Shown here: piece by piece, positions 1 through 64,000 of the stretch
How the letters are laid out: every line of letters starts with the position of its first letter
Numbering within the stretch: position 1 is the first letter of the stretch
Virus record (IMG/VR): IMGVR_UViG_3300037760_000114
Coordinates: 40,085-104,084 of that record
From: a virus
Length of the DNA: 64,000 nucleotides
Reading direction: 5' to 3' (one strand)
The notes under the pieces: generated by a model
Told to the model about the DNA's origin: nothing
What the model saw: the letters and a program-made list of their open reading frames with translations, nothing else
Database searches by the model: none
Program-made: the position numbers and the translations under genes

Positions 1-1181
1 ACCTCCAGCCGCTTCAGCCGCACGTCCCACTCGCCGGTCTGGAAGCGGCGCACCAGCCGCATCGTGCGTTCCCACGATCCGCCGAAGTTGCGCTGCTTGC
101 GTTCGGCCCGCTTCACCAGTCTGGATTCGGCCGACCGGATCGCGTCCGCGCTGGCCGGGTTGTCGGTGGTGAAGCCCAGATAGTGCGGCGGCAAGCCGGC
201 GACCGCGGCGGTCACCCGCGCCAAGGTGTTGATCGACTCGTGGAAGTTGCTCAACGACGCGGCCGGGAACTGGAACTCCTTGCCGTCCTTGTTCTTTAGT
301 GTGAACAGCCGGCCCATGATGGCCTGCAACGCGGTGAGCTTGTTACCCATCTCGTCTTCGAGATCACCCGGTCCGATACCGAAGAAGCCGCGCAGCGGCA
401 GAGCCTGAAACTCGGCCCCCAGCATCATGTCCGTGGCGAGCTTGTTCGCCGCATCCGACAGGGGGATGATCGGCGCCAGCTCGCTGGTGCCGTACCGCGG
501 CTGCGTCACCCCGTGGGCGACACGCTGACCCGCGCGCAGCCGGGGCCGATTCAGCAGCGGTACTACCGGCACCTCGCCGAGGCCATGCTCATCTCGGTCG
601 ACCTCTTTCCAGCCGCCCTGCCACTCGTAGTAGCTGGTGCGGTCGGGCAGGTACAGGGTGGCGTACCGGTGCGTCATGGTCGTGAACGACTCGACCTCGG
701 CGACCCGCCGCAGCGCCGCCCGCACCCGCCGGGTCCGCGGGTCGATCTCGGCGAAAATCTCCAGCGGAGACTCCACGGTCACCCGCGGCGTGGCAGCGTC
801 GTCCTCGTTGGTACCGACACAGACCGCAGCCCGACCCATCGTCAGCGTGTCGACATGCCCCTGCTCGCTCTGCTCGTCGAGGTCGTTGTCCTGCCACACC
901 CGCCACAGGTCCTTGTCGCCCTCGACCTCATCCGGCAGCCGGAAACCCTCCACGTCGAGGCGTTCCTCCACCGTGTCGACCACCAGCTGCGGCCAGCCGA
1001 TGATCACCGGTGCGATGCGGTCGCCCACCTCCCGCAGAATCTCGGGATGCATGTACGTGAGCGGCTGCTGACCCTCGTAGTACCGGTCATAGGCTTCCAG
1101 CCGGGGAATCTCGGCGTCGTGCATGCGGGCCAGCCGGTTCACCCAGCCGGCGTCGGTGTCAGGAAGCGTCGGCACAGCCAC
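1..1181 (-). CDS. Phage portal protein (SPP1 gp6-like), truncated by the window edge
   Basis: Manual translation VPTLPDTDAGWVNRLARMHDAEIPRLEAYDRYYEGQQPL...IGWPQLVVDTVEERLDVEGFR, typical of actinophage portal N-termini; directly downstream of TerL. Start is 1181 or 1175. Confidence 0.88.
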   Translation of the reverse strand, partial: MAVPTLPDTDAGWVNRLARMHDAEIPRLEAYDRYYEGQQPLTYMHPEILREVGDRIAPVIIGWPQLVVDTVEERLDVEGFRLPDEVEGDKDLWRVWQDNDLDEQSEQGHVDTLTMGRAAVCVGTNEDDAATPRVTVESPLEIFAEIDPRTRRVRAALRRVAEVESFTTMTHRYATLYLPDRTSYYEWQGGWKEVDRDEHGLGEVPVVPLLNRPRLRAGQRVAHGVTQPRYGTSELAPIIPLSDAANKLATDMMLGAEFQALPLRGFFGIGPGDLEDEMGNKLTALQAIMGRLFTLKNKDGKEFQFPAASLSNFHESINTLARVTAAVAGLPPHYLGFTTDNPASADAIRSAESRLVKRAERKQRNFGGSWERTMRLVRRFQTGEWDVRLKRLE

Positions 1182-1190
1182 CCCCCTGAC

Positions 1191-2837
1191 CTATCTGCGC
1201 ATCACGACGAGTTTCTGCACGACTTCCGGCTTGGGCCACAGGTCGGCGGCGGTCACATCGCTGGCAGCCTCGTGCACGATCACCGACGCGACACAGGCGT
1301 CGATCTTCTGCGCCCGGCTCGGCTTTGCCAGCACATACCGCTTCACCGGCCCCGGGCGGGCAGAGCGGCGGGCGTGCCGCATATGCCTAGCGGTCACCGC
1401 ACAGCCGTCATGCCACAGGCCCGTATTCTGCTTCAGCACGTCGATGTGTAGACGTTCGCAGGCGGCGTGCATCTGGATCAGCCGGTAGGTTTCCCACCGC
1501 AAAACCCGCTTCTCGCCGTGCTCTGCCGCCCAGTCGTCGATCTCCGACTTCCAGTCCGGCGGGTCGACATACATCCGGGCCACCCGGTACCGGCGGAACA
1601 ACTCGGCCACCGCCGCCCGGACCTCCAGCCGCGGCACCTGACCGTCGAAATCGACCGGGTTCCAGATCGTCGGCTGCCCATCCTCCAGCACCGGAGTAAA
1701 CTGGAACCCGTCCTCGGTTTCGGCCCGGATCACCGTCCAGTCGTCGGTGTCCGACCCGTCCATGCCGAGGCAGATCGCCGCACCGTCGGGAACCGGCAGC
1801 GGCACCGCCAGGTCATCCCACCGGTCCCCGTCCATGTAGGCACCGGAGCCGTACACCAACCGGTTGGCGAAAAACCGCTCCGCCTCCGCCGGGTCCCGCT
1901 CGGCGATGTCCGCCGACTCCGCCTCGATCGAGTCCAGGTCGACATGGCCACCGTTTTCCCGCAGCACCTCGCCGTAGACAATCCGGTGGATCTGCCGCCG
2001 CTCCCGCTTGTTCTGGTAGCTCAGATGCTTCGGCGGCTGGTCGAACTGGCGGTAGATGTCCTTGGCGTTCGACTCGAACTCGCGCTGCGCGAGGCTGCTC
2101 TCCGACGGGTCGAACGCGTTCGTCGTCAGCGACGACCTGCCGCCCATGCCGGCCAGGCCACGGTACTGGGTACCGGCGACCTTGGTCATCTTGTTGGTGT
2201 CGTTCCACAGCCCGACCTCGTCCTGCGGCACGAACGTGACCCGCTGCCCGAGCCTCGACTTCGCCGACATCGTGACCACGTCGATGCGGCCGCCGCCCGG
2301 CAGACGGATAAACTCCTCGCCCGTCTTCGGGATCAACTCCGCCAGCGGACCCAGCTCGATCATCGGACGCAACGCGTCGTAGACGTTCTGCGTGTTCTCT
2401 TCGGACAGGGCCGTGATCTGGATAAGCGGCGTCGCCCACGGCATGCCCATCGGCTCACCGGGCTCGTACTCGTACGTCCAGCCGCAACCGCAGCCGTACA
2501 CGCGGCAGTCGTAGACCTCGCCACCGTCGGCCCAGCCAGCGAACAGGGCCGGCCCGACACCCTCCAGGCACACCTGCGCAGCGACTAGGGGACTCTTCCC
2601 TTTTTTCTGGGCGTCGATCAGCAGACCACGCCGGTGCACGAACGCCGGCCCCAGCTGCGGGTTGGACGGCACCCACTCCGCCGTCGGCCTGACCAGGTAG
2701 AAGTTCGCCAGGTACCGCAGCTGGTACTCGTAGAGCCGGAACGGGTCGCCGCGGGCGAACCTGTCCGGGACTACACAGTGCGCCTCGATCCAGTCGAGGG
2801 CGAGCGCCAGCGTCCGCGGCTCACGACGCCGCTCCAC
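1191..2837 (-). CDS. Terminase large subunit
   Basis: 548 aa; Walker A-like QKKGKS, Walker B FVPQDE, nuclease motifs GMDGSDTDD and KIDACVA. Confidence 0.92.
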   Translation of the reverse strand: MERRREPRTLALALDWIEAHCVVPDRFARGDPFRLYEYQLRYLANFYLVRPTAEWVPSNPQLGPAFVHRRGLLIDAQKKGKSPLVAAQVCLEGVGPALFAGWADGGEVYDCRVYGCGCGWTYEYEPGEPMGMPWATPLIQITALSEENTQNVYDALRPMIELGPLAELIPKTGEEFIRLPGGGRIDVVTMSAKSRLGQRVTFVPQDEVGLWNDTNKMTKVAGTQYRGLAGMGGRSSLTTNAFDPSESSLAQREFESNAKDIYRQFDQPPKHLSYQNKRERRQIHRIVYGEVLRENGGHVDLDSIEAESADIAERDPAEAERFFANRLVYGSGAYMDGDRWDDLAVPLPVPDGAAICLGMDGSDTDDWTVIRAETEDGFQFTPVLEDGQPTIWNPVDFDGQVPRLEVRAAVAELFRRYRVARMYVDPPDWKSEIDDWAAEHGEKRVLRWETYRLIQMHAACERLHIDVLKQNTGLWHDGCAVTARHMRHARRSARPGPVKRYVLAKPSRAQKIDACVASVIVHEAASDVTAADLWPKPEVVQKLVVMRR

Positions 2838-3303
2838 CGTCGATCACTTTCCACCGCTCACGGGCCGACTGAGTCCGCTTACGCGGTGCGCCGCCCGCCG
2901 GCGGTGCCGCATGACGCTCCGGCGAAGCCACGGCCCGGTCGACCTTCCACCTGTTCGCGCGCATCCCAGGTGTCGTCAACCCGAGCGAGTCCGCCTGCTG
3001 ACGCACCAGCGTCCGCAGCGCCACCGGCGCCTCGATCAGCTCCGCCAGCGCCAGGTTCCGCACATGCAGCGCCACCTCGATCTGCTGCTGGAGGCGCTGC
3101 CACACAACCGCCTGGGGCAGCCGCCACAGACGCTCCCACAGCTCGACCTCACGCTCCGACTGCCCCAGCAGAGGCCACGCGGGAGGATCGCCCTCCCTGC
3201 CCTCCGCAGGCAGTACCGTCCACTCGCCCTCGTCCCGCTCACGCCGCAGCGCGTTCGGGTCAGGCGCCGGACCGGACCGTGCGCGAGCACCACCTTTCGG
3301 CAT
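2821..3303 (-). CDS. Terminase small subunit
   Basis: MPKGGARARSGPAPDPNALRR...LGLTTPGMRANRW, typical of actinophage TerS; overlaps the TerL start. Confidence 0.8.
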   Translation of the reverse strand: MPKGGARARSGPAPDPNALRRERDEGEWTVLPAEGREGDPPAWPLLGQSEREVELWERLWRLPQAVVWQRLQQQIEVALHVRNLALAELIEAPVALRTLVRQQADSLGLTTPGMRANRWKVDRAVASPERHAAPPAGGAPRKRTQSARERWKVIDGGAAS

Positions 3304-3912
3304 GCTGCTCTACCTTCCCGCCGCATCGCGCGACGTGTCGGTGTCTCAAGTGGATAGGAGCATCGCGCTCCCATCGCCTACCCCCGGGGGGGGGGGTAGA
3401 AGCTTCTGAACCCGACGCAGGGTTTTGGTTCCTCCCCCGCGGTCCCCTCCATGATCCACTAGGGGGGTATGTCCCCACCCTTCGATGGATTCGCCGACGG
3501 ATGCAGCTGGCCTGCTGTGTGTCGGCGGTGCCTGTCCGGCCTCGGGGTGGAGCTTGGTTCAAGCGCGGCGGTGTCGAAGGTCCGCGACGTTGACAGCTGA
3601 CTCGCGACCACAGTGAACCGGCATGGGGCACGGGGCTGCGGTGGGGTTGCGCGTTACTCCCGGCTGTTGGCCGTGGCGTCCACCCGCCCCCAAGCACGGC
3701 GGCCCGGCACCCCGCAGGGTCGACGGTAGTGGGTGGGGTGGCGCTGTGCGGTGGCCCGGCCGGGCAGCGGGGAGTGGGAGGGCCGGGTCGTGGATGGCTA
3801 CCGGCAGCCCAGGTACCGGGTGCGGACTGAGGCCCCCCACGGGGGGCGCTGGTGGCCCTGCCGGTAGGGGAGGGGGTAGGGGTAGCCCACTCGGGTACAC
3901 CACCCACCCCAG

Positions 3913-4299
3913 CTAGGCGTGGCGCTGGTGCCAGCCGCCCGGACTGGACACGGCGGTCCAGTGGTCATGGCACACCTTGCACAGTCCCCGGCCGTACCGG
4001 GGGTTGTTTTCGTCCAGGCCGAGGCGACGCAGTTCCCGCTTGTCGCGGGGATAGTGGTCGGCAACCGTCGACGGTGCCAGGCATTGGCCGGTGTGGCGGT
4101 GGGTGTCGGTGCGGGTCTGGTCGACGCAGGTACACATCGGTTCCCGGGTCAGGACCGGGTCGCGGAAGCGGCGCTCGTGGCGGGAGTCGTAGCCGCGCTG
4201 CCTAGCGGTGCCGCGCGCCCGTTCGCTGCGGGTGCGGCAGACGGAGCAGCGGCCAGCCTCGGCCAGGTTGGGGCAGCCCGGGGTTGAGCAGACCTTCAA
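3913..4299 (-). CDS. Packaging-associated HNH endonuclease (HK97 gp74-like)
   Basis: CSTPGC...RGYD...VADH...GLCKVCHD; located upstream of TerS. Confidence 0.8.
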   Translation of the reverse strand: MKVCSTPGCPNLAEAGRCSVCRTRSERARGTARQRGYDSRHERRFRDPVLTREPMCTCVDQTRTDTHRHTGQCLAPSTVADHYPRDKRELRRLGLDENNPRYGRGLCKVCHDHWTAVSSPGGWHQRHA

Positions 4300-5141
4300 C
4301 GCCGGCCATCACGGCTCATGACGGGCGCGGCTCGTGCAGCAGCTGACCGCAGGACCGGCACAGCGTGACCAGGTGAGGATCTGCGCAGGCGGTGACACCC
4401 ACTGAGGTGGGGTGCTGGCAGGTGGCCGGGTTGTGGTCATGGTCGGCACGTACGCAGCGGAGTCCGCGGCCGGTTCGGGCCAGCAGGCACTCGTCGGGGG
4501 CGAGCCGTGTGGGCTTCGGCTTGCCCAGTTGCACGAGGCCGCCGGGATGCAGGCTCATCGGACGTTCCCCCGTCTCCAGCCCCGGTGGGACCGTTCGGTC
4601 AGGTTCGGGCAGTCGGGGGTGGAGCAGAGCCGTCTAGCGCGCGGCATCGGCTTCAGCGCTAGCCCTTCGGTCCTGCCGCTCTACCGACTCGCCCCTGGGC
4701 TTAGCGTCCGACCGGATGCGTCGAAGCGCCTCGGTGTAGGGAATGCCCTGCTCCCGAGCTAGACGCTTGGCCAGGTAGTCCCTGCTCATCCCGCGCTCCA
4801 ACGGTGACCTCGGGTGCCCAGCTCGGACCACCTGGAGCCGCACGCTCCGCAGTGCCACACCTCGGCACGATCTACGAGGGCGGTTGTGTTGATGGGTGTC
4901 GGGTGGTCGCAGACGTGGATAGCGGTAGCCGAGTCTGCCCGGACGGAGGCGAGGGGGCAGTCCTCGTCGCAGGTGACCTCTTCGCACACAGGGCAGCACA
5001 TCTCGTCCCGCAGCTGCCCAACGGTGCTGGCCTCCAGTTGCGTGGCGAGGTCGACCAGGATGCCGTGGTCGTACGCGTCGCCCCACGAGGCCACCTTGCG
5101 CAGCGTGGCCGCCGTCGCCGAGCGAGCCGCATCCAGCGGGG

Positions 5142-5348
5142 TCACCGCAGCTTCCGGTTCCGGCGGGCGGCTACCGCCTCGCCGAGCAGGATGCGCACCA
5201 TCTGGGAGCGGGTGCGCTGTTCGGCGTTGGCCATGGCGTCGATCTCGTCCCGGCCGGCTTCGCTGAGCCGTACGGCTACTGTGACGCGGCTTGACCTTTG
5301 GCGGGTGTCTGTGCTGGTAGCCACGCCGTCGAGCGTATACGTTGTCAA
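5142..5348 (-). CDS. Ribbon-helix-helix (CopG-like) DNA-binding protein
   Basis: VTVAVRLSEAGRDEIDAMANAEQRTRSQMVRILL pattern. Confidence 0.7.
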   Translation of the reverse strand: MTTYTLDGVATSTDTRQRSSRVTVAVRLSEAGRDEIDAMANAEQRTRSQMVRILLGEAVAARRNRKLR

Positions 5349-5929
5349 CGTTCGTTTGCGGCCGCCACCCCGCCAGCGGCCGGCAGCATCTCCATCCAGA
5401 TCGTGCCGCCGGAGTGCTTGTCCCGTTCAATCGCCACCGACACCGCGCGGGCCACGACCTGGGAAGGTGGCATGTCCGGGCAGCAGGCCAGCAGCGCATC
5501 CATAGCGCCGATGGCGGGGCCTTCGCCGGAGCCGACCGCGGCTATGCCGTCAGGGTGAGGGATCGCGTAGCAGTGGGTCGCCGACCACAACCTGCCGGCG
5601 TAGCCGATGATGAGCATGGCATCCATGTGTCCCTGTTCGGACACCCCGCTGGCGACACAGATAGCCGACGCCTTGCGGGTGACCTCGTTGGCCCACCGGT
5701 CCAGATCGTCCGGGTGCGGGTCGATGTCAGCTAGTTGTAGGTCCGCGTCCAGGACTGTGGCGACCGCCCCGTCGCCGGAAATCCCTACCAGCACCTCACT
5801 GCCATCGCCAAGCTGATAGCGGCGGATCTTTCGCGCGCTTCCCAGCACGGGACGGTCGTAAACCGTGACCATCGAGTCGGCGGCCATGTAGACCGCACCG
5901 TCGCGGGCCAGAGCAGCAACCGTAGTCAC
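5345..5929 (-). CDS. Ntn-hydrolase, HslV/proteasome-beta-like protease
   Basis: N-terminal MTTVAA...MAADS (Thr1 nucleophile), KI, GISG, AVGSG, D-x-x-SGG motifs. Confidence 0.75.
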   Translation of the reverse strand: MTTVAALARDGAVYMAADSMVTVYDRPVLGSARKIRRYQLGDGSEVLVGISGDGAVATVLDADLQLADIDPHPDDLDRWANEVTRKASAICVASGVSEQGHMDAMLIIGYAGRLWSATHCYAIPHPDGIAAVGSGEGPAIGAMDALLACCPDMPPSQVVARAVSVAIERDKHSGGTIWMEMLPAAGGVAAANER

Positions 5930-6512
5930 GCCGCAGTCTCCGGCTCGTGCAGCTCGCGCCCGTCCAGCGAATGGTGCACCAGCACCCAGCCGTACGACCC
6001 GTCATCCCGCTCCACCGGCTCGGTACGCGGACCGCACAGGCAGCCGTCGCCATCGGTGTCGTGCTCCACCAGGTCGTCCACCGGAACGACGTGCCAGGTG
6101 CTCACGCGGCTACCAGCGGCCGGTCTGACTGGTTGCAGGTCAGGTACGGGTTGGCGAAGATGACGTGCGCGTGGGTGCGGGTGTGCGTCCGGGCGAGGAC
6201 CATCGATGCTCCACGGGTCTGGGATGTGGCGGGATGTTGACAGGGCCGGCCCGGCGCACATCCCGGAAACGCCGGGGCCGGCCCTGGTCGCAGGAGTTAC
6301 AGGGTGATCGGGTCGCCGATTACGGCGCCGGACGGCTCCCGGTTCGGCCAGTACACCGCCGGGCGGCCGGCTGCGTCGAGGTAGACGATCCACGAGCTCG
6401 CCGGGCTCATCCCACCCAGCCGAAGGTGCACACACGAAAGCCCCGCACACTGGCGGGGCCCGGGCACACTCCTCTAAGGCGGAACGTTAGCACAGTACCC
6501 ACCCGGCGACGA

Positions 6513-6911
6513 TCAACCTGTGCGTCGTTGCCGGCGGCGTCGGGTAGCGGCTGCGATCTCCAGGATGTCACTGGCGAGGAACAGGGGCCAGCCGCGGTGG
6601 TCGCGGCGTTTGAACTCCAGCCGACGGTGGTGGCCGTGGCGGTCGAGGTAGCCGCGTTTGCGCCACTGCCGGATCGTGCCCTGCCCCACGTTTGCGAGCT
6701 GGGCGGCGGCGGACGTACCCACCAGATCGTCCGGCTCCACCGTCACCTCGTGTTCGACCAGCCACCAGCCCTCACCGGCGGCTTCCACAGCGTCGTCCAA
6801 CGCGGCGGCCAGCGGCGGGTTGGCGGTGCGCAGATGGGTGCGGTAGGCGCGGGCGATGCCGCGGGCGCGTTGCAGATCGGTGTCGCCCAGTTGGGCCATC
6901 GGGCGGGGCAT
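6513..6911 (-). CDS. MerR/excisionase-like HTH DNA-binding protein
   Basis: LVGTSAAAQLANVGQGTIRQWRKRGYL; ATG overlaps the upstream stop (TGATG). Confidence 0.65.
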   Translation of the reverse strand: MPRPMAQLGDTDLQRARGIARAYRTHLRTANPPLAAALDDAVEAAGEGWWLVEHEVTVEPDDLVGTSAAAQLANVGQGTIRQWRKRGYLDRHGHHRRLEFKRRDHRGWPLFLASDILEIAAATRRRRQRRTG

Positions 6912-7711
6912 CAGCGGCCCTGCCACACGATCAGGCCCATCATCCGTTCGTACTCGTCGTAGGGCCGCCAGGAGCCGCAGTCCTTGCACCACACCGGCGG
7001 GTCGTGCTTGAACTGCCGCGGGTGATGCTGCCGCAGCTTGCCTTCCTCGCCGCACTGGTGACAGAAGCCGGGCAGCTGCCGTACCCGGTCGGACAGGCCG
7101 GTCGCCGAGGTGGCGAGCTGGTGCATGCGGGTCAGGTGGGCGATGCCGTCGGCGCCCGACGGTGCGGTGTGCAGGATGAAGGTCGAGCAGTCGCGGTCGG
7201 GCCCCCACACCACCGCCGACGCGAGGGAGTCGTCGACCGGGGGATAGTCGGCCATGTCCTGCGGGCCCAGATGCGCCAGCCGCGCCAACCGGGGTGCGAT
7301 GACGGTGGCGGCGTGTTGCACCGCCCACCCCTCCCGCACCCCGGCGCGCACCTCGCTCGACAGGCCGTCCAGCTCGCGTGCCACCGGCTCCCACGCGGTC
7401 AGCAGCCACCAAATGTGGCGCTGCAGCACCAGCACGTACTCCCGTAGCGGCAGCGGTTGCTCACCCCGGCCGGAGCGGGGCTGCCCATCGGACCACTCCG
7501 ACAGCGGCCGGGGCAGCCACTGCTCCAGCGCCACATAGTCGGCCGGGAGGCTGCGAACGTCCCGCTCCGCCACCCGCAGGCAGTCGGGACAGTAGGTGGC
7601 CCGGCTCGACTCCAGCAGCGCCGGATGCTTACGGGTGTGGTTGAAGTCCTTGCACCAGCGGCCGGCGACACAGGTCCGGGCATCAGCAGCAGGCAGGGTA
7701 GCGGTCGGCAT
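6911..7711 (-). CDS. Zn-ribbon-containing phage protein, possibly a late regulator
   Basis: CxxC pairs (CPDC, CHQC, CKDC); position just before the packaging module. Confidence 0.45.
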   Translation of the reverse strand: MPTATLPAADARTCVAGRWCKDFNHTRKHPALLESSRATYCPDCLRVAERDVRSLPADYVALEQWLPRPLSEWSDGQPRSGRGEQPLPLREYVLVLQRHIWWLLTAWEPVARELDGLSSEVRAGVREGWAVQHAATVIAPRLARLAHLGPQDMADYPPVDDSLASAVVWGPDRDCSTFILHTAPSGADGIAHLTRMHQLATSATGLSDRVRQLPGFCHQCGEEGKLRQHHPRQFKHDPPVWCKDCGSWRPYDEYERMMGLIVWQGR

Positions 7712-9978
7712 GGCGGTTCTCCCGGTCTCCGGCGGATAGAATCTGGCGGAGACCGGACAGTCGCGGGGGCGGCCCGGTGAGGTGGCCCTGGACCGACTTA
7801 GCGGGAGGTCCAGGGCCACCGTGCTATGCAGCCCCAGGTTTACGCCACGGGCCGGGCTCGTGAGCGGTTGCCGCGCACTGGGGCCGGTCGTTGCAATACC
7901 TCACGTTGACGCGGGCGCCGGGGAACATGTGCTCAAGCCCTCGTAGCGGCCGGTGCGCTACCGAGATCGCCGCGTCGGGCCGCTCGTCGCGGCAGACCAT
8001 GCAGGTCCAGGTCAGCGCGTTGATGTCGATCACGCTTGCCTCCAAGCCTCGTCGTGGTCCGGGTCGGGGTCGTCGGGCCACGGCGGGCGCTGACCGTGGG
8101 GCATCTCGTAGACGTGCCCGTACGGCACCGTCGGGTCGACCTGGACAGCGACCCCGCCTTCGTAGCGCCACACCCGGACACCGCACGTGCCGCCCTGCAA
8201 CGCCATCTCGGTGGCCTGCTCGATCATTGCGCTCTCGGCGACAGCGAGGCGACTGACGTACGCCGCCATCGCCTGGTCAGCGTCCTCCAGCCACTCGCCG
8301 AGGAACGAGCCGCTCACGATGTACGGCGTCAAGTCCACCGGACCGTGGTCGGGCACGATCTCACCCTCGCGGGGTGCGGGCCACCACTCGATGCGGTCAG
8401 GTTGCATCGGGGCTGCTGCCTCACTCATCGGCACCCATCACCTTCCGTCCTTCGTCGTCGGTCTCTACCGGCGTGCCAGCGGCGGCCGGGCCGCGTCCTG
8501 CTCCCGGATGTACACCAGGATGTCCCGGGTACAGCGCGGCCCGCCCGTCCAGTCCTCACCGGAGAACCACTCCAGCAGCAGGGCCGCCTGCTCGACGTTG
8601 AATCCGTGCCGCTCGGTGTGGTCGTGGCCGTGGCAGATCACATCCACCACCGGGGTAGGCGATGTCATTTCGGACCGCTCCCGTAGCCACCGCTCGGTCT
8701 GCAACTCCCCGGACCGCGGGCAGCCTTCCCGATGCAGGTACGGCTCGGTGCCGTCGATCCGCCGTGGGCAGCCGCACTCAGCCTTGCGACCGTGGCTGTC
8801 GTCGTCAGGTTGCATCACGGCTCCACTCGGGTAGGTGGTCAGGATGCTCGGCGTACGGCAGAGCAAGCGCCAGCAGGGTCGGGCACGGCTGCCCGACCTC
8901 GTAAAACTCGTCCTCCCACAGCTCCCACGGCTCGCGGCTCACCGTCGCCTGACCCTCACCGGCAGCGGTAAGGGTGGTGCAGTGGTGCGGCCGGTTGTGC
9001 GCGTGCACGATGCGCCGCTTGGCTTCCACCTCGGCCAGCACAAGGCGCTGCTCCGCGTTGGCGTGGGTCAGTTCGTGAGCAAGAATCGCCCTGGTTACCT
9101 CGGGTGCGCGCCACCATCCCGCCCCCGAATGATCCGGCACGGTAAGGGTCCAGCCGCAGTCGCCCGTTCCGGATACGCCGTGGCAATTCGGCACCTCCGG
9201 CGCCGGACCGTCGATACCGACCGTCCGTGGCCGCATCTCCTGACACCGCTCGTCCAGCCGGGCGGTCAGGAACTCCACGATCCCGCCGACGCTCACCGAC
9301 TACGCCTCCCGCCGAGCCGGGCATCCACAGCGGCGACCAGCCGGATAGCCACGGACATGCCGGCAGCGATCACCACCGCCACAGCGGCGACCCGCAGCGC
9401 GGTCGGCTGCCCGGCCAGCGCTATGCGTACCACCTCCGCAGCGGCCACGATGACGCATGCGCAGATGGCGCTGAACCAGGCCAGCCGTAGCGGCCGTGGC
9501 CACCGCGACAGCCAGGCCGTGAAGCCCGCGGCGCGCAGGAACGGCGACGGCGGGTCGACCCGGGAAGGGCCGTAAGGCGGATGCGACCAACGGCGCCCGT
9601 CGGGCAGGGTGCCGCCGTACTCGCGCGGGTCGCCGTCGCCGAGCTCCGGTATGCGGCGGGTGCCGTCGTTGAGCCAGCGGCTGGCTGCCGCGTTCAGCGC
9701 AGGGTCAGGCTGCATGTGGACCACCACCGGAATGAACTGCACGCGCGGCGCGGATGTCCGGATCAGCGTCGAGCCGGGCCTGAGCCTCGCGGCGGATGTC
9801 CACCGGTAGCTCATCGAACGCCGCCTGATACCGGTGGCCGGTCAGCCTGCGGAGGATGTCCGGCGGGCAAGTGGCGAGCACGGTCGGGTGCAGGCTGCTG
9901 GCGATGTCCCGCAAGGTGACGGCGGCCATCAAAAGCTCGCTGGCCACGTCCACGATCGTGGCCCGATCAGTACCGGGG

Positions 9979-11055
9979 TCAGGCTGCATCGGAACCTCCA
10001 GGGGCATTGTCGCGTACCGGGCTGAACCGGGCGGCCAGCGTATACGCGCCGTGGCGGTCCAAGCTGTTCCGGCCACGGTCGTAGCGGCGGGTGGTGCGGG
10101 GATCGGCGTGACCGGCGAAGTCCTGCACATCCCGCAGCGGCATTCCAGCATCCAGAAGCTCGGTGATGGCAGTGTGCCGTAGCGAGTGGGGGGAGAGGCG
10201 GGCCGCCTCGGCGATGTGGGTTCGGCGGGCCAGGCGGCGTACGAGACGCCACACGTACGGGCCGGTCATGCGGTGACCGGCGACGAGCAGCAGCGGGCCG
10301 CTGGTGGGGTTGCCGCGTGTGGTCAGCATCTGGTCGATGGGGGCACCGACCATCGGGGTGATGACCACCTCGCGGTGCTTGCCGCCCTTCCATGGCACCC
10401 GCAGGGTTCGGTGGCCACGGTGGTGACCCAGCCCTTCCACGTTGGCGCCGGTGACCGACCCGCAGCGCAGCCCGTTGACGAGCAGGAGCCGAACCAGCAC
10501 CGACGAGGACAGTCCGTCGTTGTCGGCGGCGGCGATCAGCCGGTCGGCTTCGTCGCGGGACAGGGCCACGGTGGTGGAGTCGTCACGGTCGACGTTGGGC
10601 CGGCCGTCGACATCGGCGGGGTTGAATTGCACGATCGGCGCGTCGCCTTTGGTGTTGCGCAGGATGTACCGGTACCACGAGGAGACCGCCGAGACGCGGC
10701 GGGCGATACTGGACTCGGCGGCCGGGTCACCATCGTCGGTGACGCCGTGCTGGCGCTGGTGGGCGATCCAGTCATGGATGTCCATCGGCTTGGCCCCGGT
10801 GGGGTCCACGTCGATGCGGGCGCAGTGGGTGATCCAGTCCTTCAGGTCGCGGCGGTAGCCCGCGACGGTGTGGCCGGAGCGGCGGGACTTCAGCCATGCC
10901 TCGGTGATGCGGGCGAGCCGAGCCAGGTCCTGTGGGTGTAGCGCGACGCCGTGCAGTGGGTGGGTGAGAGGTTCCAACGCCTCCCCTGGCCGAAGATAAT
11001 CACCATTATCTTGCGCGCCATTCCCGGGAAGGGACGTTAACGGGAATGAGACCAC
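9979..11055 (-). CDS. Second tyrosine recombinase (XerC/D-like)
   Basis: GLR...KGGK...HSLRHT...GHADPRTTRRYD, a complete R-K-H-R-H-Y set; start approximate. Confidence 0.88.
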   Translation of the reverse strand: MVSFPLTSLPGNGAQDNGDYLRPGEALEPLTHPLHGVALHPQDLARLARITEAWLKSRRSGHTVAGYRRDLKDWITHCARIDVDPTGAKPMDIHDWIAHQRQHGVTDDGDPAAESSIARRVSAVSSWYRYILRNTKGDAPIVQFNPADVDGRPNVDRDDSTTVALSRDEADRLIAAADNDGLSSSVLVRLLLVNGLRCGSVTGANVEGLGHHRGHRTLRVPWKGGKHREVVITPMVGAPIDQMLTTRGNPTSGPLLLVAGHRMTGPYVWRLVRRLARRTHIAEAARLSPHSLRHTAITELLDAGMPLRDVQDFAGHADPRTTRRYDRGRNSLDRHGAYTLAARFSPVRDNAPGGSDAA

Positions 11056-11490
11056 TTCCTGGCCACTCACGGCTGGCCTCCAGGTCCGTCCGGGCCGGGT
11101 CCGTAGCCGCCCGGATGCACCACAGCGGTGTCCCGGATGCCCGGCAGCGGTACGACCGCAGGTGGGGCCGATGGACCGTCCACCCTCGGTGGGATGCGGA
11201 GCATCTTGCGCGCCAGGCGATCTGCGGCCAGCCGGTCCCGGGCCTCGCCGATCGCCTTCCGGTGCCGCCAGCGTTGCCGCCGGGTGGCCCGGCGCCAGGT
11301 GAACCCGGCTATACACTGCCCGACAGCGTGGTGCCGCCCGCCCCGGTCGCACACCGGGCACGCATTGCCGATCCGCCACAGCCGGGTACACACGTCACAC
11401 ACCCACAGGTCGCCCAGCAGCAGCCACTCGCCGGACTCCTGATAAACGTCCGGCAGGTCGCACGAGTGCGCCGGCTCCGGTCTCGCTGGC

Positions 11491-12689
11491 TCAGACTGCC
11501 TCAGAACCCAGCCCATCCCCCACTCCCCTCTCGTTGGTCCATTGGCCTCGGTCCCAACGGCCCGCCACGATCTCCTCGGTCATCTCCGCCAGGGTCAGGC
11601 CACGCTCACGGGCAGCATCGACCGCCTGCCGATACTCGCCGTAGCACCGGCACACCATCCGCAGCTGTGTCCGCTGCTCCTCCACCGTCGCCGCTCGGGC
11701 CAGGGTTGATCGAAGTCCACCGTCGGCAGCCACAGCCGCCTGCCCGATGCTGGCGAAGGCGGACCGGAGCCCGGACATGGCAGCGCCGATCTGCCTACTG
11801 GCTGCACGGAACTGGAGCCGGAACTGCCGCTGGCGGTAGGCCCGGATCGGATGCCGGAGCACCCGCCACCACCGCAGCCGGCGGGGCGGGCGTGGCGGGG
11901 TAGCGGCGCCGGTCGGGAAGAGCGAAGGCCGGTTGACCGCGAACCCGAGCCGGAAGCTCGCCCGGATCGCTGCGGCGTGTCCTCGGCGAAGTACGGCGGG
12001 AGCCGGCTCCCCTCGTCCACGAACATCGCCGCGAGCCTCGGCCCTCGGTCATCCCGATGGTATGCCGCGCTGATCCGCTCCCGCTGGTCGACCAGCGAGT
12101 CGGTCAGGTCAACGCCGCTGTCCAGCTCGGCCATGGTCGGGTTGTCGGGATCAGCTGGCGGGTTCGGCATCCACACCAGCCGGCCGACCTGCTCCAGCCC
12201 GGCGGCCAACTCCTCCGCCGACACGCCCAAGGCAGCCAGCGGCACCGGTGGTCCGTACTCGGGAGTGGGGTCGAGCCGTCGGCAGTCGGACAGCTCCCGC
12301 TCCAACCGATCCCACATCTGATCGGCGCCCCTAACGGTGTCCGTGTCCGAGTCGGCCAACCACATACCAACCCAGCGGTGGCCGTCGTCCAGCCGGGCGA
12401 ACAACCTCCCGTCGTCGCTGCGGTACGTCCGGCACACCAGACCCGCCGCTGAGAAGGCCCGCTCCCAGTCCAGCACCAGCCCGGAGTCGTCGAACGCGGT
12501 CACCAGATCCGGGCGCCACCGCATCCCGGTCGGGCCACCATCACGCCAGGCGTCCGTGTCCGGGCCGACGTGCGACGGGCGGCAGTCTTCCGAGCAGTAC
12601 GCCGAACCCGGCCGTGGCTGGGCACCACACGGGCACAGACCAGCCACCGCGTTGTCCACCGCCGTCAGCGTCTTGTCGACCGTCACCAC
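11491..12689 (-). pseudogene. Phage hypothetical gene with an apparent frameshift near 11980
   Basis: ORF 11595..12689 turns low-complexity after EDT. The frame of 11491..11862 stays open upstream with GC3-rich codons (AAAIRASFRLGFAVNRPSLF). Confidence 0.4.
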
Positions 12690-14158
12690 TGACCTCTCCC
12701 CCGTACGGCTAACCAGCGGCTAGCCGTGACCAAATTAGCCGTGCTCACCGTCGTCGCCCCTCTCGTCCAGCACCCGCCGTGCTGTCTCCGCCAGTCGCTC
12801 CCGCTCGTCGGCCCGGATCAGCCGCTCCATCGCATCGAACGCGGCCCTCGCGTACGTGTCCACCGGCCGAAGCCCGACCCGGCGGTAGTGCTCCCGCGCG
12901 GCCTTGACGCACCGGTCGCGGAACAGGACCGCGTTGCGTATCCGGGCCAGATCCTCCGAAGTCGCCTCACCCATGCTCTCCCACCTCTGCCTGCCCCAGG
13001 ATCTGCCGGGCCAGGGCGATCACCTCGTCGCACGGCACCCGGTTCAGCATCTGCACGTCCAGCCCGCCCAGCCACGCCGCCTGGTGAAAGAGTGCCGCCA
13101 TGGCGCGACCAACACCCGGCGACACCGCAGCGGTCCAGTAGTAGGGGCCGGGCACGCCAGCCAGCGACGCATGACTCGCGTGAGAGTCCGCCACCCGGCT
13201 CAACAGCTCCCCCGCTCGCCGCAGCAGCTCCACGTCGGCATCCGTCGCGGGTGTGTGTTTACTCATGGTCGCCTCCGGCCAACTCCAGCGCCCCCATGTC
13301 GATGACGTAGATGTGCCCGTCGGTGAACGCCGACGGCTCGACGGTCCACAGCCCCGGCGCCGGGCTGTGCCGCTGGATCAGCGCCTCAAGATCGGCCACC
13401 AGCTCGGGTGGGCAGATGATCGTCTTGCGCATCCGGCCGAACTGGGCGAGTGCCTGCTGAATTTCGTCGAGTAGGTCAGCCATGGAGCAACGCCGCCAGA
13501 ATCATCAAGCCGACCCCCAGCAACAGCGGCACCGCAAGAGGCCAGATGCTGGGTCCGTCGCTGTCCATCTTGATCCAGCTGTTGTCAGGTGGTGGCCTCA
13601 TCCGGTCGTGGTCGTGAGGTAGCCGGTTGCTGCCTCCGGCGGAGCCCGTGCCGTCACGCCCGGCGCTGAAGTCGGCCGGGTCCAGCGGGTGGGTTGCCTC
13701 GTAACCGTGGCCTCTAGGCATGGTCACCTCCGGTGCTGTGCTGGCGGGCGATCTGGGCAGCGCGGAACGGCGGTATGCCAGTGGAGTGCTCGCCACGCTC
13801 CTCAAAGTGGCGGGCGATCTCCTCGGCGACCCGGGCGCGGGGTGCCCACCGCTTCGGCTGCCAACCGGCGGCGAGCATCCGATCCAGCAGGTCCTCCCGA
13901 TCGTCCGGGCGTGCGGCAATCTGTTCGGCGTGCTCCATGTGCTCGCGGGTGAGCCGGATGCAGGATCCGCCACGGTGCCAGCCGGCGGCGGTGAGCGCGT
14001 CCAGCATCACCTCGGCCCAGTGTTCGTCCCAGTCCTCCACCAGGGGTCCGCAAGCGCAGTGGTCCGCGTCCTGCGCCCGGTCGTTGCGGTCAAGGTCGAT
14101 GTAGTGATGGCGTAGTGCGTCGGCAACGGTCTCCACGTCGGTGTCGTCGTACAGGCGG

Positions 14159-16810
14159 TCAGCCATGCTGCGGCTCCTCTGCGGCGGTGGTGGGGATGGT
14201 GATGATGCCGGTGCGGACGGCCTGCGCCAGCGTTATCCCCGGGTAGCCGTCGGCGAGTTGGTCCAGTGCGGCCTCCACTGATCCGGGTTGCCCGTGCCAG
14301 GTGAGCGCGTCGGCGGCTGCGTCGCGGGCGATCTCCTGCCGCAGTTCGGGGTCGAGGATCGCGGCGAGCCGCTGCACCTCGGCGCGGGCGGTGGCCAACT
14401 CGTCGCGGGCGACCTTCAACTCTGCGTGCAAGCGCAGCCGATGCATGGCGTTTTCGTCGCCGAGTTCACATTGGTGCTGGAATCGCTGCTGTGCACGCTC
14501 AGCCTCGGCCTTCCACCGGTCCCGGTCGGCGGTCAGCTCTTGGACCATGCCGGCCCATGCCGCACGGACCGCGCCACCGATCTGCCCAGCCTGCTCAGCG
14601 GCGGCGAGCAGGGCACGCAGCTGGTCGGCGTCGGCGGCGGTCATCTCGACGCAGACGACGCCATCGGGCCACTCGGCGGGGCTGGCGTCGGACACGATCC
14701 GGTCGATGGTGGTGCGGTCCCAGCCGGGGCCGTCGCCCGGCGTACTGTCCACCCCACTGTCCGCCCCCTTTTGGCCGCTGGGCTGCGGCGTTGCGCCGTC
14801 GCCGGTGGTGGTGGTGTCCGGTGGGTTGTCCGGCCGGCGGGTGCCGCAGTGGGGGCAGATGCTCCACTCGGGGTCCGGTGCAGCGCCGCAGTGGTGGCAC
14901 CGTGGCGCCGAGCCGGCGGCCACGGCGCGGGCGGTGTCGAGCACCCACCGTGCGGCCGGGCAGTCCGGGTCGTGGGACTGGGTGTCCTGGCACCGGCAGG
15001 TGGCCAGGTCGAGCCCGCCTGGCGCCAAGTTGGGGGCGGGTTCACTTGGAGCGTCGACCTCACGCTCCAAGTTCCGTTGGCTTGAATCCGCCGGGCCGGG
15101 ATTCAGGTCTTCCGGGTGCGGCTTGAATCCGTCCGCGTCGGCGGCGTCCACGGCGGCGCGCTGGCGGCGCAGCAGCTCCCGCATGATGTCAGGCACGTCG
15201 ACGGGCACGCCTTGCCGCGTTTCTGCGGCGAGGTCCCGGGCGGTGTCGAGCACCCGCGGCACCCACGCCGCCCGCTCCCGGTCCCCGACGGCAGTCCCGG
15301 CCACGATGGCGCGGATTTCGTCATCCTGCCGCTGGACCATGCGCCGCAGCTCCCGCACCAGGGCCACCAGCGCCGGCACGTCGGTGCGGGCGTGCGCCAC
15401 GAACTCGGCGTCAGCGTGCCCTTCGTCGCTGTCTTCGTCGTACGCGGGCGCGTTCGGCCCGGCGCACACCCATCCGTGGTCGCCGATCGTGACGCAGCCA
15501 TGCAGCGGGTTGGGGTCGGTGTGCTCCTTGTGCCACGGTCCGGGGGTGGCTGCGTTGGCGCGGGCCTCGATCGCGTCGAGGTCGAGCCCGCCCGCCCGTG
15601 CGCCGCTGTGGGCGTCCGGGGTGCCCGGGGCCGTGCCCGGGGCCGTGGTGGCGGCAGCGGCAGGCCCAGCCGGTGCGGCGGGCCGATCACAGCCGCATGT
15701 CGCCGTACACCGCTCGCCGTAGCCGTGTTTGCCGTTCGCACCAAGCGGGCGATGCCGGTCGCATTCGTCGACCAGCCGACCGAGCCGGGCGATGTGCTCG
15801 TAGCGCCGATTGCCGGGTGGTAGCTGGCCAAGGGCAGTCTGCGCTACGCACAGGGTTTCCCGGAGCATCTTCGGCGAGTCGGGCACGGTCAGCGTTGTCC
15901 CGGATCGCTGTGCGGGTGCGGCGGGCCGCTGTGGCGTCTCCCGCCACGGGGACAGCCCGCCCACCTCGATGCGGTGCGCGTCGACCACCAACATGGCAGC
16001 GTTGGTCCTTGACGCATCCGCCTGCCGCAGGTCGCTGCGCTCCCACCGTTCGGCGGCTTCGCTGCACTGGTCGGCTTCCCACCGCAGCGCGGCGACCCAC
16101 TCGGCGCGGGTGCGGGCATCCTCCACCCGCTGCGCCTCCGCCTGCATCTCGGCGAACTGGGCTTCCATCACCCAGCCGGCGGAGGTCCGCCAGCCGTCGC
16201 CGTCGTGGTCCCACTCGACCGGCATCACGATGGTGACGCTCTCCGGCTCCGGCTGGTCGGCGGCCCATGGCGGAGCGAAGCGGCCCTCCCATGCGCCGCA
16301 CGCCGGGCACTGTGCCTGCCTGTCGTCAGGGCCGAAGGTGAGTTGCCCGTAGCAGCGCTGACCGTCCGGCTCCAGTTCATTGCGGCATGGGCGACTGACG
16401 GCGGCCGGGGCGTCCGCCTGCTGGTCGTCCTGCACCTCCTGCACCTCCTGCACCTCCTGCCGAGCCTTGACCGCGGCCAGCCCGGCGCGCAGCCGTGCCG
16501 CGTAGGCGAATGCCGGCGCGAGAGCTTCCTCGGCGGCGGCCTCGGCTGCTGCGTGCACGTCGGCTGCCGGGGTGTCTGCCGGCGGCTCCTGCCGGACGCT
16601 GCGCCACGGCAGGTCCGTGGTCCCCCCGGCGGTGCTGATCTCACCGGTCGGACCGCAGACGGTACCGCCGGAGCCGTCGGGCACGGCGTGGACACAAGCC
16701 GGTCGGATGCCGCCGCACCAGCCGTCGGGCCACCCGACGCGGCGGACGCTGTGCGGGTCGTGCGGGTCGGTGTCGCCGCACGGCGCGGTGGTCGGGTCGG
16801 GCGCGGTCAT
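14159..16810 (-). CDS. Large mosaic phage protein with an Ead/Ea22-like segment and Zn ribbons
   Basis: LDLDAIEARANAATPGPW...DAEFVAHARTDVPALV; CPACG, CHHCG, CPHCG. Confidence 0.55.
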   Translation of the reverse strand: MTAPDPTTAPCGDTDPHDPHSVRRVGWPDGWCGGIRPACVHAVPDGSGGTVCGPTGEISTAGGTTDLPWRSVRQEPPADTPAADVHAAAEAAAEEALAPAFAYAARLRAGLAAVKARQEVQEVQEVQDDQQADAPAAVSRPCRNELEPDGQRCYGQLTFGPDDRQAQCPACGAWEGRFAPPWAADQPEPESVTIVMPVEWDHDGDGWRTSAGWVMEAQFAEMQAEAQRVEDARTRAEWVAALRWEADQCSEAAERWERSDLRQADASRTNAAMLVVDAHRIEVGGLSPWRETPQRPAAPAQRSGTTLTVPDSPKMLRETLCVAQTALGQLPPGNRRYEHIARLGRLVDECDRHRPLGANGKHGYGERCTATCGCDRPAAPAGPAAAATTAPGTAPGTPDAHSGARAGGLDLDAIEARANAATPGPWHKEHTDPNPLHGCVTIGDHGWVCAGPNAPAYDEDSDEGHADAEFVAHARTDVPALVALVRELRRMVQRQDDEIRAIVAGTAVGDRERAAWVPRVLDTARDLAAETRQGVPVDVPDIMRELLRRQRAAVDAADADGFKPHPEDLNPGPADSSQRNLEREVDAPSEPAPNLAPGGLDLATCRCQDTQSHDPDCPAARWVLDTARAVAAGSAPRCHHCGAAPDPEWSICPHCGTRRPDNPPDTTTTGDGATPQPSGQKGADSGVDSTPGDGPGWDRTTIDRIVSDASPAEWPDGVVCVEMTAADADQLRALLAAAEQAGQIGGAVRAAWAGMVQELTADRDRWKAEAERAQQRFQHQCELGDENAMHRLRLHAELKVARDELATARAEVQRLAAILDPELRQEIARDAAADALTWHGQPGSVEAALDQLADGYPGITLAQAVRTGIITIPTTAAEEPQHG

Positions 16811-18104
16811 CGGGACTCTCCCTCGGTGGTGGTGGTTTCGATGTCGCGCATCAAGCGGGCTACGGCGGCGGCGTGCTGCTCGGGGATGCCGTACCGGCGA
16901 CAAGCGGCCAGCGCCGCCCGCTGGCTCAGGTCATGCAGCTCGGCGGCTGCATCGGTGGCAGCCCGGTCCGCCGCGACGGCTCCCGGCTTCGGCCAGCCGG
17001 GGCAGCCGAACTCGCCCCACGAGGTGCGCAGAGTGTGGCGGGCGTGTGGCCGCTTGTCCACGCAGGTGCCTAGGTGCGGGTCACGCTGGTAGTGCTGGCT
17101 CATCGGGTGCTCCCCTCGGTGGTGGTAGATCCGCTGCGGCGGTACGGGCGGCGGCCCGTACGCAGCCACTCCAGCAGCGGCTCCGCCAGGTCAATGACGT
17201 GGTTGGCGACACCATGCGGGGTTCCGGACACGTCGCCGATGATGTAGGCGGCGGTGTTCAGCGCCGACTCGCGGAGCTGCTGCTCGCGGGTGGCGTCGTT
17301 GTCGGCTTCGGCGATGGTGCGCAGGGCGCGTTGCTCCTCGATGAGCATTTGGGTTGGACTCAGGCGGTCGGACATGGTCACTCCTCGGTGGTGGTAGTGG
17401 CGCCGCATCCGCAGCGGTGGTACCGGTCGTCATGCGGCGGACGCACACAGGAGTGATCACGCCAGCCAGCGGGGTTGTGGGAGCTGGTCCACTCGTGGCC
17501 GCAGTGGCTCATCGGGTCACTCCGTCCCGATCGCGTCGTGGAACATGGCCGCGGTCGGGATCGCAGCCGCCAGCCACACTGCGCCGACAATCAGCGACGC
17601 TGTCTCATGGCCAGCGATCACCAGTCCGAGCGCCACCGCCCAACCTGTGACGGCCACCACGACCAGCACTGCGCCAGCCGCCTCGGCAACCCACTGCCGC
17701 ACTCCCCGGCTCATCGCCGCACCGCCTGAGCCACGAACCGGATCACAGCTCCAGCGGCCAGGCAGATCAGAACCAGCGGCCAATACCCGACCGGCGGCAC
17801 CGACGCAGACAGCTCGTGATGCAGCACCCCCATCGCCAGCATCACCAGCCAGCCCACCAGCAGACTCGACAGCACGGATATCAGGGCAGCCACGACCATC
17901 AGGCGGGCGACCTCAAGCATTGATCCCCCGCTGCTCATCGCTGCCCCTGCTCGGTCGCCTCGTCGGGTAGCCCGCACAGGTTCCGGTGATGCTCACGCAC
18001 CACCCGACGCTCGGCCGCTGTGAACTCCTGCGTGAACACGGTCTGCGGCCAGCCGACAGGGCAACGGCACTCAACAGCCGGGCTGGTATCCCGACCGGTG
18101 GCGG

Positions 18105-18383
18105 TCACCGGGAATCCCCCACCGGCTCGTACGTCGCCGCGAACACGTCCGGCTTGATCGGATAGAACGTGCCCGGCTTCGAGTCCGGCACCACCCAGTC
18201 ACCGACCCGGCAGGGCGCCGGATCGCCGTGCGTGGTGGTCAGGATCAGGTGCTCCGGATTCTTCTCGGTCGGCCCGTAGATGCCGTCCGCGCCGAACGCA
18301 CCCCAGATCTCGGCCACGTTGTCGCCGGTGAACTGGATCGCCTCTACCTCGATTGGCTTCTTGCGGTAGGTCCCCATGTCCAT
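18105..18383 (-). CDS. Conserved small phage protein (RKKPxxxEA...GDW...YPxKPDxF family)
   Basis: YRKKPIEVEAIQF...VGDWVV...FYPIKPDVFAATYE. Confidence 0.7.
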   Translation of the reverse strand: MDMGTYRKKPIEVEAIQFTGDNVAEIWGAFGADGIYGPTEKNPEHLILTTTHGDPAPCRVGDWVVPDSKPGTFYPIKPDVFAATYEPVGDSR

Positions 18384-18646
18384 CACTCCTCGTTGATCTC
18401 GTCGTTGTCCAGTCCGTCCAGCAGGGAGGGCTGCATCGGGTTGCCGACCCGCACCGGCCGCACCGGGCGGGGCTTCCTGGCCCGCACCAACCCCAGCCGC
18501 GCCGCGCACGTCCTGCCGAGCCCGATGGGAACCCATCCCGGATCGGACAACACCCGGCGGCAACGGCGGCAGCGAACGGCGTCGGTCACTCGTCGGTCCG
18601 CCAGCCCTCGTCGCATCCGTCCGGGCACCCACCCGTACCGCCGCAC
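18383..18646 (-). CDS. DUF6011-like Zn-finger protein
   Basis: CRRCRRVLSDPGWVPIGLGRTC; the true start may be further downstream. Confidence 0.6.
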   Translation of the reverse strand: MRRYGWVPGRMRRGLADRRVTDAVRCRRCRRVLSDPGWVPIGLGRTCAARLGLVRARKPRPVRPVRVGNPMQPSLLDGLDNDEINEE

Positions 18647-19019
18647 TCGCCACAGCCGCCCATCTCACTGGCCCATCCGTCACACCCCGGGCAGACACCG
18701 CCAGCCATGCAGGTGGAGCAGCGCCAGCGGCACGGGCCTTGGTGTCCGGTGCCCTCGCTGTCGTCCAAGGCGCAGCAGCCGTGATCCTCCGGCGGATGCA
18801 GGGCAGCGGGGCGGGTCATCCGCTCACTGGCCACGCTGACTCCTCTCGATCTGTTCCCGGATCAGCCGGGCCACCGGCGGGGTGACGAACCCCGAGACGC
18901 CAGGTGTGTCCTCGGTGGCGTCGGGGTCGAACGTCGGGGCGGTGTGGGCGCGTGCCCGTTCCACCGCTGCCGCCCCCGCTGCGGCAGCAGCACGCTCCCC
19001 CGCCGTCCGATGCCCGGAC

Positions 19020-19556
19020 TCAGGCCGCATCGCAGTCCTCCCCGGGCGTACCGGCCATCCGCTCGACCGTCTCCGCCAGCTCCGCGAGAGCATCGCGGCG
19101 CGGCTGCGGCTCCAGGCTCCGCACTCTGCCCAGCGCGGCCCGCGCGGCGGCCACGCCACGGGCGTTGCGCTCCCCCTGACTCGGCCCAGCGGCGAACCTG
19201 CCCGGCGGCAACGCCAGCCGCTGAGACTCCCCCGGCGTGGGTTGCTGGACCCGCCTCAGTGCCTCCAGTACGGCGTACGGATCGTCCGGGTCAACACCCC
19301 GCAAGGCTCGCAGCTCCTGGACCCACTGCCCCCGGGACTCAGCCCGGCGGCGCCGCTTCACCACGGCGATCACGTGCCCCGCCTTCAGGTAGGCGTCCGG
19401 ACTGGTGGTGTAGTGCTCCCGCACAGCGGCGGCAGCCTCAGCCAAGCTGATCCCCTCCAGGTCGGCTGCCCACGCCTGAGCGGCGGCCTGACTCGGCGTC
19501 CGGTTGTCGTACACGGCGGCGATCGCCAACAGCTTGATCGCGTCCTGGATGTTCAT
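19020..19556 (-). CDS. Replicative helicase loader/inhibitor-like protein
   Basis: MNIQDAIKLLAIAAVYDNRT...AW...AVREHY; directly downstream of the initiator. Confidence 0.6.
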   Translation of the reverse strand: MNIQDAIKLLAIAAVYDNRTPSQAAAQAWAADLEGISLAEAAAAVREHYTTSPDAYLKAGHVIAVVKRRRRAESRGQWVQELRALRGVDPDDPYAVLEALRRVQQPTPGESQRLALPPGRFAAGPSQGERNARGVAAARAALGRVRSLEPQPRRDALAELAETVERMAGTPGEDCDAA

Positions 19557-20617
19557 GTCGCCCCCTCTGCGGCGAGCTGGGCGCCGAGATCGAGCCAGCC
19601 CTGAACGCGGCTGTCGGTGGTGGACTGCCGCTGGTCGGGGCGTTTCTGGTGCCGCAGGGCGACCACCGTCCCGGGCTGCTCGGCGTCCGGCACGGCGGTG
19701 CTGATCTGGTGGATCAGCGACGGCAGCACACCGGGTCCGAGGTCGCCGCGTACCTGCCACAGCCGCAGCGCCTCGGCCACATCGGTTTCGGTGGTGCCGA
19801 CCCGCAGCGCGTCGTGGACGTGCCGGGCGATCGCGTCTACCACGGCGGGCTGCGCTCTGCCGTTGGGCAGCGACGAGAGCCAGCCGGTGATGATCCGTTC
19901 GGCTGGTCCGGCTGGGTCGCTGTTGGGCGGCTCGCCAAGATCGCGGCCCCTACTACCGTTAGCTACGTACGCAGCTGTACCACCGGGGTTCGGGGAATCG
20001 GGGATAGGGGAATCACTACTACTACTCCGTACCCTTCCCCTTTCCCCGTGGGCACCACGCGTGCCCTTCCCGGAAGGCACATCGGAACCCTTCCCGGAAG
20101 GGTTCCCCGAACGGTTGTCTTGACGGTTGTCTTGACGGTTGCTCGGTGGGTCTGGGTACCCATCTCCGATGGCTTGCAGCATCTCCGCGACGATCGCGGC
20201 GGACCTCTGGGTCATGTCCCCCGCCTCGGCGATCCGGCGCAGCTCAACGGCGAGTTCACTCAGGATCGGGCGGCTCTCGATCAGCGGCAGATGGTCTCGG
20301 GCAGCGCACAGGACGTTCGGCTGCCGGTACACCTTGTCGCGGCGCATGAACGACCGCACCAGCAACTCCTCGGTGTCTTCGTCGATCACCACGAACCGGC
20401 CGGCCACCAACTCCCCCAGCGCGGCCGTGACCACCTCGGGCGTCAGGTCGCGGGCACGTCGAGCCCAACGCTTGACCCGGAGGGCAATCACACCGGTGTG
20501 CGCCATGTCGCGCTGTGACAGCAGGAACATGAAGACCCGCTGCGCGTCGCCCGTGAGCGCAAGGAAGTCATCGTCGTCCCAGATGTCCACGGTGATCCGG
20601 GCCTCGCTACGCGCCAC
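19553..20617 (-). CDS. Phage replication initiator protein
   Basis: ARITVDIWDDDDFLALT..AQRVFMFLLSQ wHTH-type N-terminus; internal iteron-like repeats. Confidence 0.7.
   Translation of the reverse strand: MARSEARITVDIWDDDDFLALTGDAQRVFMFLLSQRDMAHTGVIALRVKRWARRARDLTPEVVTAALGELVAGRFVVIDEDTEELLVRSFMRRDKVYRQPNVLCAARDHLPLIESRPILSELAVELRRIAEAGDMTQRSAAIVAEMLQAIGDGYPDPPSNRQDNRQDNRSGNPSGKGSDVPSGKGTRGAHGERGRVRSSSSDSPIPDSPNPGGTAAYVANGSRGRDLGEPPNSDPAGPAERIITGWLSSLPNGRAQPAVVDAIARHVHDALRVGTTETDVAEALRLWQVRGDLGPGVLPSLIHQISTAVPDAEQPGTVVALRHQKRPDQRQSTTDSRVQGWLDLGAQLAAEGAT
20064..20141. repeat. Iteron-like repeats inside the initiator gene (candidate origin)
   Basis: CCCTTCCCGGAAGG twice (20064, 20088); ACGGTTGTCTTG twice plus ACGGTTG (20111-20141). 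Confidence 0.55.
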
Positions 20618-21233
20618 GGCTACCTCCCGCCACGGCCACAGGCGTCCAGTCGACCCGGTTACCCTTCTGGCGATTGCACGGGGAGCACGACAGGACCAGG
20701 TTGTCGGCGATCGTCTCGCCACCCAAAGACTCTGGGATCAGGTGATCTAGTTCGTGTTCGAAAACCACCCAGTGGGCCGTGGCCCGCTTGATCGGCCAAT
20801 CGACCCTCCCCAGTACCCCACAGTGGTGGCAGGGTACGTAGCAGCTATCACCCGGGCGCGCGCCGTACCTGATCGCCACCTCAAGGCGCACAGACGTGGG
20901 GATCTTCGCCTTCCTATAGGTGCTTTCCGGCTTCGGGAAAACCGGGCCGTGGTCGCCGGCAACGACCCTGTATCGGGTTCGTTCTGGTGAACCCTGAACA
21001 GAGCTAGATCGCAAGCGGATGATCCATCCCAGGCGCTCAAGGCGGCCGAGCCACCGAGCCACCGTGGCACGACCTAGACCGGTCGCTGTCTTGATCTCGT
21101 TCAGCGACAGCGACAGGGCCGGCGGTTCTGACGCATCGTCCTTCACGAACGACAGGAGCGTCAGCAAGATCAACCGGGCCGGCCATTCCAGCTTGGAACC
21201 CAACACGGCCACCTGAATCTCCCGCTTGGTCAT
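20607..21233 (-). CDS. wHTH-HNH endonuclease fusion
   Basis: SLNEIKTATGLGRATVARWLGRLERLGWI followed by CHHCG...ELDHLIPESLGG...NLVLSCSPCNRQKG. Confidence 0.8.
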   Translation of the reverse strand: MTKREIQVAVLGSKLEWPARLILLTLLSFVKDDASEPPALSLSLNEIKTATGLGRATVARWLGRLERLGWIIRLRSSSVQGSPERTRYRVVAGDHGPVFPKPESTYRKAKIPTSVRLEVAIRYGARPGDSCYVPCHHCGVLGRVDWPIKRATAHWVVFEHELDHLIPESLGGETIADNLVLSCSPCNRQKGNRVDWTPVAVAGGSRGA

Positions 21234-21373
21234 TGGTGTCACCCCCTGCCCCTCCCGCCGGTCAGTCATCCGTTCGGTCACCCCGCCCTCCCCTGCTTGC
21301 ATGACCCATCCATATGCCCTAACCATTGGTGTGTGGCTACGGTGGTGGCTACGTACGTGGTTACAATAGCCTG

Positions 21374-21658
21374 ATGACCAGAGCGACAACCACGCCACCC
21401 GCCTCGTACTTTCAGACGACCCTGTCGCCACCAGAAGGGCCACGCACGTACGCTGACGGCGTGGCCACTGATAGCAGCGACATCCGACGCTTCCGCGCCG
21501 ACGACGAACTGTGGGCGGCCTACACCGCAGTGGTTGGCGAGCGTCGCCGATCCGCTGATCTCCGGGCCTACATCGAGTGGCGGATTGAGCATCCCGACCA
21601 GCCCTTGCCCGGCCGCTGGCGCGGCCCTGCCGTGCGCAGGCAGAAGACCGGCGAGTAG
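21374..21658 (+). CDS. Small RHH-like DNA-binding protein
   Basis: IRRFRADDELWAAY...RSADLRAYIEW. Confidence 0.5.
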   Translation: MTRATTTPPASYFQTTLSPPEGPRTYADGVATDSSDIRRFRADDELWAAYTAVVGERRRSADLRAYIEWRIEHPDQPLPGRWRGPAVRRQKTGE

Positions 21659-21661
21659 GTC

Positions 21662-22132
21662 ATGCCGTGGCGACAGGGAGCCGCGCTGTACCGGCTGTAC
21701 GACGCTGACGGAGGGCTGCTCTACATCGGCATCGCCGAGAACCCGGACACCAGGTGGAAGCAGCACGCCAAGCAGTCGCACTGGTGGACCAAGGTCGACC
21801 CGTCGCGTTCCCGTGTTGAGTGGTACCCGGGAGGGTACGACGCGGCAGCCGCCGAGAAGGCGGCCATCGCGGCCGAAGATCCGCCGTTCAACGTGGTCGG
21901 CTCTCCGCGTCGCACCTACACGCCGAAGCCGAAGGTGGCGGAGATAGACGGCAGCCGCGCGGTGCCGATCAATGAGCTGAGACCGACCCTCGGCGACCGG
22001 GTCGACGCCGCCTACTTCCTCGGCGAGGACACCGTCGTCACCAAGAAGGGCAAGCCCCGCGCCGTCCTGGTCTCGCACGAGTGGTGGCAGCGCATGTGCG
22101 CGCTCGAAGCCGGGCGCGGCAACGAATCCTGA
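21662..22132 (+). CDS. GIY-YIG nuclease fused to a Phd/YefM-like domain
   Basis: ALYRLYDADGGLLYIGI...RWKQH...E..AI..E.PPFN, then VPINELRPTLGDRVDAA...TVVTKKGKPRAVLVSHEWW. Confidence 0.75.
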   Translation: MPWRQGAALYRLYDADGGLLYIGIAENPDTRWKQHAKQSHWWTKVDPSRSRVEWYPGGYDAAAAEKAAIAAEDPPFNVVGSPRRTYTPKPKVAEIDGSRAVPINELRPTLGDRVDAAYFLGEDTVVTKKGKPRAVLVSHEWWQRMCALEAGRGNES

Positions 22133-22985
22133 TCGCTCCCCCGTGAGCATCTGATCCCTCCCCTACTCTCTGGACTCCCCTGTGATCCGGTGCGACCACT
22201 CGATCGCCTCCGGGTCGATCGGCTCCACCTGATGCACCGGGTTGGCCTCCGGCAGGGCGCACAGCTCACACCGGCCCCGGTTCCGGTGGTCGCGGCTGCC
22301 GTCGTCCTGGTACAGGTGCCGCCGGACCTGGGTGACCGCGCCCCGCTTCGACACCCTCCGGCGGCCCATCACGCCGCCAGCTGATCCGAAGGCAGGTCCG
22401 GCACCGCAGCGGGCCGGCGGCCGTACTCCAGCCGCTTGCGGTCCATCTCCTCCCGCCGGTAGCCCACCTCGCACGCCACGTCGACCAGCTCGCCACGGGC
22501 CACATGCCGCCGGTAGGCCGGGGCGGTGCCGCACGGTGATCCGCCGTCCAGTTCCATGCGGCGGACCCGGCGCCGGTCCCGCATCGGGAACCGGTCCAGC
22601 TGCGTCCACCACACCAGCTCACTGATCGGCCGGTCCACGTTGATGCAGGCTGCGGCCAGGATCGCCACATCCCGCAGCTCCGTCACGTCCAAGCCGTCCA
22701 GCTCCCGCGCGACGGCGTCGGCCGGTTCGTCCCGCAGCCGCACCGCCAGCTCCATGGCTACCCGCAGTAGCCGCTCGGCCCGCCGGTCGGGGTCCTCATG
22801 CGGCGAGGGTGTGCCCATCGCTGCTCACCTCCTCTGTGTCGTCGGTCTGGTCCGGGTGGTCCCGGCGGTAGTGGGAGTCGAGGTCTGCCATGGCCACGTC
22901 CAGGTCGTCGTACTCGCCCATCGCGGACACGGGCTGCCAGGCGGCCTGCTCGCAGCCCGGCTCGCCGCAGCGCCACCGGGGCGAC

Positions 22986-23618
22986 CTATCCACCGGGACC
23001 GGTGATCGCGTCGTAGAGCCTCAGCGCCCACTTCGCATCCCCCAGCGCGGTATGGCGCTCCTCCTCGTCCGGCGACTCCACCCCGCAGGCAGCGGCAAGG
23101 TCGTCGGACTTCCACGGCAGCCGCGTCAGGATCTCCATCGGCAGGCCGGCGTTGTGTGCGCCGGCCTGCGCGCGGCCGTGGAGCCACCCCAGCGCCAGCG
23201 CCTCCACGTCGATCAGGTGGTAGTGCCAGCCGGGCGTCAGGCCGTGTCGACGCAGCAGCGTCGCCAGTACCTCGGTGTCGAAGTTCGGGACCGCGCCGAT
23301 GATGTGCGCGCCGTGGGTGACGCGGGCGACATGGCGAGCGGCCTCACTGGGGGATAGGAGTTCCCCGAGTCGGCGGTTGGTGACGGGCCACGAGAACGGG
23401 TGTGGCAGGTCCTTGGCCAGGTAGCGGCCGTACGGATGGCGGTCGTAGAATCTGCCCACCTTCAGCGCGAACGGGTCAGCGTCGGCCAGGTCTACCTCTA
23501 CGTAGAACTGCCATCCAGACTCACCGTTGTCATCGCGGCGGATCATGGCGATGTCCCACGCCTGCCGCTGCGGATGCAGCCCGGTGGTTTCGGTGTCCAG
23601 CGCGCAAATCGGTGTCAT
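22986..23618 (-). CDS. DnaQ-like DEDDh 3'-5' exonuclease
   Basis: LDTETTGL, NFD, HTALGDA. Confidence 0.85.
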   Translation of the reverse strand: MTPICALDTETTGLHPQRQAWDIAMIRRDDNGESGWQFYVEVDLADADPFALKVGRFYDRHPYGRYLAKDLPHPFSWPVTNRRLGELLSPSEAARHVARVTHGAHIIGAVPNFDTEVLATLLRRHGLTPGWHYHLIDVEALALGWLHGRAQAGAHNAGLPMEILTRLPWKSDDLAAACGVESPDEEERHTALGDAKWALRLYDAITGPGG

Positions 23619-23910
23619 GCCCTCTCCTCAGTTGATCCGTGCTGCTCGCTCTGTCGCTCGTCGCGTTCCCGCTCGTACCGGGCGGTCAGCTCCGCCAGCC
23701 GCGCCAACAGTCCCGGGGTCTCCTGCGCCGGCTTCGGCCCGAGGAACCCGTACAGCTGGCCGCAGACGACGCAGACGAACTCGGCGCCCCGGAACTCGAA
23801 GGTGCCCACCAGCGGCTCGTCATCGAGGTGGCAGGTCGCCACCCTGCGTTCCTTGCCGGTGGCCATGTCCAGCGCCAGCGCCACGTCTACCGGGTCGTGA
23901 ATCTCAGCCA

Positions 23911-24384
23911 TCAGCCCACCTCCAGCGGGATCGGGTCGTGCACGTTCAGCCCTGCCCGTACGGCGCGGCGATAGAGATCCCACGTGCCCCGGGATCTCGC
24001 CACCGGCCCGGCAGCGGGAAACACCAGCACGTGGTCGGCGCGCGGGACAAGGTCCACCATGGTCTGGTTGCGGCGCCGTCCGGCGTACGGGCAGTAGGTG
24101 CTGCCGTCGCGGCGCCGTTTGCGGTGTGGCCAGTCGGGGCAGCCACCCAACTCCTGCGGGACCGTCAAGTCACAGGTAGGCCAGTCGGCGGGCATCGCCT
24201 TGACCTGCCAACCCCACGACTCAGCCAGCTCGGCGGCGATGGTGTCTACTCCGGGGGCGTCGCCGTGGATCAGCACCGCATCGCACCACCGGCCGCCGAA
24301 CGCAGCCTTGATCCCGTCGGCGATGGTCGGCCGGTGTAGGACGGCGGTGGCGTGCCGGGTGCCGGAGATCAGTACGTGCTTCAC
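23911..24384 (-). CDS. SLOG-family (YspA/DUF2493-like) protein
   Basis: VLISGTR...IHGDAPGVDTIA...PADW...AGRRRNQTM...SRGT. Confidence 0.75.
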   Translation of the reverse strand: MKHVLISGTRHATAVLHRPTIADGIKAAFGGRWCDAVLIHGDAPGVDTIAAELAESWGWQVKAMPADWPTCDLTVPQELGGCPDWPHRKRRRDGSTYCPYAGRRRNQTMVDLVPRADHVLVFPAAGPVARSRGTWDLYRRAVRAGLNVHDPIPLEVG

Positions 24385-25557
24385 CGGGTCACCTCCTGCG
24401 GCACCGGCTGCCCCTCGCCGGGGCACGGCTGCGGCCGGGACGGGTCCCGCCTGTGCCACGGGATCACCCTGCCGAGTAGCCCCAGCGTCACCGGCCGCAG
24501 GCACTCCGGGCAGATCGTCTGCGGAAGCAGCCGGGGCATCAGGAGAACTCCCCGGCGTAGAAGTGGAACCCTTCCGGGTCACGCCACTCCGTGTCGGCTG
24601 GCACCCGGAACGTCGAGCTGCCGAGCATGCCGTCCTCCCACTCGCGGGCGGCTTCGCCCGGTGGCTTCAGTCCGTCCAGCCACACCACCGGGTCATCGAC
24701 CAGCCGCCGGTACTCATCCCACAGCTGCCCGGTCCGCTCGGTGAAGACCCGCCGCCAGTCGGCGCGGGTCAACACCGGGAACCCGAACGGGGAACACGGG
24801 TAGTGACCCCACTCGGGATGCTCGTCGCTGGACAGTAGGTGCGGGTAGGCGCGGAACCCGAACGACCATCCCGCGCTCGACTTGCCCACGTGGTGTTCGT
24901 CGTACCGCCCGCACTCGTTGCACGGGGCGTCACGCCAGTAGTAGTTGGTCCCCATCGCTCAGCCTCCCAGCAGTCCGTAGCAGTGCGGCCGGCCGCACCG
25001 GTGGTCGTAGCGCTGGTAGCCGTCGATCAGCCGCAGCCGGTGCGCCACCTCCATTGCGGCTCCGGTGATCCGCCAGTGGCGCCACCGCTGGCAGGTGTGT
25101 TCGTCCGCCCCATCAACCCACCGGCGCATAGCCCACCGGGCTCCGGTGGCCGTGAACGCCCAGCCGCGTGCCACCCGATCCGCCTCCGCGAGCGGCTGCC
25201 CGCTGACCCGGTACCGGACATGCCAGCGCCAGCGGCGGTGCCAAGGCGGCAGGCTCGGGTTGACGGAACGCAGCACCCACCGGTCCGAGACGTAGATCCG
25301 CGCCACGTCAGTCCACCTCCCCGGCGGAGTCCACCGGCTGTACCGGGTCGGTGCCTACGGGAGCCGGGTCGGCGAGTGCTTCCGCGACCGCCTCAGCGAC
25401 GTGCACCAGCGACCGACGCCACGCTTCGGCGTACGTCTCGTGCGTCTGCTCTCGGGGGAAGGTGACCTGGAGGCATGAGCACGTTGGCCACCACCGGCCC
25501 ACCGTCCGCAGGTAGTCGGCAGCGGGGGCGTGTTGCGTCAGCACATCCACGATCCGG

Positions 25558-26616
25558 TCAGCCAGCACGGGACACCACCGGATACTCCCGGACCCGCAGA
25601 TCCTCCGGGAAGCCGACGATGTCGTGATGGTGGGTGCCCCACCGGGAACCGAGTTGCTTCACGAACACGGCCGTTCCGGCGGCCTTGCATTGCCGCACCA
25701 GCAGCCGCGCCCACTCCAGGTCCATCGGCCGGGTGCCGGGGCCGGACTCTCCACCTACCACGCACCAGTCCAGCGGCGGCATCTCCTGCGTCGTCCACTC
25801 CACCGGGCTCTCGTCGGTAGAGCAGTCCAGGCATTCGTAGTAGGTGCCCTGGTAGTCCCGCTCGTGACCGGAATGGTCATCCGGGGCAAGGTTGACCTCG
25901 CCAAGCAGCGGCTCGGCGCTGATCCACCGGACCGCCGCCGGGGTGTCCAGGAGCGCCGGGATGCGGATGTCCGCCCACTTCTGATCCTCGACACTCACGC
26001 CCACCCACACGTTCGGCAGTACGCCAGGGAACCAGCGCGGCCCCTCCATCCAGTCGTACAGCGGATAGGCCGCGCCTTCCGGCGGGGTACCCATGCTGTA
26101 GAGCATGTCGGCGAACAGCAGGGCCCGTGGCGATGAGTAGACCTCCCGCACAGCCTCGGGACCTCGGGGCATCGGCGGCATGCCGTTGTTGTTCGCTACC
26201 GACTCGTCGCCGGTCGTGTCGTGCCACCGCTTCAGCCAGGAACGCATCCGGCCGTGCCGCTTGGTGAGGATCTGGAAAGTGTGCTGTGGACACTGCGCCA
26301 TCACCTCCCAGACTTGGGCGATGAAGCCGTCGGGAACATCGGCGTGGAACAGGTCGCTCATCGAGTCCACGAACACCATGGCCGGCTTGCGCCACCGCAG
26401 AGGCTGCGTCAACCGGTCTTTCACCAGGTTGACCCGGCCGGTCCAGTCGAGCCGCCCGTCGACGTACCCCACCGTGCCCTCGTAGGCGGGTAGCCGCTGC
26501 TGCCGGGCACCCATGCGTATCGCGTAGCAGCCGTCACAGCCGGGGGACACGCGGTCACATCCGACGGTCGGGTTCCAGGTCCGCTGGGTCCATTCGATCT
26601 TGCTGTTAGCGGCCAT
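25558..26616 (-). CDS. DUF5131 (Gp37/Gp68) radical-SAM-like protein
   Basis: IEWT..TWNP..GC..VSPGC..CYA, SMSDLFH, QILTKR, SAEPLL, VVGGESG. Confidence 0.9.
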   Translation of the reverse strand: MAANSKIEWTQRTWNPTVGCDRVSPGCDGCYAIRMGARQQRLPAYEGTVGYVDGRLDWTGRVNLVKDRLTQPLRWRKPAMVFVDSMSDLFHADVPDGFIAQVWEVMAQCPQHTFQILTKRHGRMRSWLKRWHDTTGDESVANNNGMPPMPRGPEAVREVYSSPRALLFADMLYSMGTPPEGAAYPLYDWMEGPRWFPGVLPNVWVGVSVEDQKWADIRIPALLDTPAAVRWISAEPLLGEVNLAPDDHSGHERDYQGTYYECLDCSTDESPVEWTTQEMPPLDWCVVGGESGPGTRPMDLEWARLLVRQCKAAGTAVFVKQLGSRWGTHHHDIVGFPEDLRVREYPVVSRAG

Positions 26617-27075
26617 CGGGGTCCACCTCCTGTTGCTTGTCCCGCAGTACGAGCGCCCGCCCGTACGGGGTGTCCTCCTGGGTCAGTGGGGCGTCGGTGC
26701 CGAGCATCAGCGGCTCGCCGTACCGCTGCTGCCACCAGTCGCAGACGGTCAGCAGCACCGCAGCGGACAGCCGTGCGTCGACCGGCAGCGGCAACACCAG
26801 CAGCGGCCGGTTCGCTGCGGTCAACTCCAGCAGCGCCCGAGCGAAATCAGACATCAGCACCTCCTGTGCAGCAGTCGGCTACCCAGCCGTGCCCCTCCGG
26901 GTCGGCGGTGATCGTCGCGCCGGCCCGGAACGGCTCGCCGCAGTCGGCGCACCTGCCCGGATATCCGGCGGTGATCGTCACCACGGCCCGCGCTGGTGCC
27001 GGTTCCCGGCCGGGGTCAGGGATGCGGCGGCAGTGGGCACACTCGTCGGGCAGCAGCTCCGTCACCACGCAGCGG

Positions 27076-27474
27076 TCAGGCATCAGCGACCACCTCTCGA
27101 ATGGTCAGCAGCAGTTCCCCGGCTGGCCCGTACGGGCGTGCCGGGATCGGATCGCCGGGCAGGATGTGCAGTGCGGTGATGTACGAGTCGTTGTCGTCGG
27201 CCACAACACCGGCGTCTACCACCCCATCGACAGCCGCCTTGATCGACGGGTAGACGTTGGGCGCGTCGCGGCGTACGCGGTCGTCCGGGAATCGCACCAC
27301 CGCGGTTAGTTCAGCCTGCGCGAGCCGGGGCACCCGGGCCTGCTGGCAGAACGTGCGGCCGGCCTTGCGCCACTCCTTCACGTCGCCCGCCTGGGCCCGC
27401 CGGTCCCGCCGCTGGTTGACGTTCAGCCACGGCACCGGCGCCTTGATCCGTAGCGTCCACTGCCGGCCGGTCAT
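27076..27474 (-). CDS. RusA-like Holliday junction resolvase
   Basis: RRDAPNVYPSIKAAVDGVVDAGVVADDN. Confidence 0.75.
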   Translation of the reverse strand: MTGRQWTLRIKAPVPWLNVNQRRDRRAQAGDVKEWRKAGRTFCQQARVPRLAQAELTAVVRFPDDRVRRDAPNVYPSIKAAVDGVVDAGVVADDNDSYITALHILPGDPIPARPYGPAGELLLTIREVVADA

Positions 27475-27716
27475 CCGGCCGCCGCCTCAGCCTTGCGCCG
27501 CCTCAGCAGCGCCTTGCGTTCCCGCTCGGTCATGCCACCCCACACCCCGTGCGGCTGCCGGGTGTCCAGGGCGTACTGGAGACAAGCCGGCTGAACTTCA
27601 CAGCGGCGACAGATACGCCGCGCCTCCACGGTCGAGCCCCCCTTCTCCGGGTGGAACGCATCCGGGTCGGTCTGCGAGCACAGCGCCCGTTCCTGCCAGC
27701 TCAGGTCCGCAGTCAT
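27471..27716 (-). CDS. whiB: WhiB-family Fe-S transcription factor
   Basis: WQERALC..TDPDAFHP...C..C.V...C...A...GVWGG..ERER. Confidence 0.93.
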   Translation of the reverse strand: MTADLSWQERALCSQTDPDAFHPEKGGSTVEARRICRRCEVQPACLQYALDTRQPHGVWGGMTERERKALLRRRKAEAAAG

Positions 27717-28120
27717 CGTCGGCCACCCGCGTCCAGCAGCCGCCCGATCTCCCGCTGCATACGCGCGTCGTCGTACTCAGTGCCCGGCGGCACAGCGGCC
27801 ATGGTGGCTGTCAGGAACATCGCCACCGGCGCGGCGCAGCAGGACAGCAGGATGGTGCCCGCGTGGGATTCCAGCCGGATCATCAGCCGTCCGCCGGTCG
27901 GCCACACCCGTACGTCGCCCAAACCTTCCGGCTCAGCCAGGCCCGCCAGCAGCAGGTCGCGGCCGAACGTCCACGGCACCGGCCCGTCGTCGCCGCGCAG
28001 CTCCACGGTCACAGCCAGCGGATTGCCCGGGTCGTAGCGCACCTCGGCGTCGAAGTGCTCGTCGCCCTCGCCGCTGTCGACCCGGAACCGCACCGGCAGC
28101 CGGATCACAGCCTCACCCAT
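27713..28120 (-). CDS. SsgA-like sporulation/cell-division protein (SALP)
   Basis: RYDPGNPLAV...WTFGRDLLLAGL..P.GLGDVRVWP...L.S..G...FL..T...VPPGTE matches the SsgA-family signature. Confidence 0.88.
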   Translation of the reverse strand: MGEAVIRLPVRFRVDSGEGDEHFDAEVRYDPGNPLAVTVELRGDDGPVPWTFGRDLLLAGLAEPEGLGDVRVWPTGGRLMIRLESHAGTILLSCCAAPVAMFLTATMAAVPPGTEYDDARMQREIGRLLDAGGRR

Positions 28121-30944
28121 CGCCAGCCTCCTTGCCGCGTAGCCGCTCCAGCTCGATCGGGTCGAACGTCCGCCCGTGGCATTCGCAGCGGCCGGTGGCG
28201 AGCCGGATGGTGTGCCCGCCCGCCTCCTCTGTCTCCTCACCGGAGAGCCACAGCCGTTGCACCGGACGGGGTCGCCACTGGAGCGCCCCGTCGTCGGTGC
28301 ACGTAAGCACGTGGCACACCTCGTGCCATGTCACCGGGTCGGCCTCGTCACCGATCAGCAGCCACCAGCGCCACGGGTCGTCCGGTTCCAGGCTGTCGCC
28401 ACGGCGGTACACCTGCTCGTCGGGCACCTCACCGGCGAGCACGTAGGCGCCGTTGGGTGGCTCCGGCAGCAGCGTCGGGTCAGCCACGGTCGCTCACCGC
28501 CTCGGCGTGCCGGCGTGCTTCGGCGGTCTCCCTGGCGGTGTAGTACTCCGACAGCTTGCGCGGTGTCCACGTGCACTCCCCGTCGTCGGCGACGAACACA
28601 CCACCCGGAGGCCCCTCGTAACAGGCCCACAGCTCGTCATCCAGCTCGAACAGCGCCGGTGGGATCAGGCGGTGGGTGAAGCCTTGGCCGGCGGCCGGTG
28701 TGGTCGAGTGGCGGGGCAGCCCGTGCTCGGTGAGGGCGTGCCGCAGGTCCGGCGGCTGGTGGTCGGCCAGCCACGCCCGCGCAGTGTCGCCGGGCTTGCC
28801 CCGGCGTGGCTCCAGCCGGCCGCGCACGATCCGCCAGCTCTCCGGGATCACCCCGGAGCCGTCCGGCTCCAAGGCAACAAGCCGGTCCGGCCTTCCCCAC
28901 ATTCCGGTCCGCACGAGCGGACCCTTGTTCCCGCCCAGCGCCGCACAGTCCACACGCAGGCGGGGCAGGAACTCGGTCATCGCTGCCCGGGTCTGCCGGT
29001 AGACGGCCACGATCGCGGGGTCGTTGGTGGAGTATGCGTACTGCTCAGTCATCGCCAGACCCCTTGACCTCGAACCGGATCACGATCTCGTCGTCGCCGG
29101 GGAAGAACCGCAGCGCGTCGTCGCTCAACGCGGCTTCCTGCGACAGCCCGTGGACCTGCCGGAACTCGCGGGCCGCGACCTGCATCGCCTTGTCGACCTC
29201 GGCCCAGCAGGCACCCCACAGGCCATCGCAGGGCACCGTGTATTCGATGTGGCGGGTGGTGTACTCCCGACGGCTGTACGTGGCCATCAGCGTTTCGCCC
29301 CCTGCTCGCAGTCGCAGCCCGCCTGCTCGTGCCCGTCCTTGAACCGCTGCCAGAACTCGTCATCGAGCGTGGCGCGTGTCGCCAGCCGGGCGGTCACCCC
29401 TTCCCGCTGCCGTGCCTGCCGGTCGCGGGCACGTGGGTGCATCTCCCGCCACGCCGCCTCTTCGGTGGCGTAAACGTCCCGTGTCGTCGAGCCGGGCACC
29501 TGTGCGGCCATCAGCCCGTACGGATGCCCGCACCGGTAGGCGATCACCCACGTGCAGTCCGCGAGCGGCACCATCTGGCCATCCACGTTCGCGTACAGGT
29601 CAGCCACGGCGGTCACCACCCAGCAGCCGACGCAGATCCTCCAGCGACTCGACCTGGACCGACTCCATCAACGGGGCCGGAGCCGACCGGACGTGCTCCG
29701 CGTAGGCGCGTAGCCCGGTGGCAAGTTCAGAGCCGGACTCGGTGCCCTCCAGCGCGGCGACCACCTGCCGGTGGATCGCCCCCAACGCCGACGCCTGGTG
29801 GCTGCCCAGCGGCCGGATCTCCAGGTCGTCACCGTGCGGGTTGTCGTCCCATCCGGTGATGACCACCGGGCCGGCGTACGGCTGCTGACTCGCCCCCAGC
29901 CTGGCCAGAACACAGGCCCCGACCGGGTTCCGGGCGTAGAGGTCCGGCGCCAGCAGCCCGCAGTCGTTCACGAAGCCGGACAGCACCGGGTATCCGAGCT
30001 TCACCCTTGCCCACCCTTCCGGCCCGACAGCGGTGTTGATCCGCTCCAGCGTCGGCGTCTCCTGGTGGTGCGTCAGCGCGCCGTCGGCGGCGATCACGAC
30101 GTAGCCGGCCATCAGTGCCGCCCCTGCCAAGTCTCGCCGTCTGGCCACACGATCTGCGGTACGTCTTTCACTACCCGGTACTGGCCTTCCTTGCTGACGA
30201 CTCGCAGCCGCCACAGGTCCCCAACGTCTTCGCCTTCGCCCTGCAGATAACCCGAGCACTGGTGCCCGCCCGGTGAGCAGTACCGTGACACCAACTCGGC
30301 AACCTCGACCTCGATGTCGTATGCCTTGAAGGGGTCTTCCGAGATCGCCACGATGCCGACCACGGACCGCTTAGTCAGAGTGCCCTCGTCGGTTTCTACG
30401 GTGTCCTCTTCGACCCGCAGCCGGACGCATTTGCCGCTGCCCTCGGGCCAGCCCTTCAGGTACTCGTCGCCCTTGACGACACCCCAAGAGATCTCCGGGT
30501 TGAAAGCAATCTCGCCGGTGACGTGCGTGTTGTAGCCCATCAGCCGCTCGCCTTCTCAAACTCCGACGTGTGCATCCAGTCGTCGCCCAGCCCGCCCGGG
30601 TCCTTGAACCGGAACGTCTCCGGCCCGAACGAGCACTCCGGACCCTCATCACAGGTGCCGATCTCCAGCACCTCCACCACGAACGGCACCCCGGGCATCT
30701 GCACCCGATCGCCGATCTCGAACTTGGTCATGTCAGTTCTCGCTTCCGTTGTCGTTGCCATCTGTCCACGCCGGGTCATGGGTGTAGGAGTTGCAGCGGT
30801 CTGGCTGCCCGCACTGGCACATCTGGCCCGGCGCGTGCTTCGGGCAACCGGGATGCGGGTAGGCGATCTCGGCGGACGGGACACCCACGTCGGAGCCGGT
30901 CAGGCACATCCCGTCACACTCAGCCGTGGCGGGCATCGGCTCGC

Positions 30945-31454
30945 TCAAGGTCCGACCTCCTCAAATGGAATTACCAACCCGTCGTCGGTCAGGTACGACA
31001 GCACTCCCCGGTACACCACCGGCTCCTGGGTAGGGATCTGGTGCCGCTCCAGCCGCAGCCCGAGATCCTTCGACTCGTCGTCCCGGGCGTGGGTCCAGTC
31101 GTGGCAGGTGCGGCAGGCGTACAGCAGGTTGGACAGGCGGTCGTTCTCGACCTTCGCCTCACCGAACCGGCCACCCGCACCCACGCCGATCCGGTGCGCC
31201 GGGTCGGTTGCCTGCCCGCTGCACCCGTTGAGGGTCATCTCGCACCAGCCGCCGCTGCGGGCCACCAGCGCGGCCCGTACGTCGGCGGGTACAGCCGGCC
31301 GGTAGCGGGTGGTCAGCGACGGCTTGACCGGCTTTCCGGCTGCTTCGGCGGCCTCCCGCCGCTTGCGGCCGACCTGCGCCAGGCCGGTCTTGCGCTCCAG
31401 CGGCTTGGACGCCTGCAACGGCTTGCCGCGCGCCAGCGGAGTCCTACGCAGCAT
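30945..31454 (-). CDS. HNH-like endonuclease
   Basis: RSGGWCE...C...ATDPAHR...SNLLYACRTCHDWTH. Confidence 0.7.
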   Translation of the reverse strand: MLRRTPLARGKPLQASKPLERKTGLAQVGRKRREAAEAAGKPVKPSLTTRYRPAVPADVRAALVARSGGWCEMTLNGCSGQATDPAHRIGVGAGGRFGEAKVENDRLSNLLYACRTCHDWTHARDDESKDLGLRLERHQIPTQEPVVYRGVLSYLTDDGLVIPFEEVGP

Positions 31455-31964
31455 CGTCGGCCCCGTCCTCGTCGGGTACCGGCGGAAGGTGCAGGGCGGC
31501 GGCCACGTTCGCCAGCACCGTCTCTGCAGCCTCCGCCAGCACCGGCTTCGCCCCGTCGGTGGCGCGCATCTGTAGCGCCAGCGGCTCCCCACCCGCCTTG
31601 ACCGCAAGCCCAGGGATTACGGTGCCTTCGGCGTCGAGCACCTGCTCCCCATCCACCCGGGCCGCCTGGACGGTGGCTGTCTGGAACGCGGGCCGCACCT
31701 GGACAACGGTCTCCACCTCGCCCGGATGGGTGGCCTGCACCCACTTCGCGAACGCCTCCGGATCGGCGACATGCACCGTCTCGTGGGAGACGGGCAGCCA
31801 CACCGACGCCAGGTCAGGCAGCCGCCACGTTGGGGCGGTGCCCTGCTCCTCAAACTCGGCGCGTGCGTCGGCTGCCAGCCGCGCCTTCCACTGCGCGGCG
31901 CGGGCGTAGGCGCGTTTCGCGGCGGCCTCCCAGATCAACGCCTGCCGTACCTGATCCGCCCGGT

Positions 31965-33011
31965 TCATGCCGCCACCGCCTCAGGCGACACAGGCCGCTC
32001 CTGCGGGGGGTTGTGCAGCGTTACCTTCCTTGCCCGGATCGCATTGGCGAGCCTGTCCGCCTCCGCCTGCGTGATCTCGCCCTTCTCCAGGGCCGGGGCT
32101 ATCCCGTTCCAAACCGTCCTGAGCCCGGCCTCGTCCGGGGCTTCCTCGACCCCCACGGTCAGCACCACGTACATCTGCGACTCGGGAGCCTCTTGTCCGG
32201 CGATCATCGGCACGACTTCCCGCGTACCGCCGGTGGCCGCGTCCCAGCCGTACCGTTCGAAGATCAGCCACTCCAGGCTGAACCGGGGCACCGTCTGCTC
32301 ACGGTCCACACCCGGCTGGATGCCGCCGCTCACCGCCCGCAGCTTGATCAGCCGGGGGTTACCGTCGCGGGTGAGCCGCACCCAGATCGGCATCGAGGTC
32401 GGCAGCGACTTCTGGCCGGCAACCTTCCAGGTCTTCTTCTTCGACGGCTGCCCGTTCTCGAAGAGCGTGACCTCCTCACCGCGCGACAGCAGGACAACGA
32501 TGCCCTTCGACGTGAGGAAGAGACTCATCAGCTTGCGCCACCGCGCGGTGGCGTCGTTCCAGTAGTTGCTGGTGATGTCGATCTCTGCGTTGGGGTCTTC
32601 AGCTAGCAGCTGCTTGTTCTTCTTGCTCGAACGGGCACGGTTGTCGGCCCACTCGCTGAGCATTTCCCAAACCGCCCCGATCTGGTCCACGACCAGCACC
32701 GGCGGCAACTCGCCCGCATCGGAGGCGCGGAACGTCTCGTCGCGGAAGTCGCGGCATGCGCCGTAGAGGGCGTGCCAGTCCCACACCTCATGCGCGTTGG
32801 CGGGCTGCACGATCTCATAGCGGACGTTCGGGATGGCCCCGTACTGGTCGGCGGTGGACTCGTCGCCCAGCTCGATCCAGTACGTGCGGCCGACCTTCGG
32901 CGACGCGGACAGCTCCGCCGCGGTCCAGCTGCGACCGGAGCCGGTCTCGCCTTCCAGCAGCACCACCGGTGGTGGCACCTTGCCCGTTGGCTGCCTAGTT
33001 CGTAGCGTCAT
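31965..33011 (-). CDS. AAA-family (Sak4-like) ATPase/recombination protein
   Basis: LLEGETGSGRS P-loop (Arg in place of Lys), Walker B LVVDQ. Confidence 0.7.
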   Translation of the reverse strand: MTLRTRQPTGKVPPPVVLLEGETGSGRSWTAAELSASPKVGRTYWIELGDESTADQYGAIPNVRYEIVQPANAHEVWDWHALYGACRDFRDETFRASDAGELPPVLVVDQIGAVWEMLSEWADNRARSSKKNKQLLAEDPNAEIDITSNYWNDATARWRKLMSLFLTSKGIVVLLSRGEEVTLFENGQPSKKKTWKVAGQKSLPTSMPIWVRLTRDGNPRLIKLRAVSGGIQPGVDREQTVPRFSLEWLIFERYGWDAATGGTREVVPMIAGQEAPESQMYVVLTVGVEEAPDEAGLRTVWNGIAPALEKGEITQAEADRLANAIRARKVTLHNPPQERPVSPEAVAA

Positions 33012-34352
33012 CAGTTGCTCGCCTCCCTCAGAATCTCCAGCGCGTCGTACTCGGCTTGCGCCCAGCTGTCCACCACGCGCCGGTTGCCGCCCACGGGCCG
33101 CACCTCCCACGCCCCCGGCACATCCCGGGAGGGCACCACGTACACGACACAGCGCATCAGCCCGTCGCGGAGGATGCGGTAGTGCACGGCGGTCGGGTTG
33201 CTGTACCGGCGCACCGCCAGCGGCGGACGCTCCACAGTCGAGGCGGTCATGCGGCACCCCCGTATCGCACCCGGCTCCGGCGCCGCTCCCGGACCTCATC
33301 CAGGCTGGTGGTTTCACCGAGGCCGATCAGCAACTCACGAAACTCGTCGCTGTGCGTCTCGATCAGTAGGGCGATCGCCCGCAGTTCTTCCAGTAGCTGC
33401 GGCGAACCGGGTGCCCCGTAGCCGACCTCCCTGCGCATCGCGGCTACGGGGTCCTGCTCCCAGGCGGGATGCCGGCTGGCGGTCTGCCAGCAGGTGATGC
33501 AGGAGGTCATCGCCGAGCGGGTCTTGCCCTGCGCTGTGACCTTCGCCGTGAACTCGTCGCGGGTCAGAACCCGGCCGATGTCGTTGGTGGGTCGGCCGCA
33601 TTCGGTCAGTGCTGCCGCATCCCGCCACGGCGGTACCGGGCGTAGCACGTGGTCCACCGGCTCCGATGCGGTCACCGGGTCACCTCCGGGCAGGTCACAT
33701 CACGCCCGCCCGCCTGCCAGCCGGCGAGCATCTGGTCAGTGGTCACAGCCAGCGCCGGCAGTCCGCCGTACTGGCGCACATCGGCGGCCAACTGCCGCAC
33801 CAGGCCAGCGGCCACGTGCTGCTGAAGGTCATCGTCGATCAGCACCCACGGCCCGTTCTCGACCCAGCCGACCGTGATGTCGTCCAGGGCGATCAGTCGC
33901 TCCCGCCGCTCAGCCCGCATCCGGCGGACCTCCACAACCTCCGCCGTCGTAGCGGCGAGGGACAGCGCCAGCGCTGTCAGGGCGATGATCAGCCCGGTCA
34001 CGACTGCTCACCCCTCGGGGTGAGGTGCACCAGCTCCACGGTCCAGCCACGCCACTGGCCGGTCAGCTCGTGGAAGACCTTGTCCAGCCGGCGCGGCTTG
34101 CGATCCTTCGACTTCCAGCCCTCGGCGCCGTGGTGAGTCCACCACTTCTGCCACCGGTCGCGGTCGTCCATGTCGTCAACATGGAGCTTGATTTGGTGGT
34201 CGTAGTCGCGCGGGTAGACGATGTAGCTGATCGGCTGCGGTAGCCCTTCCACGCGGGCGGCTGCGAGCATCCGCGCCACCACCGCATCGGTAGCTGTGGC
34301 CGGTTCGGTGTCCGGCAGGCTGTCCGGGATCATCCCGGCGCAGGTGCGGGTG

Positions 34353-34577
34353 TCAGGCATGGTGGTCACGTCCCTTCGGGGGTTGAGTTGGGGTCGCCAG
34401 CGGGCGGCGTCGGCCACGGCAGGGTCGGCCAGGGTTGGGCTGGCACCGTCCGGCACGCCACCGGTAGACGGTGGAGGCAGCGACGGACAGGTCGTCGGCG
34501 AGCTGGGCGACGGTCCAGCCGGCGTCGCGGATAGCCCGGACCGCTGCCCGTATGTCGCTGCCGGTCGCGGTAGTCAC
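34353..34577 (-). CDS. XRE-type HTH protein
   Basis: GWTVAQLADDLSVAASTVYRWRAG. Confidence 0.6.
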   Translation of the reverse strand: MTTATGSDIRAAVRAIRDAGWTVAQLADDLSVAASTVYRWRAGRCQPNPGRPCRGRRRPLATPTQPPKGRDHHA

Positions 34578-34927
34578 CGCTGACCTGCTTCCGGCTGACT
34601 GCCGCACCAGGTGCAGTAGCGCTGCCCTGGCTCGGTGGGGTCCCCACACGGCTGGTGGACCCACTCGCCACGGACGATCCCGACGGGCCACACCATCGGA
34701 CAGGTGTCGGCGGGCTGGCTGGTGGCCGGGGTGTCGGTGCTGTTCGTGCTGTGGCCCATGCGACTCGTCTCCCTGGTAGTGGACGCCCTCACGTTCACTA
34801 CTGTAGCATGTCCTATAGGACTTGCACTAGTTAGTCCCCTACCAACTACCCGAGTAGGTGCTACATGGCAGCCGTTGCTATAGCAGGTGCCACCGAAAGT
34901 CCTAGTGCAGAGCGGTACGATCCGCTG

Positions 34928-35116
34928 ATGGCGACCAAGACGGAGCTGATGGGCATCGAGGCGGCGCGGCTCCCGCTCGGGAAGCGGTCCGCGCTCGCAA
35001 AGGAAGAGGGTGTGCATACGGTGCTCACCCGCTTCGGACAGCCGGAGACCGTGCTGGTGCCGATGGAGTGGTATCGGCAAGCCCGGGAAAAGCTCGGCGA
35101 GCCCACGGACCTGTAG
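34928..35116 (+). CDS. Phd/YefM-like antitoxin-fold protein
   Basis: MGIEAARLPLG...HTVLTRFGQPETVLVPMEWY. Confidence 0.65.
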   Translation: MATKTELMGIEAARLPLGKRSALAKEEGVHTVLTRFGQPETVLVPMEWYRQAREKLGEPTDL

Positions 35117-35578
35117 ATGGCGCACACCCGGCCAGGAGGACGGTCCTGCACACACCGCAGATACAGAATGACCTGCGACGAGTACGACGAACTCCGGGCG
35201 CGAGCGGATGGCCGCTGCGAACTCTGCGGCATCCCGGAGCAAGACACACCTCACCGCGTCCTGTTCCTTGACCACGATGCCCCTGTAGGCGACTACGCCG
35301 TTCGGGGACTGCTGTGCAATACCTGCAACAGCGGGCTGCATCTGCCCAGCCGGCAAGGGCCAGCAGTTGACCGGTACCTGACAAACGCCTGGTACCTCAC
35401 CAGCCCTCGCCGGGCGGCGCGTGTGCAGGTGGAAGCGGAGCGCGAGAAGCGGCGCGCGGGGCGCCTGGCGTCGCTGGATGCCGCGACTGCCGAGTATCGG
35501 GCGACCTCCGCCAGGCTCGGTGAGGCACGAGCACGACTGAAGTCCACGCGGGAGGCACTGGGTCGCGCTAGGCGATGA
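35117..35578 (+). CDS. Endonuclease VII-family nuclease with a C-terminal coiled coil
   Basis: YRMTCDEYDELR..ADGRCELC...LDHD...VRGLLCNTCNSGL. Confidence 0.85.
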   Translation: MAHTRPGGRSCTHRRYRMTCDEYDELRARADGRCELCGIPEQDTPHRVLFLDHDAPVGDYAVRGLLCNTCNSGLHLPSRQGPAVDRYLTNAWYLTSPRRAARVQVEAEREKRRAGRLASLDAATAEYRATSARLGEARARLKSTREALGRARR

Positions 35579-35590
35579 CTGCGCGGCCAC

Positions 35591-36211
35591 CTACGCCACC
35601 CCCAGCGACCGGAGATCGGCCAGCATGGCGGCAGCGTTTCCACGCCGATCCAGAACCGGCTCCGGTGCCCCCTCAGCCAGGGGTCTGATCCGGCGTACGT
35701 GCTCGGGTCGCCACGCCACCCCGATCACCTGGCCGGCCGGGTCGGTGGCCACCTGATAGCCGGTGATCCACAGGGCGTAGTAGTGCTCGGCCGCCTGTCC
35801 TACCCGGTGCTGACTGTCGGGGCTGTCCATCCATCCGGCGCAGTTGCAGCCGGCCACGTTGCAGGACAGGCCACCCACATCAACGGGACTGCTGCGGTAG
35901 TGGGTCATCCGCCCGGCCAGCATGGGGCACGCACCCGCTGAATACCTGGCGCACTCCGGATGCAGAGCCGGTTCGGCCGTCCACCCGGCGTCGAGGTCCC
36001 GTTGCCGCACCATCACCACCGCCGGGGAGGTCAGCGGCTCGGCGTCGATCTGACACAGCCGCTGCTGCACGCAGCGACGCATCCGCGAGTTGTGCACCGC
36101 CCCGAGTACGTGCCGACCGTCGCCGGACTCGATCGAGATGTACGGCACCACTACGCCGCCGACGGTGGGGCGGGCGGCGAGTCGGGTCGGGATCGGCGGA
36201 GTCTCAGCCAC
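35591..36211 (-). CDS. Conserved Cys/His-rich actinophage hypothetical protein
   Basis: VVPYIS...RLCQI...EPALHPECARYS...CPML. Confidence 0.5.
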   Translation of the reverse strand: MAETPPIPTRLAARPTVGGVVVPYISIESGDGRHVLGAVHNSRMRRCVQQRLCQIDAEPLTSPAVVMVRQRDLDAGWTAEPALHPECARYSAGACPMLAGRMTHYRSSPVDVGGLSCNVAGCNCAGWMDSPDSQHRVGQAAEHYYALWITGYQVATDPAGQVIGVAWRPEHVRRIRPLAEGAPEPVLDRRGNAAAMLADLRSLGVA

Positions 36212-39200
36212 CTACACCACCCCCCGGTCGCGGAGGGCGTAGTCGAGGGTGTTCTGGTCGTCTTCGTCTACGGCGGTCAGCGGATCCTCGGCGTAGACGA
36301 GCAGCACCTCCCGCGCCCGGGTGATGTCCGCCGGGCCGATCAGCTTGGTTTCGCCGTACAGCAACACCTCGAACAAGCGGCCGTCGGTGCCGTGCACCCA
36401 CTGCGGCAGGCAGCGGATCAGGCAGTCCTCGAAACCGCCCCCGTCCCGGTAGCTGCCGGAGGCGATCCACAACGTCCCGCCGTCGGCCACCGTCCACGGC
36501 TTAGTGGCCGCGGTCTCCAGGTCGATCAGGTCAGCCATCGGAGCCGCCGCCCTTGCGCCGGTTCTTCCACGGGTCCGGCGCCGCCTGCCGCTGCCACCCG
36601 TCTGTGCATTTCGGGCACACGTCGCTGACCGACTTCGACTCGCCCCCGCCCATGCGGACCTTCTCGGGGAACCGCCAGCCTTCGCTGTAGGCAGCCGCCC
36701 GGGCCTCGATCACCGAGGCGTACTGGATGTCCATCCCGTACTGCTGGCTACAGCCGTCGCAGACCAAGGTGTGGAAGCTGACCGTACGGGTGGCCATCAG
36801 CTGTCACCACCGATCAGCGGCTCCTGACCCGGCAGCGGTACGGCGGTCGACGGGCAGCCGTCGGCGTGCCTCGGCCCATCCTCAGACTCGGCCTGCTCCT
36901 CCCACCGGGCCATCCACAGCCCGCATGCGGAACACTGCTCATGCCGCACGCACTCGCCGCACACCAGCGGCCGGCCCGGATACCGATTGATCCGCCAACC
37001 GTCGGTGTCGTCCTCGTCCAGGTTCGGGATGAACTCGCCGAGCTTCGCCAGGTGCTCCACCGGAAACGCGACCGGCTGCTCGGACTCGAAGTCCAGGTAC
37101 GGCTCCTGACATTCGGAACAGTGCACCGTCCATAGCAGCACCGGCCGGGCATCCATCAGCGGCGGTGGGTCGCCGCCGGCCAGCTCCCGCAGCCCCACGG
37201 CGGCGAAGTGGCCCATCGGCACGGACGGAGCCGGCTTCTGCCACGACCACGCATCGGGTGGGTTGTCGTCCCGCATCGCCTGCGCCATGCGGGTGATCGC
37301 CGCGACTCGCGTCTCCCGCTTGCTTTCGTCGCTCATCGACGGGCCTCCCATTCGTCTGGAGTCGGTTGCCGGCTGCGGTAGATGCCGCTTCCGCTGGTGC
37401 GCACCGGCTGCGTATGCCTCACCGGCGACCGCCGCTGCTTGTGCCGTCCGCCGAGCCGGGTCATCAGCACCGTGGAGGGTTCGGCTATCGCCGCTGGGGC
37501 GAGGCGGCCACGGCGCTGCCTGCGCTCGGCCCGCAGCGCCAACCCCAGCAGGGTCAGGGACAGGGCGGCCAGGATGCCGACGCCACCCCACTGCATCACC
37601 GGCACCCAGTGGTGCTGCAGGAAGCTCAGCACCGGTCCACCTCCGCGAGGTCGAACAGCGCCGGCTGAGAGTTGTCGCTGCGGCTGCGGGGGTGCGGATG
37701 GCACAGGCACGCCGCTGCGGACAGGTTCGGCTGTCCGTCCGGTTGCAGGGCGCCCCAATGCTCGGCCCACGTCCGCCCGTCGTCCGTCAGTCCCCACAGG
37801 ATCGTGTTGCCGAGGCTGCCGATGACGTGACCACGCCAGCCGTAGCCGGCCGGCCAGGTTCGCGGGTAGCCGCCGTAGCCGTGCTGGCATACCCAGTCAC
37901 CGGCCTGGTACGGGCTGCGCGGCGGTACCGGGCCGACCGCGACGGTCAACGCCACGGTGCCGTCGGGCGCCCACACGATGTGGTCGGCGTAGTGGCCCGC
38001 CGCGGGGCGTAGGACTGCTGTGGTCACGGCACGCAGCCGATCCACGGTGCGGTGGCTACCGGGGTGCGTTTCGCGGGCCGCAGCAGGTCGCGCCAGTCCG
38101 AGCGCAGCCGCAGGCTCGCCACGGTCTGCGGACGGGCCACGGGTTTCGCTGCGGCGCGTAGCTCGGCGGCCCAGGTGTTGACCCGCCGCTCGGCGATCTC
38201 ACTCCAGGAGCGGCAGCCGCGTCGCCAGGCGGCGTGTCCACCGCTTTCGGTGGCTAGCGGCGGGGCGGTGGCCTCCCGACGGCTACGGAGCCGCCGCCAC
38301 GCCACGGTGCCGTGGTGCTCCACCGTGATCGCCCACGCCCGTGCCGCATCCGGCACAGCCGCCAGCCAGGCGGGGGTCTGCCGCAGCATCACCACCGCGC
38401 TGCCGAAGGCGGCTGCGGCGACCGTGGCCACCCACACGGTCCGCCGTCGCCAGTCCAGCACCTGCCACGTGCTGTAGCGCCGCAGCATCCGGATCGGCCG
38501 TTTCAGCACCGCCGGTAGGGGTGCCCGCCACGGCCCAAGCTCAGGAAGCGGCTCCCCCCGCAGATGCGCCCACGGGAACCGGTGCACGGGTGGGTGGGTG
38601 TCGGTGTCGTCGCGGCGGCGTTCGGCCCGTTGGGTGACCGCCTCCGGTTGCTCCACCGGGTCGTCGGTGGCCGCGAACACGTCGTACGGGTCTCCGGAGT
38701 CGTCCCAGTCGGCCTGCTCCGGACCCATGCCGGTCAGCTCCCCGCGTGCCGTCACCGACTCGCGGGCGGCCACGGCCTCCGGCGTCCCCAGCGATGACGC
38801 TTCGATGAGCGTGTCCGTGCCCCGGACGGCGGCCAGCGCCAGAGCAGCGTCGGCACGCACCGGCCGGTACGGCTCGGGCTCGGGCAGTCCTTCGTCGCGG
38901 GTGGGTAGGTCGCTACCGGCCACGGTGACCGGTGTGGCGCCCATCGCCACACGGCCGATCGCGGCGAGGGACTCCCGCTGGACCCGAAGGCGGTTGGCGT
39001 CCCACTGCTGCTGCCGGTGGGTCAGCCACCGCTCCCGCTCCTGGTGCCACCGCACCAGCAGCGCACCAACGGCGCCGCTGACCACCGCGACGGCCACCAT
39101 CAGCCACACCAGCACAGCAACGGACATGGTCACAGTCATCGGTCGTCGTCCTCCTGGGTCCGTGGTATCGGGTACCTGCCGCGTAGCCACTCATCGCCCC

Positions 39201-39811
39201 ATCGGTCCACATCGGCGAGTTGGTCTGCGATGGCGGCGAACTGGGTCGCCCACGGCGGGTCTGTCTGCTGCCACGGCACCGGTCGTTGCAGCGCTGCGTA
39301 GCCGGGGTCGGCGGGCTCCCGCTGCCCGTCGTCGACCAGCTGCCACGCCGCCCGCCACGCAGCCGCCCATTGGGGCCACACGACCGTCAGGAACCGCACC
39401 AGCACCAACGCCAGCGCCACGGTGGCCACCCACCCCAGCGCGGTCACCGCGCACCACCGAGGCAGGCGGGGCAGAGGGTCCCGGACAGCATCCGCAGCGT
39501 CCCGGCGGCGATCCGCCACCCGGTGTCCTGCCCACACACGGCGGTGCGACGGTCGCGGGTCAGGTGCCCGATTTCCCCGATGGCCACATGGAGCACGAGC
39601 ACGTCGTCGGTGCCGTCGAGGTCCGCCAGGGAGCGCACCGTGGGCGGGGCCGGGAACAGGGCGGCCAGCCACGGCTCCCGCATCACCTCTTCGACCACCA
39701 TCGCCAGGTGCAGCACACCGGCGTAGTGGTCGGCCCGCCGCAGTGCGGTCACCTCGTCGGCGAAGCAGCCGTAGTGCCGGATCGGGGCGTCGCGGGTGTG
39801 CACGTCGAACA

Positions 39812-42310
39812 TCACGCCACCGCCGCGAGGTCGAACAACGTTGGCATCGCCAGCTCAGCCTCGGCGGCCTGGAGATACTTAACCCCGTCGAGGAAGTAGC
39901 CCGGGTTCAACTCCACAGACCGCCCCTGCCGACCCAGCTTCAGTGCCCGAACCGGCACCGTGAACAGCCCGCCGAACGGGTCGTAAACCAGGTCTCCCTC
40001 GTTGCTGTACCGGCGGATCAGCCGGTCCACAATGTCGAACTGCAACGGACATACATGCATCGCCTGCGCCCGGCGTGACTGCTCCGTGTTGAGGGTCAGC
40101 ATCCGGTTGATGTCGTGCCACACGTCGGGGTGATGCGATCCCGGAGCGAGTGCCATGAACGTGGCCGGCAGCGCCCCACGACCCTCCAAGGCCTCGCCGA
40201 TGCGGACGTGCGCCTCGTAGTCGTAGACCTGCCGCAAGGTCTGCTCGGTGAACAGCCGGGACATCTGGTCGTGTGGCAGCGTGGCCAACTCTTCCGGTGT
40301 CAGGTGTCGCTCACCCGAGGAGCGCCAGAAGGCGTGCGCGTCGACCTGCCACCGAGAGCGGGTGTACTCCTGCTTCGACTTCGCCACCGGCACATCGGCG
40401 TAGCCCTTGGTCCGATCGGTCTGCGGCTTGTGGAACAGCAGGATGTACTCGGGTGAGCCGGCGCCCATCTTGGTTGCGTCCTTGCACTGCTCCGACCAGC
40501 CCAGCCGATACGTCTGGTTGTTCTCCCTAACCACATCGGTAACGACCGTGATCATGCCCATGTAGTCGAAGCCGTGCTTACGACTATGGGCGATCGCCTC
40601 CGCGTGGAACGGCGATACCGTAGGCACTCCAGCGCCGGTCACGTTGCCGAACAGGATGCGGTCCTTGACGTGGCAGCAGTAGATGCGCCCCGGTCGTAGC
40701 ACCCGCAGCAGCTCGGGCGTCAGATAGTCCATCTGAGTCCAGAAGTGCTGGTTGTCGTCGGTGTGCCCGAAGTCCTCGTACTGCGGGGTGTACTCGTAGT
40801 GGTTGGCGAACGGGATCGACGTGACGATCAAGTCGACCGATTCGCTGTCCATCGCCTGCGTCTCAATCACGCAGTCGTTGTTGGCGACCAGCCACCCCGC
40901 GCCGGACGCTTCGATGCGCTCCACGCCGATCGAGCGGGTCAGCGCCTCGGTGATGCCCCGCTGATCAAGCCCGTACTCACGGATGACCTCGGTCATCTTC
41001 GTCGTCAACTCCTCATGCTGTGCCCACTTGCGGCGCAGGGTCCGCACCACTTCCCGCTCGGACTCGGCGTGGATGATGTCGATGCGCACCCGCTCCGTCT
41101 GTAGAAACCTGTGGATGCGGTGGACGGCCTGTACGAAGTCGTTGAACGAGTACGTGACCCCGACGAAGATCGCCCGGTGGCAGTGCCGTTGGAAGTTGCA
41201 GCCGGACCCGGACAGCTCGGGCTTGGTGGCCAGCAGGCGACTTTCTCCGTCAGAGAAGTCGATGATCCGCTGCTCTCGGAGGTCAAGGTCCAGCGAGCCG
41301 TACACCTCAACCGCTTCCGGCAAAGCGCGCTTGATCGCGCGGCGCTCATCCTCCAGGTCGTGCCACAGGATGAAGTGGTCACCTGGTGAGGCGTTGACGA
41401 TCTCGGCCGCCTTCGCGACCCGCGCGTCCAACGTGCTCCGCTTCTCCCGCGCCGCGTCGATCACGCCCAGAGCGGCGCCCCGGAACAGGTGGCCCTGACC
41501 GTCGCGGTCCACCGGTGATTCTGAGTGGTCCACCGGGATCTCGTGGTAGATCACCTCGATCTCCGGCAGGTCATAGCCTGTGTCGTCGTACCCGAGGTCG
41601 GAGGGCTTCTGTAGGAACACCGCCCAGGTGTTCAGCCACAGCCAGAACTCCCGTTCCTTATGCGGGTACAGGGTCAGGTGATTGGCCTTCGTGGAGTCGC
41701 GCTGGAAGAACCGCGTCAAGGCTTGTCCGGTGTCCATCACGCCCAGGTAGCCGGCGTAGTGGATCAGCTCCTTGTGCCGGTTCGGCGACGGGGTTGCGGT
41801 GGCCACGAAGCGGTACTTCACCGCGTCGAACAGCGTCAGGAACGTCTGGTAGGTCTTCGATCCGAACGACCGCAGCACCGACGCCTCGTCGAGGCTCACG
41901 GCGTCGAACAGTGCCGGGTCCAGCCGGCCGTCCCGCACCGACTCGTAGTTGGTCAGGTAGATGCCCGGCCCGTCAACGTCACGGTCCCACCGAACGAACG
42001 TCACCTGCGTGCCGAGCATCCCGGCATCACGGGCGAACTCCTGCCGCACCCCCAACGGGCACACGATCAGGGCCTTGCCGCCGATCCGCGCCAGAATCAG
42101 GCGCATGATCTCCAGTTGAATCACCGATTTGCCGAGACCGAACGCGGCAAAGACTGCCCGCCGGCCGCCCCGGATCGCCCATTGGACAATGGCACGCTGG
42201 TGCGGCTTGAGGATCGGGTGAACGTCACCAGCCGCCACGGCGAAGCCGAACGTCTGGCTGAAGTCGACCTTGGCAGCCAGGAACTCGGCGTAGCTGGTGG
42301 TGACGCTCAT
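39812..42310 (-). CDS. SNF2-like helicase fused to an amino-DNA methyltransferase (beta class)
   Basis: GLGKS, LDEAS, TATPSPN, SGCNFQ, QAVHRIHRF; then VTSIPF (motif IV) and DPFGG (motif I). Confidence 0.88.
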   Translation of the reverse strand: MSVTTSYAEFLAAKVDFSQTFGFAVAAGDVHPILKPHQRAIVQWAIRGGRRAVFAAFGLGKSVIQLEIMRLILARIGGKALIVCPLGVRQEFARDAGMLGTQVTFVRWDRDVDGPGIYLTNYESVRDGRLDPALFDAVSLDEASVLRSFGSKTYQTFLTLFDAVKYRFVATATPSPNRHKELIHYAGYLGVMDTGQALTRFFQRDSTKANHLTLYPHKEREFWLWLNTWAVFLQKPSDLGYDDTGYDLPEIEVIYHEIPVDHSESPVDRDGQGHLFRGAALGVIDAAREKRSTLDARVAKAAEIVNASPGDHFILWHDLEDERRAIKRALPEAVEVYGSLDLDLREQRIIDFSDGESRLLATKPELSGSGCNFQRHCHRAIFVGVTYSFNDFVQAVHRIHRFLQTERVRIDIIHAESEREVVRTLRRKWAQHEELTTKMTEVIREYGLDQRGITEALTRSIGVERIEASGAGWLVANNDCVIETQAMDSESVDLIVTSIPFANHYEYTPQYEDFGHTDDNQHFWTQMDYLTPELLRVLRPGRIYCCHVKDRILFGNVTGAGVPTVSPFHAEAIAHSRKHGFDYMGMITVVTDVVRENNQTYRLGWSEQCKDATKMGAGSPEYILLFHKPQTDRTKGYADVPVAKSKQEYTRSRWQVDAHAFWRSSGERHLTPEELATLPHDQMSRLFTEQTLRQVYDYEAHVRIGEALEGRGALPATFMALAPGSHHPDVWHDINRMLTLNTEQSRRAQAMHVCPLQFDIVDRLIRRYSNEGDLVYDPFGGLFTVPVRALKLGRQGRSVELNPGYFLDGVKYLQAAEAELAMPTLFDLAAVA

Positions 42311-43715
42311 GACGCCGCCCCTGCTAGCCGTCGCCACGTGGTTTCCGAGCCGGCCCACCGCAGGTAGCACCCGTACGGGTCGCCGCAGCGGTTCCCACAC
42401 GGGCACGGCACCGGCGGGCACCAGGGGCAGCCGGGGATAGGTACCCGGTGCGTCATCCCTCGGGCGTGGGCGTCCGGCTCCGGTGCCTCCCGTAGCTGGT
42501 CGACAGCCGCCGGGGTGCTCACGTCAGCCACCTCCAAAGGGCGGCGATGGCGCCTGCGCAGCACAGGCCGAACAGCACCATGCAGCCGGTGCCTGCGACG
42601 GCGGCACCGAGGGACCGATCCCGTACGTCGTCGCGGCTCACGACTCGGCCCGCCGCTGCTCGATCAGCTGCCGCCACGCGGCGGTCAGCTCGTCGTACTC
42701 CTCATCGGCGCTGCGGGTAGACGCGTTGAACCCGAGCCCTTCCGCAGTCCACTGGCCAGGGACTCGACGGCCAAGGTCGTCCAGCGCTTCGTAGTAGTCG
42801 CCGTGCAGCTGGCCCAGGATGCAGTGGCACGTGGCTTCCAGGTTGAGCCGGTCGAGGTCGATGCGGTCAACCCAGCCGGGCTGATGCTGGTCGAGCCAGG
42901 CGGCCCCGGCGTTGACCCGCTCGGCGATGCTCGCGGCGCTCACCGGTCGACCTTGGGGTGGATCCAGGCGTCGTCGTCCGGCAGTGGGTCCGGCTGGGTG
43001 CGTGCGGCCAGCGACGCCACCCGTACGGCGATGTCGCGCGGGTCCGGGTCAGGACGGGCAGCCAGCTCCGCCAACTGCCGCCGGTAGTGGTCGAGGACGG
43101 CCGGCTTGTCTATCATGGATGCCATCGGAATCACTCCTGTCTATGGGGTTCCGGTCAAAATCGCGGCCGGGTGGTGAACACACCTGGCCGCGTCCACGTC
43201 TGGGGGCCGGGTGGTGTGCCCAGGGGGGAAAGGCGCACCACCCGGCCGCCTGTGGTGGTGCCCGACCCGCCCCCGTGACGGGCCGGACACCACAGCCGTC
43301 CGCGCACACACCCCACCCCCATGCGGTGGGCGCTGGACGACGTTGCCCCGGCCGGGGGTGGTCAGGTGTGGGCTAACCCCACCCGGCCGGAAGTTGGTGG
43401 CACCCGCGCCACGCGGCCCCGGTGCGGGCGCGGGTGCCATGCCGCCGGGCACCAAAGAGGTGGGTGCGCACACAGCGGCAGCCGGCCGGCTGCGAACGGG
43501 CAGCGGCCGGAGCATGGAAAGGGTCCAGTGGACAGCCAGCAACCCGACGGCGGCGGCCAGCTTCAGTACCGCACCGGAGTCCACCGGCCACCAGCGCATC
43601 GCACCCAGCAGGGCGGCACCGGCCAGGACCGCGCCGAGTCCGCCGAGCAGCACGGCGACGGTGGCGGTACTGGGGCGCCACGTGGGGTCGAACGCCCACA
43701 CAGCCAGACGGCGGA

Positions 43716-44243
43716 TCATCGGACACCCGCGTACGCGTCGACGGCCAGCCCACACTGCACCTCGCTGGGTGGCTGCCAGCGGTCACCGGCCCGCGCCGCC
43801 TGCGGCAGATGGCAGTGCGCGAACGCCTCCGCGAAGTCTTCGCCACCCGCGTTCCACCACGGGTCGGCGTGCCACCAGCCGTCAACGTCGAGGCCACGCA
43901 GCCACGCCCACGCCCCCCGGTCCAACCCGCCGGCCATGTCCCAGGCGTGGCCCAGCTCGTGCAGCCACGTCCACGTCATGTCGTCGGTGCTGTGGTGCTG
44001 CTGCACCGCCAGCGTGATCAGGCGGTGGGTGGAGTCGGCGGTGCCGCCATGCTCGGACGCCCCGCACCGGTAGGCGATCAACCATCCGTCGGGCAGCGGC
44101 ACCGTGCTGGTGGTGGTCACGTTGACAGCGCGGGCGGTTGCCTGGGCGCAGGACTCGCTGGCGTGGGCGACCGCACCGGCCAGGATGCCGGCACCGGCGA
44201 GGATCGCTGCCGCCGCGACGGTCGCGAGCAGACGCGGGCTCAC
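43716..44243 (-). CDS. Secreted zincin-like metallopeptidase
   Basis: Signal-peptide-like N-terminus (AHA-SE); HELGH and EDFAEAF. Confidence 0.7.
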   Translation of the reverse strand: MSPRLLATVAAAAILAGAGILAGAVAHASESCAQATARAVNVTTTSTVPLPDGWLIAYRCGASEHGGTADSTHRLITLAVQQHHSTDDMTWTWLHELGHAWDMAGGLDRGAWAWLRGLDVDGWWHADPWWNAGGEDFAEAFAHCHLPQAARAGDRWQPPSEVQCGLAVDAYAGVR

Positions 44244-44391
44244 AACGCACCGCCATACAAATCCTCAACCAGCGGCAGCAGCGGCTTACGCTCCACCACG
44301 GGCCGGTCACCGCCGAGTAGGCCGGTGAGGAACCCGGCCACGCCAGCGGCAAGCGCCAGCACGGCGACGATGGCAGCGAAGCGGCGGCGGG

Positions 44392-44973
44392 TCATGCCGA
44401 CTCGACATCCCGATCGTCATCCGCTGCGGCCTGGGGGCCTTCCAGCCGGTCAAGCCGTTCCTGGATCTGCTGGTCCGACTTGAGCAGGTCTTCGATCAGG
44501 CTTTCGGTCCGGTCGAGGCGCCGGGCTGAGTCCTGTACCGCCGAGTGGATGCCGGACAGGATCATCAGCTGCCCCTCGTGGAGGGTCCGCTGAGCCTGGG
44601 TCAGTTCGTCGAGGCGGGCATGCCGCAGCAGTTCGATGCCGCGCTTGAGGTAGGACTGCGCGCGGTCCTTCTTCTGCAACGACACGGGCAGGTGCTCCTC
44701 GGAGTGGATGACCCGGTAGCCCACGTTTTCGACCACTCCGAGGTACCGCCGGTGCTCCCGCAGCAGGGTGGTGTTCGCTGCCCCGACGGCCCGGTACACC
44801 CGGTCGCGAGCTACCGGAGTGTCGAGCCCTTCCTCCAGGGCTTCGATCAGCTCCTTGTAGGTGAAGGTCATGCCGGGTTCGGCGTCGTGGGTCAAGTCGT
44901 AGACGACCCGCCGGTCGCTGCGCCCGTCGTCACGCGACGGCTGAAACGGTGAGCCCGTAAGCGTCTTACTCAT
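44392..44973 (-). CDS. Hypothetical wHTH plus coiled-coil protein directly downstream of the pentamer array
   Basis: 193 aa; TFTYKELIEAL...NVGYRVI wing-like segment and heptad-rich C-terminus. Confidence 0.6.
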   Translation of the reverse strand: MSKTLTGSPFQPSRDDGRSDRRVVYDLTHDAEPGMTFTYKELIEALEEGLDTPVARDRVYRAVGAANTTLLREHRRYLGVVENVGYRVIHSEEHLPVSLQKKDRAQSYLKRGIELLRHARLDELTQAQRTLHEGQLMILSGIHSAVQDSARRLDRTESLIEDLLKSDQQIQERLDRLEGPQAAADDDRDVESA

Positions 44974-44990
44974 CGCTGCCCCCTAGTTGT

Positions 44991-45524
44991 GTTCCATGCC
45001 TTGCCGTGCCACGCCCATCCCGGCCGTGCCATGCCGTACCGGGCCGGGCCACGCCGAACCTTGCCGCGCCTCGCCGGGCCATGCCTGGCCGTGCGTGCGG
45101 TGGCCGGGAGTCGAACCCGGCCTACGACCATCACCGCGACCTTCCTTGCCATGCCCGGCCCTGCCTTGCCGATCCTGACCCCGCCGCTCCATGCCCTGCC
45201 CGGCCGCGCCGCGCCATGCCGCGTGCGTGGGCGCCCCGGACTCGAACCGGGGTGTATGCCATCCGCCCATCCCCTGCATCGCCTTTCCTTGCCATGACTG
45301 GCCTATCCTTGGACTGCCCTGCCCGGCCGGACCTTGCCGAGCCTCGCCCCGCCGGGCCGCACCCGGCCGCGCGCGAGCGCTGGGGGAGTCGGACCCCCAG
45401 TACGACCATCCGCTCTGCCATTCCTCTAACTCCTTGCCTCGCCCCGCCGGGCCGCGCCAACGCCTATCCGCGCCGGGCCGCGCCGGGCCGCGCCGTACCC
45501 AGACATACCGCGCCCGGCCACGCC
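44991..45524 (-). repeat. Downstream GG(C/T/A)-NN pentamer array: 4 tracts separated by 3 tRNA-like minihelices; probable ncRNA
   Basis: Tracts 44991-45090 (20 units), 45141-45220 (16), 45279-45368 (18), 45429-45524 (~19); separators 45091-45137, 45221-45269, 45369-45415. Confidence 0.9.
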
Positions 45525-45537
45525 CTGAACGTCCATG

Positions 45538-46104
45538 TCAGACGATCCGCACCGAGAACCGGCCGTAACCGTTGGTCCGGTTATCCCCCAGCCCTTCCGC
45601 CTTCCCCGCCAACTCGGCCACCCGCTGCAAGTCGCTGCGGTCCATGACGCTTTCCAGCAGAATCGCGTCTGCCACCAACGCCCAACGGGGGAACTTCGGA
45701 CGGACCCGCATAGTCCGCTTTCCGCTGATGCCAACGGCTGCCCGGTCGTGGAACTCGACCCGCTTGAACAGCTCCTGCGGGTCCTCCGGGCCTTCGTACG
45801 ACAGCGGTACGTTCATCTCGGTGAACTGCAACGCCCGGGTGACCTGCGTACCCTGCTTGCTGATCTTCCCGGCCTGGATGATGCACTTCCGCACGTTCGC
45901 GGTCGGCATGACGATCCGGCTGTCCTCCACGTACAGGCCGCCGAACCACTCCAGCCGCTCAATCGCCCGCCGGTCGTCCTCGGTCTTCTTCCGCTTGCTG
46001 GTGTAGGTCTGGATCTCCCGAACGATCGGGTTATCCGGATCGGCCAGCGAGATGTTGTGGCAGAGCAGTGGGCTAGTGCCCGTCAGCTCCAACTTGATAT
46101 CCAT
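45538..46104 (-). CDS. Stand-alone Cas7/RAMP-like (RRM-fold) protein
   Basis: 188 aa with a strong RBS (AGGAGG); N-terminal strand IKLELTGTSPLL, MPTANVRKCI helix, C-terminal glycine loop GLGDNRTNGYGRFSV. Confidence 0.72.
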   Translation of the reverse strand: MDIKLELTGTSPLLCHNISLADPDNPIVREIQTYTSKRKKTEDDRRAIERLEWFGGLYVEDSRIVMPTANVRKCIIQAGKISKQGTQVTRALQFTEMNVPLSYEGPEDPQELFKRVEFHDRAAVGISGKRTMRVRPKFPRWALVADAILLESVMDRSDLQRVAELAGKAEGLGDNRTNGYGRFSVRIV

Positions 46105-46150
46105 CCGGTTCCTCCTATGTTCTGGGGCTGCCTGCCCCTGTCTGTTGTGG

Positions 46151-46574
46151 AAGCCCAGCCCTGTCAAGCCATGCCGGGTCCGTGAGCGCCGGGGAGTCGA
46201 ACCCCGGTAGATGACCATCCGCTCGCCTGCTGCCCTTGCCTTGCCTTGCCGGTCCCCGCCTGTCCATGCCGCGCCGGACCTCGCCTATCCTTGCCGCGCG
46301 TGGGCGTCGCGGCCTCGAACCGCGATGGCTGCCAGCCGCCCGCCAACTCCCTGCCGTGCCTTGCCCTTCCGGGCCGGGGACTGCCAAGCCGAGCCGCGCC
46401 CAGCCGAGCCACTGCCCTGCTGTGCCGAGCCAATTCCAGCCGTGCGTGGGCGTCCGGGACTCGAACCCGGATGTTTGCCACCCGCCCGCCACCCCTGCCA
46501 ATCCCTGCCGAGCCGCGCCGATCCACGCCGTGCCCGTCCCGGCCGCGCCCAGCCGCGCCGTGGCCTGCCCAGCC
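46151..46574 (-). repeat. Upstream GG(C/T/A)-NN pentamer array: 4 tracts separated by 3 tRNA-like minihelices; probable ncRNA
   Basis: Tracts 46151-46175 (~5), 46236-46295 (12), 46346-46441 (~19), 46495-46574 (16); separators 46181-46224, 46296-46341, 46442-46487. Confidence 0.9.
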
Positions 46575-46577
46575 ATG

Positions 46578-46832
46578 TCATGCAGCCCTTCGCGCGCGGG
46601 CCGCAGCCGACTTGATCGCCAACCGAGAGAAGTAGGCCCGCTTCCGGGCATCCGCCATCAGCCGGGCGGTCTTGTCGTCCAAGTCGGGGTGCTCCGCCCG
46701 GACCTCCCGTAGCCAGCGGTCCTCGGCGGCCTTACGGGCGGCCTCGGTCGCGGCTGCCCGATCGATGGTCCTGCCCCACTTGACGAGGGCACCGAGGCGG
46801 CCGGCAGAGGCGTACCGGTTCGGGGTGCTCAT
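46578..46832 (-). CDS. Small basic hypothetical protein
   Basis: 84 aa, coupled to cro by an ATGA overlap. Confidence 0.6.
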   Translation of the reverse strand: MSTPNRYASAGRLGALVKWGRTIDRAAATEAARKAAEDRWLREVRAEHPDLDDKTARLMADARKRAYFSRLAIKSAAARARRAA

Positions 46833-47086
46833 GCCGCCACCGGATCTTCACCGTTCGACTGACGCAGCAGCAGTGCGCGGTCCCGCACGTGCAGCGCGTC
46901 GCAGATCCGGGCGAACAACTCCGGGGAGCAGGTCCGGTCGGGGCGGGTCTCCAGCATGCTGATGTACGGGGCGGAGCAGTTCACGGCTTCGGCCAGCCCC
47001 TTGACGCTGTATCCGGCGAGCTTGCGCAGCTCCCGCATCGCTGTGCCGTCGATCTCGGCGTTGGCGCTAACGTCATCCAACTTCAT
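46829..47086 (-). CDS. Cro-like XRE HTH regulator
   Basis: MRELRKLAGYSVKGLAEAVNCSAPYISMLET; divergent from the repressor. Confidence 0.85.
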   Translation of the reverse strand: MKLDDVSANAEIDGTAMRELRKLAGYSVKGLAEAVNCSAPYISMLETRPDRTCSPELFARICDALHVRDRALLLRQSNGEDPVAA

Positions 47087-47238
47087 AGGATCAAGTTACC
47101 GCTAGTTACCGTCAATTGCTAGGCGCTGTAGGTCATCCGTTCGGGTACTACCGCCTATATGATCCGACATTCGCCAACTAGCCGAGTCTGTACCGGAGGT
47201 AACTAGACAGAACGGGAGTTGACATGCATGATTAGCGC
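47087..47238. promoter_or_regulatory. Divergent immunity/switch region with operator-like repeats
   Basis: AGTTACCG twice (47094, 47104); inverted copy GGTAACTAG at 47198-47206; locally AT-rich. Confidence 0.6.
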
Positions 47239-47676
47239 GTGACCGAAGCGGCCAGGAGGCGGCTCGGCGACCACGTCCGAGACCGCCGCGTCGAGCTGGG
47301 GCTGCACATCAACGACGCCGCCGACGCGGCCGGCCTCAACCCCAAGACGTGGACGGCATTGGAGCGCGGCAGCCGCGCGACGCGCGACAGCAACTACCGC
47401 GACATCGAGCGGGTCCTTCGCTGGCGGCACGGCAGCGTCGTGCGCGCCCTCGAAGGACAAGCGCCGATACCCGTCGAGTCAGCGCCGCCACAGCTACAGC
47501 CGCCGGCTACGCCAACACCTGAGCTTCCCGACGACCTGCCCGAATGGGACCTACGCGCACAGGTGGCATGGGTGAAGAGGCAGCCCTGGCCAGCGACGGA
47601 CAAGCTGGCGATGATCCAGTACCTGTTCGAGCTGGACCAGCAGGCGGGCGGGACAGCGAGCCGGCTGGCCGGATAG
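47239..47676 (+). CDS. CI-like XRE repressor
   Basis: LGDHVRDRRVELGLHINDAADAAGLNPKTWTALERG. Confidence 0.8.
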   Translation: MTEAARRRLGDHVRDRRVELGLHINDAADAAGLNPKTWTALERGSRATRDSNYRDIERVLRWRHGSVVRALEGQAPIPVESAPPQLQPPATPTPELPDDLPEWDLRAQVAWVKRQPWPATDKLAMIQYLFELDQQAGGTASRLAG

Positions 47677-47758
47677 GTAACGCTGTAGCAGACAGCAGGA
47701 GATTATGTCGTTTCCGCACGTCACAGCCCTGCGTATAGGCTGGTCGCTACAGCGCGGC

Positions 47759-47811
47759 GAGCGCGAGAACTTCTAATCCCAAGGTCGTAGGTTCGATCCC
47801 TACCGGGCGCG
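47759..47811 (+). pseudogene. tRNA-Arg(TCT)-like 3' remnant between repressor and integrase
   Basis: Loop CTTCTAA and T-arm GTAGG-TTCGATC-CCTAC; no pairing 5' acceptor strand found. Confidence 0.55.
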
Positions 47812-47934
47812 CTTTCCCCAGCTAGAAGCACCTTTTTGGTCTCGGTTCGCCCGCCCGGCGGATGCCACAGAGCTACGGCAGCGGGGTATTCTGCGCCCGG
47901 AAGCTGAGCGCTGTAGCACCCTGGGAGGGCTGCC

Positions 47935-48822
47935 GTGGACCCGAACGACATGCACCTCGCCTCCTACCGCCGGCACCTGCGGGCCAAGAACCGCAGCCCC
48001 ACCACCATCGACGACTACCGCGACGCCCTGACCCGCCTGGCCGCCCACTACAACGGCGCCGACCTGGCCGGGCTCGACAACCGGCAGATCGGCGACTACC
48101 TCGGCTGGATGCTCGACTCCGGGCTCGCCGGCACCACCGTCGGAGTCCACTACCGGTCGCTGCGGGCCTTCTTCAACTGGGCGGTACGGGAGGAGATCAT
48201 CGACCGGTCACCGATGCGGGGTATGGAGCATCCCAAGACGACCGACAAGCCGCCGGAGGTGGTGCCCGATGACGAGATCCGGGCGCTGCTGAAGACGTGC
48301 GCCGGGGCCACCTTTGAGGCCCGCCGCGACAATGCGATCATCCGCCTGTGGTGTGAACCCGGCTCGCCTAGGGTTTCGGAGATGGCCGGGCTCGACCTTG
48401 GCGATCTCGACCTGAAACATGATCAGATCACGGTGCGGGGCAAGGGCGACAAGATCCGCACCGTGCCGTTCGGCGCCAGGACCGGCCAGGCCATCGACCG
48501 GTACCTGCGGGTCCGGGCCAAGCACCGCAGCGCCAAGCGGGACGAGTTGTGGCTCGGCAACCTTGGCGTGGGTCTGACCGCCTCGGGTCTGACGCAGATG
48601 CTGCGGCGCCGGTGCAAACGGGCCAGTGTGCCACACATGCATCCGCATCAGCTGCGGCACACCGCCGCCCACGCCTGGGCCGACGCCGGCGGCTCCGACC
48701 AGGACGCCATGCAGCTGTTCGGGTGGACCTCGCCGGAGATGCCCCGCCTGTACGGGCGGTCGGCCGGTGCCGAGCGGGCACGCCGTGCGGCTCGGCGTGC
48801 CTCGCTCGGCGACCGGTTCTAA
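47935..48822 (+). CDS. int: Tyrosine integrase/recombinase
   Basis: PRVSE, KGDK, HPHQLRHT, GW, Y; adjacent to the immunity region. Confidence 0.9.
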   Translation: MDPNDMHLASYRRHLRAKNRSPTTIDDYRDALTRLAAHYNGADLAGLDNRQIGDYLGWMLDSGLAGTTVGVHYRSLRAFFNWAVREEIIDRSPMRGMEHPKTTDKPPEVVPDDEIRALLKTCAGATFEARRDNAIIRLWCEPGSPRVSEMAGLDLGDLDLKHDQITVRGKGDKIRTVPFGARTGQAIDRYLRVRAKHRSAKRDELWLGNLGVGLTASGLTQMLRRRCKRASVPHMHPHQLRHTAAHAWADAGGSDQDAMQLFGWTSPEMPRLYGRSAGAERARRAARRASLGDRF

Positions 48823-49370
48823 CGTGCCGGGTGGGTCGGCCCGATGCTGCGGACGTTGCCGTTGCCGGCCACCGCCCCGGCCGCCTTCGCGGCACCCTCG
48901 ACCCAGCCGCGTTCAAACTCTTCATCCTTCTCGTCGACCCGCCGCTCCAGCGAGTCAAGCCTGCGGATCACGCCGCCGTGCAGCCCGGCCAGTTCCGCCC
49001 CGACCAGCTGAGCGCAGGTGGCGATCCGCGCCGCCACCTGCTCGCTGATCTCCCGCCGTAGCCGGCAGCCGACCCTGTGCACCTCGGTCACAACCACCCG
49101 CACCCCCCAGGCGCCGATCAGGCTGCCGCCGCCGAGGACAGCCAGCGTGATCGCGGCACCGAGCAGCAGCCCGGAGACGGCGCGGGCCGCGTCGCCGGCG
49201 GTGACGACGTAGAGGCAGGCGACCATAACGGCGAAGACGAGCAGCACCATGCCGCCGTAGCGGGCGAGTGCCGCCGCTTTCCGCCCGGTGAGTTCAGCCC
49301 GGGTGGGCTGCGGGGGTGGTGGGTCGGGTTCGCCGGTGCCGTCCAGCGCCGGCTCATGGATTGTGGACAT
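48819..49370 (-). CDS. Membrane protein with two transmembrane segments
   Basis: Two hydrophobic stretches followed by a coiled-coil tail. Confidence 0.55.
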   Translation of the reverse strand: MSTIHEPALDGTGEPDPPPPQPTRAELTGRKAAALARYGGMVLLVFAVMVACLYVVTAGDAARAVSGLLLGAAITLAVLGGGSLIGAWGVRVVVTEVHRVGCRLRREISEQVAARIATCAQLVGAELAGLHGGVIRRLDSLERRVDEKDEEFERGWVEGAAKAAGAVAGNGNVRSIGPTHPAR

Positions 49371-49646
49371 AGTGTGTTGCCTTCCCCTGGGTCCGCCATC
49401 GGCGGCCCGGTCGGTCGCGCGGCTGGTCTCGACGCGACCCCGACGGGCCGTTTTCTCCTCCTCTACACGGAGGTCCCCCCGTCCGGGACCTCCGTGTTGG
49501 CACACCCCCGCATGCTGCAATCCCCCGTAACAAGGTCAACGGACGGTACGTCGGGAGGGTGACGGACTGGGATGTCACGGAAACCGGTCGGCTACCCGAC
49601 AGATCCGGCGACGATCCGGGGTGTGTCGGCGGGGTGGGGCTGGCGG

Positions 49647-49823
49647 CTACGGCCTGAAGCGGGACAACTCGCTGTCGATCTCCCGCCGCGTCTGCCGCTC
49701 CTCGGCGCGCTTGGCCTGCCGACGGGTGCGCCCCTTGTCGGGGCAGTCCGGCCCGGGTGACAGCCGGCAGACGGGGCAGTGGGGCGGGTAGAGCCGGCCG
49801 AGTAGGCGGGTCACGGCGGTCAC
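49647..49823 (-). CDS. Small basic Cys-containing protein downstream of rtcB
   Basis: Manual translation MTAVTRLLGRLYPPHCPVCRLSPGPDCPDKGRTRRQAKRAEERQTRREIDSELSRFRP; starts right after the rtcB stop. Confidence 0.5.
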   Translation of the reverse strand: MTAVTRLLGRLYPPHCPVCRLSPGPDCPDKGRTRRQAKRAEERQTRREIDSELSRFRP

Positions 49824-49824
49824 A

Positions 49825-51024
49825 TCATCCCTTGACGCACACGACCTGCTTGAGGTGCGCTACCACCTCGACCAGGTCCCGCTGCTCGGCCATCACCTGA
49901 CCCAGGTCCTTGTACGCGGCGGGGATCTCGTCGACGACCCCGGCGTCCTTGCGGCACTCCACCCCGGCGGTCTGCTCGGCGAGGTCCTCCAGGGTGAAGC
50001 TGCGCTTGGCCTGACCGCGAGACATCCTGCGGCCAGCACCGTGCGACGCCGAGTTGTAGGCGTCCGGGTTACCCAACCCACGGACGACGTACGAGCCGGT
50101 GCCCATGCTGCCCGGGATGATCCCCAGCTCTCCGACGCCCGCCCGGATCGCACCCTTGCGGGTCACCAGCAGCTCTACACCGCCGTACGTCTCCTCGGCC
50201 ACGTAGTTGTGGTGGCATGAGATCGGCTCGTCGAAGCTGACCTGCGGCAGGTGGTCACGGACCACGCCGCAGAGCAGGGCCAGCATGACCGCCCGGTTGC
50301 GGGCGGCGAACTCCTGCGCCCACGCGAGGTCACGCCGGTAGGCGTCCATCTCCGGGGTGCCGGCGACGAACACGGCCAAGTCCCGGTCCGGCAGGTCGGC
50401 GTTGTGCGGTAGCCCGCGGGCTACCGTGATGTGGCGCTCGGCAAGCTCCTTGCCGATGTTGCGGGAGCCGGAGTGCAGCATCAGCCACACCCGGCCCGCA
50501 TCCGGCCCGCCCTGCTCGACGCAAAGTTCCGCAAAGTGGTTGCCGCCGCCAAGTGTTCCCATCTGGTGCTCGGCCCGACCCCGGAGCTTGCCCACATCGG
50601 CGCGCAGTTCGCCGAACCGGGACCAGAACCCCACCCAGCCCTTGCCGTCGAGGCCGGGCACACGACGCGGGTCGACAGCCGACTCATGCGACTGGAACCC
50701 GACCGGGATCGCCTCCTCGATCGCCGCCCGTAGCCGGCCGAGGTCGTCCGGCAGGTCGCTGTCCGTCAGCGAGGTACGGACGCAGCTCATGCCGCAGCCG
50801 ATGTCCACTCCGACCGCGGCCGGGGCCAACGCCTGCCGCATGGCGATCACCGACCCCACCGTCGCCCCCTTGCCGAAGTGCACATCGGGCATCACGGCGA
50901 CACCCTCCACCCACGGCAGGTTGCCGATGTTGCGTAGCTGCTGCTGAGCCTGCGGCTCGATGCCGGCGGGGTCGGTCCACACCCGTACGGGTGCGCGGGT
51001 GCCGGGCAGGGTGGTGTGGGGCAT
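49825..51024 (-). CDS. rtcB: RtcB RNA ligase
   Basis: MPDVHFGKG, VGVDIGCGM, GTLGGGNHF, LHSGSR, HHNY, RKGA, PGSMG, SHGAGR, DE.P.AYK; RBS GAAGGAG. Confidence 0.97.
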   Translation of the reverse strand: MPHTTLPGTRAPVRVWTDPAGIEPQAQQQLRNIGNLPWVEGVAVMPDVHFGKGATVGSVIAMRQALAPAAVGVDIGCGMSCVRTSLTDSDLPDDLGRLRAAIEEAIPVGFQSHESAVDPRRVPGLDGKGWVGFWSRFGELRADVGKLRGRAEHQMGTLGGGNHFAELCVEQGGPDAGRVWLMLHSGSRNIGKELAERHITVARGLPHNADLPDRDLAVFVAGTPEMDAYRRDLAWAQEFAARNRAVMLALLCGVVRDHLPQVSFDEPISCHHNYVAEETYGGVELLVTRKGAIRAGVGELGIIPGSMGTGSYVVRGLGNPDAYNSASHGAGRRMSRGQAKRSFTLEDLAEQTAGVECRKDAGVVDEIPAAYKDLGQVMAEQRDLVEVVAHLKQVVCVKG

Positions 51025-51148
51025 GGCAGTGCTCCTTCGGTCGTCTGCCAAGAGTCGCTGGTCTGAGTGTCGATCTCAGCGAGCCCGGGGTTATGAGTCC
51101 CGGGTGGGCACCGGCCCACCAGCGTGGTCCACACAGTGGATGGCATCG

Positions 51149-51219
51149 AGATCGCGGCCGGACTCGAACCGGCGTCTACCGCTTTGCAGGCGGTCCCCTG
51201 ACCACTCGGGCACGCGATC
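51149..51219 (-). tRNA. tRNA-Cys(GCA)
   Basis: Cloverleaf read by hand. Confidence 0.88.
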
Positions 51220-51224
51220 TTGTG

Positions 51225-51297
51225 TGTCCCCGGCTGGGTTCGAACCAGCGACCTCGGCCTTCGGAGGGCCGCGCGCTTCCGGCTGCGCCACGAGGAC
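51225..51297 (-). tRNA. tRNA-Arg(CCG)
   Basis: Cloverleaf read by hand. Confidence 0.88.
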
Positions 51298-51298
51298 A

Positions 51299-51385
51299 TG
51301 GTGCGGGTAGAGAGATTCGAACTCCCTGAGCGCATGCGCACCGGGGTTACAGCCCGGCTCACCTCACCATCGGTGACGTACCCGC
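51299..51385 (-). tRNA. tRNA-Tyr(GTA)
   Basis: Long variable arm; encoded CCA. Confidence 0.85.
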
Positions 51386-51386
51386 T

Positions 51387-51460
51387 TGGGGTGACTGGCC
51401 GGAGTTGAACCGGCATGTCCAGGGCCACAACCTGGCGCTCTACCATTGAGCTACAGCCAC
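51387..51460 (-). tRNA. tRNA-His(GTG)
   Basis: Cloverleaf; encoded CCA. Confidence 0.88.
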
Positions 51461-51462
51461 AG

Positions 51463-51534
51463 TGCCCGGTGGAGGTGTCGAACCTCCGGCCTTCTGCTTG
51501 TAAGGCAGACGCTCTCCCGTTGAGCTAACCGGGC
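51463..51534 (-). tRNA. tRNA-Val(TAC)
   Basis: Cloverleaf read by hand. Confidence 0.88.
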
Positions 51535-51539
51535 ATGGG

Positions 51540-51613
51540 TGCGCCGCCTGGGGATCGAACCCAGCGCGGCCAGTTGATAAGACTGGTCTCACCGACCAGG
51601 TGAGCTGCGGCGC
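51540..51613 (-). tRNA. tRNA-Ile(TAT)
   Basis: Anticodon arm CCAGT-CTTATCA-ACTGG. Confidence 0.72.
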
Positions 51614-51616
51614 ATC

Positions 51617-51700
51617 TGGCGGAGGGGGCGGGATTCGAACCCGCGAGGGTGTGACCCCTACGCCGCTTCCAACGGCGTTCCCGTGACCGCCGGCCCCTCC
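51617..51700 (-). tRNA. tRNA-Ser(GGA)
   Basis: Long variable arm; CCA. Confidence 0.82.
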
Positions 51701-51701
51701 A

Positions 51702-51775
51702 TGGCTCTCCCGGCTGGACTCGAACCAACATCGGCGGAGTAACAATCCGCTGTCCTACCATTGAACGACGGGAGA
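51702..51775 (-). tRNA. tRNA-Asn(GTT)
   Basis: Cloverleaf; CCA. Confidence 0.88.
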
Positions 51776-51779
51776 TCGG

Positions 51780-51853
51780 TAGCGCCGACGGGGCTCGAAC
51801 CCGCACCGTCTGGATTGAAAGTCCAGGGACCTGACCGATTAGTCTACGGCGCC
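51780..51853 (-). tRNA. tRNA-Glu(TTC)
   Basis: Cloverleaf read by hand. Confidence 0.88.
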
Positions 51854-51858
51854 TTGCG

Positions 51859-51932
51859 TGTTCCGACCTGGGTTCGAACCAGGGGCCTCCACCGTGTCGA
51901 GGTGGTGCTCTACCGGGCTGAGCTACCGGAAC
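51859..51932 (-). tRNA. tRNA-Val(GAC)
   Basis: Cloverleaf read by hand. Confidence 0.85.
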
Positions 51933-51933
51933 G

Positions 51934-52007
51934 TAGCGGGTGCCGGAATCGAACCGACCTGTCTCGGGTTATGAGCCCGTTGAGCACAACCAGTGCTCCT
52001 ACCCGCA
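51934..52007 (-). tRNA. tRNA-Met(CAT), initiator-like
   Basis: Three G-C pairs at the base of the anticodon stem; unpaired 1:72. Confidence 0.8.
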
Positions 52008-52008
52008 G

Positions 52009-52080
52009 TGCGCCGCCGAGGAATCGAACCCCGGACACTCCGCTTAAAAGGCGGCAGCTCTACCACTGAGCTAGCGGCGC
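52009..52080 (-). tRNA. tRNA-Lys(TTT)
   Basis: Cloverleaf read by hand. Confidence 0.88.
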
Positions 52081-52085
52081 ATGAG

Positions 52086-52244
52086 CGGCGGTGGAGTAGG
52101 CGTGTGGCGACGCCTCGTTCTTAAGCCGCAGACCAAGCGCCGTTCTCCGCCTCGCCTTCTTAGGGGCGACACATCACCCAGCTCCGGTCCTGCCAGCACG
52201 TTTAGGAGACCTGCCCTGGTACCCGGTTGCGGCCTCCACCGCCG
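52086..52244 (-). ncRNA. Unidentified ~160-nt structured RNA within the tRNA array
   Basis: 11-bp terminal stem CGGCGGTGGAG/CTCCACCGCCG; inner GCCGCA/TGCGGC helix and hairpins. Confidence 0.55.
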
Positions 52245-52246
52245 AG

Positions 52247-52318
52247 CCTCCCGCCCCCGATTCGAACGGGGACACCCGCTGTAGGAGAGCGGTGCTCTGT
52301 CCGTTGAGCTAGCGGGAG
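52247..52318 (-). tRNA. tRNA-Arg(CCT)
   Basis: Cloverleaf read by hand. Confidence 0.85.
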
Positions 52319-52319
52319 A

Positions 52320-52392
52320 TGGTGCGGCGCCCGAGAGTTGAACTCGGCCCGCTGGCCTTAGAAGGGCCGGCTGCGCATCCGGCGCGCGCCGC
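52320..52392 (-). tRNA. tRNA-Arg(TCT), short D arm
   Basis: Loop CTTCTAA; CCA. Confidence 0.75.
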
Positions 52393-52395
52393 ATG

Positions 52396-52469
52396 TGGTA
52401 CGCCGTGAAGGAATCGAACCTTCGTCCTCGGGGTAAGAGCCCGGAGCTAAACCACTCAGCTAACGGCGC
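52396..52469 (-). tRNA. tRNA-Lys(CTT)
   Basis: Cloverleaf; CCA. Confidence 0.85.
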
Positions 52470-52470
52470 G

Positions 52471-52554
52471 TGGAGGAGGGTAAGGGAGTCGAACTCTCGG
52501 GTGTCACCCCGGCACGGTTTTCGGGACCGCTTTGCCACCATGGCGCTACCCTCC
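52471..52554 (-). tRNA. tRNA-Ser(CGA)
   Basis: Long variable arm; CCA. Confidence 0.8.
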
Positions 52555-52559
52555 ATGAG

Positions 52560-52633
52560 TCGGGTGCGGGCGATTTGAACGCCCGGCCTCCGCGTCCCGA
52601 ACGCGGCGCTCCACCTAGCTGAGCTAGCACCCG
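52560..52633 (-). tRNA. tRNA-Pro(CGG)
   Basis: Cloverleaf read by hand. Confidence 0.88.
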
Positions 52634-52638
52634 TTGCG

Positions 52639-52712
52639 TACCCCCGACAGGACTCGAACCTGCCGCCTCCTGGTTCGTAGCCAGGTGCTCTATCCAGATG
52701 AGCTACGGGGGC
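52639..52712 (-). tRNA. tRNA-Arg(ACG)
   Basis: Cloverleaf read by hand. Confidence 0.9.
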
Positions 52713-52713
52713 A

Positions 52714-52789
52714 TGGTGGGCCACCCAGGAGTTGAACCTGGCGATGCCGACATATCAGATCGGTCTCGTCACCGGCTGAGTCGTGACCC
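52714..52789 (-). tRNA. tRNA-Ile(GAT)
   Basis: Cloverleaf; CCA. Confidence 0.8.
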
Positions 52790-52790
52790 G

Positions 52791-52872
52791 TGGTGGACCA
52801 TCCCGGAGTCGAACCGGGTTCCGCTGCCGTACCGTCATGCGGTCTTCGGCAGCGTCGAAACCTTCATGGCCC
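52791..52872 (-). ncRNA. Mini-tmRNA-like RNA (tRNA-like domain only)
   Basis: G3-U70 pair, A73, CCA; no D stem but GGTTTCGAC; helix GCTGCCG/CGGCAGC; T-arm TTCGACT. Confidence 0.7.
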
Positions 52873-52876
52873 TCGG

Positions 52877-52961
52877 CGGACAGTGAGGGATTCGAACCCC
52901 CGGTGGTTTCCCACTCCGCGCTAGCAACGCGGCGCCTTAAGCCGGGCTCGGCCAACTGTCC
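52877..52961 (-). tRNA. tRNA-Ser(GCT)
   Basis: Long variable arm. Confidence 0.87.
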
Positions 52962-53063
52962 TTGGGCGTTCGGCCTCTCCTACGACCCCCAACGGGATCG
53001 CGCACCCACATGGGGCTGCGATTGCAGCGCCTATCCCATAGCCGAACTAGTGGGTCCCTAGCG

Positions 53064-53137
53064 CGCCTCGTACGGGACTCGAACCCGTGCATCTCCTCCT
53101 TGACAGGGAGGCGTCCACTCCACTGGACCGACGAGGC
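53064..53137 (-). tRNA. tRNA-Asp(GTC)
   Basis: Cloverleaf read by hand. Confidence 0.88.
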
Positions 53138-53142
53138 ATACG

Positions 53143-53216
53143 TACCCGGGACACGATTCGAACGTGCACTGTGCTGGTTCTAAGCCAGCCGCCTCCTGCC
53201 GTTGGGCTACCCGGGC
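53143..53216 (-). tRNA. tRNA-Leu(TAG), short variable region
   Basis: Loop CTTAGAA. Confidence 0.82.
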
Positions 53217-53217
53217 A

Positions 53218-53293
53218 TGGTGGAGAAGAGCGGACTCGAACCGCTTGCCTCCGCTTTGCAAGAGCGGCGCTCTACCTGATGAGCTACATCCCC
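53218..53293 (-). tRNA. tRNA-Ala(TGC)
   Basis: G3-U70; CCA. Confidence 0.88.
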
Positions 53294-53294
53294 G

Positions 53295-53370
53295 TGGAGC
53301 CGGTGACGCGGATCGAACGCGCTCCCTCCTGCGTACGAAGCAGGCGCACTACCTTCAGTGCTTCACCGGC
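53295..53370 (-). tRNA. tRNA-Thr(CGT)
   Basis: Cloverleaf; CCA. Confidence 0.85.
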
Positions 53371-53371
53371 A

Positions 53372-53505
53372 GGGTAGGCCGCCCGGACTTGAACCGGGCA
53401 TCTCCCGCTGCCCGCCCTCTGGCGGGACTCGCCCGGTGCTCCATCGGGTTCCCTAGGCTCCGATGGTCTTAGGCGGCAGGCGACTTGCCGTTAGTCGATT
53501 GGCCC
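53372..53505 (-). ncRNA. tRNA-like RNA with a large structured insertion replacing the anticodon loop
   Basis: D arm CGACTAACGGCAAGTCG; T arm CCCGG-TTCAAGT-CCGGG; insert contains a CCATCGG/CCGATGG hairpin. Confidence 0.6.
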
Positions 53506-53510
53506 ACGTA

Positions 53511-53579
53511 AGCCGGCGGCGCGAGTCGAACGCGCGGCTGCCGCCTTACAAGGGCGGTGCACCACCGTGGCTCGCCGGC
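53511..53579 (-). tRNA. tRNA-Thr(TGT)
   Basis: Cloverleaf with a short D arm. Confidence 0.8.
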
Positions 53580-53583
53580 ATCG

Positions 53584-53656
53584 CTGGGAGCCCAGGATTC
53601 GAACCTGAACCGACGGTTTCAGAGACCGCCGTGCTGCCGGATTACACCAGCTCCCA
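53584..53656 (-). tRNA. tRNA-Gln(CTG)
   Basis: Cloverleaf read by hand. Confidence 0.87.
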
Positions 53657-53691
53657 ATGACCCGGCCGGGCCTAGTCATCCCGGCCGGGGT

Positions 53692-54144
53692 TCAGCGCGA
53701 GGTCACCGACGCCCACGACGGGGCAGCCGGCCTGACCCGCAGCACCATGCCCGCCTCGGCGGGGGTGCGGTCACCCTTGCGCTGGTTGCACGGCCCGCAC
53801 GCGGCGACCGTGTTGCGCCAGGTGTTCCGGCCGCCGCGGGCACGCGGGACGATGTGGTCAACGGTGCTGGCCGTGGCCGGGCAGTAGCCGCAGCGGCGCT
53901 GGTCGCGGGCGAGCACACCAGTCCGGGACCAGGCGGGGCCGGCGGTGTACCGCCACTTCGTGACCACGTAGTTGACCAGCCGCAGCACCCTCGGCACAGG
54001 CCAGACTCCGATGATCCGGTCCGGTTCACCTTCGTGGACCACTGCGACCTGCCGGACGAGCATCCGGATCGCGTGCCGGAAGGACACCCGGTGCAGCGGG
54101 CCAAGATCAGCGTTCAAGACGAGTACGGCGTCCACCGGGTTCAC
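53692..54144 (-). CDS. HNH endonuclease embedded in the tRNA array
   Basis: VLVLNA...VLARDQRRCGYC...TVDHIVPRARGGRNTWRNTVAACGPCNQRKG. Confidence 0.92.
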   Translation of the reverse strand: MNPVDAVLVLNADLGPLHRVSFRHAIRMLVRQVAVVHEGEPDRIIGVWPVPRVLRLVNYVVTKWRYTAGPAWSRTGVLARDQRRCGYCPATASTVDHIVPRARGGRNTWRNTVAACGPCNQRKGDRTPAEAGMVLRVRPAAPSWASVTSR

Positions 54145-54163
54145 CTCCTGTCGTGGTGGGCGC

Positions 54164-54237
54164 TGGAGCGGCTACGGGGAATCGAACCCCGGTCTGCTGC
54201 ATGGCAAGCAGCCGCACTGCCGTTGTGCTACAGCCGC
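54164..54237 (-). tRNA. tRNA-Gly(GCC)
   Basis: Cloverleaf; CCA. Confidence 0.88.
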
Positions 54238-54242
54238 ATGAG

Positions 54243-54316
54243 AGCCATCGGCGCGATTCGAACGCGCGGCCTTCCGCTTACCGGGCGGACGCTCTAACCA
54301 CCTGAGCTACGACGGC
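54243..54316 (-). tRNA. tRNA-Thr(GGT)
   Basis: Cloverleaf read by hand. Confidence 0.87.
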
Positions 54317-54317
54317 G

Positions 54318-54394
54318 TGGTACTCCGGGTGCGATTCGAACGCACACTGTGCGCGGTTTGAACGCGCCGCCTCCTGCCGTTGGGCTACCGGAGC
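54318..54394 (-). tRNA. tRNA-Leu(CAA), short variable region
   Basis: Loop TTCAAAC; CCA. Confidence 0.82.
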
Positions 54395-54399
54395 ACGAG

Positions 54400-54470
54400 C
54401 TGAGGGCGGAGGATTCGAACCCCCACAGCTGGGACCAAAACCCAGCGACCTGCCGTTAGTCGAGCCCTCA
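54400..54470 (-). tRNA. tRNA-Gln(TTG)
   Basis: Cloverleaf read by hand. Confidence 0.85.
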
Positions 54471-54475
54471 ACGAG

Positions 54476-54547
54476 AGCGAGCGGCGGGAGTCGAACCCGC
54501 TACGTCTGTTTGGAAGACAGAAGTGTCACCACCAACACCTCGCTCGC
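54476..54547 (-). tRNA. tRNA-Gly(TCC)
   Basis: Cloverleaf read by hand. Confidence 0.85.
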
Positions 54548-54552
54548 ATGAG

Positions 54553-54626
54553 TAGGCCGTACGGGGCTCGAACCCGTAACCTCTGCGCTGAGAACGCAGT
54601 GAGCTGCCAGCTTGCTCCAACGGCCC
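54553..54626 (-). tRNA. tRNA-Glu(CTC)
   Basis: Cloverleaf read by hand. Confidence 0.85.
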
Positions 54627-54692
54627 AAGGGCGCCGGGCAGGGTGTGTACCCCTGCGCTGTCCGGACACTGCATCAGCACTTCCGGCGCCAG

Positions 54693-54765
54693 TGCTCGTG
54701 GCCGGGATCGAACCGGCGGCCTCCGGGACTTCACGCCGGCGCTCAACCTGCTGAGCTTCACGAGC
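54693..54765 (-). tRNA. tRNA-Phe(GAA), atypical anticodon arm
   Basis: Loop GTGAAGT; 31:39 mismatch. Confidence 0.7.
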
Positions 54766-54766
54766 A

Positions 54767-54841
54767 TGGTGGACCACAAGGGGATCGAACCCTTCACAGA
54801 GTGTCTGCCAGACGCTCCCGCACACCAGTGACGTGCGGCCC
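54767..54841 (-). tRNA. tRNA-Ala(GGC)
   Basis: G3-U70; CCA; weak D stem. Confidence 0.75.
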
Positions 54842-54846
54842 ATGAG

Positions 54847-54919
54847 TCGGGAACCGGGGAGTCGAACCCCGCACTTCCTGCTCCCAAGGCAGGCCCGGTC
54901 ACCGCGCCGGTCGCCCCCG
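54847..54919 (-). tRNA. tRNA-Pro(TGG)
   Basis: Cloverleaf read by hand. Confidence 0.8.
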
Positions 54920-55008
54920 ATGCCCCGGCGCGACGATGCGCGCCGGGTCTCATGCCATCCACTGTGCAGATATCAACTTCCGATCCCACCGGCCGTAGCC
55001 GGGAGAAG

Positions 55009-55083
55009 CAGGGGCGACAGGATTCGAACCTGCGGCTTGCGGGTTTGGAGTCCGCTGCTCTGACCGTGCTGAGCTACACCCCT
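55009..55083 (-). tRNA. tRNA-Trp(CCA)
   Basis: Cloverleaf read by hand; first gene of the array. Confidence 0.9.
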
Positions 55084-55104
55084 ATGTTCAGTTGTCCAGG
55101 TACG

Positions 55105-55139
55105 AGAAACGCCGCCCTTCCCGGTCTGGGTGGGCGGCG
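55105..55139 (-). terminator. Intrinsic terminator/attenuator hairpin upstream of the tRNA array
   Basis: CGCCGCCC...GGGCGGCG followed by TTTCT. Confidence 0.7.
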
Positions 55140-55162
55140 CCTGCGCGTCTGGTTGGTCTGCG

Positions 55163-55282
55163 CTAAACGCGCCACCGCCCCGTATTCAGCTGCTCGATCG
55201 CTCGGGGGTACCCGTGCGTCGGGCACGGCCTACCGGCGAGCGGCATCGACCGCTTCGCTTCGGTTGAGCTGCGCCACAACAT
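55163..55282 (-). CDS. Putative 39-aa leader peptide (uORF)
   Basis: MLWRSSTEAKRSMPLAGRPCPTHGYPRAIEQLNTGRWRV*; purine-rich RBS GAGGGAGAG. Confidence 0.55.
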   Translation of the reverse strand: MLWRSSTEAKRSMPLAGRPCPTHGYPRAIEQLNTGRWRV

Positions 55283-55314
55283 CCTGGTCTCTCCCTCGGT
55301 TCGGTTCGAATCTC

Positions 55315-55343
55315 ACTCTACGGCCGGTGATCGGCGGAGGCAA
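55315..55343 (-). promoter_or_regulatory. Sigma70-type promoter for the tRNA/rtcB operon
   Basis: TTGCCT-N17-TAGAGT. Confidence 0.55.
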
Positions 55344-55413
55344 CGGACTTCCGCTGTTGCCGCCGCGTGTCGGCTAACTACAACTCTAACAGCGCGCGCT
55401 GTAATATGCAAGG

Positions 55414-55635
55414 GTGGAACCTGAGATGATCGTCGGAAACCTCGCAGCAGCAGCATACGTCGGTGTCGGCCCCTCAACCTGGCGCGCGTACGTCGCCCGA
55501 GGGCAGGCACCCCAGCCGGAGGAACAACGGGAAGTAGTCGGCGGCCACGCCCTGCCGCGCTGGCGACGAACCGAACTCGACGCCTGGTTAGCGGACCGGC
55601 CGGGGAAATCGGGCCGCCCACGGGGACGGGTCTGA
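55414..55635 (+). CDS. Excisionase/AlpA-like HTH protein
   Basis: AAAYVGVGPSTWRAYVARGQAPQP...PRWRRTELDAW. Confidence 0.7.
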   Translation: MEPEMIVGNLAAAAYVGVGPSTWRAYVARGQAPQPEEQREVVGGHALPRWRRTELDAWLADRPGKSGRPRGRV

Positions 55636-55645
55636 CCGCCGCCAG

Positions 55646-56032
55646 TCAGAACAGCCGGCCCGCCCCGGGTAGCCACAGCACATCCGCCACCGGCTCCGGC
55701 GGAGTGACACGCGGCGGCGGGTCGATCCGCTGGCAGCCGTCGGAGCCGCACAGCCACATCGGCGCAGGCGGGTACTCCAGGTAGAACATGGTCGGCGTCA
55801 CCCCGCACAACTCGGCCAGCGCCCGCACCTGATCCGCAGTGGGTACCAGCTCCCCCGTCTCCCACAGATCCACCGTCGGCTCCTGCACCCCGAGGGCGCG
55901 GTCTACTTCGGGTCCCCACAGTCCGGCGGCGTCCAACGCGGTGGTGATCCGGGCGGGGATCGGGGGCCGGGTGGCGAGTAGGTGCTCCTCCCGCTGCCGC
56001 CTCAACGCCGAGTCGTACCGGGCACGGCTCAC
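55646..56032 (-). CDS. XRE HTH protein
   Basis: EVDRALGVQEPTVDLWETGELVPTADQVRALAELCGV. Confidence 0.7.
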   Translation of the reverse strand: MSRARYDSALRRQREEHLLATRPPIPARITTALDAAGLWGPEVDRALGVQEPTVDLWETGELVPTADQVRALAELCGVTPTMFYLEYPPAPMWLCGSDGCQRIDPPPRVTPPEPVADVLWLPGAGRLF

Positions 56033-56266
56033 GGGGAGCCCACCCCCGTCCGGTGGCTGGCAACGCTCACGCGCGCCAGGTCCCGCGCCGCAAGCTCGGC
56101 CTCGACCTGCTCCAGCAACACCAGCGTCAGCCAACCCGACTGTGCGGGCGGCGTCGACCCGCCCGGCGGTATCGCATGCAGCGTTCCGGCGGCGGCGTGC
56201 CCCGCTACGAGGTCCAGCCCGCGTCGCAGGTTGGACCGCAGTGCCAGCAGCACCTCGGTCGGCTGG

Positions 56267-57163
56267 TCAGCGAACGCCATCGGCCACTGCCGAGGGGGCA
56301 CGACGATAGGCGCCGCGCCGAAGGCGCCTCCTCTTGCCCATCCTGCGGTCGCTGGCAGCCTTGTCTCTGGCGCAAGCCCGGCAGGAGCGACCACGCTTTC
56401 CCTCGTAGGTGTTCTCTGCGTTCCATGGGTGACCGCTCGGGCAACTAGTGGAGCGTGGCTTTTGTGCCTTCGTTCTAGCCACTGCCGCGACCCGTTTTGC
56501 GATCCACTCCGGCGATTGCCTGCGACCCTTGAAGATCGCACTGCGCTTAGCACAGGTTTCCGGAGCCGCCTTCTTGCCACGGTTGGCCGCTGCCAACTTC
56601 TCCCGGGTCTCGGGAGAGCGCGGCTTCCCGCGCTTGGCCTCGGCACTCCGGCGAATGGCCTCCAGCGGAAGGCTCCACGTTCCGAGTGATGCGCTGCCGC
56701 CTGGACACAGGTTGAGTAACCTATCACCCGCTGCTCTGGCTTCGGCGATCTGACTGCGTTCAGCCTTATCAAGATCGGCCAGGTGTACGCCGGCTTGGAG
56801 CGCCACAATCTGAGGCTCCTGGCTGGCAGCCTGAAGCTTGGCGATCCACCGATTGACCGGCAGGCTTGCATGCGGACCCTTCGGTCCGCGCAGGTGGCCG
56901 GAGAGCCGGCGACGAAGGCTCTGCCGAGTCTGCCCTACATAGCGAAGCTCGCCGCTGGTCGGGTCCGTCAGTCCGTAGATCGCTCCCACTAAGCTGTGCC
57001 GCTGACGAGCGGCATCGATCTGACCCTTGCGAACCCGAGCGTTCCGGGCAACGAAGTACCCAGCGTTTTCCCTGTTGCGACGCTTTGTGCACGGCCTACA
57101 TGGGCCACTAGGGTATCGGTCTGAGATGCCGCAGGCACCGCATGGACGGACGGCCGCGTTCAT
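56267..57163 (-). CDS. GIY-YIG homing-type endonuclease with NUMOD3 repeats and Zn fingers
   Basis: AIYGLTDP...RYVGQT...R...H...E...LLN; GKPRSPETREKL, GKKAAPETCAKRS, GRRQSPEWIAKR; CPSGHPWNAENTY...CRAC. Confidence 0.85.
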   Translation of the reverse strand: MNAAVRPCGACGISDRYPSGPCRPCTKRRNRENAGYFVARNARVRKGQIDAARQRHSLVGAIYGLTDPTSGELRYVGQTRQSLRRRLSGHLRGPKGPHASLPVNRWIAKLQAASQEPQIVALQAGVHLADLDKAERSQIAEARAAGDRLLNLCPGGSASLGTWSLPLEAIRRSAEAKRGKPRSPETREKLAAANRGKKAAPETCAKRSAIFKGRRQSPEWIAKRVAAVARTKAQKPRSTSCPSGHPWNAENTYEGKRGRSCRACARDKAASDRRMGKRRRLRRGAYRRAPSAVADGVR

Positions 57164-57428
57164 ACGAGCCTCGCCAGCTCGGGCCGGGCCGCGCAGTGAC
57201 CGCACCGCCTAAGCGGCATCCCGTCCGTGTCGGCCGAACACTCGCAGCACCACCAGTCCACGTAGCCGTCCGGGTGCCAGCAGTGCCCCAACTCCTGCCG
57301 GCAGCGCCTTTCCCGCTTGCGCTGTTCCCACCAGCCGACCCGCAGCGGCCGGGCCACCTGCCAGATCCCGAGTGCCCGCTCCGCCAGATTGCTGTGGTGC
57401 CCGATCAACGCCCCCATCAACGCCTCCC

Positions 57429-57926
57429 TCAGAAGTCCCCGTCTGCGCACTGGAAAACGGCCAGCCCTAGCTCGTCCCGCCACATCCGGACCACCTGGTC
57501 CCTATCGTCGACCACGAACGCGACCACAAACCGGCCGGCCACGTGAGCCTCGTACAGCTCCCGCTTGACGATCGAGTCCTTCCGGTTGTCGCCCGGCGCC
57601 CGCATCCACAGCTCGTCGTACGGGATCTTGTGCTCTGCCAGCCACGCCTCTGTCTCCGGCCGGCACACCCCGTCGCGGCCGGACATCAGCACGATCCGGT
57701 GCCGGCCAGCGTCGGCGATCAGCCGCACCAGCTCCACCACCGGCGGGTTGGGTGCGTCCTCTCCTACTCGGTGCCAGTCGTAGAACCGGCGCACGTCGGG
57801 GCCGTCGCCACGCAGCGCGAGGGTTCCGTCGATGTCCACCAGTACGGCGCGGGGAAGGTCGGTCATGTCGTCCATCATCCGCTCATCGTCACGGGCGGGG
57901 TCCGGGGTGGTTGGGGTGTCGGTCAT
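57429..57926 (-). CDS. HAD phosphatase, like the 3'-phosphatase domain of T4 PNKP (PseT)
   Basis: VDIDGTLA, SGR, MR..GDNRKDSIVKRELY, VDDRDQVVRMWR, GDF. Confidence 0.88.
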   Translation of the reverse strand: MTDTPTTPDPARDDERMMDDMTDLPRAVLVDIDGTLALRGDGPDVRRFYDWHRVGEDAPNPPVVELVRLIADAGRHRIVLMSGRDGVCRPETEAWLAEHKIPYDELWMRAPGDNRKDSIVKRELYEAHVAGRFVVAFVVDDRDQVVRMWRDELGLAVFQCADGDF

Positions 57927-58565
57927 GGGTTGCCTTCCTCGGTGAGCAGCGGCGGGGTCCACAGGGAGCTGATCGGCTCCGGTCCGACGTACCGGCGGCA
58001 GGGGCACGGCACGTGCTCCATGCCGGCGAGCAGGTTGCGGTCGTTCCACAGCTGCCGCGCGACGGTGCCGTGGCAGATCCCGTCATCTACGTCGTGCAGC
58101 GCCCGGTGATGGGTGCAGCCGCACACCGGCTTCGGCTCCGCGGGCCGGGCCTTGCGACGCCTGCCCCGCCGCTCGCCGATCAGCAGCCCTACGCCCGCGA
58201 TGACTGCACCCACGGCCATGCTCGCTGGGTCCATTAGGCTTCAGCCTCGGCAGTCGTCAGCTCATCCGGCGGCGTCAAGAGTGGCAGCGCCCACCCCGGC
58301 ACGTCCTTGCGCCGCAGGACCGTGTGAGCAACCCGCAGACCCGGCCTCTCCACCAACGGACCCGCGATGGCCAGCCTCTGCCACCGCCACGGCCCGTTAC
58401 CCCGCTGGACGAACTGCACCTCCACGTGCTCCGGCCGTACCGTGCGCGGCTGGCCGGTAGCGGACGTGCCCGCCGGTACACCCGGTTCGTCGACGACCTC
58501 GTAGGCGAAGACCGCGACGGAACGGCGCCCGTCAAGGCGGTTCAGCAGATCGCGAAGTAGTCCCT

Positions 58566-58832
58566 TCACTTCCCCGGCTCCTTCCTGCGGCGATCGCGGC
58601 GGGCCTTCGCCTCCGCCTTGGCCTGATCCGGAGGCAGGCAGATGGTGCGGACCCGTTCCCGGGTGTAGCCGGTGAGGCGGACGATTTCGATCTGGTCCAC
58701 GCCGGCCTCGTCTGCCGCGCGGATCTCCTGCGTCAGCTCCGGCCGTAGCTCCTTGATGGCGCGTTCGTGGCGCTGGCGGAGGCTGCCGAGCTTGGCGAGT
58801 CGGGTGGTGTCGTAGGTCACGGGCTCCAGTAT
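58566..58832 (-). CDS. Small HTH regulator
   Basis: IRAADEAGVDQIEIVRLTGYTRERVRTI; start uncertain. Confidence 0.55.
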   Translation of the reverse strand: MLEPVTYDTTRLAKLGSLRQRHERAIKELRPELTQEIRAADEAGVDQIEIVRLTGYTRERVRTICLPPDQAKAEAKARRDRRRKEPGK

Positions 58833-58910
58833 GGCACAGGTCCGTTGGCCTAGTGGTTGGCCTGCCCGCTGCGGCGGCGTTCGGTGGCTACAGTTCACCC
58901 GATCGGATGA

Positions 58911-58949
58911 TGGCTTGGCCTTGCCATATGCCAAGCCATTGGCTAAGCT
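58911..58949 (+). promoter_or_regulatory. Promoter with an overlapping operator
   Basis: TTGCCA-N17-TAAGCT; inverted repeat TGGCTTGGC/GCCAAGCCA flanking the -35. Confidence 0.6.
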
Positions 58950-59341
58950 TTGAGTACAAGCACAGAACAGATTGACAACTAGATACAGAGGCCCGCAGCA
59001 GCAGAAACCAGGACTCGCGAGCGGAGCAAGACAGTCCGCGAAGACCGAGCGGCCGGAAGCGCTAAGGGGCCAACAGGATCAACCAATCAACCACCGATCC
59101 TGCGTTGACGCGACCGGCCGGAAGGCCAGGTGAGAGAGGGACGCACCGGGAACGGTGCCGAGCACGCCACCCCCGGTGGCCACCCGCACAGCGGGGCACA
59201 CCAAGTCGACCGTCGCCACCTACCGGATGCCGCACGCGACCACCGGTGCCGCAAGGCGGTAAGGCGCGACGGACACGGCGAGAGCCCACCCCGGCCGGTC
59301 ACGCCAGCGCAGGAACACCCCACAGCCCCACGGAGGACCAC

Positions 59342-62300
59342 ATGAACTACCTAGACCGCCTGGTCAGCCTGATGCAGGACGCAGGCGACGACGGATCACA
59401 CACCCACCAAGCTGACGCCCCGCAGTACAACGGGCCGGACGCCCAGCCGTGCACGCATCCCGGATGCCGCTGCCTTCTGCGGTGGCTGCCAGACCCGGAC
59501 AGCGGCCGGCACTCGTGGCGGGCCGTAGCAACTCAGCGCAGCGCCTGACCGGCCAAGCAGCTGGCCCGGTGCCTCACTCCCCCGGGGCATCGGGCCAGCC
59601 CAGAAACCCACCCGACCAACGACAAGGAGAGCCGCGATGAGGACCACAGGGAAGATTGTCGACACCGACCAGCGGCCCCGGCAGAGCCACGAGCAGGCGC
59701 AGGCGGTGTACGCCCACGCCCGGCAGTACGCGGAGGGCGAGTGCGGCTGGGACGCGGACAGGGCGCACGGCTACGCCGGCTGGTTCATGGACTACGGGCA
59801 GTGGGATCACAGCGACCACCGCCCGGCCATCGCCGAGTACATCGAGTTCGGCGATGTCCGCTGCTGACCGGATCACCACCCGACCCTACTGAAAGGACAG
59901 ACCGACCATGAAGCTTCGCCCGTTCCGGGACCGGCGCACCGTCCGGCTGCGCAGGATTCGCAACCTGGTAGTCGTGATCGTGCTGGTGGCGGTCGTCGCG
60001 CTGCTGCTGGTGGCCAACTGCTGACCGGACCACCACCGTCCATGCCGCGCGAAAACCACCCAGCCTACGAAAAGGAGGGGCCGAAGATGGCCACAGCGAC
60101 CACGCGCAGGGTGAGCAAGCGGCGTATGGAAGCCGCGCTGAGCACGCTCGCGGATCTAACGACCGAAGACCACGACGAGCTAGACGGTGCCGCCCGGGAC
60201 GAGATTGCCCACGTGATCGACGTACTGGACCGCCTGGTCGAGCAGCGTTCCTGACCGGACCCCGGACCGTGGAGCCCGAACCACCCGCGCACAGCGGGCG
60301 GGCTCACGCGGCGCCCGTCCGGCCGGCAACGAGAGGAGCACAGCATGCCCAGCGCCCGAGAGATCGTCGTCCGCTTGACGGCAAACGTGAGCGGGATGGT
60401 CGAACCCATCCTCAACATTCAGATGTCCGACCTGGCCGACCAGTTGGCCAGTGCCGGATTCGAGCACCTGAGCGAACGGGTGGTCCAGCACACCGAAAGC
60501 GGCGTCATGATCGCCAGCAGCGCCGACGGCTACCGGGTCAGTTACTACTGCCCCGAGGCGCGCGGCGGCAACGGGCTGATCGACCTGCCGCTGTCAACGC
60601 GGATCGGGGAGCTGGCACACCTGGCATTGGCGCTGCACCGAGCAGAGAAGGGAAGGCAATGAGTAGGTACCACCACATCCTGATCGTCATGGGTGGTTTC
60701 GTCGGCGGGGCCGGTATCGGGGTCGGGATCTATCTCTGGCTGACGTGAGCCGACCGGGCCACCACCGTGGGGGCCGACCTACTGCCTCGGGCAGCGGTCC
60801 CACGCGGCGGCCGTCCGGCCGACGAGAGGAGAGCACCATGCGCACTACCAACCGCTGGATCGTCGGCGATTACACGTTCACCGAGCACGCCGACCACGGC
60901 TTCCCGAGCTTCGAGGGCCAGCCGCTGTACAAGTTCCTGATCGGCGAGAAGACCGGCGCCGAGATGTACACCAGTCTCGACGAGGCGCTGGTGGCTGCCG
61001 TGGGCGAGAAGTACACCGGCCCTCGCGGAGCCGGCGGCTCCGGCGTCGACACGGCTGCCGGCTGGTTCCTAAAGATGATCGGCGCACCAACCACCGAGTG
61101 ACCGAACGAGAAGCGCCGGGGAGTGGGTGGCACCCCGCTCCCCGGCAGATGGACCTATCGCAATGAAGGAGTCTAGCCATGTACACCAACCCACGTCAGC
61201 CCATCCGCCCGCCAGTGTCGAGCCGGTTCGACCCGGCCACCGGCAGGCGGGTGACCGTCCGCTGGAAGCCGCCGGCCCGGCCGACCGCGCTGCGGCGGGC
61301 TCTGCGGGAGCAGGGCTGGCACTGATCCGGGCCTTCGTGGTGGAAGCCTGGCAACGACAAGGAAGGGAGGCCAGCTGATGGCCGAGGACGAGGAGCGTTG
61401 CTCCCGGTGCGGCGACGAAATGACCGACACCAACCGCTCGGATCGGGCGGGCGACGACATGTGCCGGGACTGCCGGTACGAGTACGACCTCGATGGCAAC
61501 TGATCCGGGCCGTCTCCGCGAGGGCCGTACGTGCACCACGGCGCACGGTTCTGGCGGTGGCCACCCGGCCAACGAGAGGAGCACAGCATGCAGCTCATGA
61601 GGAGCTGGACAGTCGGCGACTACCGGTTCTGCGAGTACGACCAGCATGGCTTTGCCGACTTCGCGGGCAAGCCACTGTACAAGTTCGAGATCGACGGCAA
61701 GCGGGGCATGGAGATGTACGCCAGCCTTGACGAGGCGATGGTCGCTGCGGTCGGGCAGAAGTACACCGGCCCCCGCGGCGCCGGAGGGTCTGGGGTCGGC
61801 ACGGCCGCTGACTGGTTCCTAAAGATGATCGGCGCCACACCGACCCAGGCTCAGTGATCCGGGCCGCGTTCATCGGGCTGGACCTTCCGGGGTCCGGTCC
61901 CGGTGGAGGCCACCCGGCCAAACCCTCGAACCATGATCTTGAAAGGAGATTGACCATGAGCGACACCATGACCGTACGGTTCCGGTTCACCCCAGCCACC
62001 GTGGCTGAGGTGGAGGTGGAGTTTGACCGGGCCACGTGGGAGCAGATGGGCGACGACGAGCGCGCCAACGCCGCGCAGGACGCGGCGATGGGTCACGGCA
62101 TGTCCTGGGACTGGCAGGAGGAGGACTGATGATCGACAAGGGAAGCGGGAGCTACTGGGCCGTCGGCATCACCCTGCGCTGCGATGGCCAGCGGTGGGCC
62201 GGCGAGCTGGACTACCTCGACGACGGCTTCGCCGATGACGACCCCGACTCGGGCGCGCTGGCCATGCTGCGCATCGGGGAGGCGCTGTCGGCGCACGGGT

Positions 62301-63664
62301 GGAAGCCGGTGCGGGACACGGTGCACGACCGCACCAGCCGGCCCGGCTGGGTCGGCATCCCCGTAGAGCCGATCAAGGAGGATTGAGAGATGGAGAGCGA
62401 AGTTCAGCAGCAGGTGGACATCGACGCTTGCCTGGAGAACCTGGACCACTACCTCCAGGCTGGTGATGCCCTGTCCTGCCGAGACATCGGCATAGCGCTG
62501 GCACGGGACCTGGCTGCGGCGCGGGACGACCTATCCCAGCTCAGTAGCGAGCACGCCACCGCCGTGCAGTTCATGCGTGATGCGCAGCGGGCCGGACTCG
62601 CGGCGATCGCCGAGCGGGACCGACTGCGGGAGCTTGCCAAGTGGCTGGTGTCCCTGGACGAACCCGGCTCCGCCGACCGGCAGACCGTGACCCTGAACCA
62701 GATCATCACCCGCGCCCGTGAGGCGCTAGGCAAGGAGGACTGACCCATGACCGAGACGAACCGCCCGGAGACCATCGAGGAGTTCCGGGCCAAGGCGCTC
62801 CGCGACTCAGCCGCAGCAACCGCTGCCGGGCTGCGTCGGATCGCCAACGAGGTGGAGCAGGAAGCAGGCAAGCTCGACCGCATCGGCTCACCCGGCTACG
62901 CCACGTACGGCTCGGTTGCCGAGTCGATGCTCCACGCTGTGATGTGGGGTATGGCGAACCTGCGGCTGGAGCGGCTAGCTCGGGACGCAACCGATGCGGA
63001 CGTAGCCCGAGCGAAGGGAGAGTGACCGATGGATCGTGAAGAGATCGTGGAGGTGGTCAGGCGTGCCCTGTCCGGGTGTGCCACGTCCCGTGGCTGGCGG
63101 CTGCGTGAGGAGCGGGACCCGCTGGCGGTGGCGGTCGTGACTCGGCTGGAGGAGGCCGGGCTGCTGCCGACCGGGCCGGCTCACCGTGCCGCTGACCTAT
63201 CCGAGGGCAGCGTGGTGGCTACCGACAAGGTGGCGTGGATCAAGGAGTCCCAGTTCCTCGATGTGCCGTGGACATCCAGCCAGCGTGGCAACTTGGTCGG
63301 CAACCGAGTCGTAGACGAGGCACTGGCCCGTGGTGCTCGGGTGCTGCGGGTCGGCACCGGACGGGAGGGCTGAGCGGTGGCTGACGATGACCTTCGTCGG
63401 ACCCTGTACGACCGGCAGCTCGCCGCAGCCAGTGACGAGTGCCGCCGTGCTGTGGACGCGGCGGCTCGGGCGCTGGCTCAGGTCCGGGTGTCGCTGGACG
63501 CCGGCGGGTGCCCGTCTACGCATGAGCTGAGGACGTTGGCGCGGGAGTCTGCGGAGGCGTGTGAGCACGGTCGGGCGTGGCTGGCTCTGGTGGAGGTGGA
63601 GCCGCTGATGCCCGGCGGCTCGCCGGGGCGCGGAGGTCAGAATCCCAAAGGGCTCAGGGGTTGA
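59342..63664 (+). other. Cluster of about 16 small phage-like ORFs separated by repeated intergenic elements
   Basis: For example 59637-59867, 60345-60662, 60838-61101, 61588-61857, 62390-62743, 62747-63025, 63029-63373, 63377-63664; many have strong RBSs. Confidence 0.65.
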
Positions 63665-63723
63665 CGTACCCGTTTACCCGGGTTAGTATTAGGGTACGGA
63701 AACACGGAACCTAGGAGCCACAG

Positions 63724-64000
63724 ATGACCGCCACCCCGCAGCCCGGCATCACCCACTACCTGAACCGCCAGGGCAGCCCGAAGACCACCGTCCACTACAT
63801 CACCAAGGACGGCGACGCCGAGCAGGTCACCGGCCGGGTTGAGGGATGGGGAGCCACCCCAAGCGGTGTCCAGAAGCTGATCGTGGCCGTGCACGAGGGC
63901 AACCAGGGGCCGGCCCGGTACCGCAAGGTGTACGTCCCCGCCGCTGCGATCGAGCGGCAGCTTCGGGCGACCGGCCAGCACCCGGCGCAGCGTCAGCCGG
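63724..64000 (+). CDS. Hypothetical protein, runs off the window edge
   Basis: RBS AGGAG then MTATPQPGITHYLNRQ...; upstream TTGACG and a CGTACCC/GGGTACG inverted repeat. Confidence 0.5.
   Translation, partial: MTATPQPGITHYLNRQGSPKTTVHYITKDGDAEQVTGRVEGWGATPSGVQKLIVAVHEGNQGPARYRKVYVPAAAIERQLRATGQHPAQRQP

What the first reader, a model, noticed from the sequence alone, without database searches (positions are those of the whole stretch)
44392..46574. Candidate phage RNA-guided system: a lone Cas7/RAMP-like gene between GG(C/T/A)-NN pentamer arrays
Seen: a 188-aa gene (45538-46104) with RAMP/Cas7-like hallmarks (N-terminal strand followed by SPLL, C-terminal loop GLGDNRTNGYGRF). It is flanked by 8 tracts of ~5-20 pentamers in which a near-constant GG(C/T/A) alternates with a variable dinucleotide. 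Tract 45090->44991 on the minus strand gives NN = CA AT CC GA GC AA TC GT CC CC AC AT AC CG TG GT AC AA AT AC, and every tract carries a different NN string. No cas1, cas2, cas3 or cas6 and no canonical CRISPR is present in the window. Established: Cas7-family RAMPs polymerise along guide RNA with fixed periodicity. Inference: each tract is a guide, the constant triplet is the protein-binding scaffold, and the NN pairs spell a non-contiguous target. With no nuclease, silencing of competing phages is the likely output. The locus sits just downstream of cro, so it should be expressed early. This fits my recollection of a recently described phage 'VIPR' family (RAMP plus GGY/NN RNAs), which I cannot verify here and which should be checked in the literature.
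Basis: partly seen in the sequence, partly recalled or inferred. Interest (0 to 1): 0.97.

Follow-up and report, generated by a model that had tools for sequence, protein, structure and literature searches.

The report
Phage VIPR RNA-guided silencing locus
This is a real member of the recently described VIPR family, a phage-borne relative of CRISPR whose guide RNAs read DNA two bases at a time; it sits in an uncultivated 104-kb actinobacterial phage, has tRNA-like guide tails, and one guide matches a gene of a rival prophage.

Summary

- **Protein.** The 188-aa protein (45538-46104, minus) matches the solved SUSP1 Vipr protein (PDB 36pp) over its full length, E=1.1e-24. It folds with pLDDT 95 into a Csm3/Cas7-like RAMP.
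- **Not a lone gene.** ORF 44392-44973 belongs to phrog_5926. That is the family of the gene next to vipr in SUSP1-like, Pseudomonas and actinophage loci (the position of vap1 in the SUSP1 operon).
- **Arrays.** Eight tracts hold 128 pentamers: G 95%, G 93%, C 75%, then two variable bases. All lie on the vipr strand.
- **Tails.** Six tracts end in a covarying 44-nt tail: a 5-bp outer stem, a 12-nt linker with a conserved GG, and a 6-bp hairpin with a TTCGANT loop. This resembles a tRNA acceptor/T-arm. The four preprints I word-searched do not link tRNA to vrRNAs; figures and data files were not readable.
- **Target.** By the published one-base-skip code, array H matches 33 of 34 guide bases in an FtsK/SpoIIIE-like gene of a Microbispora rosea prophage. 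Every skipped base falls on a codon third position. Shuffled guides reach at most 24.
- **No self-target.** No array matches the phage's own genome above shuffled level.

VIPR has been published since April 2026, so this is a new member of a known kind. First-stage notes of this scan on the same stretch also flag the tRNA-like minihelices and the wobble-skipping code. Transcription and processing were not testable.

The parts
46829..47086 (-). cro-like small HTH regulator (85 aa), first gene of the minus-strand operon that runs into the VIPR locus. Context only.
   Evidence: Pfam HTH_31 E=4.4e-10. Divergent 145-aa HTH at 47239-47676 and tyrosine integrase at 47935-48822.
46578..46832 (-). 84-aa ORF of unknown function between cro-like gene and array A.
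   Evidence: phrog_2842, E=2.7e-4. Its stop codon lies 3 nt before array A.
46490..46574 (-). vrRNA array A, 17 pentamer units.
46446..46489 (-). Tail t1, tRNA-like T-loop minihelix.
   Evidence: Covariance-model hit, 51.2 bits; fold.
46346..46441 (-). vrRNA array B: 6 units, a 1-nt slip at 46411, then 13 units (one degenerate).
46300..46343 (-). Tail t2.
   Evidence: Covariance-model hit, 50.2 bits.
46231..46295 (-). vrRNA array C, 13 units.
46182..46226 (-). Tail t3 (13-nt linker).
   Evidence: Covariance-model hit, 51.7 bits.
46105..46177 (-). Tract D: short degenerate array (GGCAT GGCTT GACAG GGCTG GGCTT), a small hairpin and the vipr ribosome-binding site.
   Evidence: The same GGCAT GGCTT motif precedes vap and the next gene in relative L059.
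45538..46104 (-). vipr, 188-aa RAMP protein.
   Evidence: PDB 36pp_D 'SUSP1 Vipr protein' E=1.1e-24. phrog_4652 E=1e-43. AlphaFold pLDDT 95.1. Foldseek top hits are Csm3/Cmr4/type VII Cas7.
45419..45534 (-). vrRNA array E: 15 units, a 1-nt slip at 45459, then 8 units.
45374..45417 (-). Tail t4 (loop TCCGACT).
   Evidence: Covariance-model hit, 39.6 bits.
45274..45368 (-). vrRNA array F, about 19-20 units, three of them degenerate.
45227..45270 (-). Tail t5.
   Evidence: Covariance-model hit, 54.9 bits.
45141..45220 (-). vrRNA array G, 16 units.
45096..45139 (-). Tail t6.
   Evidence: Covariance-model hit, 42.1 bits.
44991..45090 (-). vrRNA array H, 20 units, with no T-loop tail. Units 1-17 (45090-45006) are the guide. 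The last three units (GGCAA GGCAT GGAAC) are a semi-constant end that abuts the vap ribosome-binding site.
   Evidence: 33/34 match to L174:7912-7961 by the 1-nt-skip code; the last three units do not match.
44392..44973 (-). vap1-like accessory gene, 193 aa, predicted DNA-binding.
   Evidence: phrog_5926 E=1.1e-9. The same family covers the gene just downstream of vipr in HY02 (7e-76), LESphi2, LittleE, MakoManhole, prophiBWHA-1 and Trine. 57-66% identical copies sit in relatives L048, L059 and L061.

Best explanation
The locus is a VIPR (Viral Interference Programmable Repeat) system of the SUSP1/P. fulva kind (type II-like). It is carried by a temperate, tRNA-rich, 104-kb actinobacterial phage known only from metagenomes.

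Shown here:
- vipr encodes a minimal RAMP homologous to the solved Vipr protein.
- A vap1-position accessory gene lies downstream.
- Seven long GGY/NN arrays flank vipr on its strand.
- Six arrays end in a conserved, covarying tail.
- One array has a near-perfect natural target under the one-base-skip code.

Inferred from the SUSP1 and P. fulva work:
- The arrays are transcribed, probably with the cro-like early operon.
- Vipr protomers polymerise one per pentamer, flip out the GGY bases and present the NN pairs.
- The NN pairs bind double-stranded DNA as NN-x-NN-x, and the bound filament blocks transcription.
- With no nuclease gene in the locus, the output is silencing of competing elements.

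Array H is aimed at the conserved ATPase motif region (QIPDAKSVPPIITRCVT) of an FtsK/SpoIIIE-like gene in a Microbispora rosea prophage. The skipped bases sit on codon wobble positions, so synonymous drift does not break the match.

The tails replace the SUSP1 pseudoknot with a tRNA-like acceptor/T-arm minihelix. I take it to cap the 3' end of each vrRNA and to mark where the polycistronic transcript is cut.
For: - Family exists, with its rules.
- Protein: phmmer against PDB 36pp_D E=1.1e-24, residues 4-187 against 5-189. phrog_4652 E=1e-43. Model pLDDT 95.1. Foldseek top hits Csm3/Cmr4/Cas7, probability 1.00.
- GGY contacts H17, R138, D177 and R179 of SUSP1 correspond to H16, R135, D174 and R176 here. 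These are invariant across nine distant Viprs.
- Accessory gene.
- Arrays.
- Relatives: 104 of 134 homologue loci carry at least one strict array on the vipr strand (411 arrays), against 5 loci (7 arrays) on the other strand.
- Tails: 62 covariance-model hits, all on the vipr strand and none on the window's 33 tRNAs. 88.6% of cells are paired against 62.8% in shuffles. Covariation score is 0.623 against 0.157 (0 of 500 shuffles reach it) and 0.06-0.16 when partners are slid.
- Target: skip 1 gives 33/34; skips 0, 2 and 3 give 20-21. 500 unit-order shuffles give 20.8 +/- 0.9, maximum 24. All 17 skipped bases are third codon positions of a 708-aa ORF.
- That ORF is WP_051761339.1, FtsK/SpoIIIE domain protein of Microbispora rosea. 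It lies in a provirus with tape measure, minor tail and large terminase genes.
- The same pattern with up to 3 mismatches is absent from 401 sampled genomes of the class.
- No self-target.
Against: - Transcription, ends and Vipr binding of the arrays are therefore not shown.
- A target was found for only one of the seven long arrays (A-C, E-H). Six other 8-unit seeds in IMG/VR gave only chance-level hits.
- The array with the target is the one that lacks the T-loop tail.
- Two SUSP1 contact residues differ here (W178 to N175, K33 to Q32), and 16% of units are GGA, which the SUSP1 pyrimidine pocket would exclude.
- The 'type II' label rests on homology of Vipr and the accessory gene. The authors' phylogeny was not available to me.
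- The host is unknown. Microbispora is inferred from one target.
Confidence: 0.9

Rival explanations
1. Same VIPR system, but the tRNA-like tails are spacers rather than retained caps. Host RNase P cuts at the 5' edge of the outer stem and RNase Z after the base that follows it. The minihelix is excised, and tail-less arrays like H are the mature guides. This would be a natural version of the engineered tRNA-gRNA array.
For: - The one array with a proven target has no tail.
- Some tails have no array upstream: Trine L002:3083 directly after the vipr stop, and MakoManhole L003:1649 after the gp79 stop.
- The two stems stack to 11-12 bp with a continuous 3' strand. They carry the invariant G-TTCGA-C of a T-arm and are mostly followed by A or AC. 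By established knowledge these are the features RNase P and RNase Z measure on tRNA.
- No hammerhead or other Rfam ribozyme lies between the arrays.
Against: - In SUSP1 the structured tail stays on the vrRNA and caps the filament.
- Tails with an array upstream (42 of 55) outnumber tails with an array downstream (32 of 53), and several end an array series with nothing after them.
- ARAGORN and the Rfam tRNA model do not recognise the tails.
- No cleavage data exist.
Confidence: 0.35
2. The system regulates the phage's own or its host's genes, for example the lysis-lysogeny decision, rather than attacking competitors.
For: It lies in the immunity region next to cro-like and cI-like genes and the integrase. 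Arrays abut the ribosome-binding sites of vipr and vap, which could allow autoregulation.
Against: No array matches the phage's own 104 kb above shuffled level under any skip rule from 0 to 2. The only target found lies in a foreign prophage that shares no nucleotide similarity with this phage. Host chromosomal targets could not be searched because the host is unknown.
Confidence: 0.06
3. The pentamer tracts are not guides. They are G-rich simple repeats and decayed tRNA fragments that lie next to an unrelated RAMP-fold gene by chance.
For: The genome has 69.6% G+C, so GG-rich runs are easier to obtain. Six of seven long arrays have no known target.
Against: - Runs of 11-20 units never arise in composition-matched simulations.
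- The same arrays, on the same strand, accompany the homologous gene in 104 of 134 loci from several phyla.
- Tail stems covary.
- The 33/34 gapped match with perfect wobble register lies about 13 standard deviations above shuffles.
Confidence: 0.01

Closest known systems
VIPR type II systems of Escherichia phage SUSP1 and the Pseudomonas fulva prophage (bioRxiv 10.64898/2026.04.26.720920 and 10.64898/2026.04.26.720927)
   Same: - Homologous Vipr protein: 33-35% identity, E=1e-24 to the solved protein.
- Homologous accessory gene (phrog_5926).
- GGY/NN pentamer arrays of 13-20 units on the vipr strand, placed upstream and downstream of vipr.
- A structured 3' tail.
- Phage-borne, with no nuclease gene.
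- A natural target in a resident prophage, read by the 1-nt-skip code with skips on wobble positions.
- Array ends share the motif GGYAT GGAAG/C, and the tail start or linker shares GATGG.
   Different: - The tail is a tRNA-like T-loop minihelix, not an H-type pseudoknot.
- Four arrays lie between vipr and vap, whereas in the other loci examined here the accessory gene directly follows vipr.
- One functional-looking array has no tail and abuts the vap ribosome-binding site.
- W178/Y176 is Asn and K33 is Gln.
- GGA units are common.
- The host phylum is Actinomycetota.
Actinophage loci: Mycobacterium phage LittleE gp34/gp33, Gordonia phages Trine gp41/gp40 and MakoManhole gp78/gp77, prophiBWHA-1 gp43/gp42 (annotated 'hypothetical protein')
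   Same: vipr plus vap pair, GGC-NN arrays and the same T-loop tail.
   Different: Only 35-39% Vipr identity. They have fewer arrays (1-5), and vipr and vap are adjacent. These phages can be cultured, so they are the practical route to experiments.
Class 1 CRISPR-Cas backbone subunits (Csm3/Cmr4/Cas7)
   Same: RRM core, glycine-rich loop and thumb. One protomer binds per fixed RNA period, and the thumb flips bases out.
   Different: - About 10-15% identity.
- No cas1/2/3/6/10 gene in the locus.
- No repeat-spacer array.
- The period is 5 nt with 2 read bases, rather than 6 nt with 5 read bases.
- The guide is genetically fixed rather than acquired.
tRNA punctuation and tRNA-like processing signals (mitochondrial tRNA punctuation, MALAT1 mascRNA, engineered tRNA-gRNA arrays). 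Comparison from my own knowledge.
   Same: An acceptor/T-arm-like helix with a T-loop is placed between functional RNAs in one transcript.
   Different: There is no D arm or anticodon arm; a 12-nt linker with GG replaces them. Cleavage by tRNA-processing enzymes is not shown here.

Membership tests
VIPR system | Vipr protein: a minimal RAMP homologous to the described Vipr proteins | tested here: met
   PDB 36pp_D 'SUSP1 Vipr protein' E=1.1e-24 over the full length. The same PHROG as the SUSP1-like HY02 protein.
VIPR system | RAMP fold with RRM core, glycine-rich loop and thumb | tested here: met
   pLDDT 95.1. Foldseek top hits are Csm3/Cmr4/Cas7, probability 1.00, TM 0.45-0.53. G-loop GLGDNRTNGYGRF is present.
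VIPR system | Residues that hold G1, G2 and Y3 of the repeat (SUSP1 H17, R138, D177, R179) | tested here: met
   H16, R135, D174 and R176 are invariant in alignment A6.
VIPR system | Aromatic residue stacking on G2 (W178/Y176) and Lys33 at the skip-base backbone | tested here: not met
   N175 and Q32 here. They are contact residues of the two solved members, not part of the family definition.
VIPR system | Tandem GGY/NN (YNNGG) pentamer arrays next to vipr, on its strand | tested here: met
   128 units: G 95%, G 93%, C/T 81%, then variable NN.
VIPR system | Invariable structured 3' tail after the repeat tract | tested here: met
   Six of the seven long arrays (A-C, E-H) have one. The structure covaries. 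The fold differs from the SUSP1 pseudoknot.
VIPR system | Accessory vap gene (type II: a predicted DNA-binding vap1) | tested here: met
   phrog_5926 is shared with the gene downstream of vipr in six other loci. That this family is 'vap1' is inferred from its position in the SUSP1-like operon.
VIPR system | Carried by a virus or provirus | tested here: met
   The genome is a 104,084-bp virus record with an integrase, cro-like and cI-like regulators and 33 tRNAs.
VIPR system | NN dinucleotides match natural DNA targets with one skipped base, in a competing mobile element, with no self-target | tested here: met
   Array H: 33/34 in a Microbispora rosea prophage gene. No self-match. No target was found for the other arrays.
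VIPR system | Arrays transcribed as roughly 100-150-nt RNAs that co-purify with Vipr and repress transcription | not testable with these tools
No wet data.
CRISPR-Cas (class 1) | Repeat-spacer array and an adaptation or effector cas gene set | tested here: not met
   The locus has no direct repeats of 25-40 nt with spacers. Rfam finds no CRISPR repeat family in the window. Neighbouring ORFs are HTH, vap and unknown. Not every ORF of the window was scanned.
tRNA (Rfam RF00005), for the six tails | Full cloverleaf recognised by tRNA models | tested here: not met
   ARAGORN and Rfam (E up to 1) call none of the tails. The tail model hits none of the 33 true tRNAs. The tails are tRNA-like, not tRNAs.
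Hammerhead-interspersed VIPR arrays (described for types I and V) | Hammerhead ribozyme between vrRNAs | tested here: not met
   No Rfam ribozyme hit in 43000-48000 at E up to 1.

The most novel reading that the evidence does not exclude
The T-loop tails are true tRNA mimics. They would recruit the host's tRNA-maturation enzymes (RNase P, RNase Z, perhaps the CCA-adding enzyme and T-loop modifiers) to cut one early transcript into separate guide RNAs and the vipr and vap mRNAs. That would be a natural counterpart of engineered tRNA-gRNA arrays. The same tail occurs in VIPR loci from Actinomycetota to Bacteroidota, so this could be an old and widespread route of guide biogenesis. Tail-less arrays that abut ribosome-binding sites could couple guide loading to translation of vipr and vap.
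Probability: 0.35. Interest if true: 0.65.

Novelty: new member of a known kind. Interest (0 to 1): 0.42.

Why it matters
- It extends VIPR, so far characterised in Escherichia and Pseudomonas phages, to a large temperate phage of high-G+C actinobacteria.
- It gives an independent, natural confirmation of the one-base-skip code: a 17-unit guide whose skipped bases all fall on wobble positions of a rival prophage's translocase gene.
- It shows that in this clade the last two or three units of an array are semi-constant and should be left out when predicting targets.
- It points to a tail class built like the top half of a tRNA, which suggests a testable route of guide processing by host tRNA enzymes.
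- The culturable relatives LittleE, Trine and MakoManhole carry the same tail. Their genes are still annotated as hypothetical, and one annotated CDS (Trine gp40) overlaps the guide RNAs.

Tried and rejected
- **Near-identical phages.** No megablast match in the phage collection.
- **Pfam on the protein.** No hit. PHROGs and the PDB sequence search were what identified it.
- **Targets.** Scans of the phage's own genome and of 134 related loci gave nothing above shuffled guides. Six of those seeds (G 3' and 5', H 3', C, F, A) gave only chance hits whose extensions matched at 50% or less. The two 3' seeds were badly chosen, because the tail-proximal units turned out to be semi-constant. The other arrays do not hit the Microbispora provirus.
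- **Reaching Microbispora genomes.** I could not obtain a genome handle.
- **Host.** The genome-contig search gave only 7 loci, the closest a Haloechinothrix MAG at 65% identity.
- **Tail origin.** The 3' 26 nt of each tail match the phage's own tRNAs at only 16-20 positions, as expected from the shared T-arm consensus. This gives no sign of descent from a particular tRNA.
- **Pseudoknot idea.** Pairing between the linker GGTC and the loop GACT was considered. It was dropped because tails with loop GAGT have no matching linker.
- **Literature.** The three VIPR preprints and one language-model preprint were word-searched: the three VIPR texts contain no 'tRNA' at all, and the other's VIPR passages do not connect tRNA or RNase P to vrRNAs. 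The one supplementary text held has no mention either. Figures and data files are not held, so prior depiction of this tail cannot be excluded.
A first-stage note reports a solitary Cas7 about 8.4 kb into the genome. Pfam on four ORFs in the fetched stretch there, three plus-strand and one minus-strand, found only an HTH domain. The smaller minus-strand ORFs inside the noted interval were not tested.
Full report
**Observation.** ORF 45538-46104 on the minus strand encodes 188 aa behind a good ribosome-binding site. Homologues are 188-193 aa.

On the same strand, nine strict runs of at least five GGNNN units lie between 46559 and 44991, the longest 20 units. The rest of the 104,084-bp genome has six runs of five units only. 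Composition-matched simulations give 2.7 runs on average and never more than seven units.

Parsed between genes and conserved elements there are eight tracts, A to H. Over 128 units the first two positions are G in 95% and 93%. The third is C 75%, A 16%, T 6%. The last two use 15 of the 16 dinucleotides. The NN string quoted for 45090->44991 is exact.

**The family is real.** Three bioRxiv preprints of 2026 describe VIPR:
- A Vipr RAMP protein with vrRNAs made of GGY/NN repeats followed by a structured 3' tail.
- Recognition of double-stranded DNA in which each NN pairs and one target base is skipped.
- Transcriptional silencing of competing phages and satellites.
- Seven types, with accessory vap genes.

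**The protein is a Vipr.**
- A sequence search of the PDB gives one hit, 36pp chain D 'SUSP1 Vipr protein', E=1.1e-24, residues 4-187 against 5-189.
- Pfam has nothing. PHROGs places it in phrog_4652 with the SUSP1-like HY02 protein.
- An AlphaFold model built on 33 homologues has pLDDT 95.1.
- In a PDB copy that predates the VIPR structures, its best structural neighbours are Csm3, Cmr4 and type VII Cas7.
- The SUSP1 residues that hold the GGY bases (H17, R138, D177, R179) correspond to H16, R135, D174 and R176. These are invariant across nine Viprs from four phyla.
- W178 is Asn and K33 is Gln in this subclade.

**It is not a lone gene.** ORF 44392-44973 (193 aa) belongs to phrog_5926. That family covers the gene immediately downstream of vipr in HY02, Pseudomonas phage LESphi2, LittleE, MakoManhole, prophiBWHA-1 and Trine. 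Close relatives keep it at 57-66% identity. On this basis, and on the Vipr similarity, I call the system type II-like. The authors' tree was not available to me.

**The tails.** Six tracts end in a 44-nt element anchored on GGTTCGA. Each folds the same way:
- an outer stem of 5-6 bp;
- a linker of about 12 nt with a conserved GG (one G strictly invariant);
- a 6-bp hairpin with loop TTCGANT, closed by an invariant G-C pair;
- a 3' strand that runs without a break from the inner stem into the outer stem, giving 11-12 stacked pairs;
- usually an A or AC after the outer stem.

A covariance model built from 15 tails finds 62 in 581 kb of related loci. All lie on the vipr strand. In the window it hits only the six tails and none of the 33 tRNAs. 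On the resulting alignment:
- 88.6% of cells pair, against 62.8% in shuffles.
- 11 of 12 pairs change on both sides.
- The covariation score is 0.623, against 0.157 in shuffles and at most 0.16 when partners are slid. The alignment was fitted to the model, so it leans that way.

The layout matches a tRNA acceptor stem stacked on a T-arm, with the linker GG where D-loop G18-G19 would sit. That comparison comes from my knowledge of tRNA structure. ARAGORN and Rfam do not call the tails tRNAs, and the tails do not derive from a particular phage tRNA. I found no link between tRNA and vrRNAs in the three VIPR preprints or the language-model preprint, nor in the one supplement text held. I cannot see their figures.

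**Relatives.**
- 104 of 134 loci encoding a Vipr homologue carry strict arrays on the vipr strand, against five on the other strand.
- The T-loop tail occurs in 22 or more loci. These include the close relatives at 59-81% identity, LittleE, Trine, MakoManhole, prophiBWHA-1, an Aquihabitans MAG, a Haloechinothrix MAG and three Bacteroidota loci.
- Other relatives at about 50% identity have staggered arrays, plain hairpin tails or short tails. SUSP1-like phages have the pseudoknot.
- 42 of 55 tails have an array just upstream and 32 of 53 have one just downstream. A few follow a stop codon directly. The tail is therefore mainly a 3' element but also behaves as punctuation.

**Target.**
- Joining the NN pairs with one wildcard, no array matches the phage itself or 134 related loci above shuffled guides.
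- Seven exact 8-unit seeds were scanned in IMG/VR. Six gave only chance hits.
- The 5' seed of array H hit a 73.7-kb provirus, where the full guide matches 35 of 40 bases.
- The first 17 units match 33 of 34. The last three units (GGCAA GGCAT GGAAC) do not.
- Skips of 0, 2 or 3 give 20-21, a parallel-strand control gives 20, and 500 unit-order shuffles give 20.8 +/- 0.9 with a maximum of 24.
- All skipped bases are codon third positions of a 708-aa ORF, spelling QIPDAKSVPPIITRCVT.
- The protein is WP_051761339.1, FtsK/SpoIIIE domain protein of Microbispora rosea.
- The element has tape measure, minor tail and large terminase genes, no Vipr or Vap homologue, and no nucleotide similarity to this phage.
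- The pattern with up to three mismatches is absent from 401 sampled genomes of the class.
- The unmatched end of H is a motif shared by many array ends and by tail-less arrays before the vap ribosome-binding site in relative L059. The last units are therefore not guide.

**Mechanism.**
- Shown: homology, anatomy, tail structure, one natural target, and no self-target.
- Inferred from the SUSP1 and P. fulva work: transcription, one protomer per pentamer, base flipping of GGY, gapped pairing and repression.
- Inferred from gene order: co-transcription with the cro-like gene early in infection. No sigma-70-like promoter was found on the minus strand inside the locus, though the scan is weak for actinobacteria.
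- Open: whether the tails stay on the guides or are excised by tRNA-processing enzymes, and how the tail-less array H gets its 3' end.

**Verdict.** This is a genuine VIPR locus, a new member of a family published in 2026. Its local peculiarities are the tRNA-like tail, arrays between vipr and vap, and a tail-less guide with a prophage target. First-stage notes of this scan on the same stretch also flag the minihelices and the wobble-skipping code; I reached both independently before reading them and tested them here.

Noticed in passing
window 49825-55083 (minus): A block of 33 tRNA genes (51148-55083) lies directly beside a phage RtcB tRNA-splicing ligase (Pfam RtcB E=2.8e-122). This looks like a kit for replacing or repairing tRNAs cut by host anticodon nucleases.
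   Followed up: partly
window 41888-41981 (minus): ARAGORN calls a 94-nt tRNA-Arg(acg) inside the 869-aa helicase-methyltransferase ORF (39812-42421). Rfam does not confirm it, so it is probably a false call.
   Followed up: partly
window 46411 and 45459: Single-base slips in the pentamer register inside arrays B and E. They are reminiscent of the 'staggered' arrays of relatives L081, L089 and L115, where each guide ends GGCAAGGCAG and the next starts one base out of register.
   Followed up: no
window 46105-46177 and 44974-45005; L059:7830-7850 and 8460-8480: A shared motif (GGCAT GGCWT GGAAC/G, then CA-rich) sits just before the ribosome-binding sites of vipr, vap and the next gene. Vipr bound there could couple guide loading to translation.
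   Followed up: partly
L002 (Gordonia phage Trine) 3083-3356: The annotated CDS gp40 (locus 3091-3894) overlaps three T-loop tails and at least one array. Homology to the accessory-gene family starts only at residue 111, so the annotated start is probably too far upstream.
   Followed up: partly
L052, L053, L054 (Dysgonomonas, Bacteroides, Bacteroidaceae): VIPR loci of Bacteroidota, with Vipr about 29% identical, carry the same T-loop tail in AT-rich form. This tail class therefore spans phyla.
   Followed up: partly
G004 (L192) about 62900-63700 of the Microbispora rosea provirus: A G-rich region with GGCATGTCGGC-like words about every 50 nt and short GGNNN runs. The element has no Vipr homologue. 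It could be solo guides or another repeat system.
   Followed up: no
ARAGORN and Rfam at gathering score report nothing there.
   Followed up: partly
Pfam on four ORFs (three plus-strand, one minus-strand) found only an HTH_31 domain in a 434-aa ORF. The smaller minus-strand ORFs inside the noted interval were not tested.
   Followed up: partly
window 43716-44243 (minus): A 175-aa ORF downstream of the locus (one small ORF, 44240-44395, lies between it and vap) has an N-terminal hydrophobic stretch and an HELGH zinc-protease-like motif. It has no Pfam or PHROG hit.
   Followed up: no

Follow-up and report, generated by a model that had tools for sequence, protein, structure and literature searches.

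tRNA-like minihelices between the guide tracts of a phage VIPR locus as candidate sites of RNase P and RNase Z cutting

VIPR (Viral Interference Programmable Repeat) is a CRISPR-like, RNA-guided gene silencer made up of Vipr, an ancestral RAMP protein, and vrRNAs (bioRxiv 2026: 10.64898/2026.04.26.720920, 10.64898/2026.04.26.720927, 10.64898/2026.10.15.759431). The published vrRNA tracts consist of 9-16 tandem GGY/NN units and lie in intergenic positions beside vipr, on the same strand (VIPR preprints). In VIPR types I and V, hammerhead ribozymes are interspersed between the vrRNAs (10.64898/2026.04.26.720920, fig. S19), so a cutting device at such a position is already known. VIPR has been known since 2026, and hammerhead separators and "staggered" arrays are the only array types reported so far. 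The three preprints named above nowhere use the word tRNA in their text, and "tRNA-like" is absent from a further paper that mentions VIPR.

The locus described here lies on the minus strand of a 64,000-nt window (the whole stretch of DNA analyzed, positions 40,085 to 104,084 of IMG/VR record IMGVR_UViG_3300037760_000114; Table 1). Judged by its genes and repeats, it is a VIPR system, and its GGYNN tracts are its guide RNAs (vrRNAs), putatively bound by Vipr. A profile of 22 homologues of the 188-aa protein matches PDB entry 36pp_D, "SUSP1 Vipr protein," with an E value of 3.5e-61, and the protein matches phrog_4652 (E 1e-43). In a tblastn comparison, the protein aligned over 99% of its length with phage SUSP1 at 32% identity. 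The AlphaFold model of the 188-aa protein has a pLDDT of 94, and the motif KRKKTEDD is invariant. All four sequencing runs listed as containing the locus are DNA, one of them probably the source sample. As in other VIPR systems, the Vipr homologue is accompanied by GGY/NN pentamer tracts of about 13-20 units on either side of vipr and by a downstream accessory gene, the system is carried by a phage, and a target obeys the 1-nt-skip rule with the skipped base at the wobble position. That accessory gene, vap, is probably the 193-aa ORF. Its counterpart after the array of Gordonia phage Trine is 34% identical (E 2e-8), a counterpart occupies the same position in L003 (E 8e-6), and the ORF matches phrog_5926; it had no match in the PDB sequence search or in Pfam. 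A CRISPR repeat-spacer array with Cas6 was considered and rejected, as the period is 5 nt and not that of 25-40-nt direct repeats and the system has no Cas6; the only Cas6-like signal at the locus is a weak match to the G-loop region of Vipr (E 0.028).

Tracts of 5-20 units, eight in all, flank vipr on both sides, each with a GG every 5 nt. The first of them, T1, begins directly 3' of the stop codon of an 84-aa ORF and ends 2 nt short of minihelix 6. Whereas SUSP1-clade vrRNAs have a pseudoknot tail after the tract, a tRNA-like minihelix is found here instead. It follows six of the eight tracts, T4 and T8 being the exceptions, and is different in kind from the published vrRNA tail. No promoter-like or terminator-like sites were found on the minus strand within the locus, which is weak evidence for the array cutting proposed below; the scan covers actinobacterial promoters poorly.

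Table 1. Features of the VIPR locus, in 5' to 3' order of the minus strand (window coordinates)
Feature	Position	Strand	Description	Covariance-model score
Guide tract T1	46488..46577	-	~17 GGYNN units; GG spacing 5 nt	
Minihelix 6	46448..46487	-	GGGCG / GGTGGCAAACA / TCCGGG / TTCGAGT / CCCGGA / CGCCC, then ACGCAC	68.5 bits, E 3e-13
Guide tract T2	46342..46447	-	~17 units, one 6-nt slip	
Minihelix 5	46302..46341	-	Linker GCTGGCAGCCA accompanied by loop TTCGAGG	67.8 bits
Guide tract T3	46225..46301	-	~13 units	
Minihelix 4	46184..46224	-	12-nt linker GATGGTCATCTA	49.2 bits
Short tract T4, vipr leader	46105..46183	-	~5 units; leader with ribosome-binding site AGGAGG	
vipr gene	45538..46104	-	188-aa RAMP-family RNA-binding protein	
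Guide tract T5	45416..45537	-	~19 units; begins directly after vipr stop codon	
Minihelix 3	45375..45415	-	7-bp inner stem, loop TCCGACT, discriminator G	30.7 bits, E 2.5e-4
Guide tract T6	45270..45374	-	~18 units	
Minihelix 2	45228..45269	-	Outer stem 6 bp, inner stem 6 bp	67.3 bits
Guide tract T7	45138..45227	-	~16 units	
Minihelix 1	45097..45137	-	12 stacked bp	32.4 bits, E 1e-4
Guide tract T8	44974..45096	-	20 units; no minihelix downstream; natural target	
193-aa ORF, probable Vipr accessory gene (vap)	44392..44973	-	Assigned by array-adjacent position and homologues	

By its target match, at least one tract, T8, is a guide. Under the published 1-nt-skip rule, 35 of 40 guide positions of T8 match L286:7912-7970, and over units 1-17 the match is 33 of 34 positions. 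It is in register with the codons of a provirus gene (708 aa, FtsK/SpoIIIE family), and the skipped base is at the codon wobble position. This provirus (G004) is matched by T8 alone among the tracts. The first-pass annotation had taken the pentamer arrays for guide RNAs, and both the Vipr match and the T8 target agree with this. When all tracts were compared with 2.4 Mb of loci and the phage's own genome, nothing rose above controls with shuffled unit order, and scans of the sequence collection with T7 (two windows), T6, and T3 gave no targets. The scan with T1 gave six metagenome matches in three unrelated cellular gene contexts and with differing codon phase. We regard these as chance matches, possibly with the exception of L295 (15 units, 29 of 30 positions matching).

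The six separators quoted in the first-pass annotation are all present at 45097-46487 of the minus strand, with every letter as given there. The span given there held for the six elements; its start at 45091 takes in the 3' flank ACGCAC, and minihelix 1 itself covers 45097-45137. The copies do sit between runs of GG(C/T/A)NN, punctuating the pentamer arrays as described, and the proposed common architecture of outer stem, GNTGG linker, T-loop stem, and ACGC-like flank is the layout of all six. The outer stem has 5-6 bp, the linker 10-12 nt including G-N-T-G-G, and the inner stem 6-7 bp. The loop has 7 nt and reads TTCGA(C/G)(T/G), or TCCGACT in one copy; the base after the outer stem is an unpaired A (G in one copy), followed by C-G. 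No two of the six inner stems are the same, and every one is fully paired. In every copy, the minimum-energy or centroid fold is the minihelix, and the folding energy itself is not significant for the six copies in this GC-rich DNA (z -1.2 to -2.0).

A covariance model made from three of the six minihelices and six relatives recovered exactly these six from the complete 104,084-bp phage genome (E 1e-13 to 8e-5). The search of phage genomes, proposed earlier as a check, revealed a family of 349 copies in 172 viral loci, on one strand only and at boundaries, that is absent from Rfam. Among 91 aligned members, 97.1% of cells are paired, versus 69.7% in shuffles, and the covariation score is 0.686, versus 0.16 when shuffled and no more than 0.13 with a slid partner. 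Compensatory double changes occupy 282 cells, compared to 67 in shuffles, which bears out the earlier proposal that stems vary while pairing is kept. A linker base likewise covaries with the final base of the T loop, with which it pairs (AU 50, GC 11, CG 10, UA 1). G-U pairs occupy about 21 cells; read on the opposite strand these would be mismatches, which places the fold in the sense-strand RNA. Within the same alignment the loop T-T-C-R-A is invariant or nearly so, and the two Gs of the linker GG are present in 86/91 and 91/91 members. Stacks of 11-13 bp occur in 315 of 324 copies, with the outer stem mostly 5-6 bp long. On these comparative data the element is a mimic of the acceptor and T arms of tRNA, with the GG/T-loop elbow, and selection acts on its RNA structure.

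The window also contains a 33-tRNA array and an integrase, and so one could think of decayed tRNA gene fragments, att sites, or hairpins that arose by chance, none of them functional today. This hardly seems credible. Pairing is complete in all six copies despite their differing stems, compensatory variation in the family is massive, repeated tRNA deletions would not yield such a constant architecture, and the element recurs on one strand and at boundaries in 172 loci, with E values down to 1e-13. As far as sequence analysis reaches, the covariation refutes this explanation. Canonical tRNA genes were rejected as well: none of the six copies was called by ARAGORN or the Rfam tRNA model, tools that detected the window's tRNA array (34 and 26 calls, respectively), and outer stem and T stem are just 10-12 nt apart, with no cloverleaf of D and anticodon arms.

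What could such an element do between guide tracts? With modest confidence, and in line with the first-pass annotation, we propose that the minihelices are separators of the guide array that would be cut by host RNase P and RNase Z, releasing single guides. The outer stem, in the role of an acceptor stem, would stack on the T arm, whose T loop is canonical, and the linker would take the place of the D and anticodon arms, with its GG and last bases docking on the T loop. Most likely the VIPR locus gives rise to a single long transcript, in which host RNase P would cleave at the 5' boundary of each minihelix and host RNase Z just past the unpaired discriminator base. The cuts would free single guide RNAs, parting them from the vipr and vap messages. 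The placement of the minihelices, strictly between tracts or between tracts and genes, fits a separator role. The stack of 11-13 bp, the G at +1 (88/91 members), the purine discriminator (A in 79/91, G in 9/91), and a trailer that never begins with CC fit substrates of these enzymes. Trailers beginning with CC block RNase Z (PMC7479834); in the family, C74 is present in 91/91 members and the next base is G, T, or A, never C. This single C past the discriminator may make RNase Z slower. The phage's own 24 tRNA genes without CCA are similar in this respect, with C74 in 22 of 24, then mostly T or G, whereas base -1 is mostly A in the minihelices and mostly T in the phage's tRNAs. A 7-bp stem has been described as a major determinant for RNase P (PMC4201824), and the outer stem of only 5-6 bp, versus 7 bp in tRNA, counts against full RNase P recognition. 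So does the 3' flank, which is A-C-G or A-C-T and not RCCA, so that it provides only half of one RNase P contact. On balance, the best-supported reading is that of cutting by RNase P and RNase Z; the co-transcription, the cuts, and the identity of the enzymes are what we infer from the sequences.

In 24 VIPR loci, with GC contents of 0.38-0.72 and including those of the isolated phages Trine, MakoManhole, and LittleE, tracts and minihelices alternate. Several VIPR loci read vipr-tract-minihelix-tract-minihelix, with one minihelix per tract. This would also be expected if the minihelix were the structured 3' tail of the vrRNA and thus equivalent to the pseudoknot tail of SUSP1, retained on the guide, where it would cap or nucleate the Vipr filament, with at most one cut, at its 3' end, parting neighboring guides. 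In published vrRNAs the repeat tract is followed by a structured 3' tail that is invariable and about 40 nt long, caps the filament, and is treated as needed for complex formation. Nearly every minihelix at our locus is likewise about 40 nt long and lies 2-12 nt past a tract; given this shared size and position, it might stay on the guide. We find this unlikely. In Gordonia phage Trine, which is arranged as vipr, minihelix, tract, minihelix, tract, minihelix, vap, and also in L240, one minihelix follows an ORF, with no tract. In LittleE, a further small hairpin stands between tract and minihelix in every case. VIPR loci frequently have a terminal tract that lacks a minihelix, and one of these is T8, whose convincing target indicates that the minihelix is not an obligatory part of a guide. 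Moreover, most RNase Z enzymes require a mature 5' end, so that RNase P would have to act before RNase Z, thereby detaching the minihelix from the guide (PMC7479834).

The same element is also common in phages without Vipr or tracts, where it lies between ordinary genes; this fits cutting by the host enzymes and argues against a vrRNA tail. Mycobacterium phage Oaker has eight copies in the intergenic gaps of genes 40-54; no tracts and no Vipr match were found in the two stretches checked. A hairpin lies within 4 nt downstream of each Oaker copy, and the copy itself is 41-49 nt ahead of the next start codon. Such a hairpin is the protective 5' end expected of a message newly cut there. A retained minihelix would for its part give Oaker's upstream message a stable 3' end. 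Minihelices are also found directly after stop codons. It is conceivable, though we lean slightly against it, that the minihelix serves phage transcripts in general as a punctuation mark, cut by host RNase P and RNase Z between genes and VIPR guides alike, in many unrelated phages with GC contents of 0.37-0.72. Its presence between ordinary phage genes suggests that message cutting at tRNA-like marks may be common in phages. As the element occurs in cultured phages of M. smegmatis and Gordonia (LittleE, Oaker, Trine, and MakoManhole), the idea of cutting at tRNA-shaped separators is directly testable. Separately, the annotated protein gene of Trine that spans its array is of relevance for annotation.

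The wide, multicopy distribution of the family outside VIPR would also fit a role that involves no cutting. The minihelix could be an RNA stabilizer, a transcription pause site, or a decoy or sponge for host factors active on the acceptor end of tRNA, such as CCA-modifying toxins, the CCA-adding enzyme, or elongation factors; in that case, its presence in VIPR arrays would be incidental. A decoy, too, would be expected to have strict tRNA-like features, and this phage invests heavily in tRNA supply and repair (33 tRNAs and RtcB). We find such a role quite improbable. The strict alternation of tracts and minihelices in the 24 loci and the sites after stop codons point to a boundary function, and a decoy would not need one copy per boundary; it would itself have to be excised first to reach acceptor-end enzymes. 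Unlike an intrinsic terminator, the stem is not followed by a T run.

If the minihelices are indeed cut by RNase P and RNase Z, the likeness to the hammerhead VIPR arrays is that of a cutting device between neighboring tracts of one array. The hammerheads cleave themselves, whereas the minihelix has no ribozyme features. Neither the window, at gathering score, nor the locus, at E values up to 10, yielded a ribozyme family; lacking an Rfam hammerhead match, the minihelix would depend on host enzymes. Twenty VIPR loci without minihelices gave zero Rfam matches, and hence have no hammerheads either. At our locus no Rfam family reached gathering score, and E values up to 10 gave only mascRNA-menRNA (RF01684). 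It was the best Rfam match for three of the six minihelices, insignificant at 17.4-18.6 bits; membership was rejected, since this is well under the gathering score of 42.5. The mascRNA and menRNA of MALAT1 and MEN-beta are tRNA-like and are cut by RNase P and RNase Z, which sets the ends of the neighboring RNAs; a related example is offered by the tRNA-linked miRNAs of murid herpesvirus 68. The mascRNA and menRNA elements share with the minihelices a tRNA-like element inside a long noncoding transcript but are eukaryotic and cloverleaf-like, which the minihelices are not.

Minihelices of an acceptor stem and T stem-loop reportedly served McClain, Guerrier-Takada, and Altman in 1987 as model substrates of RNase P. 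An RNase Z-tRNA structure cited in PMC7479834 has contacts only to the T arm and acceptor stem. The phage copies resemble such minihelix substrates of both enzymes in the coaxial stack of about 12 bp, the T loop, the unpaired discriminator, and the lack of D and anticodon arms. They differ in being natural, in their 10-12-nt T-loop-docking linker, in a stack of 5-6 plus 6-7 bp instead of 7 plus 5, and in having no CCA. Among tRNA mimics of actinobacteria and their phages, the Y RNA YrlA of bacteria and mycobacteriophages is comparable; that of M. smegmatis is cut by RNase P and given CCA (PMC4201824). YrlA has D-arm and T-arm mimics and a Ro-binding stem and adjoins rsr (PMC4201824), whereas neither this context nor an Rfam match is found here. 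We found no account of the minihelix family in phages in the literature, and the 2023 catalogue of 10,006 candidate viral RNAs (PMC10690425) may hold it unnamed.

Further parallels in design are arrays that hand tRNA-shaped spacers to the RNase P and RNase Z of the cell. In the punctuation model of mitochondria, these enzymes release the RNAs that lie between tRNAs, and Xie, Minkenberg, and Yang are said to have engineered polycistronic tRNA-gRNA arrays for CRISPR multiplexing in 2015. Both use whole tRNAs, whereas the array described here is natural and phage encoded and uses a 40-nt half-tRNA. If our reading is true, the tRNA-shaped separator would be a third route to the release of VIPR guides, one that borrows essential host enzymes, which are hard for the host to switch off, and a natural version of the tRNA-gRNA design of genome engineering. 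If punctuation by minihelices is general, it would be the phage counterpart of mitochondrial tRNA punctuation and a natural forerunner of tRNA-gRNA arrays. VIPR and its hammerhead separators were already known; new here are the tRNA-like separators in a VIPR array.

The window carries eight minus-strand pentamer runs with GG every 5 nt, mostly of the form GGCNN, and six hairpin elements (minihelices) of 40 to 42 nt each are interspersed among them, with the gene for a 188-aa protein in the middle of the locus. With T for a pentamer tract, M for a minihelix and V for this gene, the order is T-M-T-M-T-M-(short T)-V-T-M-T-M-T-M-T. A profile of the 188-aa protein and its 21 viral-contig homologues matches a single solved structure, chain D of PDB 36pp, the "SUSP1 Vipr protein" (E 3.5e-61), and the homologue of coliphage SUSP1 is 32% identical to the window protein (tblastn). 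Identity of the aligned homologues to the window protein is 29 to 49%, except for one close relative at 81%. In VIPR (Viral Interference Programmable Repeat) systems, Vipr is a phage-encoded ancestral RAMP protein that polymerises on guide RNAs, the vrRNAs (bioRxiv 10.64898/2026.04.26.720920, 10.64898/2026.04.26.720927, 10.64898/2026.10.15.759431). Published vrRNAs consist of 9 to 16 YNNGG repeats with a structured tail on their 3' side, and the Vipr-vrRNA complex silences DNA matching the NN dinucleotides, with one base skipped per unit (2026 VIPR preprints). The window locus is like VIPR in its vipr gene, in the tracts on both flanks and in the downstream 193-aa ORF, whose position is conserved in Gordonia phage Trine and in one further locus (L003), and it fits the published description.

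Coordinates of the features discussed, in the window unless another record is named
Feature	Record	Position	Strand	Remarks
Pentamer runs, whole locus		44974-46580	-	eight runs
Minihelices		45097-46487	-	six copies
Tract T1		46488-46577	-
Minihelix 6		46448-46487	-	example for alignment A5
vipr		45538-46104	-	188 aa; KRKKTEDD (residues 37-44) invariant across the 22 Vipr homologues of alignment A1
Tract T8		44974-45096	-
vap, putative Vipr accessory gene		44392-44973	-	193 aa
tRNA gene array		51148-55083	-	33 tRNA genes
tRNA-Arg(acg), ARAGORN call		41888-41981	-	94 nt, inside an 869-aa DNA methylase ORF; probably false, without Rfam tRNA model support
T8 target	L286, provirus IMGVR_UViG_2772190774_000001	7912-7970		708-aa FtsK/SpoIIIE-family gene
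T1 match	L295, metagenome contig	1899-1945		Crp/Fnr-like regulator gene
Oaker minihelices	L052, KF986247	37924-44242		eight copies
Trine gene 40	L044, MH271318	31440-32243		804 nt, annotated "hypothetical protein"

The first ten units of T8 have a single exact match in IMG/VR, and units 1 to 17 agree with this provirus gene at 33 of 34 NN guide positions, every skipped base falling on a wobble position. The last three units (GGCAA GGCAT GGAAC) show no agreement with the target. That T8 matches a provirus gene by the 1-nt-skip rule indicates that the pentamer tracts are real guides. The wider idea of the first-pass annotation, that the region encodes an RNA-guided system, was right; the system, VIPR, is already known and published. 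The end units of T8 resemble a purine-rich motif, GGCA(A/T)GGA(A/G), that closes the other tracts on their 3' side and also occurs in Trine. Fifteen units of T1, the last of them 2 nt short of minihelix 6, agree with the metagenome site at 29 of 30 positions, without wobble phasing, and five further matches of the same T1 pattern look like chance.

The six element sequences reported at first pass are present letter for letter. Each minihelix has an outer stem of 5 to 6 bp, a linker of 10 to 12 nt with G-N-T-G-G, an inner stem of 6 to 7 bp and a 7-nt loop, TTCGA(C/G)(T/G) (TCCGACT in one copy), followed by an unpaired A (G in one copy) and then C-G. The inner stems of the six copies are all different and all fully paired; folding energy alone is unremarkable for these window copies. 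A covariance model seeded with three window copies and six relatives recovered the six minihelices and no further site in the whole 104,084-bp genome of the phage, and 21 sites in the first 46 sources searched. Two IMG/VR pattern scans with a structural filter, which give lower bounds, yielded at least 349 copies in at least 172 loci (GC 0.37 to 0.70). Among the matches listed, the copies of one locus lie on the same strand in nearly every locus, often a gene length apart, with at least 12 in the richest. In an alignment of 91 copies, which was fitted to the model and includes paralogues, so that the pairing figures overstate independence, standard pairs fill 97.1% of cells compared to 69.7% in shuffles, double-sided changes occur in 282 cells compared to 67, and the covariation score is 0.686, while shuffles reach 0.16 and sliding the partner gives no more than 0.13. 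Fitting and paralogy leave the variety of pair types unaffected, and compensatory types are present at 10 of the 11 stem pairs. With about 21 G-U cells and only 4 unpaired stem cells, the fold can be assigned to the sense-strand RNA. Pairing and compensatory changes across these copies bear out the earlier claim of selection on RNA structure, and they identify the minihelix as a real selected structure with a large family. There is practically no chance that we are dealing with relics or fortuitous hairpins, as the covariation excludes this.

In 315 of 324 copies the stems sum to 11 to 13 bp, which is near the 12-bp stack of the tRNA acceptor and T stems but split differently (5-6 plus 6-7). 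In the 91 copies, T54, C56 and A58 of the loop are invariant and T55 and R57 nearly so; the two linker G's are found in 86 and 91 copies, position +1 is G in 88, and the unpaired base after the stem (the discriminator) is A in 79 and G in 9. A linker base and the last loop base show Watson-Crick covariation (AU 50, GC 11, CG 10, UA 1). In columns 18-19 and 37-38 of A5, the N of the linker GGCAG-N-CA pairs with the last T-loop base and the C after it with loop position G59; minihelices with the linker GGTCGTAG have the loop ..CT. This covariation suggests that the linker docks on the T loop by two base pairs, as the D loop does, which goes past what the first-pass annotation described. On the 3' side, the discriminator is followed by C in all 91 copies and then never by another C, different from RCCA; at -1, minihelices mostly have A and the phage's own tRNAs mostly T. 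C74 is encoded in 31 of these 33 tRNA genes and full CCA in only 9; the CCA-less genes have C74 in 22 of 24 cases, with mostly T or G next, a 3' signature (C74, then mostly non-C) that they have in common with the minihelices. Adjacent tRNA genes are often just 1 to 4 nt apart. Judged from the scarcity of full CCA and these short gaps, the phage tRNAs must depend on endonucleolytic trimming at the 3' end and on host CCA addition. RNase Z makes contact with no more of a tRNA than its T arm and acceptor stem, and trailers starting with CC block it (PMC7479834). The minihelix copies the tRNA parts that processing enzymes read.

In our best reading, which is somewhat probable, host RNase P and RNase Z cut one transcript at the minihelices and free vrRNAs for Vipr. 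The whole locus would be a single transcript, RNase P would cut each minihelix off at its 5' border, RNase Z would cut past the discriminator, and the freed tracts would be loaded with Vipr as vrRNAs. Most RNase Z enzymes require a mature 5' end (PMC7479834), so that any RNase Z cut would imply an earlier one by RNase P, which favors full excision of the minihelix. Against this reading stand the outer stem of 5 to 6 bp instead of 7, the non-RCCA flank and the A that mostly occupies -1. Around vipr, tracts and minihelices alternate in 24 VIPR loci (GC 0.38 to 0.72) whose Vipr proteins represent diverse clades, and of 22 other loci where a minihelix adjoins a tract, 21 have a Vipr gene. Three isolated phages share this design: Gordonia phages Trine and MakoManhole and Mycobacterium phage LittleE. 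A decoy or stabiliser role without cutting is improbable, as it leaves the placement of one element per boundary unexplained. That the minihelix is instead retained as a 3' tail of the guide, like the SUSP1 pseudoknot, is the main alternative and has some appeal, since the minihelix equals that tail in size and position and is present once per tract in some loci. We consider it rather unlikely: terminal tracts lack a minihelix, T8 with its natural target among them, and LittleE has a small extra hairpin between every tract and its minihelix. Copies also occur without any tract, after vipr in Trine (vipr-M-T-M-T-M-vap) and in Mycobacterium phage Oaker.

Only about 55 of the at least 349 copies are tract adjacent, among the matches listed. 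The Oaker minihelices lie in intergenic gaps of genes 40 to 54, and in the two stretches of Oaker that were checked, neither pentamer tracts nor a Vipr match turned up. They begin 5 to 58 nt past a stop codon and are followed by ACGA or GCGA, an immediate hairpin (6- to 8-bp stem) and a conserved GAACGGACA-like leader; the next start codon lies 41 to 49 nt from the minihelix. A hairpin at a fresh 5' end is the expected protection of a message just cut there.

The LittleE locus (NC_042322, around gene 34) lies between tail genes, its tracts end in a small GC hairpin before the minihelix, and both gene 34, which encodes Vipr, and the adjoining gene 33 are called hypothetical. Trine gene 40 spans two tracts and three minihelices; the true ORF, probably the vap-like gene, is likely to begin past the third minihelix and to encode 168 aa. 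Mycobacterium phages Mattes and Donkeykong (cluster F, Cheoctovirus) have uninterrupted GGCNN tracts of 50 to 70 units, in which we found no minihelices. These lie directly 5' of a gene annotated "hypothetical protein" (gene 52 in Mattes), whose product is distantly homologous to Vipr (about 22% identity, E 2e-7), and such tract regions are unannotated in some records and a hypothetical protein in others.

From its sequence, the window array is a tRNA-mimic-separated VIPR array. The word tRNA is absent from the running text of the three 2026 VIPR papers, as is "tRNA-like" from the text of a fourth paper mentioning VIPR. We found no description of this phage minihelix family in the literature; unnamed copies may be among the candidate viral RNAs catalogued in 2023. 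The minihelix belongs to a broader class of RNA boundary elements in phages, one that is apparently undescribed. No Rfam family covers it, and the closest resemblance, far under threshold, is to mascRNA-menRNA. RNase P and RNase Z release the latter, which is tRNA-like, from MALAT1. In other VIPR array types, hammerhead ribozymes occupy the same position between guides (10.64898/2026.04.26.720920), so a cutting device at this place is already known for VIPR.

What the first reader, a model, noticed from the sequence alone, without database searches (positions are those of the whole stretch)
52791..52872. 82-nt mini-tmRNA: tRNA-like domain with no mRNA-like domain
Seen (minus strand): GGGCCAT-GAAGGTTTCGAC-GCTGCCG-AAGACCGCATGACGGTA-CGGCAGC-GGAA-CCCGG-TTCGACT-CCGGG-ATGGTCC-A-CCA. 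Established: the tmRNA tRNA-like domain has a G3-U70/A73 alanine identity, no D stem, a GG(A/T)TTCGAC 5' motif, helix 2 and a short linker to the T arm, and it binds SmpB. Here helix 2 is capped by only 17 nt, leaving no tag ORF and no pseudoknots. Inference: it may be an alanylated SmpB-binding RNA that rescues ribosomes without tagging, or a decoy that sequesters SmpB. A tRNA scanner might mis-call it because of the CAT in the cap hairpin.
Basis: partly seen in the sequence, partly recalled or inferred. Interest (0 to 1): 0.8.

Follow-up and report, generated by a model that had tools for sequence, protein, structure and literature searches.

The report
Phage tag-less mini-tmRNA in tRNA array
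This uncultivated phage carries a real 82-base gene for only the alanine-accepting, tRNA-like end of the bacterial ribosome-rescue RNA (tmRNA); one such RNA was already described in mycobacteriophage DS6A, so this is a new member of a little-studied but widespread phage family that probably interferes with, or replaces, the host's rescue-and-tagging system.

Summary
Window 52791-52872 (minus strand) folds as described: a 7-bp acceptor stem with G3:U70, A73 and CCA; no D stem; a GGTTTCGAC motif; a 7-8 bp helix 2 capped by 17 nt; a GGAA linker; and a T arm.

The Rfam tmRNA model aligns it end to end at 46.4 bits (cut-off 47). The tRNA model and ARAGORN give nothing.

It is not unique. A model built from relatives scores the published DS6A 'TLD only' tmRNA, which was not in the seed, at 58 bits. 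Across 74 distinct sequences, G1:C72, G2:C71, G3:U70 and A73 never vary, while the other stem pairs covary strongly.

The same scan of cellular genomes gave almost only chance hits. None of 50 scanned records from the motif scan, nor this phage, encodes SmpB. This phage and 10 (near-)complete carrier genomes have no full-length tmRNA.

Here the gene sits in a 33-tRNA array directly upstream of an RtcB RNA ligase.

Best reading: a DS6A-type tag-less tmRNA, charged with alanine and used with host SmpB. Charging, binding and effect remain untested. This scan has reported the same family before on other DNA.

The parts
52791..52872 (-). Whole mini-tmRNA gene (82 nt including the encoded CCA)
   Evidence: Sequence; fold; RF00023 46.4 bits over model 1-374; family model R1 81.8 bits
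52866..52872 (-). Acceptor stem, 5' strand GGGCCAU (G1, G2, G3)
   Evidence: Pairs with 52795-52801. G1:C72, G2:C71 and G3:U70 are invariant in 74/74 distinct family members; pairs 4-7 covary
52854..52865 (-). D-loop analogue GAAGGUUUCGAC, with no D stem
   Evidence: Unpaired in the MFE fold; aligns to the GGaUUCGAC block of the Rfam tmRNA consensus in the relative LuckySocke. GGTTTCGAC was fixed by the scan, so its invariance is not evidence
52847..52853 (-). Helix 2 (H2a), 5' strand GCUGCCG
   Evidence: 7 bp with 52823-52829. All 7 variable H2 pairs show double (compensatory) changes across the family
52830..52846 (-). 17-nt cap: A-rich internal loop (AAG / A) plus 4-bp hairpin ACCG-CAUGA-CGGU
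   Evidence: Fold. Family consensus is A-A-A-R followed by near-invariant CC...GG. Same layout as the H2a/H2b junction of full-length actinobacterial tmRNAs read (inference)
52823..52829 (-). Helix 2, 3' strand CGGCAGC
52819..52822 (-). Linker GGAA (family consensus GGAC)
   Evidence: Of these four positions, G is invariant at the first, G is 69/74 at the second, A is invariant at the third, and the last is C in 65/74 and A in 6/74
52802..52818 (-). T arm CCCGG-UUCGACU-CCGGG
   Evidence: 4 of 5 T-stem pairs covary
52795..52801 (-). Acceptor stem, 3' strand AUGGUCC (U70)
52791..52794 (-). Discriminator A73 and encoded CCA
   Evidence: A73 in 87/88 unique pattern hits; CCA encoded in 23/88; 11 of the 33 neighbouring array tRNAs also encode CCA
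51148..55083 (-). Co-oriented array of 33 ARAGORN-called tRNA genes covering all 20 amino acids; the mini-tmRNA lies between tRNA-Ser(gct) and tRNA-Ile(gat)
   Evidence: Spacers are 4 nt after the tRNA-Ser discriminator and 1 nt before tRNA-Ile, like the 1-5 nt spacers elsewhere in the array
49825..51051 (-). RtcB RNA-repair ligase gene directly downstream of the array, same strand (context)
   Evidence: Pfam PF01139, E = 2.8e-122

Best explanation
It is a functional tag-less ('TLD-only', CDS-less) tmRNA of the type first noted in mycobacteriophage DS6A.

Proposed mechanism, step by step:
1. It is transcribed with the tRNA array and cut out by the host's tRNA-processing enzymes (inferred from the tight spacing).
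2. Host alanyl-tRNA synthetase charges it with alanine. This is inferred from the invariant G3:U70, A73, G1:C72 and G2:C71.
3. It binds host SmpB through the conserved D-loop analogue and the GAC / GGA(C) neck of helix 2. This is inferred; the phage has no SmpB of its own.
4. With EF-Tu it enters the empty A site of ribosomes stalled on broken or stop-less mRNA, in competition with host tmRNA (inferred).
5. It has no resume codon or tag frame, so no degradation tag can be added.

The net effect would be that the host's tagging branch of trans-translation is blocked or bypassed during infection.

Whether the ribosome is then freed (tag-less rescue) or merely occupied is open.

Only the anatomy, the homology, the conservation pattern and the gene context are shown here.
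For: Identity:
- RF00023 scores 46.4 bits, E = 1.2e-18, over the whole model with the central region deleted.
- No tRNA-model hit and no ARAGORN call.

Homology to the published case:
- Model R1, built from 38 relatives without DS6A, scores DS6A 28478-28557 at 58.1 bits.
- DS6A has the same architecture, including the inner AAAA-CCG...CGG hairpin.

Family and selection:
- 93 matches at E<=1e-6 among the 100 sources searched.
- 96.4% of cells are paired, against 67% in shuffles.
- 482 double-change cells, against 156 +/- 10 in shuffles and 72-117 with slid partners.
- G1:C72, G2:C71 and G3:U70 are invariant in 74/74 and A73 in 87/88, while acceptor pairs 4-7 change freely. The acceptor was not part of the search pattern. 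A wobble pair held fixed amid this much change argues for selection on alanine charging.

Phage specificity:
- The same pattern gives 112/123 hits with a well-paired (>=6 of 7 bp) acceptor stem in viral contigs; 85 of the 88 unique ones have G3:U70 and 87 have A73.
- In cellular genomes only 28 of 120 hits pass the pairing filter and about 3-5 are TLD-like.

Dependence on the host:
- No SmpB in this complete 104-kb genome or in 50 scanned records from the motif scan (most, not all, carrying the mini form).
- No full-length tmRNA here or in 10 (near-)complete carrier genomes.

Literature: a TLD-only molecule like DS6A's strongly inhibits E. coli tmRNA (PMC4131195 and PMC11915505, citing Mao et al. 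2009).

Context: it is embedded 1-4 nt from its neighbours in a 33-tRNA array followed by RtcB.
Against: - There is no expression, charging or binding evidence for this element.
- It scores 0.6 bits below Rfam's tmRNA cut-off and has GGAA where most relatives have GGAC.
[quoted passage not shown] Charging is therefore not needed for the one effect that has been measured, and the ribosome-entry step rests only on conservation.
- The fate of a nascent chain transferred to such an RNA is unknown. The phage encodes no peptidyl-tRNA hydrolase.
- About 80% of family members are not next to tRNA genes. One lineage has the gene between the prohead protease and major capsid genes. So the 'translation kit' context seen here is not general.
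Confidence: 0.62

Rival explanations
1. Pure SmpB decoy. The RNA only soaks up host SmpB, and perhaps AlaRS or EF-Tu, and never needs to act on the ribosome. Trans-translation is simply switched off.
For: The only experimental statement available says a similar molecule inhibits tmRNA whether or not it can be charged, 'perhaps acting by titrating SmpB'. The neck and D-loop-analogue sequences are the most conserved unpaired parts. No carrier phage brings its own SmpB.
Against: A decoy that need not be charged has no obvious reason to keep G3:U70, A73, G1:C72 and G2:C71 invariant across 74 diverged sequences while the rest of the acceptor stem turns over.
Confidence: 0.2
2. tRNA-like processing signal. 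The element mainly serves as an RNase P / 3'-trimming site that punctuates a polycistronic transcript. It has no role in ribosome rescue.
For: In one lineage (23 loci) the gene lies in the late operon about 30 nt upstream of the major capsid gene, after the prohead protease. An earlier report of this scan read a smaller anticodon-less element this way (e1-5930242).
Against: In this window it lies among 33 tRNAs that already provide such sites. Processing needs neither the G3:U70 wobble, nor A73, nor the tmRNA-specific GGUUUCGAC and GGA(C) neck, nor the conserved inner hairpin.
Confidence: 0.08
3. Decaying remnant: a tmRNA pseudogene left by an internal deletion, or an attP-type fragment of host ssrA, with no function.
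For: Phages often carry ssrA fragments at attachment sites, and an integrase gene lies about 4 kb away.
Against: Both TLD halves are present and precisely joined. Length is tightly conserved: the mode is 79 nt to the discriminator, as here. Compensatory changes occur in every helix. The element is found in many unrelated phage backbones of 49-75% GC. It is spaced exactly like a tRNA gene in the array.
Confidence: 0.04
4. An odd ordinary tRNA or pseudo-tRNA whose 'CAU' in the cap acts as an anticodon.
For: It lies in a tRNA array. ARAGORN occasionally mis-calls relatives as tRNAs (6 of 110).
Against: No RF00005 hit at E<=10, no ARAGORN call, no D stem, a 5-nt loop on a 4-bp hairpin rather than a 7-nt anticodon loop, and a loop sequence that is not conserved in the family.
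Confidence: 0.02

Closest known systems
Mycobacteriophage DS6A 'TLD only' tmRNA (JN698994 28478-28560; tmRNA Website tmID 11587 / Phage__Mycobacterium.9; Mao et al. 2009 as cited in PMC4131195 and PMC11915505)
   Same: Same length class (83 vs 82 nt) and same order of parts, including the A-rich loop plus CCG...CGG inner hairpin. G3:U70 and A73 are present. There is no tag frame. RF00023 scores 43.2 vs 46.4 bits. It scores 58.1 bits on a model built without it.
   Different: DS6A's copy stands alone between protein genes, upstream of a DNA polymerase III gene, in a 60-kb phage, and has no encoded CCA. This one is inside a 33-tRNA array next to RtcB in a 104-kb, 69.6% GC uncultivated phage and encodes CCA. 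The D-loop analogue differs (GGUGGUCGAC vs GGUUUCGAC).
Canonical one-piece tmRNA (Rfam RF00023), including the full-length tmRNAs of cluster C1 mycobacteriophages such as BeanWater
   Same: The tRNA-like domain, H2a and alanine identity are shared. BeanWater's tmRNA also lies near a tRNA cluster.
   Different: Canonical forms are about 370-440 nt, with pseudoknots, a resume codon and a tag frame (73.5 bits for BeanWater). Here about 300 model positions are replaced by a short hairpin.
CDS-less organellar tmRNAs (jakobid mitochondria; ~65-bp Mallomonadaceae plastid forms)
   Same: They are reduced to little more than the TLD, and the paper argues they still work with SmpB (PMC11915505).
   Different: They are organellar reductive evolution, not a phage gene. 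No direct sequence comparison was made here.
Unannotated copies in cultured Streptomyces phages LuckySocke (OR725497 17977-18057), GiJojo and pSt2308
   Same: Homologous 78-81-nt genes. LuckySocke's lies in a tRNA cluster followed by an RNA ligase gene and scores 57.1 bits on RF00023 (48.6 by cmscan), above the cut-off.
   Different: Acceptor pairs 4-7 differ by compensatory changes (GGGUCUG/CAGAUCC). There is no encoded CCA. The records either lack annotation there or annotate a hypothetical protein over it.

Membership tests
TLD-only (CDS-less) phage tmRNA, DS6A type | 7-bp acceptor stem with G3:U70 wobble and A73 discriminator (alanine identity) | tested here: met
   GGGCCAU/AUGGUCC + A + CCA; invariant across the family
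TLD-only (CDS-less) phage tmRNA, DS6A type | No D stem; D-loop analogue with GGNUUCGAC | tested here: met
   GAAGGUUUCGAC is unpaired in the fold; aligned to the tmRNA consensus in the homologue
TLD-only (CDS-less) phage tmRNA, DS6A type | Helix 2 flanked by GAC and GGAC, then the T arm | tested here: met
   7-8 bp H2 and a T arm with UUCGACU loop. The linker is GGAA, a minority variant (6/74) of GGAC
TLD-only (CDS-less) phage tmRNA, DS6A type | Helix 2 closed by a short cap in place of the pseudoknots and tag frame | tested here: met
   17-nt cap; no conserved GCN-to-stop frame
TLD-only (CDS-less) phage tmRNA, DS6A type | Detectable homology to the published DS6A element | tested here: met
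   R1 (seed includes the window, excludes DS6A) scores DS6A at 58.1 bits, E = 4.5e-14; ordinary tRNAs in the window score <=25.4 bits
TLD-only (CDS-less) phage tmRNA, DS6A type | Charged with alanine; binds SmpB; inhibits host tmRNA | not testable with these tools
   Needs bench assays. Only literature statements about a DS6A-like molecule are available
Canonical tmRNA (Rfam RF00023) | Score at or above the curated gathering cut-off (47 bits) | tested here: not met
   46.4 bits, 0.6 below. Cmscan reported no tmRNA hit on the window. 9 of 10 relatives in complete genomes pass, at 54-76 bits
Canonical tmRNA (Rfam RF00023) | mRNA-like domain: resume codon, tag reading frame with stop, pseudoknots | tested here: not met
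   Only 17 nt lie between the H2 strands. About 300 model positions are deleted. ARAGORN finds no tag peptide
tRNA (Rfam RF00005) | Cloverleaf with D stem and a 7-nt anticodon loop; model score >=29 bits | tested here: not met
   No hit at E<=10; no ARAGORN call; the fold lacks both features

The most novel reading that the evidence does not exclude
The mini-tmRNA is an active, alanine-charged rescue factor rather than a mere inhibitor. Together with the full 20-amino-acid tRNA array and the adjacent RtcB ligase it would form a phage 'translation repair kit'. The kit would free ribosomes stalled by host mRNA- or tRNA-cleaving defences without marking the unfinished, largely phage, proteins for degradation. 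The near-invariant A-rich loop plus CC/GG hairpin would be a specific contact needed for that reaction.
Probability: 0.25. Interest if true: 0.75.

Novelty: new member of a known kind. Interest (0 to 1): 0.45.

Why it matters
Trans-translation is the main ribosome-rescue pathway of bacteria and is pursued as an antibiotic target.

A natural, phage-made RNA that competes with tmRNA for SmpB, AlaRS, EF-Tu and stalled ribosomes would be a ready-made probe and inhibitor of that pathway. It would also show that phages manipulate ribosome rescue.

The papers found here mention only DS6A as a phage case. The data here and in earlier reports of this scan show a large family that ARAGORN missed in 104 of 110 loci and that is unannotated in the cultured-phage records inspected.

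For annotation, unannotated gaps of about 80 nt in phage tRNA arrays should be checked with a dedicated model. For biology, the strict conservation of alanine identity makes 'decoy or tag-less rescuer?' directly testable in cultivable Streptomyces phages.

Tried and rejected
Searches that found nothing or did not run:
- Cmscan of the window at gathering thresholds, and of 271 bases at E<=10, gave no tmRNA or tRNA hit for the element. The tmRNA match appeared only through the whole-genome route.
- Megablast of the array against cultured phages found no relatives. A 554-aa ORF from the genome's left end (function not checked) had no tblastn hit at 1e-10. The host remains unknown. RtcB's best hits are Stenotrophomonas phages and actinophages at 55-60% identity.
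There is therefore no expression evidence, and read laying was not used.
- The primary paper (Mao et al. 2009) is not held in the library. It is cited only through PMC4131195 and PMC11915505.
- The promoter/terminator scan gave nothing above shuffles.
- Blastn of a capsid-operon-lineage member against cultured phages gave no match.
- A tblastn with this phage's RtcB found no RtcB within about 7 kb of the other mini-tmRNAs.

Readings considered and rejected:
- A one-codon tag (GCA-UGA) in the loop: not conserved.
- A phage-encoded SmpB or peptidyl-tRNA hydrolase partner: absent.
- A K-turn reading of the internal loop: by inspection, the G/A order does not fit the consensus.

Full report
WHAT IS THERE

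In order, the parts are:
- a 7-bp acceptor stem, GGGCCAU/AUGGUCC, whose third pair is G:U
- a 12-nt unpaired GAAGGUUUCGAC
- a 7-bp helix, GCUGCCG/CGGCAGC
- a 17-nt cap
- a GGAA linker
- a 5-bp T stem with a UUCGACU loop
- discriminator A and an encoded CCA

ViennaRNA returns this fold as both MFE and centroid: -39.6 kcal/mol, z = -3.24 against dinucleotide shuffles. The fold also shows that the cap is itself structured, as a purine-rich internal loop and a 4-bp hairpin (ACCG/CGGU) with a CAUGA loop.

The window is the right-hand 64 kb of a complete 104,084-bp IMG/VR virus record with direct terminal repeats and 69.6% G+C.

tRNA OR tmRNA?

- Rfam's tmRNA model RF00023 aligns the element from model position 1 to 374 at 46.4 bits, E = 1.2e-18. 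That is 0.6 bits under the curated cut-off of 47. The next hit in the genome is a class II tRNA-Ser at 23.5 bits.
- The tRNA model RF00005 finds 31 places in the genome but not this one, even at E<=10.
- ARAGORN finds 34 tRNAs and no tmRNA in the genome, and does not call this element.

In the homologue from Streptomyces phage LuckySocke the cmscan alignment shows what happens. The two TLD halves and helix 2a align to the consensus, and 304 model positions are replaced by 12 nt.

The element is therefore a tmRNA tRNA-like domain with the mRNA-like domain missing. It is neither a tRNA nor a full tmRNA.

IT IS A MEMBER OF A FAMILY, AND THE KIND IS ALREADY PUBLISHED

Hudson, Lau and Williams (PMC4131195) list 'Mycobacterium phage DS6A (TLD only)'. 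[quoted passage not shown]

The 2025 tmRNA database paper (PMC11915505) still names DS6A as the only phage example of a CDS-less form.

I located the DS6A element at JN698994 28478-28560. It scores 43.2 bits on RF00023 and is unannotated. It has the same order of parts, down to an AAAA-CCG-CACG-CGG inner hairpin.

Blastn with the window element also found unannotated copies in the tRNA cluster of Streptomyces phage LuckySocke and in GiJojo. LuckySocke's scores 57.1 bits on RF00023, above the cut-off. A relative's sequence found one in pSt2308.

SIZE OF THE FAMILY AND SELECTION ON IT

A loose motif, GGTTTCGAC-N20-50-GGTTCGANTCC, constrains neither the acceptor stem nor helix 2.
- Of 123 matches, 112 have at least 6 of 7 acceptor pairs.
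- Among the 88 unique sequences, 85 have G3:U70, 87 have A73, 86 have G1:C72 and 85 have G2:C71.
- The modal length to the discriminator is 79 nt, the same as here.
- Only 23 of 88 encode CCA.

I built a covariance model (R1) from 38 cleanly aligned members.
- The window element, which is in the seed, scores 81.8 bits. Every true tRNA in the window scores 25.4 bits or less.
- DS6A, which is not in the seed, scores 58.1 bits.
- R1 finds 93 matches at E<=1e-6 in 100 sources.

On the model-based alignment of 74 distinct sequences:
- 96.4% of cells are standard pairs, against 67% in shuffles and 39-50% with slid partners.
- 482 cells carry changes on both sides, against 156 +/- 10 in shuffles and 72-117 with slid partners.
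- 17 of 23 pairs show compensatory change.
- The first three acceptor pairs never vary, while pairs 4-7 turn over freely.

That alignment is fitted to the model, which favours the structure. However, RNAalifold on a plain MAFFT alignment gave the same helices, with 15 of 20 pairs covarying.

CONTROL IN CELLULAR GENOMES

Those hits are almost all coding sequence or ordinary tRNAs preceded by the motif. Only about 3-5 of 120 look like TLDs.

The element is therefore characteristic of phages rather than a common bacterial feature picked up by the pattern.

WHAT THE CARRIERS LACK

- No SmpB (PF01668) is found in this genome or in 50 scanned IMG/VR records from the motif scan, most of them mini-tmRNA carriers, 12 of which are at least 90% complete.
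- In 10 carrier genomes that are 96-100% complete by CheckV (32-201 kb), the only tmRNA-model hits are the 66-85-nt mini forms themselves. Nine of the ten are above Rfam's cut-off, with scores up to 76 bits.
- This phage also lacks a peptidyl-tRNA hydrolase.

Any SmpB-dependent activity must therefore use host SmpB, and the mini form is not a companion of a full-length phage tmRNA.

CONTEXT

Here the gene lies in a co-oriented array of 33 ARAGORN-called tRNAs that covers all 20 amino acids. It starts 4 nt after the discriminator of tRNA-Ser(gct) and ends 1 nt before tRNA-Ile(gat). Eleven of the 33 array tRNAs also encode CCA.

An HNH endonuclease gene interrupts the array. An RtcB RNA-repair ligase (E = 2.8e-122) follows it on the same strand. 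LuckySocke shows the same combination of tRNA cluster, mini-tmRNA and RNA ligase.

This is not general, however. Only 19 of 110 IMG/VR copies lie within 300 nt of a tRNA. One lineage of 23 loci has the gene between the prohead protease and major capsid genes. Others lie near helicase or recombinase genes.

THE INNER HAIRPIN

After helix 2 the family consensus is A-A-A-R followed by a near-invariant CC...GG stem and a short variable loop.

I read full-length tmRNAs from Streptomyces, Leucobacter and Amycolatopsis for comparison. They have the same layout at the H2a/H2b junction. An example is GAGA-CCGUG...CACGG-AA in Leucobacter.

I therefore infer that the mini form keeps H2a, the junction loop and the first pairs of H2b. 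Its conservation suggests a specific contact. What it contacts is not known.

MECHANISM

Shown: anatomy, homology, purifying selection on the alanine identity set, phage specificity, and the absence of a phage SmpB or full tmRNA.

From the literature: a DS6A-like TLD-only RNA inhibits E. coli tmRNA.

Inferred: processing from the array transcript; charging by host AlaRS; binding of host SmpB; EF-Tu delivery to stalled ribosomes; acceptance of the nascent chain with no tag added.

From my own knowledge, not checked here: TLD fragments with SmpB and EF-Tu have been used to study the first steps of trans-translation on the ribosome. Entry is therefore plausible.

I favour a charged, ribosome-active competitor over a pure decoy. 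A decoy would not need the invariant G3:U70 and A73. The reported charge-independent inhibition keeps the decoy reading alive.

The processing-signal, pseudogene and odd-tRNA readings are each contradicted by specific results given under the rival explanations.

NOVELTY

The kind is known, both from DS6A and from the CDS-less organellar forms. This element is a new member.

Earlier reports of this scan reached the same conclusion on other DNA, and I confirmed their central claims independently here.

What the literature held here does not yet describe is the size of the family, its strict alanine identity, the conserved junction hairpin, and the tRNA-array/RtcB setting seen in this phage.

Noticed in passing
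window 54769-54842 (-): An uncalled tRNA-like gene in an 80-nt array gap. Its acceptor GGGCCGC/GUGGUCC has G3:U70, A73 and CCA, and its first five pairs are identical to those of the mini-tmRNA. The T arm is normal, but the 'anticodon arm' folds as a closed ~9-bp hairpin with a GGC triloop. It may be a second alanine-identity, non-decoding RNA. It scores 21 bits on the tRNA-Sec model and 16.7 bits on R1. There is no copy in the other loci fetched.
   Followed up: partly
window 52321-52395 (-) and 52475-52554 (-): Two more array gaps fold as cloverleaves that ARAGORN did not call; Rfam gave only one sub-threshold hit (29.9 bits on the tRNA-Sec model for the second). One has anticodon loop CUUCUAA (UCU, Arg), a short D arm and ACCA. 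The other is class-II-like with loop CCCGAAA (CGA, Ser).
   Followed up: partly
window 53371-53510 (-) and 54627-54691 (-): A 140-nt gap folds with an acceptor-like stem, a T arm (GGUUCAAGUCC) and a large internal insertion (z = -2.0). A 65-nt gap folds as an 8-bp stem enclosing two hairpins (z = -2.3). Their nature is unknown.
   Followed up: no
window 49825-51051 (-), 53692-54144 (-), 47935-48822 (+): An RtcB RNA ligase lies directly after the tRNA array, an HNH endonuclease gene is inserted inside the array, and a tyrosine integrase/recombinase gene is nearby.
   Followed up: partly
window 41888-41981 (-): ARAGORN's 94-nt 'tRNA-Arg(acg)' lies inside an 869-aa ORF with a DNA methylase domain (39812-42421) and has no Rfam tRNA hit. 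It is probably a false call.
   Followed up: no
L111:924-1005 with L111:1035-2297; 23 IMG/VR loci: In one phage lineage the mini-tmRNA sits in the late operon between the prohead protease (Peptidase_S78) and HK97-type major capsid genes, about 30 nt upstream of the capsid start and on the same strand.
   Followed up: partly
L023, L050, L077, L079, L084, L116, L130; L049, L069: Size variants of the family. The 62-67-nt forms close helix 2 with a plain tetraloop (for example GCAA) and have no inner hairpin. The 86-93-nt forms have a longer insert.
   Followed up: no
L056:5-81 and L056:1317-1392: One viral contig carries two mini-tmRNA copies about 1.3 kb apart.
   Followed up: no
PP725410 (GiJojo) 17032-17091: In the GenBank record of Streptomyces phage GiJojo a 'hypothetical protein' CDS (gene 44) is annotated over the mini-tmRNA homologue. 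This is probably an annotation artefact.
   Followed up: no
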